Positions 1 through 34,099 of a stretch of 34,099 bases of DNA are shown piece after piece. The position numbers and the translations under genes were made by a program. Under the pieces are notes generated by a model that did not search any database, had not been told where the DNA came from, and worked only from the letters and a program-made list of their open reading frames with translations. Source of the DNA: Myxococcota bacterium (lineage in GTDB: Bacteria; Myxococcota_A; UBA9160; DASRUS01); assembly GCA_039714895.1 (NCBI GenBank), contig JBDLIK010000001.1, positions 1-34,099 on the forward strand, read 5' to 3'. How positions within the stretch are numbered: position 1 is the stretch's first letter; each line of letters begins with the position of its first letter.

Positions 1-97
1 GCCCCTCAAGCGGGCCCGGCGCGGCGCCGAACTCCCCTCTGAGCGAGACCCGCACCCCTGCCGGGGGTGGGGCCCGCCGCGCCGAGGGGCAACCACC

Positions 98-1450
98 GTG
101 GCCGAGGCATCCCGCGCGCTCGTCACCATCTGCCGCCGCCTGCGCCTGATGGGGCTCGAGGTCACCGAGCTCGAGGAGTGCGCGGTGGCCACGCTGCCGC
201 TCGGGCCCGAGCCCTTCGAGGCCCCGGACGGCAGCTTCCACCCGGAGACCCTGCGCTTCTCCACCGTGGGGAGCGATCGCATCAAGTGCCTCTCCCCGGA
301 GCCCCTGTTCCAGCTCCCGTGGCTCTCGATCCGCGGCTGCAGCGCCGCGGCGGACATCGAGGTCCGCGTGCGCAAGGCCTGGGCGGAACGGCAGGTCGAG
401 CTGTCCCAGGCGCGGGCCTGGCTCGAAGGCCTGGGAGGGCGTCCCCAGAACCTGGCGGGAGGCGCCCTGTTGGGCCTGCCTCTGGAGCTCGAGGAAGAGA
501 AGACCTGCGCGGTCGTGACACGTCCCGGTCGCCTCGTGCTGCCGGGACGGGGCCCGCTGTCGGGCCTCGCGCTGCAGCGGGCCGCGGACCGGGTCTACCA
601 CGCGGAGGGAAGCTTCGAGACCGCCGTCGATCTGGAGCTGGCGGTCACCACGCGGCTCGAGGAGCTAGCGCGCCTCGAGGGCAAGCGGGCCCGCATGCGG
701 GCGCAGGTGGCCGCGCGAACGGTCCGGCCGTCGTCCCCGCCCACGCGCAGATCCCACACGGTCCTGCTGGCGGGTCCGCAGCTCGCGGCCGATGGCGCCC
801 TGGTGGAGTCCCTCCATCTGCGCGGCTACACGACCTGCCGTGCCCCGTCGATGCGCGCTGCCCTGGCCGCCTTCGGCGAGCGCAGCTTTCAGCTGGTGAT
901 GGTGGATGCGGCGCTCGATCGGGCCGAAGGGACCGAGCTGGTGCCGGAGCTGGAGGCTCTCCCCGGTCTGGCGTGCGTCCCGGTGCTGGTGGTGGACGAT
1001 CGGGCTCGGGCGCATCGCCGCAAGGCGGCCCGCCGGGTGGGTGCCGCCGGCTACCTGGTGCGCCCCATCTCCGTCGAGCGCATCGAAGATCGCCTGCGGC
1101 AGCTGCTCGACGCATCCAAGCAGCGGCGCTTCACCCGCTACCCCCGCCGGCTGGCCGTGCGCTTCGCGGGAGGCACCGAGGGCGCGCACACCGCCGTGAT
1201 CGGACGGGGGGGCATGGGCCTGCGCTGCCAGCGGGCGCCGGCGGTCGAGACCCTCGAGCGCTTCGAGATCTCGATCCCGGAGACGCGGGGCCTGGTGCGG
1301 GTGGAAGGTGAGATCGTGTATCAGGAGCTGGAGCCCGGCGAGGCGGGCGGCGAGGTGGGGGTGCGCTTCGAGGCGTTTCCCCCCGGCGACGAGCGCACCC
1401 TCGTCGCCTGGCTGAGTGGGCTGCGGGAGGAACCCGCAGCCATCGGCTGA
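98..1450 (+). CDS. Three-part signalling protein: unknown N-terminal domain (~215 aa), degenerate CheY-like receiver domain, C-terminal PilZ-like domain
   Basis: ORF track 98..1450 with a GTG start and GAGGGG about 9 nt upstream. The middle part follows the receiver pattern (HTVLLAG, QLVMVDAAL at the phospho-Asp position, VPVLVVDD, GYLVRPIS). However, the N-terminal acidic pair is GP and the conserved Lys is Arg. The C-terminal part has the PilZ RxxxR motif (RRFTR) followed by a degenerate D/NxSxxG (VIGRGG). I do not recognise the N-terminal 215 aa. Confidence 0.75.
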   Translation: MAEASRALVTICRRLRLMGLEVTELEECAVATLPLGPEPFEAPDGSFHPETLRFSTVGSDRIKCLSPEPLFQLPWLSIRGCSAAADIEVRVRKAWAERQVELSQARAWLEGLGGRPQNLAGGALLGLPLELEEEKTCAVVTRPGRLVLPGRGPLSGLALQRAADRVYHAEGSFETAVDLELAVTTRLEELARLEGKRARMRAQVAARTVRPSSPPTRRSHTVLLAGPQLAADGALVESLHLRGYTTCRAPSMRAALAAFGERSFQLVMVDAALDRAEGTELVPELEALPGLACVPVLVVDDRARAHRRKAARRVGAAGYLVRPISVERIEDRLRQLLDASKQRRFTRYPRRLAVRFAGGTEGAHTAVIGRGGMGLRCQRAPAVETLERFEISIPETRGLVRVEGEIVYQELEPGEAGGEVGVRFEAFPPGDERTLVAWLSGLREEPAAIG

Positions 1451-1457
1451 TGCCTGC

Positions 1458-1486
1458 GATGTCTGCGGGCAGAGCCCGCAGACATC
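1458..1486. terminator. Perfect 13-bp hairpin between convergent genes (candidate bidirectional terminator / REP-like palindrome)
   Basis: gatgtctgcgggc (1458-1470), aga, gcccgcagacatc (1474-1486). It lies 8 nt after the stop at 1450 and 30 nt after the minus-strand stop at 1516. There is no U-tract. An alternative pairing exists between gggcagagccc (1467-1477) and gggctctgccc (1493-1503). Confidence 0.45.
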
Positions 1487-1515
1487 GTCTGAGGGCTCTG
1501 CCCAGCAGCGCGACG

Positions 1516-1728
1516 TCAGCCGATCTTGGCGCGAGCCTTGTCGATGTCGCCGTCCATGATGGTCTTGCGCCGCTCGGCGAGAGCCGAAGCCTGCGCCTCG
1601 TGCGCGAGTCTCGCGATGTACTCCTCAGCTGCCAGAACCGCTCGCTCGAGGGCCGCACCGGAGACCCGAAGTCCCTCACTGTGCTTCCCCAGGAGCCTCT
1701 TCACCACTGCGTTGGGAAGGTCACCCAT
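1516..1728 (-). CDS. Histone-fold DNA-binding protein, singlet, 70 aa (archaeal HMf-like / bacterial histone)
   Basis: Internal ATG at 1728 within ORF 1516..1965, with AGGAG 6 nt upstream. The product is MGDLPNAVVKRLLGKHSEGLRVSGAALERAVLAAEEYIARLAHEAQASALAERRKTIMDGDIDKARAKIG. By eye it aligns along its full length with archaeal histone HMfB as I recall it: LP near the N-terminus, RVS, EE, EA, RKTI, DI. The upstream 79 codons of the long ORF are S/P/R-rich and look non-coding. Confidence 0.7.
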   Translation of the reverse strand: MGDLPNAVVKRLLGKHSEGLRVSGAALERAVLAAEEYIARLAHEAQASALAERRKTIMDGDIDKARAKIG

Positions 1729-1774
1729 GGAAATCTCCTCTCCCCCCGGGTCTGCGCCATGGTAGCGCAGCGGC

Positions 1775-1803
1775 TTTATTCCCGAAGCCGGAGCGCTTGT
1801 CAA
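1775..1803 (-). promoter_or_regulatory. Candidate sigma70-type promoter for the histone-fold gene
   Basis: On the minus strand: TTGACA (1803-1798), a 17-nt spacer, then AATAAA (1780-1775). It sits in a locally AT-rich intergenic stretch about 45 nt upstream of the ATG at 1728. A second -10-like TATACT lies at 1831-1826 without a good -35. Confidence 0.3.
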
Positions 1804-1852
1804 CGCGCCCCAGGAGCTGAGTGGGAGTATAAACCCACACACTGATGCGGCT

Positions 1853-3034
1853 CTACTCGGGGAGCTCCGCTCGGGCCTGATCCTCAGCGTGGCGCACCAC
1901 CTCGCGCAGGGGGACCCCCGAACGCCGGGCGATCCGCTTGCAGTCGTCGTACTCGGCGGAGACATCCACCCGTCCGTCCGGACGCCGGACGACCTTGACG
2001 GCCACCATCCCCTGCGGGGTCCGGATGCGGTGGGTCTTCCGGGGCAGCACGATCCGCTCGCACTCGCTCACACGAAGTCCCAGGGTCGAGGTCTCGGTGA
2101 GCAACACCGCCGCCAGCTCCGTGCGCCGCGCCGGCGGCGCGAGCACCCGCACCTCGAAGCCCGGACGGTTCTTCTTCATCTGGAGGGGATGCAAGGAAAC
2201 GTCGAGAGCGCCGGCCTCGAAGAGCCGCTCCATGACGTGGTCGAAGTGCTCGGGCACCAGGTCGTCGAGGTTCGCCTCCAGGCTGACGACGCGGTCGGCC
2301 TGCCAGGCTTCGTCGCGGCCGAGCACCGCGCGCAGGACGTTGGGCATCGGGCTCTCGCGGTCGTCGCCGGCACCGTGCCCGACGGCCAGGATGGTCATGG
2401 CGGGCAGCGGCCCGAAGGAGCCTGCGACCTCCCGCAGGATCGCCGCGCCGGTGGGCGTGACGGTCTCGAAGGCGACGTGGGCCGGAGCCGTCGGGATGCC
2501 GCGCAGCAGCTCCAGGGTGGCCGGGGCGGGCAGGGGCAGGCGGCCGTGGGCGGTCTCCACGGTGCCCTCCCCCAGCGCTACCGGCGAGGCGCTCACCCGC
2601 TCGATGCCCAGGCGGTAGAGGGCGCTGGCCGCTCCCACCACGTCCACGATGGCGTCCACCGCGCCCACCTCGTGGAAGTGGACGCGCTCGGGATCGATCC
2701 CATGCACGCGCCCCTCGGCCACCGCCAGTCCCTCGAAGATGCGCAGGGCCCGCTCGCGCACCGGCTCCGGAAGCCTGGCCCGCTCGATGAGGCGCCGGAT
2801 CTCAGACCAATGGCGCCCGTGCCGCTTGCTGCTACCGGATGCCTTTCGCGGCACCTGCACGCGCACGTAGCGGGCGGCCAGCGCACCCCGCCGCACGCGG
2901 CTCACCCGCAGAGCGTGGTCGAGACCGAGTCCGGCCAGGTCCTGCTGGAGCTGGCGGCGGGACAGACCGAGATCGAGCAGGGCACCGAGGAACATGTTCC
3001 CGGCGATGCCCGAGAAGGTGTCCAGGTGGAGCAC
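1853..3034 (-). CDS. larC: Nickel insertion protein LarC (pyridinium-3,5-bisthiocarboxylic acid mononucleotide nickel chelatase, DUF111 family)
   Basis: ORF 1853..3163. From the GTG at 3034 the product starts (M)LHLDTFSGIAGNMFLGALLDLG, which matches the usual LarC N-terminus. Family-typical HFHEVGAVDAIVD and TPTGAAIL motifs are present. The ATG at 3163 would add 43 R/S-rich residues and overlap larB by 29 nt, so the start is uncertain. Confidence 0.85.
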   Translation of the reverse strand: MLHLDTFSGIAGNMFLGALLDLGLSRRQLQQDLAGLGLDHALRVSRVRRGALAARYVRVQVPRKASGSSKRHGRHWSEIRRLIERARLPEPVRERALRIFEGLAVAEGRVHGIDPERVHFHEVGAVDAIVDVVGAASALYRLGIERVSASPVALGEGTVETAHGRLPLPAPATLELLRGIPTAPAHVAFETVTPTGAAILREVAGSFGPLPAMTILAVGHGAGDDRESPMPNVLRAVLGRDEAWQADRVVSLEANLDDLVPEHFDHVMERLFEAGALDVSLHPLQMKKNRPGFEVRVLAPPARRTELAAVLLTETSTLGLRVSECERIVLPRKTHRIRTPQGMVAVKVVRRPDGRVDVSAEYDDCKRIARRSGVPLREVVRHAEDQARAELPE

Positions 3035-3134
3035 GCGCGCGCCGGCGGCGGGGACGCTCCCGCGCCGGCTAGCTGCGGTCCCGCTCCGCGAGACCTTCCG
3101 CGTCGTCGGCCGACCCGAGACACGGGTCGGCCTC

Positions 3135-3884
3135 CTAGATCCGGTTGATGAGCGTCGCGACATAGGCCGCCCCGAAGCCGTTGTCGATGTTCACCACCGT
3201 CACGTTCGAGGCGCAGCTGGTGAGCATCCCCAGCAGGGCGGCGATGCCGGAGAAGGCGGCCCCATAGCCGACGCTGGTGGGCACCGCGATCACGGGCTTG
3301 TCGACGAGGCCCCCCACCACCGACGGAAGTGCGCCTTCCATCCCGGCCACCACGATCAGCACCCGGGCCGAACGCAGCACCTCGCTCTCGGAGAGCAGGC
3401 GGTGGATGCCGGCCACCCCCACGTCCTGCAGGACCTCCACCCGATTGCCGAGCAGGCGCGCCACGGCCGACGCCTCGGCCGCCACCGGCCAGTCCGAGGT
3501 TCCCGCGGAGACCACCGCGATCATTCCCTTCCCCTGCAGGCGGGGGCTCGCGGGGCCGAACCAGAGCAGCCGGGCCTCGGCGTCGTGCAAGCCCTCGCCG
3601 AGCTCGAGGAGTACGGCCCGGGCCGCCTCCGCCTCGATGCGGGTGACGAGCACCTCCTGGGAGGCGTCCCGGAGGACGCGCACGATGGAAACCACCTGGT
3701 CCGGGCGCTTGCCGGCGGCGAAGACCACCTCGGGGATGCCGTGGCGGAGTGCGCGATGCGTGTCCACGCGCGCGTGGGGCGTGTCCACGAAGGGCGGCCG
3801 CGCAATGCGCTCGACCGCCTCTTCGGCGCTCGTCTCGCCCTTGTGGACGGATTCGAGGAGGGTTTGCAGCCGTTCCCGATCCAC
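3135..3884 (-). CDS. larB: LarB, pyridinium-3,5-biscarboxylic acid mononucleotide synthase (PurE/AIR-carboxylase-like)
   Basis: This is the C-terminal 249 codons of ORF 3135..4367: AGTSDWPVAAEA, DVGVAGIHRL, AGMEGALPSVVGG, VPTSVGYGA, VVNIDNGFGAA. The first in-frame starts downstream of the cheC-like stop (3997) are TTG at 3893 and GTG at 3884. The upstream part of the long ORF overlaps the cheC-like gene in another frame and is P/S/R/W-rich. Confidence 0.85.
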   Translation of the reverse strand: MDRERLQTLLESVHKGETSAEEAVERIARPPFVDTPHARVDTHRALRHGIPEVVFAAGKRPDQVVSIVRVLRDASQEVLVTRIEAEAARAVLLELGEGLHDAEARLLWFGPASPRLQGKGMIAVVSAGTSDWPVAAEASAVARLLGNRVEVLQDVGVAGIHRLLSESEVLRSARVLIVVAGMEGALPSVVGGLVDKPVIAVPTSVGYGAAFSGIAALLGMLTSCASNVTVVNIDNGFGAAYVATLINRI

Positions 3885-3903
3885 GGCGGCCAACGCTATC
3901 AGG

Positions 3904-3926
3904 GCTGCGGGCGAGGCGCCCGCAGC
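3904..3926. terminator. Hairpin after the che operon (same core as 1458 and 9381)
   Basis: gctgcgggc (3904-3912), gaggc, gcccgcagc (3918-3926). It is intergenic, lying between the cheC-like stop (3997) and the larB start. Confidence 0.4.
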
Positions 3927-3996
3927 CGACGGCTGTGCTCCAACGTCGGTCCCCGCGTGCGCCGCTTCGCTCGTCGGGTCGGGCTTCGCCTGAGCC

Positions 3997-4545
3997 TCAG
4001 CAGTCGGGGATGAAGACGAGGCGGCCGTGGAGCTCCCCCTCCTCGTCGGCGATCTCGGTCTCCACGAGCAGCCGAGCCGCACCCCGACGGGCGGCGTGCT
4101 CCAGGAGGGCGGCCTCGCCATCGCCTTGGACCAGCACCGGCAGGGAGGGCACGAGTCGGGCCCCGGTGGTATCCGCGATGGCGGAGCATACGTGGGAGAC
4201 GACGATGTTTCCGAGCTCCCGGATCGCCGACTCCCCCAGCTCACGGGAGACGGATTCCTCGGGCCCCACCAGGCGCCTGACCAGGGCCGCGGCGGCGTCC
4301 GCCGGCAACACCAGGGCCACCACGCCCTGGAGCGCCCCGTCCACCTCGAAGAGCACCGCGGTGGCACGCCGCTTGCGGGGCACCGACGTCGATGGAGAGT
4401 CGAGCTTGCGCACCTGGGGAACCCGCATCCAGAACGTGCGCCCGACGACGTCGGCGAAGGCGCCCGCCGCGTGCCCCGCTCCGATGCTGATCAGCTCGAG
4501 CAGACGGTCGATCGGCTGCGACTGCATTCCCGTGCACTCCCTCAT
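3997..4545 (-). CDS. CheC/CheX-family CheY-P phosphatase-like protein
   Basis: 182-aa ORF whose ATG overlaps the cheA stop (ATGA at 4542-4545). The second CheC active-site motif is intact: S-x3-E-x2-N-x22-P in SAIRELGNIVV...LVPSLP. The first motif is D-x3-E-x2-S-x22-P (DRLLELIS...MRVP), so Asn is replaced by Ser. Confidence 0.7.
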   Translation of the reverse strand: MRECTGMQSQPIDRLLELISIGAGHAAGAFADVVGRTFWMRVPQVRKLDSPSTSVPRKRRATAVLFEVDGALQGVVALVLPADAAAALVRRLVGPEESVSRELGESAIRELGNIVVSHVCSAIADTTGARLVPSLPVLVQGDGEAALLEHAARRGAARLLVETEIADEEGELHGRLVFIPDC

Positions 4546-5708
4546 GCGAGCTGGTTCAGGTCGAGCAGGAAGATCGGGCGCCCATCCCCCAGCACGGTGA
4601 GCCCGGCCAGGACCCGCAGCCCCCCGAGCAGCGCCGGCACCGGCTTCACATAGATCTCCTGTTGTCCCTCGAGACGCTGGACGCGCAGGCCGATGCGTTC
4701 ACCGCGCACCTCGGCCAGCACCAGGGGAACCGGATGGCCCTCGGGCTGCGCGGCGAGTCCGAGCCGCTCGCCGAGCTCGAGAACCAGCACGGGCACCTCG
4801 TCCACCAATGCGAAGCTCTCGTTCCCGGCCCGCTCCACCGCCGCCGGCTCGACCTCGACGATCCGCTCCACCTTGCCGATGGGGAGCGCCACCGTCGCCG
4901 CACCGAGGCCCACGAGCAGCACGCGCTGGATGGCGGCGGTGATCGGCACGACGAGGGAGGTGCGGGTGCCGAGCCCCGGCCGGGACTCGAGCTCCACGCG
5001 CCCACCCAGGGATTCGATGGTGGCCTTCACGGCGTCCATGCCCACGCCCCGCCCGGAGATCTCCGACACCGTGCCCCGGGTCGAGAGCCCAGGCCGGAAG
5101 ACCAGCGCTGCGATCTCCTGGGGGGGCAGGTCCTCGGCCAGGTCTCGGTGGACCAGGCCCGCCTCCACCGCCCGGGCCCGCACGCCCTCGAGGTCGAGAC
5201 CCGCCCCGTCGTCTTCGACGCAGACGCGAATCGAGTCCTTCTCTCGCCGTGCCCGCACATGAACCCGTCCAGCCTCGGGCTTGCCGGCCTCGCGCCGCAG
5301 CCCGGGAGGCTCGAGGCCGTGGTCGACGGCGTTGCGCAGCAGGTGCACGAGGGGGTCCGAGAGCCGATCGAGGATCGATCGGTCGAGCTCCAGCTCCGCC
5401 CCCTGCAGCTCCACCTCCACCCGCTTGCCCAGCTTCCGTCCCAGCTCGCGCCCCACTCTCGGCAGCTGCTCCATCACCCGCAAGAGCGGCGCCGTGCGCA
5501 GGTGCAGGGCCCGTCGCTGGAGATCGCCAACCACCCGGTCCATCCGGTCGAAGCCGGTGGCGAGCTGGGCCGAGCGCTCGATGCGCGAGCCGTCGGCCAC
5601 GGTGCGCAGCTGGCTCGCCGAGAGGATCACCTCGCCCACCGACGACAGGAAGCGATCGAGGGTGTCCGTGCGCACCCGCACCGAAGGGGACGGCGCCGGG
5701 GCCTCCAC
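4542..5708 (-). CDS. cheA: CheA histidine kinase core (P3 dimerisation, P4 HATPase, P5 CheW-like). It is in a different frame from the P1 domain
   Basis: This is the C-terminal part of ORF 4542..6740: VRVRTDTLDRFLSSVGEVIL (P3), HLLRNAVDHGLE (N box), DDGAGLD (G1), GRGVGMD (G2), then a CheW-like tail. The GTG at 5708 is the first plausible independent start, 14 nt after the P1-frame stop. The upstream part of the 732-aa ORF is R/G/P-rich and overlaps cheY and cheW out of frame. Confidence 0.8.
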   Translation of the reverse strand: MEAPAPSPSVRVRTDTLDRFLSSVGEVILSASQLRTVADGSRIERSAQLATGFDRMDRVVGDLQRRALHLRTAPLLRVMEQLPRVGRELGRKLGKRVEVELQGAELELDRSILDRLSDPLVHLLRNAVDHGLEPPGLRREAGKPEAGRVHVRARREKDSIRVCVEDDGAGLDLEGVRARAVEAGLVHRDLAEDLPPQEIAALVFRPGLSTRGTVSEISGRGVGMDAVKATIESLGGRVELESRPGLGTRTSLVVPITAAIQRVLLVGLGAATVALPIGKVERIVEVEPAAVERAGNESFALVDEVPVLVLELGERLGLAAQPEGHPVPLVLAEVRGERIGLRVQRLEGQQEIYVKPVPALLGGLRVLAGLTVLGDGRPIFLLDLNQLA

Positions 5709-5722
5709 CCGTCGAGACGGGG

Positions 5723-6139
5723 TCAGCTCCGGCGACGTGATTTTTTTGAGGGCTCCTCCGCCTGCTTCGAAGCGCCGGAGGCGAGGGCGGCCGCGAGACC
5801 CCCATCGAGATGAGGGCCCTCGCCGTGGTTGCGCACGTGAGCCACCATCCCCTCGAGTCCCTCGAGTCCGCGGAACAGGAGGTCGAGCCCCGCAGGATCG
5901 ATGCGCCCGGCCGTGCGGCAGGCGTCCATGCGGTCCTCGAGTCGGTGGGACACCTCGGTGATGGCGTCGTAGCCCAGCGACGCCGCCATCCCCTTGATGG
6001 AGTGGGCCATGCGGAAGACCCGGTCGATTGCGTCGGCGCAGTCGGCGGTCTTCTCGAGCTCGAGCAGGGCCCGGCTCATCTCGGCCAGGTGCTCGGTGGC
6101 CTCTTCCAGGAAGAGGTTCCGGTACTTCGTGAGGTCCAA
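5723..6139 (-). CDS. cheA: CheA P1 (Hpt) phosphotransfer domain, encoded as a separate 138-aa ORF
   Basis: MDLTKYRNLFLEEATEHLAEM...FRMAHSIKGMAASLGY carries the phospho-His box HSIKG. The TTG start at 6139 follows directly after the cheY stop. The ORF ends ...EEPSKKSRRRS at TGA 5723-5725, just past the A7 run. Confidence 0.8.
   Translation of the reverse strand: MDLTKYRNLFLEEATEHLAEMSRALLELEKTADCADAIDRVFRMAHSIKGMAASLGYDAITEVSHRLEDRMDACRTAGRIDPAGLDLLFRGLEGLEGMVAHVRNHGEGPHLDGGLAAALASGASKQAEEPSKKSRRRS
5741..5747 (-). other. A7 homopolymer (T7 on the plus strand) at the cheA frame junction; a perfect A_AAA_AAA heptamer in the P1 frame
   Basis: The minus strand reads ccc tca aaa aaa tca cgt ... 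tga in the P1 frame and gcc ctc aaa aaa atc acg in the kinase frame. One extra A would fuse the two frames. Confidence 0.9.
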
Positions 6140-6511
6140 TCAGGCCTCCTTCTCGACCACCTTGTTGAGCGTGGAGAGCACCGCGTCCGGCTTGAAGGGC
6201 TTCACGATGAAGTCCTGGGCACCCGCCTGCAGGGCCTCCATCACCAGCGACTCCTGACCGAGGGCGCTGCACATCACGATGCGCGCCTGCGGAGCCTTCG
6301 ACACGATTTCCTTCACCGCGTCGATCCCCGAGCAGCGCGGCATCACGATGTCCATCATGACGAGGTCCGGCAGGAGCTCGTGGTAGGACTCCACCACCTC
6401 GACGCCGTCCGTCGCCTCGCCCACCACCTCGAAGCCTTCCGGCTCGATGATCTCCCGGATCATCTGACGCATGAAGGCCGCGTCGTCCGCGACGAGCACT
6501 CGAAAGCTCAT
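6140..6511 (-). CDS. cheY: Chemotaxis response regulator CheY
   Basis: 123 aa, a single receiver domain: VLVADDAAFMR, VMMDIVMP, CSALG, FIVKPF. There is an ATGA overlap with the cheW stop, and GGAGGG lies upstream. Confidence 0.95.
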   Translation of the reverse strand: MSFRVLVADDAAFMRQMIREIIEPEGFEVVGEATDGVEVVESYHELLPDLVMMDIVMPRCSGIDAVKEIVSKAPQARIVMCSALGQESLVMEALQAGAQDFIVKPFKPDAVLSTLNKVVEKEA

Positions 6512-6987
6512 GCCAACCCTCCTTGATCGTTGTCGGAGCTGCGCGCCCCGGCCTGCTCGATGGCAGCCGCGGCGCGAGCCAGAAGCCGATTCGTGTCCAG
6601 AATGCTGACCACGCGCCCTTCGAGGGAACGGCGCTCCACGATTCCGCTCGGCTCCCGCGTGGATCCACCGCGGCCGGGAACCAGTCCGCAGATGCGGTCC
6701 ACCGGTAGAGCCAGGTTGGCGGCGTCGCCCCCCACCTCACCGAGTACGAGCAGGTGGGCCGGTGGAGGAAGCTCGAGGCCGGCCAGGTCGAAGAGCACCG
6801 AAGGCTCCACCACCGGCAGGGCGTCCCCGTGATGGTTCACGACCCCTGCCAGCGTCGGGGGAAGCGAGGGCACCGGGTAGCGCGCTTCCACCTCGGCCAC
6901 CTCGAGCACGTCCGCGATGGGCAGGGCGAAGGCGGCACCGGCAACCTCGAAGGTGAGAAGTCGCTCCTCGCGGGATGCCTCGCTCAC
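6508..6987 (-). CDS. cheW: Chemotaxis coupling protein CheW
   Basis: 159 aa with the CheW pattern [21 protein letters not shown] ... [13 protein letters not shown]. The GTG start overlaps the MCP stop (GTGA). Confidence 0.9.
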
Positions 6988-8267
6988 GACGAGCCCTCTT
7001 CGGAGGAGCGCACGCCGGTCTCGAAGCTCCGCAGCACGCCGCGCAGCTCCTCGGCCACGTCGGTGAGCGAGTCCACCGAACCCACCGTGTCGGACATGAC
7101 TGCGGTCTGGGCGCGGGAGGTGCCCGCGACCTCGTCGACGCTGCGGGCATTGCGGGCACCGAGCTTCGAGATCTCCTCCATCGAGCTCACGATCCGCTCG
7201 GCGTCCCGGGCCTGGGTGTCGGCCCCCTGAAAGATCTCCTCGGCTCGATTCGAAGCCTCGCCCACGGCGGCCCGGATCTGCTCGAGGGACAGCGCGATGG
7301 TGTTCACGTCCTCGCGTCCTTCGCTGATCACCTGGCTCGACTCGCGCATTTCGTCGGCCACCTCGTGGGTCTCGGCCTGGATCTGGTGGATCAGCTTGGA
7401 GATCTCCTCGGCGCTGCGCCCCGCGCTCTCGGCCAGCTTGCGGATCTCGTCCGCGACCACGGAGAAGCCCCGCCCCGCTTCGCCGGCCCGAGCCGCCTCG
7501 ATGGAAGCGTTCAGGGAGAGCAGGTTCGTGCGCTGCGCGACGCTGGTGATCATCTCGGTGATCTGATGCACGTGGCTGGTCTTGTGCTCGAGCTCGAAGA
7601 CCTTCTCGCCGGTCTGCTCGATGCGTTCGAAGACGCTCTTCATCTTCTCGATGGCGAGCTTCGAGACGTCGACACCGGAGTTGGCCTTCTGGTTGGCCTC
7701 TGCGGCGAAGCCGAAGGCCTCCCGGGCCCGGTCGGCGTTCCGCTCGGTGGCGCCGGCGATCTCGTGGATGAGCTTGGAGACGCCCTGGAGCAGCTCCTGC
7801 TGGTGAGCGGCACCCCGGGCCACCTCGGCCACCGTGCCCGAGATGTCCTCGTTGCCCTGGCGGGCGACCTGCATGGAGCGGGCCAGGCCCTGGGCCGAGC
7901 CGGACAGGCGATCGCTGGTGCGCTGGACCTGGGCGAGGAGCTCCCGGAGGCTCGCCAGCATGCCGCGGATGCTGTGGGCCAGCTCGATGCTCTCGTCGGA
8001 GAGCAGCGGCCGTTCCGGCACCTCGACCCGGGCAGTGAGGTCCCCGCCCTGGATCGACTGGGTGACGGAGAGCAGCGTCTGGTAGTTGCGCGAGATCTGG
8101 CGCGAGAGGAAGTAGCCGAGACCCCCGCCGGCCCCGAGGGCGACGAAGGGTGCGACCCAGGGCGACACCGCAAAGCCAGCGGCCTGCACGATGGAGGGAA
8201 AGCTGACGGCCGCCCCCGCCACCACGAGGGAGCCCGCGATGAACTTGTGCGAAAGGGAGAGATGCAC
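6984..8267 (-). CDS. Methyl-accepting chemotaxis protein: TM hairpin + HAMP + signalling domain, with no periplasmic sensor domain
   Basis: This is the C-terminal 427 codons of ORF 6984..9302. It has the highly conserved MCP tip [41 protein letters not shown]. Two hydrophobic segments are separated by about 9 residues and are followed by a HAMP-like region. The GTG at 8267 is the only start between the thiL stop (8309) and TM1. Confidence 0.85.
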
Positions 8268-8308
8268 GCCCAGCGTATCGGCCCGGATCCCGCCGGTCTG
8301 TAATGGCG

Positions 8309-9274
8309 CTAGAAGTGGCGCCAGCCGGAGGTGCGGGGCTGGAGCCAGCCCGAGGCGGTCCGCACCCGCAACCCCCTGGGGGTGACCACGCCGACCTGGG
8401 CGACCGGAGCCCCCAGGCGTCGTGCCAGCGTCACCCCCGAGGGCCCTCGCGGCCGCAGGGTGAACAGCAGCTCGTAGTCCTCTCCCCCGGCCAGCAACAG
8501 CCGGGCCGGATCGAGCCCCAGCTCCAGACAGGCCTGGGGGAAGCCCCGCGGCCGCGGCACGCGACCCAGGTCCAGGTCCGCGCCCACGCCCGAGGCCGTG
8601 AGCACGTGGCCCAGGTCGGCCAACAGGCCGTCGGAGACGTCGATGCAGGCCCCGACGCTGGCCAGGCCCCCAAGTGCGCGGCCCGCGGCGATCCGGGACT
8701 CGGGAACACTCCGGATCCGGCCCCGACGCCGCTCCGCCCGGGCACGCTCGAGCGCCGAACGCCCCAGGACTCCGGTGACGAGGATGCGGTCCCCGCTCCG
8801 CGCGCGGCTGCGCGAGAGCGCCCGCCGGGATGCCACACTCCCGGCGGCGGTGACCGAGAACGAGGTCCGGTCCGCCCGGGCGACGTTGCCTCCCACCAGA
8901 GGGCAGCCGAGGCGTCGGCCGTCGTCGACGAGGCCCCGCACGGCTCCGAGCAGCCGAGCCACCGGCAGCGCCGGTGGGACCTGAACCGACAGCAGGCAGC
9001 CGCGCGCCCGAGCCCCGGTGGCCGCCAGGTCCGAGAGGCTCGCCGCCAGCAGACGTCGACCCAGCACCCGCGGCGGCATGCTGCGCCAGCGGAAGTGCAC
9101 GTCCTCCACCATCGCGTCGGTGGTGAGCACCAGATCCTCTCCGGCGCGAGCGCGAAGGATCGCGGCGTCCTCCCCGATGCCCCGGGCCACCCAGCGCGCA
9201 GCCGCCTCTCCGGGCTGGGCGAGGCGCGCGATGCGCTCGATCAGTCCGAACTCTCCCACGTCCCGCACCCGCAT
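8309..9274 (-). CDS. thiL: Thiamine-monophosphate kinase ThiL
   Basis: 321 aa: [61 protein letters not shown] (AIR-synthase-related fold, ThiL pattern). Confidence 0.9.
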
Positions 9275-9380
9275 GGCCGCCCAGCCTATCAGCTCCTATC
9301 ACTCTTGCGGAGTGTCAAGATGGGGGAGGCAAGCGCCGACAGGCGCGCGCAGTGAGCCGAAGGCGAACGAAGCCTGTGGT

Positions 9381-9403
9381 GCCTGCGGGCTTCGCCCGCA
9401 GGC
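9381..9403. terminator. Hairpin 11 nt downstream of the lon stop (candidate terminator, same core as 1458 and 3904)
   Basis: gcctgcgggc (9381-9390), ttc, gcccgcaggc (9394-9403): a 10-bp perfect stem. On the minus strand it is followed by a modestly T-containing stretch. Confidence 0.5.
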
Positions 9404-9414
9404 GGACCCACAAA

Positions 9415-11811
9415 TCAACGAGCGACGACTCGGGCGGGACGCGGGGGACGCGAGGACGGTGCCGTGCTGGCACGCGGCAAGCGGGCTGTCAACGCCGCCT
9501 CGAGCACCTCGTCCATGTGGCGGACGGGCACGAGGCGCACCCGACGCTTGAGCTCCTGGGGCACCTCATCGAGGTCGGCGAGGTTTCGATGCGGGAGGAT
9601 CACGGTGCGGATCCCAGCGCGCAGGGCGGCGAGCGCCTTCTCACGCACGCCCCCGACGGCCAGCACGCGCCCACGCAGGGTGATCTCGCCGGTCATCGCG
9701 ACGTCCGGCCGCACGGCGACCCCGGTGGCCAGGGATACCAGGGCGGTGGCGATGGCTACGCCCGCCGAGGGCCCGTCCTTCGGAATGGCGCCCGCCGGAA
9801 TGTGGAGATGGACCTGGTGGCGAGAGAACACCGAGTCGTCGAGTCCGAGCTCGCACAGACGCCAGAGGACGAAGGTGTGGGCCGCATGGCCGGACTCCTT
9901 CATCACGTCTCCGAGCTGGCCGGTGAGCACCAGGCCGCGACCCCGCGTGAGGGCGGCCTCCAGGCGCAGCACTTCTCCCCCGGCCTCGGTCCAGGCGAGG
10001 CCGTGGGTGGCGCCCACCTCCCCCACCCGCGGCAGGTCTTCGCTGACGTGATGCGGGGGGCCCAGGTAGGTGCCGAGGTTCCGCTGGCTCACCGAGAAGC
10101 CGCTCTCGTCCCCTTCCGCGGCCCGGCGCGCGACCTTGCGGCACACCGCGGCGATCTGCCTCTCGAGATTCCGCACCCCGGCCTCGTGGGTGTAGTCGGT
10201 CACCGCGCGACGGACGGCCGCACAGGACCAGCGGATGCGCGACGGCTGGAGTCCGTTCTCCTGGATCTGGCGGGGGATCAGGAAGGAACGCGCGATCTCG
10301 ATCTTCTCCTCCGGCGTGTAGCCCGAGAGCCGGATCACCTCCATGCGGTCCTGCAGCGGCCGGGGGATCGGATCGAGCAGGTTCGCGGTGGCGATGAAGA
10401 AGACCCCGGAGAGGTCGAAGGGGACGTTGAGGAAGTGATCGCTGAAGCGCGCGTTCTGCTCGGGATCCAGCACCTCGAGGAGCGCTGCCGAGGGGTCGCC
10501 GCGGAAGTCGCTGCCGATCTTGTCGATCTCGTCGAGCATGAAGACCGGATTGCAGGTTCCCGCCTGCTTGAGCCCCTGGATGATCCGGCCGGGCATGGCT
10601 CCCACATAGGTGCGCCGATGGCCGCGGATCTCGGCCTCGTCGCGGACCCCGCCCAGCGAGATGCGAACGAACTCGCGCCCCATGGCCCGGGCGATGGAGC
10701 GCCCCAGGGAGGTCTTGCCCACGCCCGGGGGCCCCACGAAGCAGAGGATGGGACCCTTGGAATCGGAGCGCAGCTTTCGCACCCCGAGGAACTCGAGGAT
10801 GCGGTCCTTGATGCCCGAGAGGTGAGCGTGGTCGCCGTCCAGGATGGTCCGCGCGTTCTTGAGGTCGAGCCGATCCGGCGAGGTGCGAGCCCAGGGCAGC
10901 TCCACCACCCAGTCGAGATAGCCGCGCACCACCTGGGCCTCGGGCCCATCGGGGTGCATGCGCTCCAGGCGGCGCAGCTGCCGCAGCGCTTCGGCCTGCG
11001 CCTCCTCGGGCAACGCCGCCTCCTCGATCTTGAGGCGGTACTCGTCGAGCTCCTCGACCCGGGGGTCCACCTCGCCGAGCTCGACCTGGATGGCCCGAAG
11101 CTGCTCACGAAGGAAGTGCTCGCGCTGTCCGCGCGTCATCTCCTCCTTGGCCTGGGACTGGATCTGCGCCTGCACGCTGCTCACCTCGAGCTCGCGGCGC
11201 AGGACGGCGTCCACCCGGCGCAGACGCGCGATGGGCTCGAGGGTCTCCAGCACTTCCTGGGCATCCGCCAGGCGGAGCCGCAGATGCGAGGCCACCAGGT
11301 CCGCCAGGCGGCCGGGCTCCTCGACGTTCGCGGTCACCGAGATCACCTCGGGCGGCAGGTTCTTGAGGGGCAGGAGCTCCTCCACCCGGCCTCGCACCGT
11401 GCGCATCAGCGCTTCGGCCTCGACGCACCATTCGTGATCCTCGTCTGCGGGCAGGGCCGAGACCCGGCCCCAGGAGCTCGGCTCCTGGTCGACGAAGCTC
11501 TCGATGCGCGCCTTGGTGAGGCCCTGCACCAACGCCTTCACGCGGCCATCGGGAAGGCGCAAGGTGCGCATGACCATGGCCACCGTGCCCACTCGATAGA
11601 GGTCATCCGGTCCGGGCTCTTCGATCTCCGGATTGCGTTGGGCGACGAGGAGCAGCAGGCGGTCCGAGGAGAGTGCGTCTTCGAGGGCGGCGATGGATCG
11701 CGCGCGACCGACGAAGAGCGGCACCACCATGTACGGAAAGACGACCAGCTCCCGCAGTGGAAGCAGCGGCAGCTCGTCGGGAACTTCGAAGCCCGCGTCC
11801 TCTTGAGTCAC
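9415..11811 (-). CDS. lon: ATP-dependent protease Lon (endopeptidase La)
   Basis: ORF 9415..12081 trimmed to the GTG at 11811, giving (M)TQEDAGFEVPDELPLLPLRELVVFPYMVVPLFVGR. It has Walker A GPPGVGKTS and the protease motif PKDGPSAG. A TTG at 11865 is an alternative start. Codons further upstream overlap the lipoprotein gene. Confidence 0.95.
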   Translation of the reverse strand: MTQEDAGFEVPDELPLLPLRELVVFPYMVVPLFVGRARSIAALEDALSSDRLLLLVAQRNPEIEEPGPDDLYRVGTVAMVMRTLRLPDGRVKALVQGLTKARIESFVDQEPSSWGRVSALPADEDHEWCVEAEALMRTVRGRVEELLPLKNLPPEVISVTANVEEPGRLADLVASHLRLRLADAQEVLETLEPIARLRRVDAVLRRELEVSSVQAQIQSQAKEEMTRGQREHFLREQLRAIQVELGEVDPRVEELDEYRLKIEEAALPEEAQAEALRQLRRLERMHPDGPEAQVVRGYLDWVVELPWARTSPDRLDLKNARTILDGDHAHLSGIKDRILEFLGVRKLRSDSKGPILCFVGPPGVGKTSLGRSIARAMGREFVRISLGGVRDEAEIRGHRRTYVGAMPGRIIQGLKQAGTCNPVFMLDEIDKIGSDFRGDPSAALLEVLDPEQNARFSDHFLNVPFDLSGVFFIATANLLDPIPRPLQDRMEVIRLSGYTPEEKIEIARSFLIPRQIQENGLQPSRIRWSCAAVRRAVTDYTHEAGVRNLERQIAAVCRKVARRAAEGDESGFSVSQRNLGTYLGPPHHVSEDLPRVGEVGATHGLAWTEAGGEVLRLEAALTRGRGLVLTGQLGDVMKESGHAAHTFVLWRLCELGLDDSVFSRHQVHLHIPAGAIPKDGPSAGVAIATALVSLATGVAVRPDVAMTGEITLRGRVLAVGGVREKALAALRAGIRTVILPHRNLADLDEVPQELKRRVRLVPVRHMDEVLEAALTARLPRASTAPSSRPPRPARVVAR

Positions 11812-11915
11812 CGGTCGTGTTTCGACGCGGCGACTCGACGACTTGAGCCAACGCCCGGTGCGCAATTGCCAACTCGCCGACGGACGGCGTAGCGTCCGAG
11901 CGACGGGGAGAGCGG

Positions 11916-13982
11916 CTACTGAAGGGTGGTGATGGTGCCGCCCTCGACCACGAGAAGGTGGGGGCGTCTCACCGCGTTGCCATCGTTGTCGATGGAGAAG
12001 ACGCCCGAGGCGCCCGCCTGGTTGTCGAGACCCAGCAGCCCCTCCTGCACCTCTTCCCGCGAGTCCGACCCGTCGATCCACTGGGCGAGGACCAGCGCGG
12101 CGGCGTCGTAGGCCTGGGCTGCGAAGCCGTCGGGTGCCCTGCCGAAGGTGGCCTGGAAGCGTCGGGCGAAGTCCTCGTGGAAGGGATGTCCCCCCGCGCC
12201 CGCCAGGGCAGCGGTGAACACCGCTCCCTCCACGTGCTTCTGGCCGATCCGCACGAGATCCGGGTGGTTCCAGCCGTTGGTGCCGAACAGCGTCACCCCC
12301 GTCACACCGTGGAACGCCAGCTGGGGAGCGATCAGCACCACGTTCTCGTGCGAGTCCGGCACGAAGAGCACGTCGAAGTCCACCACGGGCGGCAGCGGAC
12401 TGCCGTCAGGAGCCACCAGCGCCGCCGCCTCCTCTCGAAGCTTGCGGGCCTTCTCGGGCTGGAAGCGCCTGGCGCGGGCGAGCAGCCGGTCGCGCTGGGC
12501 GATGATCGCCTTCTCCTCCGGAGTGAGGAAGCCGAAGCCCACCAGCTGTCGGATGGCCTGGGAGAAGTCCGTGGCGTCCGGGTCGTAGCTGGCCACCCCC
12601 ACGACCTCGCCGCCCTGCTCCTCCACCGCGTCCCAGAAGAGCGCGCGGAGGGTGCGTCCGTAGCGATCGCGCGGATACAGGATCGCGCAGCGCCGCGCGC
12701 CCTGGTCCAGGGCATGCTGGGCCAGCAGGCGCGCCTCGTCCTCGGGTGCCAATCCCAGGCGGAACTCCCAGCGGTTGTCGCCGGAATCCGGGACCCGGCG
12801 GGACAGGGCCAGCAGCGGCACCCCCTCCTGGCGCGCGGCCCCCGCCGCGCCCTCGGTTTCGCGCAGCGCCAGGGGACCCACGATGGCCGTCACGTCGTCG
12901 TCCCGGGCCAGATCGAGGACGGCCCGTTCGGCCCCGGCGGCGCTGCTCTGGGTGTCGCGCACCCGCACGCGGAGCCCGGCCGGTCCGGAGGAAGCGTCGG
13001 CATCCAGGATGCCGGTGGCCAGCAGGATTCCCTGGAGTGACTCCTCGCCGAAGGACGCGTAGTCGCCCGAGAGGGGCAAGGCGACCCCGAGCACGCCCTG
13101 GGCGCGGCTCGGATCCGATACGAGGGGACGCCGGAGATCGGCGAAGGCCGGCGGCAGGGAGAAGGTGGGCTCGGGCTGACGCAGGCCCAGCCGCACCTCG
13201 AGCGCCCGCAGGCGATCCTCGTCCGCCGGGCGGGTGGGAAGACCGCGCGCCTGGCGCAGCTCGTCCCGCGCTCCGTCGAGATCGCCCCCACCCACCAGCA
13301 TCTCCACGAGCCGCAGCCGCAACCGCATCGAGATCGCGCCGTCCCGGAGCTGCTCCGCCGAGCGTGCCAGCTGGGTGCGGCGCATGCGGTCCACCACGCC
13401 GTCGATCTCGGCGTCCACCGCCTGCCGCTCCTCGTCATCGGGAGCATGCTCGTAGAGCTGGGAGAGCCAGAAGAGCTGGGTGACCGGGTCGCCGGTCTCC
13501 CCCGCCAGGTCCGCCAGCAGACGCTCCACCCGGAGGCGGTCGGTCTTCGAGAGACGGGAGAGCTGGATGGCCCCGGCCGTGCGCCGCGCGGCCTCGGGCT
13601 GCCCCGCCGCGCGCTGGAGCCCGGCCAGCCGGTAGCGCGCCTTGTCGGTCTGATCGCCGGGCGGCAGGGTCTCCGTCACCTGCAGCAGGACGCGCTGGGC
13701 GCCCGCCTTGTCACCCTGCTCGAGCAGGATGGCCGCCAGCGTCACCCCCGCGTCGTCCGCCAACGGGCTGCGGGGCCAGGTGGAGAGAAAGCGCTCGAGC
13801 ACGGCGATGGCTCCGGCGGGATCGGTCTCCTGGATCGCCAGGGCCTGGCGGTAGGCCTGACGCTCCTCCTGGCGAGCCCGCCCCGGCCCCAGGGCCGACT
13901 GACAGCTCACCAGCACCAGCAGCGCGAGCCAGGCAAGAGCCGCCGCACCCCCCACGGTCCGTCGCTCAGTCGAAGAGATCAC
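11916..13982 (-). CDS. Lipoprotein with an N-terminal TPR-like region and a C-terminal type-I periplasmic-binding-fold (LpoA/LppC- or Leu/Ile/Val-binding-like) domain
   Basis: 688 aa. The signal peptide carries a lipobox (LLVLVSC). A helical repeat region follows, and the C-terminal half has periplasmic-binding-protein features ([32 protein letters not shown]). It overlaps the dnaJ stop by 17 nt. Confidence 0.75.
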
Positions 13983-15087
13983 GCAACTTCTCCAGGAAGC
14001 CCCGGGTCACCGGGGAGACCTCGTTTCCGCTCTCGAGCGCGAACTGCTCGAGGAGCTCTCGTTGACGATCCGTCAGCTTGGTGGGGATCTCGACGAAGAT
14101 GCGCACGAAGTGGTCGCCGCGGTGGGTGGCGCCGAGGGTGGGGAACCCGCGACCGCGCAGCCGGATGACCTTGCCCGACTGCGTGCCCTCGGCGATGCGC
14201 ACGCCGACCTTTCCCTCCAACGTGGGGACCTCGACCTCCGCGCCCAGGGCGGCCTGGTAGAACGGGATCGGAACCTCGCAGTGGATGTCGGAGCCGTCCC
14301 GCTCGAAGAGGGGATGGGGCGGCACGCTGACCACGACGTAGAGATCTCCCGGCGGCCCTCCCGAGATGCCCGCCTCGCCCTCGCCGGCCAACCGCAGGCG
14401 CATGCCATCCTCCACCCCGGCCGGCACCCGGACCCGGATGGTCTGCTGGCCCTGGGTGCGTCCGGCGCCGCGGCAGTCGGGGCAACGATCGGGAACCACC
14501 TCGCCCTCCCCGCCGCAGGCATCACAGGGACGGCTGATGCGGAAGAAGCCCTGCTGCAGCACCATCTGGCCCGTGCCGCGACAGCGCTCGCAGAGCCGCG
14601 GCGAGGTGCCCGGGCGTGCACCGGAGCCGCTGCAGGTTTCGCAGGGGCGCATCTTCGGGATCTCGATGCGGACGTCGACACCCTCGAGCACCTGGGCGAA
14701 CTCGATCTCGAGGTTGTATCGGAGATCGGCCCCGCGCTGGCCGCGGCCGCGCCGACGCGCGCCCGGGCGGGCGCCGCCGAAGAGGTCCCCGAACAGGTCG
14801 TTGAAGAGGTCGCCGAAGTTTCCGAGATCGCCGAAGTCCTGGAATCCGCCGGGGCCGCCGGCTCCCACGCCGTCGAACCCGAAGCGATCGTAGGCGCGAC
14901 GCTTCTCGGGATCCGAGAGCACGGCGTAGGCCTCCGAGGCTTCCTTGAAGCGGTCCTCGGCCTTCGGATCGTCCGGATTCCGGTCCGGGTGGAACTGGAG
15001 CGCGAGCCGGCGGTAGGCCGTCTTGAGCTCGTCGTCGTCGGAGCTCCGGGAGACCCCGAGGATCTCGTAATAATCGCGCTTCGCCAA
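13966..15087 (-). CDS. dnaJ: Molecular chaperone DnaJ
   Basis: J-domain (DYYEILGV ... HPDRN), a G/F region and four CxxCxGxG zinc-finger repeats. Confidence 0.95.
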
Positions 15088-15126
15088 TGGGTTCGAGCCT
15101 TCGGGGGTTGGGGAGACGCTTGGCCG

Positions 15127-16950
<1,824 letters not shown>

Positions 16951-16989
16951 GCGACGACCACTCCTGCGGCCGTCGGGGGGAAACGGCCT

Positions 16990-17688
16990 CTATGACTTCT
17001 CGGGTTCACCCTCCGACGCCTGCCCCTGGGGTCCCTGGGCGTCGGCGGGTCGCTTGGATACCACCACCCGGGCCGGGCGAAGCAGACGATCGCGCAGCGA
17101 GTACCCACGCTGCAGCACCTGCACCACCGCGCCCTCGGGGGCCTGTTCGTCCTCCACTTGTGCCATCGCCTCGTGCAGAGAGGGATCGAAGCGCTCGCCC
17201 TCCGCCCGAATCACGCTCAGTCCATGCTTGGCCAGGCTCGCCAGGAGCTCCCGTTCCACCAGCTCCACACCCCGCAAGAGCCCTTCCAAGTCCGTGGCTT
17301 CGCTGTCTCGAGCGTGCTCGATGGCACGGGCGAGATTATCGACCGTTGGGAGGAGGTCCTTGACGAGATTCTGATGCCCGAACTGGTGCGCTTCCTCCCG
17401 CTCGCGCAGGGCGCGGCGCCGGAAGTTCTCGAAGTCTGCCGCGAGGCGGACGTAGCGGTCGGTGAGGGCGGCGAGCTCCTCCTGGGTCCCCCCCGTCGTC
17501 CCCTCGGGGCTTTCGCTCTGCGGGGCAGCGGCGTCGCTCCGCTGGGCCTCGATGGCGTCGGCGGCCTCGCGCATGGCCTGCTCGAGCTCCGCGCTGGGAG
17601 CCAGGGAGCCCTCGGAGGGCTCCTCGACCAGGGACTCCCATCCTTCGGACGCCTCTTCCGGCTTCCCCTTCCGCTTGTCGTGGATCAC
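16990..17688 (-). CDS. grpE: Nucleotide exchange factor GrpE
   Basis: RLAADFENFRRR, LLPTVDNLARA and a GrpE-type C-terminal beta domain. It has a 4-nt overlap with the hrcA stop. Confidence 0.95.
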   Translation of the reverse strand: MIHDKRKGKPEEASEGWESLVEEPSEGSLAPSAELEQAMREAADAIEAQRSDAAAPQSESPEGTTGGTQEELAALTDRYVRLAADFENFRRRALREREEAHQFGHQNLVKDLLPTVDNLARAIEHARDSEATDLEGLLRGVELVERELLASLAKHGLSVIRAEGERFDPSLHEAMAQVEDEQAPEGAVVQVLQRGYSLRDRLLRPARVVVSKRPADAQGPQGQASEGEPEKS

Positions 17689-18743
17689 TCGGCGATTCTT
17701 TCCGTCACCAGTGTGGAAAGGAATCCCACCAGGGGAATGACCCGCGCATAGTCCATCCGGCGCGGCCCGATGACGCCGAGCACGCCCAGGGGAGCCCTCT
17801 CGCCTCCGTAGGGCGCGGCGACCAGGGCACAGTGGCGCAGGGAGGGCTCACCCACCTCCTCGCCGAATGCCACGCGCACACCGCCGGCCGCCAGCATCTC
17901 GTCCAGGATGGCGAGCAGGCGCTCCTGGGTCTCGACCGCCTCGAGGAGTTGGCGGATGCGATCGAGGTCGTGGAACTCGGGCTGCTCGAGCAGCGCCAGC
18001 CAGCTCGCCACCACCAGTCCGTCGGGGTCGGAATCGGGTTCCGCAGCCATGGCCCGCGAGGCGACCGCAACGGCGCGGCCCAGCAGCCGGTCCGCCTGGG
18101 TGCGCAGCTGCCGGGCCTCCCCGGCGAGCCAGTCCCGGATCTCCTCGAGGGTGTGGCCGGAGATGCGCTCGTTGAGCAGCGTGGCCATGCGCTCGAGCTC
18201 GGACTGGTCGGCGCTGCCGTCGTCGGCCACCACGCGCTGGGAGGCGGCGCCACTCTCGGTCACCAGCACCACCAGCAGGCGATGACTCGTGAGCCTCACC
18301 AGGCTCACCCGTCGCAGCACCACGCGCCGCAGACGAGGGACCACGACGAAGCCGAGCTGGCGAGTCCGGTCGGAGAGGATCTGGGACGCGGCCCGCATCA
18401 GGGCGCCGCCTCCGGTGTCCTCGAGGGTGCCGGCGAGGTCCCGCTTCTCGTAGGCACCGAGATCGCGCGGGTCGACGAGCTCGTCCACGAACAGCCGCAG
18501 CCCCCGCTCGGTGGGGACGCGGCCTGCTGAGGCGTGGGGCTGGTCGACGAAGCCCAGACTGGTGAGCTCGGCCATGGTGTTGCGGATGCTGGCCGACGAG
18601 AGTGCCACCGGCAGCAGATGAGAGAGGGTCGCCGAGCCCACCGGACTCGCCTCTCCGACGTAGGCCGTGATCATGGCGCGCAGCACCATGCGTTGGCGCT
18701 CGCCGAGCTGCGCCTCGTCCCGCTCGAACTCTCGATGCCCCAC
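17685..18743 (-). CDS. hrcA: Heat-inducible transcription repressor HrcA
   Basis: 352 aa: RQRMVLRAMITAYVGEASPVGS ... SSASIRNTMAELTSLGFVDQPHASAGRVPTERG. GTG start. Confidence 0.93.
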   Translation of the reverse strand: MGHREFERDEAQLGERQRMVLRAMITAYVGEASPVGSATLSHLLPVALSSASIRNTMAELTSLGFVDQPHASAGRVPTERGLRLFVDELVDPRDLGAYEKRDLAGTLEDTGGGALMRAASQILSDRTRQLGFVVVPRLRRVVLRRVSLVRLTSHRLLVVLVTESGAASQRVVADDGSADQSELERMATLLNERISGHTLEEIRDWLAGEARQLRTQADRLLGRAVAVASRAMAAEPDSDPDGLVVASWLALLEQPEFHDLDRIRQLLEAVETQERLLAILDEMLAAGGVRVAFGEEVGEPSLRHCALVAAPYGGERAPLGVLGVIGPRRMDYARVIPLVGFLSTLVTERIAE

Positions 18744-18764
18744 TGACCGAAAACCTCTGGAAAT

Positions 18765-18793
18765 TCAATAACTCAGCTGGTCGGAGGCGTCAA
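18765..18793 (-). promoter_or_regulatory. Weak candidate promoter for hrcA inside the 3' end of hemW
   Basis: On the minus strand: TTGACG (18793-18788), a 17-nt spacer, then TATTGA (18770-18765). It is followed by an AT-rich 29-nt gap before the hrcA GTG. This is a sequence match only. Confidence 0.2.
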
Positions 18794-19987
18794 CGTGGCG
18801 GGAGGGGTCACGAAGCGTTCGAACACGGAGTCGGAGACGAGACGGCCCGGGGGGGTCAGGCACAGGTCCCCGCCCGGGCGCTCCTCGAGCAGCCCGAGGT
18901 CGCGTACCTCGTCGATCACGGGCGCGAAGAAGCTGCGAGGGGATCCGCCGAACTCGCGCTCGAAGCGCACGGCGTCGAGGCCCTGCACCGTCCGCAGCGA
19001 CAGGAAGAGCGCCTCGCCGCGCGCCGTCGCCGGGTCGAGCACCTCGGGGGGGCCCTCCCGGGGGAGGTCGCCGCGCTGCAGCGGCTCGAGGTAGGCGGGC
19101 AGGGTGCGGAGGTTGCGACAGCGGGTGCCGTGGGCTGCGTCCGGGCCCGGGGGCTCGATGGTCCAGGCGCCCATGCCCAGCCCGAGCACCGGCCGACGCT
19201 CCCAGTAGCGACGGTTGTGCACCGACCTGCGCCCGGGGGTGGCGAAGCTCGAGATCTCGTAGCGGGCCAGTCCCGCCGCCTCGAGGCGGCACTCCACCTG
19301 CTCGAACATGCGCACGGCATCGTCCTCATCGGGCAGCGCCAGCTGTCCGCGGCGCGCGGCGAGCGCAAAGGGCGTGCCCGCCTCGACGCCGAGCTCGTAG
19401 GCCGAGACGTGCTCGGGTGCCGCAACCGCGATCTCCTCGAGATCGCGGTCGAGCTGCGCCAGGGTTGCGCCGGGCGCCGCGAAGATGAGGTCCAGGGAGA
19501 GGTTCGTGAAGCCGGCCGCGCGTGCGGCTCGAAGCGACTCGCGGGCTTCGTCGGCGGCATGGGCGCGGCCGAGCCGCTTGAGGATTCCGTCGTCGAAGGA
19601 CTGTACCCCCAGGGAGAGTCGGTTGACGCCGGCCTCCCGGAAGCCGGGCAGACGGCCACGTTCCAGGGTCCCGGGGTTCGCCTCGAGGGTGATCTCCACA
19701 CCGTCCGCCTGCGGGAACGCCTGGAGCGTTGCCTCCACCAGGCGCCGCACGGAGCCGGGCCGCAGCAGGGAAGGCGTCCCGCCCCCGAGGTAGAGACTCG
19801 CCAGCCTCCGGCCCTCGAGCCGCGGTGCGCGCAGGCGAAGCTCCGCGAGGAGCGCCTCGAGGTACTCTGCTTCGCGCTCGACCTCGAGCCGGCGGGCGGC
19901 CACCACCGCGAAGTCGCAGTACGGACAGATCCGTTCGCAGAAGGGCACGTGGACGTAGACGCCCACACTCCCGTCGTCGTCCAGCAC
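18773..19987 (-). CDS. hemW: Radical SAM heme chaperone HemW (HemN-like, oxygen-independent coproporphyrinogen oxidase family)
   Basis: VYVHVPFCERICPYCDF (CxxxCxxC), GGGTPSLL, HemN_C-like tail. The GTG at 19987 could be replaced by the GTG at 19966, giving (M)GVYVHVPFC. Confidence 0.9.
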   Translation of the reverse strand: MLDDDGSVGVYVHVPFCERICPYCDFAVVAARRLEVEREAEYLEALLAELRLRAPRLEGRRLASLYLGGGTPSLLRPGSVRRLVEATLQAFPQADGVEITLEANPGTLERGRLPGFREAGVNRLSLGVQSFDDGILKRLGRAHAADEARESLRAARAAGFTNLSLDLIFAAPGATLAQLDRDLEEIAVAAPEHVSAYELGVEAGTPFALAARRGQLALPDEDDAVRMFEQVECRLEAAGLARYEISSFATPGRRSVHNRRYWERRPVLGLGMGAWTIEPPGPDAAHGTRCRNLRTLPAYLEPLQRGDLPREGPPEVLDPATARGEALFLSLRTVQGLDAVRFEREFGGSPRSFFAPVIDEVRDLGLLEERPGGDLCLTPPGRLVSDSVFERFVTPPATLTPPTS

Positions 19988-20007
19988 CCCCCAAGGCTAC
20001 CCCTCGG

Positions 20008-22599
20008 ATGGTGGGGCGGGTATCCTGCGCGGACTTGGCGAAGGCTCCGGTCCATTTCGAACGGCTTGCAAACGGGCTCGAGCTGCTCGTGCAGGAGTCC
20101 CATGCCTCGCCGGTGGCCGAGGTGGAGGTCTGGGCGCGGGTCGGCTCTGCCGACGAGCGCGCCGAGGAGGCGGGCCTCGCCCACTTCCACGAGCACATGC
20201 TCTTCAAGGGCACCTCCCGGCGAGGGGTGGGCGAGGTGGCCGGAGAGGTGGAAGGGGTGGGCGGTCACATCAACGCCTACACCTCCTTCGATACCACCGT
20301 CTATCACGCCACCGTGCCGAGCGAGAGCACCGGCGTCGCCCTCGACGTGCTCGCCGATGCCGTGCGCGACCCCCTCTTCGACCCGGAGGAGATCGAGCGC
20401 GAGGTGGAGGTGGTGCTCGAGGAGATCCGCCGCTCCGAGGACAGTCCCCACAGCGTCCTCGGCAACGCGGTCTTCGCCGAGGTCTACCGACGCCATCCCT
20501 ACCGGGCACCCATTCTCGGAACCATGGAGAGCGTCGCGGGCTTCGATCGGGACCGCGTGCGCGCCTTCTTCGAGCGCTGGTATCAGCCCGGCCAGCTCTT
20601 CGTGGTCATCGCCGGGGACGTAGAAACTGCGGAAGTCGTGGAGGCGGTGCGCGCCGCCTTCCCCGACGCCCCCGGCCGGGGCCCCGAACGCAGTCGTCCC
20701 GCGGAGCCCGAATCCCGGGACTTCCGTCCCCTGGTCCTCTCCCGCCCCTTCGAGCGCGCCAGCCTCGACCTCTGCCTGCGCAGCGTCCCCCTCTCCCATG
20801 CCGACGCTCCGGCGCTCGATCTGCTGGGCTTCATCCTGGGCGAGGGCGATAGCAGCCGCCTGGTGCGTCGGGTGAAGGAGCAGGAAGAACGGGTCGATCG
20901 CATCGACGCCTACTCGTACACCCCGCTCGACCCGGGCCTGTTCGGGATCACCGCCGACCTCGACCCGGAGCGTACGGCGGAGGCCGTGGAGAGCTGCGTG
21001 CGTGAGCTCGAGCGCCTGCGCGAGGAGCGCGTCTCCGAGCAGGAGCTCGAGAAGGCACGCGCCAACTTCCTGGCCAGCGAGTACTTCGAGCGAGAGAGCG
21101 TGACCGGTCTCGCGCGCAAGATCGGCTGCTTCCACGCGCTGTCCCGGGACCACGCCGACGAGGCCCGCTACCTGGAGGCGATCCGCACGGCGAGCGCCGA
21201 CGATCTGCTGCGCGTCGCGCGCGCCCACCTCGACACCGCGGGGCTCACCGTGGGCGTGCTGCTTCCCGAGGGCACCCCCGCCGTGAACGCCGAGGATCTG
21301 GAGCGCGCCGCCGCCCGCGGCTGCGAAAGCATCCGGCGCGCCTTCGCGCCCCCGGAGCGGACCGGCGGCGTTGCAGCGATCCACAGCTACGAGCTGCGCG
21401 GCGGCGCCCGGCTGGTGGTGCAGCCCCGGGAAGAGACCCCGGTGGTGGCAGTGCGCGCTGTCTTCCTGGGCGGACTCCTCGCCGAAGACGAGCGCAGCGC
21501 GGGGCTCACCAGCTTCCTGACCTCCATGTGGCTGCGCGGAACGTCGGCCCATTCCAGTGCCGGCTTCGCGCGCAGCGTGGAGTCGCTGGCCTCCGAGATC
21601 GAGGGATTCTCGGGACGCAACAGCCTGGGGCTCGCCCTCGACTGCCTCGCCGACCGTCTCGACCCCGCCCTCGACCTCTTTGCCGAGGTCCTGCTCGAGC
21701 CCACGCTGGCCCCCGAGGAGGTGGAGAAGGAGCGGCGCGACACGCTGGCGGCGCTCGAGCGGCGAGAGGACCGGCTGGGGGCGCGCACCTTCGACCTCTT
21801 TCAGGAGGAGCTCTACGGCGCCCATCCCTACCGCTTCCCGGTCATCGGCACCGAGGAATCCGTGGAACGCTTCAGCGCCGAGAGCGTCGCCGCGCACCAC
21901 AAGCGCCTGGTGCACGCCCCGAACCTGGTGCTCTCGGTGGTGGGCGACGTCGACCCGGACCGGGTCGCCGCGTCCCTCAGCGTGCGCCTCGCCGACCTCT
22001 CGAGCGGCCCCTTCTCTCCTCCGGCGGCGGGCCGGTTCCGCCGGCCCGACGGGCGCCGGGAACGGGAGCTCCGCAAGGAACGAGCCCAGGCCCACCTGGT
22101 CATCGGCTTCGCCGGGCTCACGGTGGACGACCCGGATCGCGAAGCCCTGGAGGTGATCGCCCAGATCCTCGCGGGCCAGAGCGGGCGCCTCTTCCTGGAG
22201 CTTCGCGACCGCCAGGGTCTCGCCTACGCGGTCTCCGCCAGCAACGTCGAGGGGGTAGCCCCCGGCTTCTTCGCCACCTACATCGGAACCGCACCGGAAA
22301 AGCTCGACGCGGCGCGCGCAGGCATGGAGAGCGAGCTCGCGCGCCTGCTGGAGTCCCCGCCCGCCGAGCCCGAGCTCGAAGCGGCCCGCCGCCACCTGGC
22401 GGGAAGCTTCGCCATCGAGCAGCAGCGCTGCTCCGGGCGAGCCACCCACCTGGCCCTCGACGTTCTCTATGGGCTCGGCGTCGACGCCCACCGGCACTAC
22501 CCGGACCGGGTCCTCGCGGTCTCGAAGGAGGACGTGTTGCGCGTGGCCCGCCGGGTGATCGACCTCGACGCCTGCGTGATCGCCGCCATCCGGCCTTGA
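20008..22599 (+). CDS. Fused two-unit M16 (pitrilysin-family) zinc peptidase
   Basis: ORF 19729..22599 trimmed to the ATG at 20008. The first unit has HFHEH (HxxEH) and the downstream EVEVVLEEI Glu. The second M16 unit (from about aa 440) lacks HxxEH. A TTG at 20035 is an alternative start. Confidence 0.85.
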   Translation: MVGRVSCADLAKAPVHFERLANGLELLVQESHASPVAEVEVWARVGSADERAEEAGLAHFHEHMLFKGTSRRGVGEVAGEVEGVGGHINAYTSFDTTVYHATVPSESTGVALDVLADAVRDPLFDPEEIEREVEVVLEEIRRSEDSPHSVLGNAVFAEVYRRHPYRAPILGTMESVAGFDRDRVRAFFERWYQPGQLFVVIAGDVETAEVVEAVRAAFPDAPGRGPERSRPAEPESRDFRPLVLSRPFERASLDLCLRSVPLSHADAPALDLLGFILGEGDSSRLVRRVKEQEERVDRIDAYSYTPLDPGLFGITADLDPERTAEAVESCVRELERLREERVSEQELEKARANFLASEYFERESVTGLARKIGCFHALSRDHADEARYLEAIRTASADDLLRVARAHLDTAGLTVGVLLPEGTPAVNAEDLERAAARGCESIRRAFAPPERTGGVAAIHSYELRGGARLVVQPREETPVVAVRAVFLGGLLAEDERSAGLTSFLTSMWLRGTSAHSSAGFARSVESLASEIEGFSGRNSLGLALDCLADRLDPALDLFAEVLLEPTLAPEEVEKERRDTLAALERREDRLGARTFDLFQEELYGAHPYRFPVIGTEESVERFSAESVAAHHKRLVHAPNLVLSVVGDVDPDRVAASLSVRLADLSSGPFSPPAAGRFRRPDGRRERELRKERAQAHLVIGFAGLTVDDPDREALEVIAQILAGQSGRLFLELRDRQGLAYAVSASNVEGVAPGFFATYIGTAPEKLDAARAGMESELARLLESPPAEPELEAARRHLAGSFAIEQQRCSGRATHLALDVLYGLGVDAHRHYPDRVLAVSKEDVLRVARRVIDLDACVIAAIRP

Positions 22600-22614
22600 G
22601 ACCGGGAGAGCGCG

Positions 22615-23382
22615 TCAGCCGGTGAGCCGCCGTCGTGTGACGCGCGCCGCCACGAAGAGCAGCAGCGCCGAGATCACCAGCACGTAGGCGACGTCGAACA
22701 GCAGCACCACCGAGGCTTCTCCCCGAAACGCCGCGCGCACCAGCCGCACCGGGTGCAGCAGCGGCAGCACCTCGGCCACCTGCAGCCACACCCCCGAGAG
22801 CCGTTCCTGCAAGGGAAAGAAGATGTCGGAGAACAGGAAGAGCGGAGTGAGGAAGAGCGTGAAGTAGAAGCTGAACAGATCGATGCTCGGAATGCGCAGG
22901 CTGAAGGCGATGCCGATGGCGGCGAAGAGCAGTCCCGTGAGGGGGATGAGCGGGATCGCCAGCAGCGCGTGGGGCATCGGGGCGAGCCCGGCCAGGGCGA
23001 TCACCACGAAGAAGCAGCCGCCGTAGATGGTGGCGCGAGTCATGGCCCAGAGGATCTCGCCGGCCAGCACGTCCTCGGGCTGGATGGGCGTGGTGAGCAT
23101 GGCCTCGTAGGTCTTCTCGAAGTTCAGGCGGACGTAGGCGTTGTAGGTGACCTCGAAGCTCGCCCCGTTCATCGCCGCCACGGCCACCAGGCCGGGGGCC
23201 AGGAAGGCCACGTAGGAGGTGCCGCCCATCTCCTGGATGTAGGCCCCCACCCCGACCCCGATGGAGACGAGGTAGAGGATGGGCTCGAAGAAATTCGGCA
23301 GCAGATTGAGACGCCAGGTGCGACGGTAGAGGGCGAAGTTGCGCTGCCAGACGGCCCACGCGTAGCCCGGCGAGACCCTCAC
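22615..23382 (-). CDS. ABC-2 type exporter permease (NodJ/DrrB-like)
   Basis: This is the C-terminal 255 codons of ORF 22615..24318. It has six hydrophobic segments. The GTG at 23382 overlaps the ATPase stop (GTGA). Confidence 0.85.
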   Translation of the reverse strand: MRVSPGYAWAVWQRNFALYRRTWRLNLLPNFFEPILYLVSIGVGVGAYIQEMGGTSYVAFLAPGLVAVAAMNGASFEVTYNAYVRLNFEKTYEAMLTTPIQPEDVLAGEILWAMTRATIYGGCFFVVIALAGLAPMPHALLAIPLIPLTGLLFAAIGIAFSLRIPSIDLFSFYFTLFLTPLFLFSDIFFPLQERLSGVWLQVAEVLPLLHPVRLVRAAFRGEASVVLLFDVAYVLVISALLLFVAARVTRRRLTG

Positions 23383-24308
23383 GCCTCGTGCTCCAGCCGC
23401 GTGCCGGTCTGGGCCAGGAAGACGTCCTCGAGGTTGGTGGGTCGCACCACCACCTTCAGGTGCTCGTCCCCGCGCACCGCGGTGCGATGGCGCAGGCGCT
23501 CGAGGAGCCGGCCCGCATCGTCGCAGAAGAGCATGAGGCGCGGCCCGACCCGCAAGCGCGGCAGGCCGTCGAGCTCCCGAGCCAGGCGCGCCTCCTCCAC
23601 CGGGGGCAGCTCGAGCTCCAGGGCCTCGGGGGCCAGCGTCTGCCGGATGAGCTCCGCGGGCGCCCCGTCGGACACCACGCGTCCCTCGGAGAGGATCACC
23701 AGGCGGTCGCACAGACGCTGGGCCTCGTCCATGTAGTGGGTGGTGAGCAGCACCGTGGTGCCCGCCTCGCGCAGCGCCCGCACGCGCTGCCAGAGCGAGA
23801 GGCGCACGGCGGGATCGAGGCCGGTGGTGGGCTCGTCGAGAATCAGCAGCTCCGGACGGTTCATCAGTGAGAGCGCCACCGCGAGACGCCGCTGGAAGCC
23901 CCCCGAGAGGGTGCGCACGGGCGCATCGGCGTGGGAGCGCAGCTCCAGGAAGTCGAGGAGCTCTGCGATGCGCGACTCGATCTCTCCCGGGGGCAGCCGG
24001 TGGTAGCGTCCGAAGACGCGCAGGTTCTCCACCGGGGAGAGCATCTCGATGAGGGAGTTCTCCTGGAGGGTCACACCGAGGCGTGCGCGCACGCGGCGCG
24101 GATCCCGCGCCACGTCCACCCCGAAGACCCGAACGGATCCGGCGCTGGCGCGGCTCACGCCGTAGATCATGCGCAGGGTGGTGGTCTTGCCGGCTCCGTT
24201 CGGGCCCAGCAGCCCGAAGCAGATGCCGGCGGGGACGTCGAGATCGAGGTCCGCGACGGCCACGCGGTCGCCGAAGCGCTTCGATACCCCCCGGCACTCG
24301 ACGACCAT
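23379..24308 (-). CDS. ABC transporter ATP-binding protein (NodI/DrrA-like)
   Basis: Walker A GPNGAGKTT, signature LSGGFQRR, Walker B LLILDEPTTGLD, H-loop TTHYM. Confidence 0.92.
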   Translation of the reverse strand: MVVECRGVSKRFGDRVAVADLDLDVPAGICFGLLGPNGAGKTTTLRMIYGVSRASAGSVRVFGVDVARDPRRVRARLGVTLQENSLIEMLSPVENLRVFGRYHRLPPGEIESRIAELLDFLELRSHADAPVRTLSGGFQRRLAVALSLMNRPELLILDEPTTGLDPAVRLSLWQRVRALREAGTTVLLTTHYMDEAQRLCDRLVILSEGRVVSDGAPAELIRQTLAPEALELELPPVEEARLARELDGLPRLRVGPRLMLFCDDAGRLLERLRHRTAVRGDEHLKVVVRPTNLEDVFLAQTGTRLEHEA

Positions 24309-24422
24309 GAAGGGACACTAGCAGCAGGCGCCGGTCGTGATTCCAGACCCTGCGGGGGACGTTTTTGGGACCCCGAACGCGATCGAGCGTACACTGGTGG
24401 AGCGCCCAGAAGCGGTCTTCGA

Positions 24423-25616
24423 GTGAGGTTCGGTTTGCGTTCCCGGGTCCCCCTGGTGGTGCTCACCCTCTCGGGTGTGCTCCTCCTCATCGGCTTCCGG
24501 CTGCTGCAGACGTCGCCCAGCGCCCGCGCCGAACGCGAGCGGGCGGCGGTGGCCGCAGAGGGCGCGACCCACCCCGGCGCGGAGCCCCCGGCGGCCGTCC
24601 AGAGCGTCGATGCGATCGTCGCCCGCGCCGACCCCGGGCCCGGCCGGGTCGAGCTGGCGGCGGTGCTCGAGGCCGTGCGCAGGGTGGTGGTGGGCGCGGA
24701 GATCGCCGGCAAGGTGGTGGAGATCGTCGCCTCCGAGCACGATCACGTGGCGGCCGACGAGCTGCTGGTGCGCCTCGACCCCGAGCTTCCCCAGGCGGCG
24801 TTGGATCGCGCCCGGGCCAGCCTGGTCCGCAGCGAAGCCTCCGCGCGCCTGGCGCGGGCCGAGCTGCGCCGTCAGCGCGACCTCTCCGATCGCGGCGTCG
24901 CTTCGGCGGCGGAGCTCGACCGCGCGCAGAGCGAGGCCGCCACCCACGCCGCACAGGTCGCCGAGGCCCAGGCGGCGCGGGTCGAGGCCGAGACGCTGCT
25001 GGCCAAGACCCGCATTCTGGCCCCCTTCGCGGGGGTGGTCACGAAGCTCGACCTCGAGCCGGGCGCCTACCTGCAGCCGGGCAGCCCGGTGGCAGAGCTC
25101 GTGGACCTGTCGGAGATCGAGATCGAGGTGCAGGTGGGCGACCGACAGCTGGTGGCCCTGCACGCCGACGACCCGGTGGACGTCTCGGTGGACGTCTTCC
25201 CGGGCGAGCGCTTCCCGGGCCGCATCCATCGTCTGGGCCGTGCCCCGGATGCGCGCACTCGCAAGTATCCCGTCCCCGTGCGCGTGGCCAATCCCGAGGA
25301 ACGCCTGCTGCCGGGCATGCTCGGCACGGTGCGCTTCGAGGTCGGGGGCGACGCGCCCACGCTGGCCGTGCCCCGGAGCGCCCTGCGCCGGGAGTTCGAG
25401 CTCGACTACCTCTTCGTGCTCGAAGGCAGCGAGGGCGACGGATCCCCGTCGCGCGCCCGGCGCCGCCGGGTGACGGTGAAGCCCGTCCCCTTCCGGCCCG
25501 ACCTCGTCGAGGTGGTGGACGGTCTCGCCAGCGGGGAGCTCGTCGCCATCTCCGGGGTTCGCGAGCTGCGCGACGGCCTGCTGGTGCAGCCCCTGCTGCG
25601 GGGCGAGGGCTCGTGA
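24423..25616 (+). CDS. Efflux RND transporter periplasmic adaptor subunit (MFP/HlyD family)
   Basis: ORF 23931..25616 trimmed to the GTG at 24423. It has an N-terminal TM anchor (VPLVVLTLSGVLLLIGF), a coiled-coil hairpin and barrel-sandwich motifs (ILAPFAGVVTKLD). Confidence 0.85.
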   Translation: MRFGLRSRVPLVVLTLSGVLLLIGFRLLQTSPSARAERERAAVAAEGATHPGAEPPAAVQSVDAIVARADPGPGRVELAAVLEAVRRVVVGAEIAGKVVEIVASEHDHVAADELLVRLDPELPQAALDRARASLVRSEASARLARAELRRQRDLSDRGVASAAELDRAQSEAATHAAQVAEAQAARVEAETLLAKTRILAPFAGVVTKLDLEPGAYLQPGSPVAELVDLSEIEIEVQVGDRQLVALHADDPVDVSVDVFPGERFPGRIHRLGRAPDARTRKYPVPVRVANPEERLLPGMLGTVRFEVGGDAPTLAVPRSALRREFELDYLFVLEGSEGDGSPSRARRRRVTVKPVPFRPDLVEVVDGLASGELVAISGVRELRDGLLVQPLLRGEGS

Positions 25617-28600
25617 GCGTCCCGGGCTTCAGCATCCGCCAGACCGTGCTGGTGAACGTGCTCTTCTTCGTGTGCCTGCTGGGGGGATGGGCGGCCCTGG
25701 CGCGCATCCCCGTCGAGTACTTCCCGAACATCAACCTGAACGAGGTGGTGATCGACACGGTCTGGAGCGGCGCTTCGGCGGAGGAGGTGGAGCGCCTCGT
25801 CACCCAGAAGCTCGAGGACGAGCTGCGGGGCCTCACCGACATCGACGAGATGCGTTCGACCTCCCAGGCGAACCTCTCCGAGATCGTCATCGAGTTCGAC
25901 GAGACCCTCGACGACGTCGGCTACCAGGGCGCGGTCAACGACGTGCGCGCGGCCCTGGACCGGGTGAACGACCTCCCCCCAGACGCCGAAGAGCCCGTGC
26001 TCACGGAGATCATCATCGGGGAGGTGTCTCCGGCGGTGATGCTCGCCGTGCTGGACGTAGGAGGCGTCGGCCCGACGGCGCTGCGGGAGGTCGCACGCGA
26101 CGTCAAGACGCGGGTCGGCGACCTGAAGGGCGCCAACCAGATCCGCATCCGCGGCGCCCAGGAGCGGGAGATCCGCGTGCTGGTGGACCGGGACCAGGCC
26201 GCCCGCTACGGCCTCACCGTCCCCCAGCTGGCGGAGCGCATCCGCGCCCAGAACCTGAACCTGCCGGCGGGCACCTTCTCGAGCGGGTCCGGCGAGTCGA
26301 CCCTGCGGGCCCAGGGGGACTTCCAGAGTCTGGAGGGCCTGCTCGCCACGGTGGTGCGCGAGAACCCCGGGGGCAGCGACGTGCGCCTGCGGGACGTGGC
26401 GCGCGTCGAGACCGGCCTCGAGAAGCCGCGGTTCATCTCCCGCTACAACGGCCAGCCCTCCCTCGTCGTGAGCCTCAGCAAGAAGGACGAGATGGACGTC
26501 CTCGACTTCGTGGCGGGGGTGGACGCCTGGACCGAGTCCTACCGCCCGCTGCTCCCCGAGGGTGTGGAGCTGCACAAGACCCTGGACACCGCCGCCTTCG
26601 TGGCGCCGCGCATGCAGGCCCTCCTCGACAACCTGTTCTGGGGGGTGCTCTTCGTGCTGGTGATCCTGTGGTTCACCATCGGCTTCCGCAACTCGGCGCT
26701 CACCATCATCGCCATCCCCTTCAGCTTCCTCACCGCGATGATCTTCTTCCCGCTGCTCGACATCAGCATCAACGCCACCACGCTGGTGGCCATGCTGCTG
26801 GTCTCGGGGATGCTGGTGGACGACGCCATCATCGTGCTCGAGAACATCTACCGGCGCGTGGAGGGCGGAGAGCCCCTGCGCGAAGCCGTGGTGAACGGGG
26901 CCGAGGAGGTGCTCTGGCCGGTGGTGTGCGCGGTGGCCACCACCTGCGCGGCCTTCGCACCGCTGCTGCTCGTCTCTGGGACTGCCGGGAAGTTCGTGTC
27001 GATCCTGCCCAAGGCCGTCATCGTCTGCCTGCTCGCCTCGCTCTTCGAGTGCCTGCTCATCCTGCCCGCCCACTATCTGCACTTCGGAAGCCGGCAGGGG
27101 GCGGGGGGCGATCCGACCCCTCCGCGCGGAGCCCTCGGTCGCTTCTTCGGAGCCCTCGCGGGCTCGCGTCGCGCCGTCGACGCCGGGCTCGCAAGCGTGC
27201 GCGACGGCTACTCCCGTGCGCTCGATACCGTGCTCTCGCACCGCTTCTCCTTCGGCGCACTCACCGCGGCGGTGCTCTTCGTCGCCTACGCGGGAGCCCA
27301 GCACCTGCCGGTGCAGCTCTTCCCGGGCGAGTTCGACACCTTCAACGTCCTGCTGGAGACCCCGGCGGACTCGAGCCTCGAGCGCACGGATGCCGTCGCG
27401 GCGGGCATCGAACGGGAGATCGCGCCCTACGTGGGCACGGATCTCGTCGACTTCTCCACCACCGTGGGCTCGAGCGTGGATGCCAACTACGACCAGCTCA
27501 CCGGCGCGAACCTCTCGATCTCCTGGGCGGTGGTGAAGCCCAGCGACGAGAACCGCCGGGCCCCGGAGCGGGTGCTCTTCAGCGTGAGGGATCGCCTGGA
27601 GGGCTATCGCCGGGACCATCCCGAGGGAATCGTGGACCTGCGCGTGCAGGCCCGGCAGGATGGCCCCCCGGTGGGCCCGCCGGTGGAGGTGCGCATCCAC
27701 GGCGAGGACTGGGCGCTCGGCGAGTCCATCGCGGCCGAGATGCTCGCCTACCTCGGGAGCCTGCCCGGGGTCTACAACGCCGAGGACGACCTCAAGCTCG
27801 GGCCGCCCGAGGTGCGGCTGGTGGTGGACGAAGAACGCGCTGCGCGCCACGGTCTGCGCTTCGAAGACCTGGCCCGGGCGCTGCGCGCCGCCAACGACGG
27901 CGTGGTGGCCTCGAGCTTCCGGGACCCCTCCGCGGACGAGGACGTGGACATCCGCGTGCTGCTCGAGGCCGGCTACCGGCGGGGCCTGCAGGACCTGCTG
28001 GAGGTCGAGCTGCGCGCGCCCGAGGGCTACCTCCTCAAGCTGCGGGACGTGGCAGACGTGGAGCAGAGCCGCGGCTACCGCTCCTACCGTCGCTACGACG
28101 GGCGCCGCACGGTGCGCGTCACGGCCAACGTCGACGAAGAGCTGGCGACCTCGGTGGGCGTCAACCAGCGTCTGCAGGCTGCGTTCGCGGACGTGGAGAC
28201 CCGCTACCCCCAGGTGGAGGTGCGCTACGGGGGAGAGTTCGCCGAGACCAACGAATCCTTCGCGAAGCTCGGTCGCGTCTTCCCCATCGCGCTGCTGGCC
28301 ATCTACATGATCCTGGCCGCCCTGTTCCGCAGCTACCTGCAGCCGCTGGTGGTGACCGCCGCCATCCCCTTCGGGCTCGCGGGGATCGTGATCGGCGTGG
28401 GGCTTCTCGACTACCGGGTCAGCTTCGTGCTCATGTACGCGACCATCGGCCTCACCGGCGTGGTGGTGAACGACTCGCTGGTGATGGTCGACTTCATCAA
28501 CCGCGCCCGCCGCGCCGGCATGCCGCTGCTCGAAGCCGTGCGCCAATCGGGCGCGCGACGCTTCCGGCCGATCCTGCTCACCACCCTCACCACCGTGGTG

Positions 28601-28873
28601 GCGCTGCTACCGATGGCGCTCGGGCTCCAGGGATCGTCGAAGACCTACGGACCCTTCGCGGCTTCCATCGCCTTCGGACTCATCGTCGCGATGGTCGGGA
28701 CGCTGTTCGCCGTCCCGCTGGTCTACACCAGCCTCATCGTCGCCCAGGACCGCGTCGCCCGACGCTGGGCCCACTTCCGCGGCCACGAGCTCCCGCCCTC
28801 CCCCCTCGAAGGCCTCGAGCCTCCGCGGCCCCCTGCCCCTCTCGCAGTCCGCCCGCGCTCCCGCGCGAGTTGA
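25613..28873 (+). CDS. Efflux RND transporter permease (AcrB/AcrD/AcrF family)
   Basis: ORF 24365..28873 trimmed to the GTG at 25613 (GTGA overlap with the MFP stop). It starts (M)SVPGFSIRQTVLVNVLFF and is 1086 aa, with the usual 12-TM / two large-loop layout. No outer-membrane factor gene is adjacent. Confidence 0.92.
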   Translation: MSVPGFSIRQTVLVNVLFFVCLLGGWAALARIPVEYFPNINLNEVVIDTVWSGASAEEVERLVTQKLEDELRGLTDIDEMRSTSQANLSEIVIEFDETLDDVGYQGAVNDVRAALDRVNDLPPDAEEPVLTEIIIGEVSPAVMLAVLDVGGVGPTALREVARDVKTRVGDLKGANQIRIRGAQEREIRVLVDRDQAARYGLTVPQLAERIRAQNLNLPAGTFSSGSGESTLRAQGDFQSLEGLLATVVRENPGGSDVRLRDVARVETGLEKPRFISRYNGQPSLVVSLSKKDEMDVLDFVAGVDAWTESYRPLLPEGVELHKTLDTAAFVAPRMQALLDNLFWGVLFVLVILWFTIGFRNSALTIIAIPFSFLTAMIFFPLLDISINATTLVAMLLVSGMLVDDAIIVLENIYRRVEGGEPLREAVVNGAEEVLWPVVCAVATTCAAFAPLLLVSGTAGKFVSILPKAVIVCLLASLFECLLILPAHYLHFGSRQGAGGDPTPPRGALGRFFGALAGSRRAVDAGLASVRDGYSRALDTVLSHRFSFGALTAAVLFVAYAGAQHLPVQLFPGEFDTFNVLLETPADSSLERTDAVAAGIEREIAPYVGTDLVDFSTTVGSSVDANYDQLTGANLSISWAVVKPSDENRRAPERVLFSVRDRLEGYRRDHPEGIVDLRVQARQDGPPVGPPVEVRIHGEDWALGESIAAEMLAYLGSLPGVYNAEDDLKLGPPEVRLVVDEERAARHGLRFEDLARALRAANDGVVASSFRDPSADEDVDIRVLLEAGYRRGLQDLLEVELRAPEGYLLKLRDVADVEQSRGYRSYRRYDGRRTVRVTANVDEELATSVGVNQRLQAAFADVETRYPQVEVRYGGEFAETNESFAKLGRVFPIALLAIYMILAALFRSYLQPLVVTAAIPFGLAGIVIGVGLLDYRVSFVLMYATIGLTGVVVNDSLVMVDFINRARRAGMPLLEAVRQSGARRFRPILLTTLTTVVALLPMALGLQGSSKTYGPFAASIAFGLIVAMVGTLFAVPLVYTSLIVAQDRVARRWAHFRGHELPPSPLEGLEPPRPPAPLAVRPRSRAS

Positions 28874-29360
28874 CTCGGCTCGGCTGAAGCCGGCCGTCGA
28901 GGGCTGGGCTCCACATTGTGGGTCCGCCCCCGGGCGACCGAGGTCCACGGCCTCGCGTCACAGCGTTCTCGTCTCGATGAATCCGTCGGGCCGGGAGGGG
29001 TTCGCGCCCCGACCCCCAGGTTCGAAGCCTGCTGCTGGGTCGGGAGGCGCTCGCATCGGAGCCTCCTTCTTCGAGTAGTCGGGCTGTGAGCTGTCTTCGA
29101 GGCGTAGCCGGTGGATGGTAACTCCCGGGTCCGGGAGGCCGCCCCGGCTGCTTTGTGGTTCATCGGCCAGCCCTCCCGTCGAAGGAACACATGGAGCTGC
29201 CTGTACCCGGCCTTCCAGAGTGCACACAAGGGACAAGAGCATTGGGTAGAAGCGAGGCCGCTGTGGGGCGTTTCGAACTGCCGAGAGCCCGACTTCTAGT
29301 CGATTTCCGGTCGGAGAAGTGGGCGCCGCTCAGTTGAGTGCGACCCGTTCGCGCGAGCCT

Positions 29361-31139
29361 TCAGAACGACCAGAGGCGCGGGATCAGACCGATGGCGATC
29401 ACTGCGCACAGTACATTGAGTGGAAGACCTACACGGACGAAGTCCGTGTACCGATATCCCCCCGGCCCGTAGACCATGAGGTGGGTCTGATAGCTCACAG
29501 GCGAAGCGAACGCGCAGCTCGCTCCGAGCGCGACCGCGATCGCAAACGGGCGCGGATCCACCCCGATCTGCACGGCCGCCGCCACGGCGATCGGAAACAG
29601 GAGCGCGACCGAAGCGTTGTGATGCAGCAGTTCGGACATCACGTTCGTTACGACGTAGATGGTGGCGAGGATCGCCACGGGGCCGAGCGAGTGCACGTGT
29701 TCGACGACGAGACCGGCGATCGCTGCGCCCGCTCCTGTCTTCTCGATCGCCGACGCAATGCCGAGGCCGGCGCCGATGACGACCAGGACGTGTAGCTGGA
29801 CGCTTCGCCGAGCGCCCGTGCCGGAGATGCAACGTGTCGCGATCAGGATGCCACCCGCGACGAACGCACCGAGCGCGATCGGCAGCACGCGCGTAGCCGC
29901 GAGGGCGACCATGGCCAGGAATACGCCAGCGGCGAGCCAGGCGCGGTCGTGGCGCGGCGGTGCCGATTCGGGGACCTCGCTGACAAGGTAGAAGTCGGGA
30001 CTGCTGCGACGCGCGCGCAGGAACCCCGGAGTGCCCTGGATCAACAGCGTGTCGCCGGCGCGCATGACGATGTCGCCGAGCTTCCCGCGCACCCGCTCTC
30101 CGTTGCGGTGCACTGCGATCACGGCGGCGTCGTATACAGCGCGGAAATCCACGTCGCGCAGCGTTCGGTTCGTCAGCGGCGACGAGCGCGACAACACAGC
30201 CTCAACGAGCGGCTGGCGAGGATCCGGCCGCCACGGTTCTTCGTCCTCGGCCACCGGTACCAGACCGCGGATGCGCTGGAGGTCGACGATCGTGGAAACC
30301 GCGCCCGCGAACACAAGCCGGTCGCCAGCTCGAACGACCTCATCCGGGGCCACAGGCGAGATGCCAACTCCCTCCCGCACGATCTCGAAGAGGAAGAGCC
30401 CCGGCAGGTGCCGCAGGCCGGCCTGCTCGATGTCGCGCCCTACCAACGCGCACGCGGGCTCGACCCGCATCGTCACGGTGTATTCGCGCGTGTGCTGACT
30501 CACTTCAGCCGCTGGATCAGCACGGTTCGGCAACAGCCGCGGCGCGACCAGCAGCAGGTAGCCCAGCCCCACGACGCAGACAGGGACGCCGACCGGCGCG
30601 AGCTCGAAGAAGCCCAGCGGCCGCATCCCCGTCTGCCGCACCAGTCCATCCGCGGTGAGAATGACGCTGCTACCGATCACGGTGATGGTCGAGCCGAGGA
30701 TGGTCGAGTAGCTGAGCGGGATCAGTAGTCTGCTGGGCGCGATGCGATGGCGGCGCGCCCAGTCGACGATGAGCGGAGTCATCATCGCCACGATGGGCGC
30801 GTTGTTCAGAAAGCCCGACAGGCTCGCCAGCGGGGGTAGCGCCCGCGCCATCGTTCCGCGCTCGCTCCGCCCTTGCCGGAACAGTCTGCCGAGAGTGAGC
30901 TCGAGCGCGCCAGTCTCGCGCATTGCCGCCGACAGGATGAAGAGAGCCCCCACCGTCATCATCGCGGGGCTCGCGAAGCCAGCGAACGTCTCGGTCGGGG
31001 TCAGCACACCGGCCGTAGCCAGGACGAAGAGACCACCCATCAAGATCAAGTCGGGGCCCGCGATACCTCTTACCAAAGCGATCAGTACTCCGCCGATCAC
31101 CCCGATCGTAAGCCAGCCGTGCCAGCCGAGTTGGTCCAT
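29361..31139 (-). CDS. SLC13/DASS-superfamily anion permease with two central TrkA-C (RCK_C) domains
   Basis: 592 aa with an ATG preceded by AGGAG. Hydrophobic N- and C-terminal halves flank two TrkA-C-like repeats (VGRDIEQAGL...GDRLVF and TLRDVDFRAVYDAAVIAVHRNGE...GDTLLIQG). Confidence 0.85.
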   Translation of the reverse strand: MDQLGWHGWLTIGVIGGVLIALVRGIAGPDLILMGGLFVLATAGVLTPTETFAGFASPAMMTVGALFILSAAMRETGALELTLGRLFRQGRSERGTMARALPPLASLSGFLNNAPIVAMMTPLIVDWARRHRIAPSRLLIPLSYSTILGSTITVIGSSVILTADGLVRQTGMRPLGFFELAPVGVPVCVVGLGYLLLVAPRLLPNRADPAAEVSQHTREYTVTMRVEPACALVGRDIEQAGLRHLPGLFLFEIVREGVGISPVAPDEVVRAGDRLVFAGAVSTIVDLQRIRGLVPVAEDEEPWRPDPRQPLVEAVLSRSSPLTNRTLRDVDFRAVYDAAVIAVHRNGERVRGKLGDIVMRAGDTLLIQGTPGFLRARRSSPDFYLVSEVPESAPPRHDRAWLAAGVFLAMVALAATRVLPIALGAFVAGGILIATRCISGTGARRSVQLHVLVVIGAGLGIASAIEKTGAGAAIAGLVVEHVHSLGPVAILATIYVVTNVMSELLHHNASVALLFPIAVAAAVQIGVDPRPFAIAVALGASCAFASPVSYQTHLMVYGPGGYRYTDFVRVGLPLNVLCAVIAIGLIPRLWSF

Positions 31140-31151
31140 CGAGGAACTCCT

Positions 31152-31526
31152 CTAGACGAGCTCGTGCTCGATCTGAGCCCACGCGTGCTGCAGAATGGTG
31201 CACACCTGACAGGAACTCCTGGTCGAGCACTTCTCTGTCGTGGAGATCGAGAGCAAGGGCGCAGACCGGACCCCCAAGAGGTCTTTCACGAGGATTCCTC
31301 TGCCAGCGTGTGATTGTCGCAGACGCGCGAGTTCTGCCAGGTAGCTGCCGAAGTCTTTGACCCGGTGGGTGATGATCGGGCCAAGCCCCTCCCTGCCGAG
31401 ACGTGTCCGCATCTTCCCGGAGAAGCCGCGCGACGTCGCAGCGTACGCCCTGCGGTTCTCCTTGTACGCCGCTCGCGCCTTGGAGACCTCGGGAGTCGTT
31501 CGGGTCATGGGCGGATCCTCATCCAC
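31152..31526 (-). pseudogene. Remnant of a RelA/SpoT-domain (small alarmone synthetase-like) nucleotidyltransferase gene
   Basis: The 124-aa ORF contains HRVKDFGSYLAELAR (RVKxxxS...K), VKDLLGVR (DxxGxR) and TILQHAWAQIEHELV (the QIRT..QHAWAE.EH box). Only about 25 residues separate the last two motifs, whereas family members as I recall them have about 60-70. The ORF stops right after EHELV, 12 nt before the transporter ATG. An alternative frame (VCALALDLHDREVLDQEF) looks like displaced family sequence. Confidence 0.45.
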
Positions 31527-32487
31527 GATTCACGAGGAAGACCAGATACACGACGTACAACAAGACGAATGAGACGCCCTCCTTGCGATCAATCGCGTTC
31601 CTCGGGCCTACCGCGACGGCCAGCAGGAGGAACGCGCTCGATGCCACGACCATCAGGATGTCCGTGTTGCTCACTACGTCGAATGGCAGCGGGCGTAGCA
31701 CTGCGCTCAGGCCCAGCACCCAGAGCAAGTTGAAGATATTCGAGCCGATCGCGTTTCCGATGGCCAAGTCCGTGTTTCCCCGGTGGGCCGCCAGGACGGT
31801 TGTGACCAGCTCCGGCAATGAGGTGCCGATCGCAATCACTGTGAGCCCCACAAATGACTCACTGAGACCCAGGAGCCGGCTGAGAGAGACTGCGCCCTCC
31901 ACGACCCAGTGTGCCCCCATCCCCAACCCGATGCTGCCCGCGACGAGCCAGGCCAGCGGGTGAAGCAGCGAGCCACTCACATCACGTCGGCCGAGCGCGG
32001 GGTGGTCGATGACCGTGTGTGGATCGTTCCAGACGCGATAGATGTAGAGGAGAAAGAGCAAGAAGAACACGAGCAGGATCACACCATCGCTGCGACTGAT
32101 CGAGAGCGTTCCGGCGGTACCAAACAAATGCGCGTTCGCGATGAATCCGACCAGCACGGCGGCCGTGAGTGAGAACGGGATCTCGGAGAAGATTGTTGCG
32201 TCGCGGACCGGAAGCTCGCGGACGATCGCCGCGACGCCCAAGATCAGTAGAATGTTCGCGACGTTGCTCCCGAGGACGTTGCCGACCGCGATCTCCGAGT
32301 TGCCCGCGAAGCTCGCAAGCACGTTCACGAGAAGCTCGGGAAGGGACGTCCCGATGGACACCAGGGTGAGACCAATCGCGATTTCCGAAGCGCCGAGCCG
32401 ACGACCAATCATCGTCGCACCACGGATCACGGCCTCCGCTCCTAGCAGGAGGATCACGAAACCGACTACGAGGATGATGTACTCCAT
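31519..32487 (-). CDS. CaCA-family Ca2+/cation antiporter (YrbG-like)
   Basis: 322 aa with two alpha-repeats, GTSLPELLVNV and GTSLPELVTTV, each followed by GN.LGSN. About 10 TM segments. GGGAG lies upstream of the ATG. Confidence 0.9.
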   Translation of the reverse strand: MEYIILVVGFVILLLGAEAVIRGATMIGRRLGASEIAIGLTLVSIGTSLPELLVNVLASFAGNSEIAVGNVLGSNVANILLILGVAAIVRELPVRDATIFSEIPFSLTAAVLVGFIANAHLFGTAGTLSISRSDGVILLVFFLLFLLYIYRVWNDPHTVIDHPALGRRDVSGSLLHPLAWLVAGSIGLGMGAHWVVEGAVSLSRLLGLSESFVGLTVIAIGTSLPELVTTVLAAHRGNTDLAIGNAIGSNIFNLLWVLGLSAVLRPLPFDVVSNTDILMVVASSAFLLLAVAVGPRNAIDRKEGVSFVLLYVVYLVFLVNRG

Positions 32488-32636
32488 CGCGGCTCCCTAT
32501 GTGATCACGGTGTATCGGGCGTGGCGGGCCACGTATTGGTTCCAGCGTCGATCCATGTCATCGGGCTCCTGCTTCCTGTCTCCTGCCAGATCCGCCCTTC
32601 AGCGTCTTCGCATGAGTGAGTAAGGGTCCGGCCAAC

Positions 32637-32954
32637 TCACCATCCCCAGCAGGGCCGCTCCTCCACCACCGGCCACGAATGCACGCGATGCCGGTCCATT
32701 GCATTCGAGTGCGACGCGCCGTCTGCGAGGGCCACACCGGCCCCGAAGCATGCCAGCATCCCCAACCCGATCGAGCCCGGCTCGACCCAGTGGGCTAGTC
32801 CCAAGGCCATAGCGAAAAGGAGCGGGAACAGGAACAGCGCCGCGAGGTTGTTGTTCCCAACACATCGCCCGATGCGGGTGGCTACACGCCCCAATCCGAG
32901 GCTCAGTAGCAGTGCGAGTGCAAAGGAGACCAGAGTGCGAGTGAGGGCCTCCAA
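32637..32954 (-). CDS. Hypothetical small membrane protein (about 3 TM segments)
   Basis: 105-aa ORF with a TTG start and GAGGGA about 6 nt upstream. It has three hydrophobic stretches and lies on the same strand between the regulator and the antiporter. I recognise no family. Confidence 0.3.
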   Translation of the reverse strand: MEALTRTLVSFALALLLSLGLGRVATRIGRCVGNNNLAALFLFPLLFAMALGLAHWVEPGSIGLGMLACFGAGVALADGASHSNAMDRHRVHSWPVVEERPCWGW

Positions 32955-33041
32955 TCGGTTCCCTCTAGCGAGCGAAGAACGACTGGGCCGTCACCGCCCA
33001 ACATCTCCCGGTGCTGGGGGAGCGTGCGTCGGAACGCGACG

Positions 33042-33329
33042 CTACCACGGAGGATCCAGGATGAGCCTGAGTAGGGCGGAAACACGTTGGTGTTTCTCGA
33101 CGGGATGGCGCAGAGGCAGGCTCTTGCGGACTTTGTACCGATTTCGGCGCCCAGTGCGCACTCGCTGAACGTATCCGGCCTCCTCCAGGTCTCCGATGAT
33201 GCGTTGCACGGCGCGCTCAGTAATCGCGACCCTCTCGGCGATATCGCGCATGCGCGCTTCCGGAGCGTCGACAATGCAAATGAGCACGTGGGCGTGGTTC
33301 GTAAGGAATGTCCACTCGCCTTTGTCCAT
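33042..33329 (-). CDS. Winged-helix (ArsR/MarR-like) transcriptional regulator, 95 aa
   Basis: Internal ATG at 33329 of ORF 33042..33476, with GAGGGG upstream. The product reads MDKGEWTFLTNHAHVLICIVDAPEARMRDIAERVAITERAVQRIIGDLEEAGYVQRVRTGRRNRYKV, which has an HTH plus wing pattern. The 49 upstream codons lie in AT-rich, intergenic-looking DNA. Confidence 0.7.
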   Translation of the reverse strand: MDKGEWTFLTNHAHVLICIVDAPEARMRDIAERVAITERAVQRIIGDLEEAGYVQRVRTGRRNRYKVRKSLPLRHPVEKHQRVSALLRLILDPPW

Positions 33330-33528
33330 CTTGAAGTCTCTGCCCCTCTTCGACTTCAGGGAGCGATGGGTGCGACCTACTACTGGGTGATTGCTGCTCG
33401 CTTCATTTGCTGCTATGAAATTCGCGATACACAGTTCCTGTATTGTGAGTCTGAAGATACTCCGCCCGATCGCCAATGCAATACCCAGCGCTGGAAGCGA
33501 AGTCGAAGCTGGGCACTAGGGTCATGAG

Positions 33529-34099
33529 ATGGCGCTACGAGATCTCCTCGAGAACAACCGCCAGTGGGCGGAGGCCGCGACGAGGAAGAGGCCCGACTTC
33601 TTTGAGAAGCTGTGTGGTCAGCAGTCCCCGGCCTATCTGTGGGTCGGGTGCTCTGACAGCCGAGTGCCCGCGAACGCAATCGTGGGCCTCGATCCGGGCG
33701 AGCTCTTTGTGCACCGCAACGTGGGAAACATCGTCGCTCCCGGGGATTTGAACGGCCTCTCGGCGATTCAATTCGCAGTGGACGTGCTGAACGTGGGCCA
33801 CATCATCGTCTGCGGGCACTACGGGTGTGGTGCGGTTCATGCTGCCGCCTCGAATGTCAGGTTGGGGCTCGCAGACGGCTGGATTCGGCACATCAAGGAC
33901 GTCCGGGAGAAACACTGCATCGATCTCGCGGCGATCGATGACGAAACCGCACGTACGGATCGCTTGTGTGAGCTCAACGTGATGGCTCAAGTTCGAAACG
34001 TGTGCGAGTCCACGGTGGTCCGTGGCGCTTGGCAACGGGGCCGGCAGTTTTCCGTTCACGGTTGGATCTACTGCCTTTCCGATGGCCTGCTCCGTGACT
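33529..34099 (+). CDS. can: Beta-class carbonic anhydrase (Can-like), 3'-truncated by the window end
   Basis: This is not in the ORF track because no stop is reached. I translated it by hand from the ATG at 33529 (in-frame TAG at 33517): MALRDLLENNRQWAEAATRKRPDFFEKLCGQQSPAYLWVGCSDSRVPANAIVGLDPGELFVHRNVGNIV...HIIVCGHYGCGAVHAA...LCELNVMAQV...VHGWIYCLSDGLLRD. It is near-colinear with E. coli Can as I recall it. The zinc ligands are present in CSDSR and HYGCG. Confidence 0.9.
   Translation, partial: MALRDLLENNRQWAEAATRKRPDFFEKLCGQQSPAYLWVGCSDSRVPANAIVGLDPGELFVHRNVGNIVAPGDLNGLSAIQFAVDVLNVGHIIVCGHYGCGAVHAAASNVRLGLADGWIRHIKDVREKHCIDLAAIDDETARTDRLCELNVMAQVRNVCESTVVRGAWQRGRQFSVHGWIYCLSDGLLRD

What the first reader, a model, noticed from the sequence alone, without database searches (positions are those of the whole stretch)
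1516..1728. Stand-alone bacterial histone-fold gene with its own promoter-like region
The 70-aa product aligns by eye along its whole length with archaeal histone HMfB (about 69 aa).
- Shared positions are LP near the N-terminus, the RVS loop-1 motif, EE and EA in the long central helix, and the RKTI...DI loop-2/helix-3 motif.
- That last motif includes the Arg-Thr pair used for DNA contact in archaeal histones.

Histone-fold proteins are rare in bacteria, and only a few have been characterised (for example the Bdellovibrio bacteriovorus histone Bd0055). This one is hidden inside a longer misleading ORF (1516..1965). It is preceded by AGGAG and a TTGACA-N17-AATAAA element. It is followed by a perfect 13-bp hairpin, which suggests an independently and possibly strongly expressed unit.
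Basis: partly seen in the sequence, partly recalled or inferred. Interest (0 to 1): 0.7.

Follow-up and report, generated by a model that had tools for sequence, protein, structure and literature searches.

The report
Full-length histone gene in Myxococcota
This is a real 70-residue histone gene in an uncultured Myxococcota bacterium, and it is shaped like a full-length archaeal histone rather than the shortened histones so far studied in bacteria, so it is a catalogued but unstudied third type of bacterial histone.

Summary
On the minus strand, 1728..1516 encodes a 70-aa protein that passes the Pfam cut-offs for the histone fold. AlphaFold2 gives a confident helix-loop-helix-loop-helix model (pLDDT 95) that overlays archaeal HPhA at 1.1 Å.

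It belongs to a tightly conserved family:
- at least 498 clusters at 90% identity;
- 131 species-level genomes, of which the 80 listed are all MAGs, mostly labelled Myxococcota or Deltaproteobacteria;
- a fixed position, larB-larC-histone, facing a convergent response-regulator/PilZ gene.

The gene has its own conserved sigma-70-type promoter. An exact TTGACA with a TAnnnT-type -10 occurs in 43 of 75 loci, against 2 of 327 control windows. It also has a Shine-Dalgarno site.

Helix alpha2 (28 aa) and alpha3 (11 aa) are full length, and every DNA-contact residue of HMfB is invariant, including the "sprocket" arginine. Three of the four tetramerisation residues (L46, H49, L62 of HMfB) are replaced.

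I therefore read it as a dimeric, non-specific DNA-binding and DNA-bending nucleoid protein.

It is not undiscovered. GenBank names it "histone-like protein", and an ortholog is listed in a 2023 supplementary table. No member has been studied, and its shape contradicts published generalisations about bacterial histones.

The parts
1516..1728 (-). Coding sequence of the 70-aa histone-fold protein (stop codon 1516-1518).
   Evidence: Translation. Pfam PF00808 36.5 bits and PF00125 33.6 bits, both above their cut-offs. AlphaFold2 pLDDT 95.2 with helices 6-16, 24-51 and 59-69. Foldseek matches to NF-YB, H3 and HPhA with TM up to 0.91. It is the only histone-fold ORF in the window.
1735..1739 (-). 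Shine-Dalgarno sequence AGGAG, 6 nt upstream of the ATG.
   Evidence: Read. A GGAG/GAGG-type site lies within 20 nt of the start in 74 of 75 orthologous loci.
1775..1780 (-). -10-like hexamer AATAAA (4 of 6 matches to TATAAT). It departs from the family's usual TAGGAT/TACGAT/TAGCAT.
   Evidence: Not reported by the consensus scan because position 6 is not T.
1798..1803 (-). -35 hexamer TTGACA (6 of 6), 17 nt upstream of the -10-like hexamer.
   Evidence: Exact TTGACA paired with a -10-like hexamer in 43 of 75 orthologous upstream regions, against 2 of 327 control windows from the same loci.
1752..1770 (.). Small inverted repeat CTGCGC-N7-GCGCAG inside the predicted 5' leader. Its role is unknown.
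   Evidence: Reported as a stem (6 pairs) by the scan. It lies between the -10-like hexamer and the Shine-Dalgarno site.
1457..1503 (.). Two overlapping inverted repeats between the convergent genes: 1457-1470/1474-1487 (perfect, 14 bp) and 1467-1483/1487-1503 (17 nt, 94%). This is a probable two-way transcription stop without a T-run.
   Evidence: The fold of the 70 nt after the stop codon gives -44.6 kcal/mol, z = -6.1. Only 27 of 75 orthologous loci have a hairpin with z below -2 there, so the hairpin is not a conserved part of the unit.
1853..3163 (-). Context: the larC-type nickel-insertion gene directly upstream on the same strand, 124 nt from the histone start.
   Evidence: Pfam PF01969, 456.8 bits. 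Found directly upstream of the histone gene in 77 of 81 related loci.
98..1450 (+). Context: the convergent response-regulator/PilZ gene whose end faces the histone gene's end.
   Evidence: Pfam Response_reg and PilZ. Present in the same convergent position in 47 of 81 related loci.

Best explanation
The gene encodes a small, slightly basic histone-fold protein (12 Lys/Arg against 10 Asp/Glu) of full archaeal length.

**Proposed mechanism (inferred).**
- Two chains pair in the usual histone 'handshake' to form a homodimer.
- The dimer binds DNA without sequence preference, through helix alpha1 and the paired L1-L2 loops.
- The contact residues are those archaeal HMfB uses: R11, R21, S23, K55 and T56, with the R54-D61 clamp holding loop 2.
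- The residues that let HMfB dimers join into tetramers and hypernucleosomes are replaced by Ser, Ala and Lys. Dimers therefore most likely act singly, each bending about 30 bp, as a nucleoid-associated protein of this Myxococcota lineage.

**Expression.** The gene is a single-gene unit read from its own sigma-70-type promoter, with a strong ribosome-binding site.

**What is shown and what is inferred.**
- Shown: the fold, the helix lengths, residue conservation, the start site, promoter conservation, and vertical inheritance at a fixed locus.
- Inferred: dimer formation, DNA binding, bending rather than wrapping, and abundance.
For: **Fold and geometry.**
- Pfam scores are above the cut-offs.
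- The family profile hits archaeal HPhA and HmvA at E 4e-7.
- AlphaFold2 gives pLDDT 95 with alpha2 = 28 aa and alpha3 = 11 aa. 28 aa is the typical archaeal alpha2 length (PMC13260811).
- The model overlays HPhA (1ku5) at rmsd 1.1 Å with TM 0.91.

**DNA-contact residues across 191 family members.**
- P5, R11 (=HMfB R10), R21 (=R19), S23, R54, K55 and D61 are each present in 191 of 191.
- T56 is present in 190 of 191.
- The roles of these residues in HMfB come from PMC6136690.

**No tetramer interface.**
- The L46 position is Ser in 161, Ala in 21 and Leu in 6 of 191.
- The H49 position is Ala, Ser, Gly, Asp or Glu among the five commonest residues (183 of 191), none His.
- The L62 position is Lys, Ala, Thr, Ser or Glu among the five commonest residues (182 of 191), none Leu.
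- Archaeal histones and HMfB mutants lacking H49 do not form stable tetramers. Giving Bd0055 these three residues let it bring the ends of 147-bp DNA within FRET distance, which the authors read as wrapping (PMC10627809).

**Own transcription unit.** The conserved promoter, the Shine-Dalgarno site and ATG. Genes for nucleoid proteins, including the model and alpha3 histones, are generally single-gene units (PMC11390915).

**Constraint.** Histone identity to the window is 61-79%. It is 52-69% for larC, 49-88% for larB (58-73% over full-length matches), 36-45% for the response regulator and 34-52% for cheX in the same loci.

**Genuinely bacterial.**
- The window has 70% GC and carries dnaK, dnaJ, hrcA, lon and a che cluster.
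- The same arrangement is found in related MAGs, including a 5.8-Mb chromosome-level MAG assembly.
Against: - No experiment or expression data exist for any member.
- The oligomeric state could not be predicted here, because only single chains can be modelled.
- The full-length alpha2 and alpha3 provide the scaffold of a four-helix bundle. The small residues at the interface (S48, A51) could in principle allow a different packing.
- Gly occupies the HMfB G16-equivalent column in 125 of 191 members, which would be compatible with stacking.
- The strict linkage to larB-larC (77 of 81 loci) could point to a more specific role.
- The window's own -10 hexamer (AATAAA) is atypical for the family.
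- The gene's GC3 (0.77) is lower than that of its neighbours.
Confidence: 0.6

Rival explanations
1. It is a true wrapping histone. Dimers join through alpha2/alpha3 into tetramers or hypernucleosome-like stacks that wrap DNA, as archaeal HMf-type histones do, but through a different set of interface residues.
For: - Alpha2 (28 aa) and alpha3 (11 aa) are full length, which is the scaffold of the four-helix bundle.
- All DNA-contact residues are invariant, including the sprocket arginine that other bacterial histones lack.
- D61 (=D59) is invariant, and Gly is at the G16-equivalent column in 125 of 191 members.
- The best profile and structural matches are full-length histones: HPhA, HmvA, H3 and NF-YB.
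Against: - The H49, L46 and L62 equivalents are Ala, Ser and Lys, with no His among the five commonest residues (183 of 191 sequences) at the H49 position.
- Loss of H49 abolishes stable tetramers in archaeal histones, and these residues are the first published criterion for hypernucleosome formation.
- The window protein has Glu, plus an extra loop residue, at the G16 position.
Confidence: 0.2
2. It is not a general chromatin protein. It uses the histone fold for a specific task tied to its neighbours, for example as a regulator or partner of the larB-larC (nickel-pincer cofactor) genes or the che cluster, or as a sequence-specific factor in the manner of NF-Y.
For: - larC lies directly upstream in 77 of 81 loci and larB in 68.
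- The top Foldseek matches are NF-YB/NF-YC subunits.
- The authors of the prokaryotic survey caution that not all histone-fold proteins need be genome organisers (PMC11390915).
Against: - The gene has its own conserved promoter rather than being translationally coupled to larC.
- The residues conserved are those that contact the DNA backbone non-specifically.
- NF-Y specificity comes from a third subunit that has no counterpart here.
- The synteny extends to unrelated housekeeping genes (groES/EL, lexA, rpoD, lon), so it may simply reflect a stable chromosome region in one clade.
Confidence: 0.12
3. It is an artefact: a chance ORF, archaeal or eukaryotic contamination of the assembly, or a recently transferred, decaying gene.
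For: Patchy histone hits in bacterial genomes are sometimes contaminants or transient transfers (PMC10627809). All genomes that carry the gene are metagenome-assembled.
Against: - The gene sits at the same position between the same bacterial genes in 77 of 81 loci from different samples, including megabase-scale contigs.
- Its GC content matches the host contig.
- It is more conserved than its neighbours.
- There are at least 498 sequence clusters.
Confidence: 0.02

Closest known systems
Archaeal HMf-type ('nucleosomal') histones: HMfB (PDB 1A7W, 5T5K) and HPhA (1KU5)
   Same: - Length is 69-70 aa.
- Alpha2 is about 28 aa and alpha3 about 10 aa.
- The N-terminal LP motif is present.
- The DNA-contact residues R10, R19, S21, K53 and T54 and the R52-D59 clamp are all conserved.
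- The alignment to HMfB is gapless apart from one loop-1 residue.
- HPhA is the best profile hit (E 4e-7) and overlays at rmsd 1.1 Å.
   Different: - The tetramer-interface residues L46, H49 and L62 are replaced by Ser, Ala and Lys.
- Loop 1 has one extra residue.
- The score against NCBIfam's archaea_histone model is 32.7 bits, below its 50-bit cut-off.
- The host is a bacterium, whereas this class was reported to 'exist exclusively in archaea' (PMC11390915).
HBb / Bd0055 of Bdellovibrio bacteriovorus ('bacterial dimer' alpha3 histone; PDB 8FVX, 8CMP)
   Same: - Bacterial, stand-alone, tail-less and basic.
- It shares the RKT(I/V)MD..D signature in loop 2.
- It lacks the H49-type histidine.
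- A dimeric DNA-bending mode is shown for HBb and is inferred here.
- hhalign gives E 1e-6 over 51 columns.
   Different: - HBb has an alpha2 one turn shorter and a one-turn alpha3. The alignment needs a 4-residue deletion and stops before alpha3.
- HBb lacks the sprocket arginine and has the hydrophobic N-terminus with the S9-K10 motif. The window protein has the archaeal-like LPNAVVKR.
- HBb scores only 20 bits against the family profile, against 33-34 bits for HPhA and HmvA.
[quoted passage not shown]
   Same: Bacterial histone-fold singlets. FtF histones are reported in Myxococcota among other phyla, and are proposed as main nucleoid organisers.
   Different: FtF histones belong to the alpha3-truncated family and form closed tetramers. 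The family profile scores them weakly: HTkC 8.5 bits and a Leptospira singlet 5.8 bits.
Ortholog from 'Deltaproteobacteria bacterium UBA6930' (DKAI01000097.1-5), listed in Supplementary Table 1 of Hocher et al. 2023
   Same: It is the same family and the same length: MGDIPNAVVKRLVAKHGDGLRVSGSAIDRAVDAAESYLARLAREAHASAIADKRKTIMDADIDRAREKIG, listed with a value of 9.30 that appears to be its pI. It is my locus L011.
   Different: It is only a row in a catalogue of 416 proteins. Singlets longer than 65 aa were excluded from that paper's alpha2-length analysis, and the family is not discussed.

Membership tests
Histone fold (Pfam CBFD_NFYB_HMF PF00808 / Histone PF00125) | Profile score above the curated gathering threshold. 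| tested here: met
   PF00808 scores 36.5 bits against 21.4. PF00125 scores 33.6 bits against 26.4.
Histone fold (Pfam CBFD_NFYB_HMF PF00808 / Histone PF00125) | Three helices (short, long, short) joined by two loops. | tested here: met
   The AlphaFold2 model has pLDDT 95.2 and helices 6-16, 24-51 and 59-69. Foldseek gives TM 0.8-0.9 to NF-YB, H3 and HPhA.
Archaeal nucleosomal (HMf-type) histones | Full-length helices: alpha2 about 28 aa and alpha3 about 10 aa. | tested here: met
   Alpha2 is 28 aa and alpha3 is 11 aa.
Archaeal nucleosomal (HMf-type) histones | DNA-anchoring residues R10, R19, K53 and T54, and the R52-D59 clamp. | tested here: met
   R11, R21, K55, R54 and D61 are each present in 191 of 191 members, and T56 in 190 of 191.
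Archaeal nucleosomal (HMf-type) histones | Dimer-dimer (four-helix-bundle) interface L46, H49, D59 and L62. | tested here: not met
   Only D59 is kept. The L46 position is Ser or Ala (Leu in 6 of 191). The H49 position is Ala, Ser, Gly, Asp or Glu in the listed counts, with no His. The L62 position is Lys, Ala, Thr, Ser or Glu in the listed counts, with no Leu.
Archaeal nucleosomal (HMf-type) histones | A small residue (G16) at the stacking interface. | tested here: inconclusive
   The aligned column is Gly in 125 of 191 members but Glu in the window protein, and loop 1 carries an extra residue that makes the equivalence uncertain.
Archaeal nucleosomal (HMf-type) histones | Score above the NCBIfam NF043032 archaea_histone cut-off. 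| tested here: not met
   32.7 bits against a cut-off of 50.
Archaeal nucleosomal (HMf-type) histones | Wraps DNA as tetramers or hypernucleosomes. | not testable with these tools
   This needs multimer prediction with DNA, or MNase, FRET or tethered-particle experiments.
Bacterial alpha3-truncated histones (bacterial dimer HBb type, and FtF HLp/HTkC type) | Alpha3 of only 3-4 residues, and alpha2 shorter by 4-5 residues. | tested here: not met
   Alpha3 is 11 aa and alpha2 is 28 aa. The alignment to HBb needs a 4-residue gap in alpha2 and ends at residue 62.
Bacterial alpha3-truncated histones (bacterial dimer HBb type, and FtF HLp/HTkC type) | RKTxxxD motif in loop 2 and the start of alpha3. 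| tested here: met
   RKTIMDGD in the window. R54, K55 and D61 are invariant and T56 is present in 190 of 191.
Bacterial alpha3-truncated histones (bacterial dimer HBb type, and FtF HLp/HTkC type) | Lack of the sprocket arginine (R19), and a hydrophobic N-terminus with the S9-K10 motif. | tested here: not met
   R21 (=R19) is invariant, and the N-terminus is LPNAVVKR, like archaeal LPIAPIGR.
DUF1931 pseudodimeric bacterial histones | Two histone folds in one chain. | tested here: not met
   The protein is a single fold of 70 aa.
Nucleoid-associated protein (functional class) | High abundance, nucleoid localisation and non-specific DNA binding. | not testable with these tools
   There are only indirect signs: a consensus -35, the Shine-Dalgarno site, single-gene organisation and strong sequence constraint.

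The most novel reading that the evidence does not exclude
This family, with its sister families in other bacterial phyla, could be a bacterial lineage of full-length histones that either wraps DNA in nucleosome-like particles through a non-canonical interface, or is the missing link between archaeal nucleosomal histones and the shortened bacterial alpha3 histones. The N-terminal half is archaeal-like, while the loop-2 signature RKT(I/V)MD is bacterial-like. It could also be the principal chromatin protein of a large uncultured Myxococcota clade.
Probability: 0.2. Interest if true: 0.8.

Novelty: new variant of a known kind. Interest (0 to 1): 0.5.

Why it matters
[quoted passage not shown] They are HBb and HLp, and both are of the shortened alpha3 type.

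The published generalisations are these:
- the sprocket arginine is not conserved in bacterial histones;
- nucleosomal-type histones "exist exclusively in archaea".

This family contradicts the first two. It also sits awkwardly with the third, because it has archaeal geometry and DNA contacts but no archaeal tetramer interface.

It is widespread (131 species-level genomes), vertically inherited and under strong constraint.

It offers a natural test of a hypothesis raised by the Bd0055 mutant work: whether helix length or the His/Leu interface decides between bending and wrapping.

It also bears on whether bacterial histones came from archaea by transfer or are older.

Tried and rejected
- **The long ORF.** I considered the 149-aa ORF 1516..1965 as the real product and rejected it. 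It overlaps the larC 3' end and the promoter, no homolog carries the extension, and 44 of 75 loci have an in-frame stop within 30 codons upstream.
- **Intrinsic terminator.** The consensus scan found no canonical terminator after the gene. The hairpin is strong in the window but not conserved across loci (27 of 75 with z below -2). I therefore do not count it as a defining part.
- **Structured RNAs.** Rfam and tRNA scans of the whole window found nothing.
- **A second histone or HU/IHF nearby.** I found none in the window or in about 0.8 Mb of related loci. This says nothing about the rest of the genomes.
- **Published category.** I tried to find which category Schwab et al. gave this family. 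The supplementary files held as text contain no family sequence and no 'Myxococcota' string, and no UniProt accession could be obtained for members. Assignment to their 'undefined' class is only my guess.
- **Cultured relatives.** I looked for named cultured relatives such as the Nannocystaceae histones cited. All three protein searches returned only MAG or metagenome proteins.
- **Oligomer prediction.** This was not possible, because the structure tool models single chains only.
- **ORF 25672..28887.** It gave no Pfam hit and turned out to be a spurious frame (GC3 0.45). It is not a novel gene.
Full report
**1. What is in the sequence**

The gene lies on the minus strand. The ATG is at 1728..1726 and the TGA stop at 1518..1516, giving a 70-aa product.

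- AGGAG at 1739..1735, 6 nt before the ATG;
- TTGACA at 1803..1798, a 17-nt spacer, then AATAAA at 1780..1775;
- an in-frame longer ORF running up to 1965;
- an inverted repeat after the stop codon.

The repeat is 14 bp and perfect (1457-1470 / 1474-1487), not 13 bp. It overlaps a second repeat (1467-1483 / 1487-1503). The minimum-energy fold of the histone transcript's 3' end uses the second one (-44.6 kcal/mol, z = -6.1). Neither is followed by a T-run. The consensus scan reported neither this promoter (its -10 lacks the final T) nor a terminator here.

**2. It is a histone fold**

- Pfam CBFD_NFYB_HMF scores 36.5 bits (cut-off 21.4). Pfam Histone scores 33.6 bits (cut-off 26.4).
- A profile built from 31 family members hits archaeal HPhA and HmvA at E 4e-7, followed by many H3 chains.
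- AlphaFold2 with that alignment gives mean pLDDT 95.2, with helices at 6-16, 24-51 and 59-69.
- Foldseek against the PDB returns only histone folds (NF-YB/NF-YC, H3, Cse4). HPhA (1ku5) overlays at TM 0.91, rmsd 1.1 Å and 36% identity over 66 columns.

**3. The 70-aa reading is right, and the gene is not hidden**

The exact protein is GenBank MEN8180895.1, named "MAG: histone-like protein [Myxococcota bacterium]". It comes from a 34,099-base contig, the same length as this window. IMG names relatives "histone H3/H4".

Evidence for the short start:
- The 191 family sequences analysed (selected at 66-80 aa) all start at the same Met.
- The start codon is ATG in 75 of 75 loci.
- A Shine-Dalgarno-like site lies within 20 nt in 74 of 75.
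- In 44 of 75 loci an in-frame stop lies within 30 codons upstream.

The window's long ORF is simply the open frame typical of 70% GC DNA. It runs over the promoter and the end of larC.

**4. Family, hosts and locus**

Size and hosts:
- The single-sequence search found 102 proteins at 69-100% identity.
- A broader profile found 498 clusters at 90% identity.
- A scan of one genome per GTDB species found 131 genomes encoding a relative. The 80 listed are all MAGs. Most are labelled Myxococcota, Myxococcales or Deltaproteobacteria, and a minority carry other automatic labels. They include assemblies of 3 to 5.8 Mb.

Gene order:
- In a 5.8-Mb chromosome the order is che cluster, larB, larC, histone, then a convergent response regulator, followed by groEL/ES, lexA and rpoD.
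- The window has the same order as far as it reaches, and continues the other way into lon, dnaJ, dnaK, hrcA and hemN-like genes.
- larC lies directly upstream in 77 of 81 loci, larB in 68, and the convergent regulator downstream in 47.

Conservation relative to the window: the histone is 61-79% identical, larC 52-69%, larB 49-88% (58-73% over full-length matches), the response regulator 36-45% and cheX 34-52%.

The gene is therefore bacterial, vertically inherited at a fixed place and under strong constraint. Contamination or a transient transfer is excluded.

**5. Its own promoter**

Lining up the upstream regions shows a block GCGTTGACAA...N...CCTCC-TAGGAT/TACGAT/TAGCAT at a similar distance from the start in most loci.

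| Measure | Upstream regions | Control windows from the same loci |
|---|---|---|
| Exact TTGACA paired with a -10-like hexamer | 43 of 75 | 2 of 327 |
| At least 9 of 12 matches in total | 53 of 75 | 3 of 327 |

(All.)

This comparative signal supports an independent sigma-70-type unit much more strongly than the window alone. The window's own -10 (AATAAA) departs from the family's TAnnnT pattern.

The 3' hairpin is not conserved: 27 of 75 loci have z below -2. I treat it as local.

**6. Which kind of histone**

Published work describes two classes of bacterial single-fold histones, plus the two-fold DUF1931 proteins:
- the "bacterial dimer" class, typified by HBb/Bd0055;
- the face-to-face class, typified by HLp.

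Both single-fold classes belong to the alpha3-truncated family, in which alpha3 has 3-4 residues and alpha2 is 4-5 residues shorter. [quoted passage not shown]

Hocher et al. call the short alpha2 diagnostic of bacterial singlets. They also note that the sprocket arginine R19 and histidine H49 are missing from them (PMC10627809).

The window protein does not fit that description:
- Alpha2 is 28 aa and alpha3 is 11 aa.
- It aligns to HMfB over 66 columns with one loop-1 indel (HMfB verified).
- It aligns to HBb only with a 4-residue gap in alpha2, and only as far as residue 62 (HBb verified).

Residue conservation across the 191 family members (residue roles from PMC6136690):

| HMfB residue | Role | In this family |
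|---|---|---|
| P4 | N-terminal LP motif | P5, 191 of 191 |
| R10 | DNA contact | R11, 191 of 191 |
| R19 | DNA contact (sprocket) | R21, 191 of 191 |
| S21 | loop-1 Ser, conserved | S23, 191 of 191 |
| R52 | RD clamp | R54, 191 of 191 |
| K53 | DNA contact | K55, 191 of 191 |
| T54 | DNA contact | T56, 190 of 191 |
| D59 | RD clamp and tetramer interface | D61, 191 of 191 |
| L46 | tetramer interface | Ser 161, Ala 21, Leu 6 |
| H49 | tetramer interface | Ala 137, Ser 20, Gly 13, Asp 7, Glu 6; no His listed |
| L62 | tetramer interface | Lys 86, Ala 54, Thr 20, Ser 19, Glu 3; no Leu listed |

So three of the four dimer-dimer interface residues that form the first published criterion for hypernucleosome formation are replaced.

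By score the family lies between the classes:
- Its profile gives 33-34 bits to archaeal HPhA and HmvA, 20 to HBb, 18 to HMfB and 6-19 to other bacterial singlets.
- It scores 32.7 bits against NCBIfam's archaea_histone model, below the 50-bit cut-off.

The N-terminal half (LPNAVVKR) looks archaeal. The RKT(I/V)MD signature is the one common in bacterial singlets.

**7. Relatives outside the family**

An exhaustive profile search of 1.84 billion cluster representatives found 325 proteins at E up to 0.001, of which only 44 reached E 1e-10 or better.

The next relatives I retrieved are also single folds with full-length alpha2 and alpha3 regions (68-111 aa in all), some with C-terminal tails, and a few are doublets.

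One sister family (71-72 aa, about 46% identical) occurs in MAGs labelled Verrucomicrobiota or "bacterium". Its neighbours are bacterial genes such as an ECF sigma factor with FecR, a sulfatase and argininosuccinate synthase. In one group it overlaps a downstream RNase H gene by 4 nt.

Full-length bacterial singlets are therefore not confined to one lineage.

**8. Prior knowledge**

- The ortholog from "Deltaproteobacteria bacterium UBA6930" (my locus L011) is a row in Supplementary Table 1 of Hocher et al. 2023.
- That paper's alpha2 analysis excluded singlets longer than 65 aa, and the family is not discussed.
- I found no paper in the held library that describes a full-length bacterial histone family.

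**9. Mechanism**

The most likely mechanism, with confidence 0.6, is:
- a homodimer forms through the standard handshake;
- DNA is bound non-specifically through alpha1 and the L1-L2 sites;
- dimers act singly and bend DNA rather than wrapping it, because the tetramer interface is absent;
- the protein serves as a nucleoid-associated protein, made from a single-gene unit with consensus-like signals.

The fold, residue pattern, start site, promoter conservation and inheritance are shown. Dimerisation, DNA binding, bending and abundance are inferred from HMfB and Bd0055 biochemistry.

The rivals are:
- a wrapping tetramer or hypernucleosome using a different interface (0.2);
- a specific role tied to larBC or che (0.12);
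- an artefact (0.02).

**10. Verdict**

The gene is already annotated and one ortholog is catalogued, so this is not a discovery of a hidden gene.

What is new is the recognition that it represents a large, conserved, unstudied family with archaeal-type full-length geometry and DNA contacts, but without the archaeal tetramer interface.

I rate it a new variant of a known kind, of moderate interest.

Noticed in passing
window 1457-1503: Two overlapping, mutually exclusive hairpins sit between the convergent genes. The perfect 14-bp one starts 7 nt after the response-regulator gene's stop. The 17-nt one starts 13 nt after the histone gene's stop. Each transcript would therefore meet 'its own' hairpin first. 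Neither has a T-run.
   Followed up: partly
window 3135-4367 (minus strand): The larB-type ORF is over-extended. The AIR-carboxylase domain occupies only residues 283-407 of the 410-aa ORF, and the ortholog in L082 is 251 aa. The true start is probably near 3890, downstream of the cheX-like gene's stop at 3997.
   Followed up: partly
loci L032, L061, L064, L066, L067, L068, L070, L076 (about 35-70 nt upstream of the histone start): A subgroup of orthologous loci lacks the TTGACA promoter. These loci share a different conserved upstream block (...GCTGAAAAACGCC.AGGAGTCGTTATGCTCC...), which suggests a different promoter or regulatory site in that sub-clade.
   Followed up: no
L084 5765-6645 and L085 2316-3196: In a sister family of full-length 72-aa bacterial histones (P0126, about 46% identical), the histone gene overlaps by 4 nt a downstream RNase H gene. 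They appear to form a two-gene operon, unlike the single-gene unit in the window.
   Followed up: no
proteins P0130 and P0156: Two-fold (doublet) proteins of 154-155 aa score E 3e-14 to 7e-9 against the family profile. They are possible pseudodimeric derivatives of full-length bacterial singlets. Their hosts are unknown.
   Followed up: no
window 1516-1728: The histone gene's third-position GC (0.77) is lower than that of the neighbouring genes (0.85-0.93). This could reflect a codon preference of a highly expressed gene, or just the small sample of 70 codons.
   Followed up: no
window 4542-8300 and L082 1390-5840: A complete chemosensory cluster (MCP, CheW, receiver, Hpt, CheA, CheC/CheX-like) lies directly upstream of larB-larC. 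The CheC/CheX-like gene is found upstream in 44 of 81 related loci. The window's 732-aa 'CheA' ORF is an over-extension that covers separate Hpt and kinase genes.
   Followed up: partly
window 31000-34099: GC content falls from about 0.70 to 0.60-0.63 over the last 3 kb, which holds a Na/Ca-exchanger-type gene and others. This could be a compositional island or just the nature of the membrane-protein genes.
   Followed up: no

Follow-up and report, generated by a model that had tools for sequence, protein, structure and literature searches.

The window (the whole 34,099-nucleotide stretch of DNA analyzed here) harbors a cheA locus on its minus strand. Upstream, the response regulator gene cheY (6140..6511; Pfam PF00072) directly adjoins this locus, and the same gene order is found in all relatives; downstream, a gene coding for a CheC/CheX-like phosphatase (3997..4545; PF04509 and PF13690) overlaps the cheA stop by 4 nt. 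The first ORF of the locus (5723..6139), starting with a TTG at 6139 directly after the cheY stop, encodes a protein of 138 aa (~15.0 kDa). It comprises the Hpt (P1) domain (residues 6-103, 5831..6124; PF01627, E 4e-15), a linker of ~28 aa, and a 5-aa tail, SRRRS, located after a run of A residues; the phospho-accepting residue read from the translation is His46 in the motif FRMAHSIKG. The kinase core resides in the −1 frame relative to P1. This frame continues from 5741 down to 4542 (stop at 4542-4544), encoding the linker ITSPELTPSRRVEAPAPSPS and then, in this order, the P3 dimerisation domain (5505..5684; PF02895, E 3.5e-7), the P4 ATP-binding kinase domain (4941..5357; PF02518, E 1.1e-14), and the P5 CheW-like receptor-coupling domain (4548..4922; PF01584, E 9.2e-18). 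These three domains are joined to P1 only via a −1 shift, after which they would occupy residues 153-212, 262-400, and 407-531 of the fused protein, respectively. In-frame homologues of 509-574 aa display the same P1-P3-P4-P5 architecture. In the public annotation, the locus is represented by two genes, the core beginning at GTG 5681 (P0001, 379 aa, named CheW) and the P1 ORF being a separate Hpt protein (P0121).

The exact crossing point of the two frames is an A7 run at 5741-5747 (T7 on the plus strand), embedded in the minus-strand sequence gag gag ccc tcA AAA AAA tca cgt cgc cgg agc TGA. Read in the frame of P1, the seven A residues fall into the phase A_AAA_AAA, i.e., that of the X_XXY_YYZ heptamer characteristic of −1 ribosomal frameshift sites. 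Reading A5741 twice, or adding one A, yields ...EEPSKK-ITSPELTPSRRVEAPAPSPSVRVRTDTL... and a continuous product of 532 aa (57.3 kDa) with the Hpt, H-kinase_dim, HATPase_c, and CheW domains of Pfam and lacking P2. The junction peptide predicted for this trans-frame protein is ...EEPSKKITSPELTPSR, a second form being given as ...QAEEPSKKITSPELTPSR. With no shift, translation passes five sense codons and ends at the TGA (5723..5725) located 15 nt past the run; a GTG at 5708, 14 nt beyond this stop and in the kinase frame, could start the core, as could the in-frame GTGs at 5681 and 5675. Of these features, the sequence-only reading had pointed out the crossing of the frames at the run, its phase, the P2-less fusion, the end of P1 at the sixth codon, and the GTG at 5708, and they were borne out by the sequence and its ORFs. 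The same is true of its remark that the remaining operon junctions are overlaps of 0-4 nt. Its observation that the run was the longest A/T homopolymer noticed in coding sequence turned out to be an understatement: this is the sole homopolymer of A or T of at least 6 nt in all 34,099 bases, with ~0.1 runs of at least 7 nt expected from the base composition. The run is also at odds with the codon usage of the operon, since the seven genes counted contain 38 AAG vs 2 AAA lysine codons (n=40), both AAA codons being inside the run.

The arrangement is not confined to the window. All 24 distinct out-of-frame loci for which DNA was read, with P1 56-81% and the core 63-90% identical, carry a run of A7-A10 with the phase seen in the window and likewise require a −1 shift, and in each of them the 3′ end of the run coincides with a zero-frame codon boundary. 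The zero-frame stop occurs 1-5 codons past the run in nearly all relatives and at the identical +15 position in L001, L005, and L007. At the protein level, the 120 nearest P1 homologue clusters consist without exception of stand-alone Hpt proteins of 133-172 aa, and in 119 of them the C-terminus lies 0-35 aa past KK or KKK; among the more distant short representatives (50% clustering, 42-72% identical), 21 of 29 are likewise stand-alone and end soon after KK/KKK. One locus, L013, was left out of the protein alignment due to an internal stop. The scan of a genome collection with an alignment query was swamped by general CheA motifs and yielded three family members, two of which covered the junction, the other loci being used as in-frame controls: none of the 75 unrelated cheA genes with a P1 match had a stop between P1 and the core, and in 74 of the 75 both parts were in the same frame (L058 being the apparent exception). 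Thus, in the comparison of orthologous loci proposed by the sequence-only reading, the run phase, the −1 relation, and the nearby zero-frame stop proved to be kept across a deep clade. The constancy of the run phase could partly reflect common descent.

Both halves of the gene are maintained by selection. In comparisons with relatives at dS 0.5-2.2, P1 has a dN/dS ratio of 0.08-0.44 and the core one of 0.11-0.29, indicating that the two are functional and under purifying selection; the site and the frame relation are conserved in diverged orthologs in which both ORFs are constrained. These figures bear on the simplest account of the broken frame, namely an assembly or sequencing error (the true run being A8) or a recent inactivating mutation turning the gene into a pseudogene. 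Homopolymers are indeed error-prone on some platforms, and the window belongs to a metagenome-assembled genome. Still, the out-of-frame layout is shared by the nearest relatives and by more than 100 clusters from independent projects, being present in independent short-read and long-contig assemblies (JGI, ENA, Logan, NCBI), and the closest lineages share the +15 position of the zero-frame stop. Together with the purifying selection on both halves, this makes an error or a pseudogene scarcely credible, the least so of the explanations considered.

A different role of the homopolymer would be that of a phase-variable contingency locus, at which replication slippage toggles the full-length CheA within a population. 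Homopolymer tracts are prone to mutation; the family includes in-frame as well as out-of-frame alleles, with about six state changes on the tree; and L057 possesses A9 inside an A10 clade. Nevertheless, each of the two states is confined to particular clades and has persisted over dS above 0.5, and near-identical strains from different samples share a single run length (L001-L004; L005/L006). No in-frame allele was found among the relatives more than 69% identical, including ~14 clusters 81-83% identical to the window. Moreover, the transitions between A7, A8, A9, and A10 occurred by substitutions or whole codons (±3), so the frame never changes. The ±1 differences between near-identical strains and the mixed on/off alleles to be expected from a contingency locus were accordingly not seen, with the single exception of L057, which comes from a long contig resembling a long-read assembly. 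Phase variation therefore appears very improbable.

The region between the run and P3 is informative about another alternative, a true split kinase. According to it, P1 and the core are separate proteins, the latter being translated from GTG 5708 or 5681 via coupling or re-initiation past the P1 stop and phosphorylating P1 in trans. The two-gene calls of gene callers and of the public annotation are compatible with this possibility, as are the in-frame GTGs at 5708, 5681, and 5675. In E. coli, a single cheA gene gives rise to two isoforms, CheA-L and CheA-S, differing in P1. In Rhodobacter sphaeroides, the split system CheA3/CheA4 operates in trans, with P1 and the catalytic core on separate polypeptides (PMC3591291). 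Both cases differ from the window, where cheA features a frame change, while CheA3/CheA4 are separate genes and CheA-L/CheA-S stem from alternative in-frame initiation; in addition, CheA3 also carries P5, whereas the free P1 predicted from the window does not.

The evidence from the linkers hardly agrees with the split. The 24 distinct run-to-P3 linkers have 12 different lengths (56-176 nt), every one equal to 2 mod 3, which reveals a constraint to preserve the coding frame in what the split model takes for a spacer; the kinase frame is open from the run through the linker in all 24, with no stop. Five loci lack any ATG, GTG, or TTG within this linker, and Shine-Dalgarno sequences are almost never present at the candidate core starts. 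Hence, the loci display neither an own start with a ribosome-binding site nor a spacer free of frame constraint, and the orthologs with a clean stop, a ribosome-binding site, a start, and no A-run that would mark a plain split gene were not encountered. The GTGs of the window are Val codons of the conserved SVRVRT motif, shared by in-frame homologues. The relation of the frames is −1 at every out-of-frame locus, and the split leaves unexplained both the conservation of the AAA codons (the AAA share of Lys codons in the cheA family outside the linker is 10%) and the A9-A11 runs with −1 stops in the in-frame relatives. Collectively, the comparison indicates that translation enters the linker at the run, in the −1 frame, and a genuinely split kinase is unlikely. 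Of the three readings initially offered for this site, recoding is thus strongly supported, the miscall is contradicted by the independent assemblies and the frame-keeping changes, and the plain split is disfavored.

The surroundings of the run contain candidate stimulators of frameshifting. In the window, a predicted stem-loop of ~20 bp with interruptions (5690..5738), which includes the zero-frame stop, follows the heptamer: its helix CGCCGG/CCGGCG starts 6 nt past the heptamer and is extended by 3 bp from +3. Its minimum free energy is −30.7 kcal/mol (z −3.12, matched by 1 of 200 shuffled sequences), and it is more stable than all 50-nt segments tested in the same gene. The downstream structure is also enriched in the out-of-frame family as a whole (median z −1.17, Wilcoxon p 5e-4, n=21), although z is weak (−0.2 to −1.4) for many of the individual structures and stable folding is expected of GC-rich linkers in any case. 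L008 has a perfect 19-bp hairpin 7 nt past the run (z −8), and structures at a spacing of 5-9 nt were found in the window, L008, L009, L011, L016, L017, and L027, those of the other loci being weak or 13 nt off. One subclade has a downstream hairpin in which 3 of 9 pairs covary, but its distance from the run is 13 nt, beyond the usual 5-9 nt. A single consensus structure for all subclades was considered and rejected, since the linkers have diverged too far and the hairpins differ from one subclade to the next. No Rfam match at the gathering threshold was obtained across the window, the matches around the site being chance-level only (E ≤ 10), and the window contains no tRNA genes. On the 5′ side, the Shine-Dalgarno-like GGAGGAG (5753..5759), also coding for Glu-Glu, is situated 5 nt upstream of the heptamer, and a GGAGG- or GGGGG-like motif occurs 1-9 nt upstream of the run in ~15 of the 24 distinct out-of-frame loci; a role of GGAGGAG as a 5′ stimulator is possible.

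The in-frame relatives present the picture in reverse. All seven examined keep a run of A9-A11, and a stop in the −1 frame appears 2-10 codons past it, within the lowest 1-3% of the background of each gene; the +1 frame after the run is unremarkable. Judging from these stops, their layout is the reverse of that in the window, a −1 shift being predicted to truncate the kinase. Runs of nine or more A are unneeded for a ribosomal shift, and transcriptional slippage may act in these genes; it could contribute in the window as well.

Transcriptional slippage is accordingly the main rival as regards the mechanism: RNA polymerase would add one A (A7 to A8) in some of the mRNAs, whose ordinary translation would yield full-length CheA, while the unslipped mRNAs would yield P1 alone, the same products as with a ribosomal shift. 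The runs of 9-11 A in the in-frame relatives are of a length at which slippage is efficient and mostly adds a base (PMC5009743), and the stop in their −1 frame suits the insertion of one A. The in-frame alleles show no excess of downstream structure (mean z −0.40). Furthermore, AAA and AAG are probably read by separate tRNA-Lys in high-GC bacteria, a circumstance argued to favor polymerase slippage in Thermus dnaX (PMC5009743). On the other hand, the run comprises just 7-8 A in the window and in most out-of-frame relatives, which is under the ~9 needed for efficient context-free slippage; as a class, only the in-frame relatives reach the length of ~9 or more A/T. A7 is the commonest length in the out-of-frame relatives, and their lengths end exactly at 7, the minimum of the ribosomal heptamer. 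The downstream RNA structure enriched in the out-of-frame alleles is not yet transcribed when the polymerase slips, and the stem-loop-stimulated type of slippage on shorter runs involves a hairpin abutting the run on its 5′ side, no enrichment of which was found upstream (mean z −0.39). Thus, the A7 of the window has neither the length nor the 5′ hairpin expected of such sites. We regard slippage of the polymerase as a possible but less likely source of the shift in the window.

Since the related genes of uncultured Myxococcota that preserve this out-of-frame A-run number well over a hundred, a programmed −1 frameshift is very probable, and we hold with high confidence that the A-run in cheA is a site of programmed −1 recoding of either kind, ribosomal or transcriptional. 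With somewhat better than even confidence, this can be specified as programmed −1 ribosomal frameshifting at A_AAA_AAA (5741-5747, minus strand). Ribosomes staying in frame would read five further codons, stop at TGA 5725-5723, and release a free 15-kDa P1/Hpt protein. A set fraction of the ribosomes would slip one base back, with both tRNA-Lys re-pairing AAA to AAA, probably aided by the stem-loop ~6 nt downstream and perhaps by GGAGGAG 5 nt upstream. The shifted ribosomes would continue via the linker into P3-P4-P5, making the 57-kDa P2-less CheA, a trans-frame product predicted from the comparison of DNA. In this way, one gene would provide a kinase and, in excess over it, the free phospho-accepting domain; the core could phosphorylate the free P1 in trans, and the free P1 could hand the phosphate to CheY. 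We infer that it is the ribosome, not RNA polymerase, that slips, and the same status applies to the efficiency of the shift and to the trans-phosphorylation involving free P1.

Ribosomal frameshifting at such a site has known counterparts. One is dnaX (tau/gamma), as in E. coli, with which the cheA of the window shares an A-rich Lys-Lys heptamer, a Shine-Dalgarno-like element upstream, a stem-loop ~6 nt downstream, and two products with a common N-terminus. In dnaX, a one-base change can make the other product the shift-dependent one, and the reversed layout, with a stop directly after the site, exists in some bacteria (PMC5009743); the cheA family similarly includes both direct and reversed layouts. 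The differences are the gene and the pathway, the heptamer (A_AAA_AAA vs A_AAA_AAG in dnaX), and the Shine-Dalgarno-like motif, located ~10 nt from the site in dnaX, but 5 nt in the window and 1-9 nt in the family, where it codes for Glu-Glu/Gly-Gly. For a cluster of insertion sequences with A_AAA_AAA, −1 frameshifting stimulated by a stem-loop has been proven (PMC4066793). As in OrfA/OrfAB of the IS3 family (IS911, IS150), the zero frame of cheA stops soon after the heptamer and the −1 shift fuses an upstream domain to a catalytic ORF; unlike these transposases, cheA is a chromosomal signaling gene in a conserved operon, with no sequence relationship to them.

In E. coli copA, a −1 frameshift frees the N-terminal domain, CopA(Z), as a small protein working with the full-length one (PMC5009743). 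The in-frame cheA relatives share this logic, whereas in the window the small domain is the default, the shift makes the long protein, and the slippery site is different. Genes with transcriptional slippage (Thermus thermophilus dnaX, IS elements, and Shigella genes) also produce two proteins by means of an A-run within the gene; the usual length of their runs is reached by the in-frame relatives with A9-A11 (PMC5009743), but not by the A7 of the window. In Thermus dnaX, nearby stops are present in both alternative frames, while in the in-frame cheA relatives only the −1 frame is closed.

Considered across the family, these data suggest a broader scenario, to which, taken as a whole, we would give about an even chance. 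A whole P2-less class of CheA from uncultured Myxococcota would set the ratio of free Hpt to full kinase via a poly-A site in the P1-P3 linker. The lineage would have switched several times between the in-frame A9-A11 layout, where the shift truncates the kinase, and the out-of-frame A7 layout, where it completes the kinase; the mechanism may have changed alongside, from polymerase slippage to ribosomal frameshifting. Within this scenario, the free P1 would diffuse as a phospho-carrier or buffer serving the chemosensory array.

Full-text searches, with most subscription-journal papers outside their scope, retrieved no report of frameshifting or transcriptional slippage in cheA or chemotaxis. 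The GeneTack analysis and two of its supplementary files contain no mention of cheA, chemotaxis, or histidine kinase, and these terms are also absent from the text of a 2016 recoding review and a 2025 frameshifting preprint. To our knowledge, only a few cellular genes of bacteria have a conserved programmed frameshift (prfB, dnaX, copA, carboxysome csoS2, and a handful more), and we know of no earlier recoding event in a bacterial chemosensory pathway, of which cheA would be the first, if true. In that case, a signaling kinase would join these few, with comparative support of unusual breadth: more than 100 sequence clusters, and direct and reversed layouts within one family. The cheA family also provides a natural set of variants in which ribosomal and transcriptional slippage could be told apart.

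There is also a consequence for annotation: such genes are called an orphan “Hpt protein” plus “CheW” or a truncated CheA, and, being annotated as two partial genes, they cause pathway reconstructions of these Myxococcota to miss a complete CheA. For the biology of these bacteria, the finding, if true, suggests that some chemotaxis arrays use a deliberately made pool of free P1, which would bear on the throughput of phosphotransfer and on the tuning of kinase stoichiometry without P2.

The sequence-only reading had placed the Hpt phosphotransfer domain (P1) and the P3-P4-P5 kinase core of cheA in different frames, and inspection of the minus strand and its ORFs confirmed this. The P1 ORF runs from 6139 to 5723 (minus strand), the core occupies the −1 frame, which stays open as far as 4542, and the two frames cross at a run of seven A residues (A7, 5741-5747) within the junction gcg gag gag ccc tcA AAA AAA tca cgt cgc cgg agc TGA. 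If the last A is read twice, or one A is added, the predicted P2-less CheA is indeed obtained as an uninterrupted 532-aa protein with the Pfam domains Hpt (residues 6-103), H-kinase_dim (153-212), HATPase_c (262-400) and CheW (407-531). The run, described earlier as the longest A/T homopolymer noticed in coding sequence of the GC-rich part, turned out to be the sole A or T homopolymer of at least six in the whole 34-kb window (about 0.1 runs of at least seven are expected from composition). In the operon genes counted, which have 40 Lys codons in all, AAA is used just twice, both times within the run.

The operon comprises, in this order, genes for an AIRS-domain protein (8309-9274, minus strand), MCP, CheW, CheY, CheA, CheC/X, a LarB-like (AIRC) protein (3135-3893, minus) and LarC (Ni_insertion; 1853-3163, minus), with all junctions other than that of P1 and core being overlaps of 0-4 nt, as had been claimed. 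In the public record, the core (4542-5681, P0001) is named "chemotaxis protein CheW" and the P1 ORF (5723-6139, P0121) "Hpt domain-containing protein", so the operon seemingly lacks a CheA in this genome. The AIRS-domain upstream flank and the LarB-like/LarC downstream flank are constant in both frameshifted and in-frame relatives; the association of a chemosensory module with nickel-pincer cofactor genes is thus conserved. Directly downstream of larC, there is a gene for a small histone-fold protein (PF00808/PF00125; 1516-1965, minus), found at the same position in relatives (L001 7793-8068, L005 4396-4608, L007 4045-4257), so the che/Lar cluster is accompanied by a histone-like gene of bacterial type. 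Upstream of the cluster lie genes for Lon protease (9415-12081), DnaJ (13966-15087) and DnaK (15127-16950), all on the minus strand; the G+C content falls from ~0.72 to ~0.60 across the final 3 kb (31-34 kb).

The fused protein's nearest homologues form ~14 clusters (81-83% identical) in JGI and Logan assemblies, every one of them predicted as a 377-379-aa core that lacks P1; in-frame full-length homologues are at most 69% identical. In seven relatives' loci with DNA fetched, the junction reads cct cAA AAA AAA gca (A8, L001-L004), cgA AAA AAA gcc (A7, L005/L006) or ccA AAA AAA AAA gtg (A10, L007), and each has the layout of the window, requiring a −1 shift, with TGA exactly 15 nt past the run. 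Metagenome and genome scans added 22 out-of-frame loci, giving 30 with the window, i.e., 24 distinct sequences; every one has A7-A10 ending on a codon boundary of the P1 (zero) frame, usually with a zero-frame stop 1-5 codons further on. Two family members are in frame without any run. The same genome scan also yielded 75 unrelated cheA loci in which P1 was matched; none has a stop between P1 and core, and the two share a frame in 74, L058 being one apparent exception. The best 120 clusters matching the P1 ORF (60-99% identical, contigs up to 897 kb) are all stand-alone Hpt proteins of 133-172 aa, and 119 of them end 0-35 aa past KK (95) or KKK (24). Of 29 short representatives examined at 50% clustering (42-72% identical), 21 likewise end shortly past KK or KKK. 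Purifying selection acts on P1 (dN/dS 0.08-0.44) as well as on the core (0.11-0.29), and since dS is 0.5-2.2, synonymous sites have turned over yet the run has been retained. A homopolymer miscall, other assembly error or pseudogene at A7, suspected initially as a cause of the frame break, is scarcely credible against this shared −1 layout and selection. Phase variation of cheA is also very improbable, since run lengths differ only by substitutions or whole codons and are identical in near-identical strains from different samples.

The reading of a plain split kinase, with the core a separate gene having its own start, fared poorly as well and is considered unlikely. From the run to the P3 motif VRVRT, the linkers (24 distinct ones) come in 12 lengths (56-176 nt), all equal to 2 mod 3, and stay open in the kinase (−1) frame throughout, arguing against an untranslated spacer, which would escape such a constraint. 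Five loci (L010, L011, L020, L026, L029) have no in-frame ATG, GTG or TTG between the run and P3; a Shine-Dalgarno sequence is almost never present at candidate GTGs, and those chosen by annotators encode Val within the conserved SVRVRT motif, also present in in-frame homologues. The kinase-frame peptide right after the run, KK-S/I/T-x-P-E/D-L, resembles KKK-S/R/T-P/A-E-P of the latter. Judging by the sequences, the core appears to be reached via the run and not via its own start codon. A stop codon inside the core of L013 (2501-3634) may reflect a pseudogene or an assembly error.

In-frame relatives show the reverse layout. The P3 motif can be recognised in 95 full-length homologues; 39 of these have KKK in the linker, coded by A9-A11 (e.g., tcg AAA AAA AAA Agc) in all seven with DNA fetched. 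In each of these, a −1-frame stop follows 2-10 codons past the run (within two codons in five), a distance in the lowest 1-3% of the gene's own −1-frame background; the +1 frame after the run is unremarkable in the same seven. Standard decoding would thus yield CheA here and a −1 shift P1 alone, the roles being reversed in the window's clade; the same reversibility is known for dnaX (PMC5009743). A tree of 119 cores contains one large out-of-frame clade and ~6 state changes overall, and this family history with two layouts is the most unusual feature of the site. L057 (2412-2420; CAWHTE010000001.1, an 875-kb contig) carries an out-of-frame A9, its clade mates an in-frame A10; as this contig seems to have been assembled from long reads, the odd length there is probably a miscall of the homopolymer or else a mutation of very recent date.

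As to mechanism, we lean towards ribosomal −1 frameshifting at A_AAA_AAA. The window shares the arrangement of dnaX: GGAGGAG 5 nt upstream of the heptamer and a long interrupted stem-loop ~6 nt downstream (MFE −30.7 kcal/mol, z −3.12). Its folding is equalled by 1 of 200 shuffles, and none of the 50-nt control windows tested in the same gene is as stable. A cluster of insertion sequences with A_AAA_AAA and a stem-loop represents proven −1 frameshifting (PMC4066793). In the out-of-frame loci, the 55 nt downstream form more stable structures than their dinucleotide-shuffled counterparts (median z −1.17, n=21, Wilcoxon p 5e-4, relatedness uncorrected), and a 9-bp hairpin with three covarying pairs occurs in one subclade. 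No comparable folding excess is seen for the A9-A11 alleles that are in frame (mean z −0.40; one-sided p = 0.07 for the comparison with out-of-frame alleles). The ribosome is favoured in the window because of this dnaX-like arrangement, the folding excess absent from in-frame alleles, and runs mostly of exactly seven and never shorter. Slippage of RNA polymerase on the A-run is a less likely though real possibility, perhaps as a contributor: the in-frame runs of at least nine A match the length of efficient polymerase slippage (PMC5009743), no downstream structure conserved between the subclades compared was found, and some loci have long spacers before the structure, e.g., 13 nt. Also in favour of the ribosome, L008 (2389-2451) has a perfect 19-bp hairpin (−51 kcal/mol, z −8) that starts 7 nt downstream of A8. 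In this relative there is an ATG at the run in the kinase frame, and the zero frame is open for 33 more codons without an immediate stop, a layout common to a few stand-alone Hpt proteins whose tails are 32-35 aa long.

By its favoured mechanism, ribosomal frameshifting, the site groups with dnaX, IS3-type OrfAB and copA recoding, although it has no sequence relationship to them and matches no Rfam model. Recoding of cheA or other chemotaxis genes is not mentioned in the full-text literature searched (which omits most subscription journals), the GeneTack survey or the main recoding review; the site is accordingly taken, within these sources, as an addition to known recoding types. Most ribosomes would release a free 15.0-kDa P1 with His46, and a fraction would produce the 57.3-kDa kinase. 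Since trans-phosphorylation of the CheA3 P1 by CheA4 occurs in R. sphaeroides (PMC3591291), free P1 could plausibly serve as a substrate of the core and a phosphate donor to the operon's CheY. If it is so used, the ratio of P1 to kinase would be tunable.
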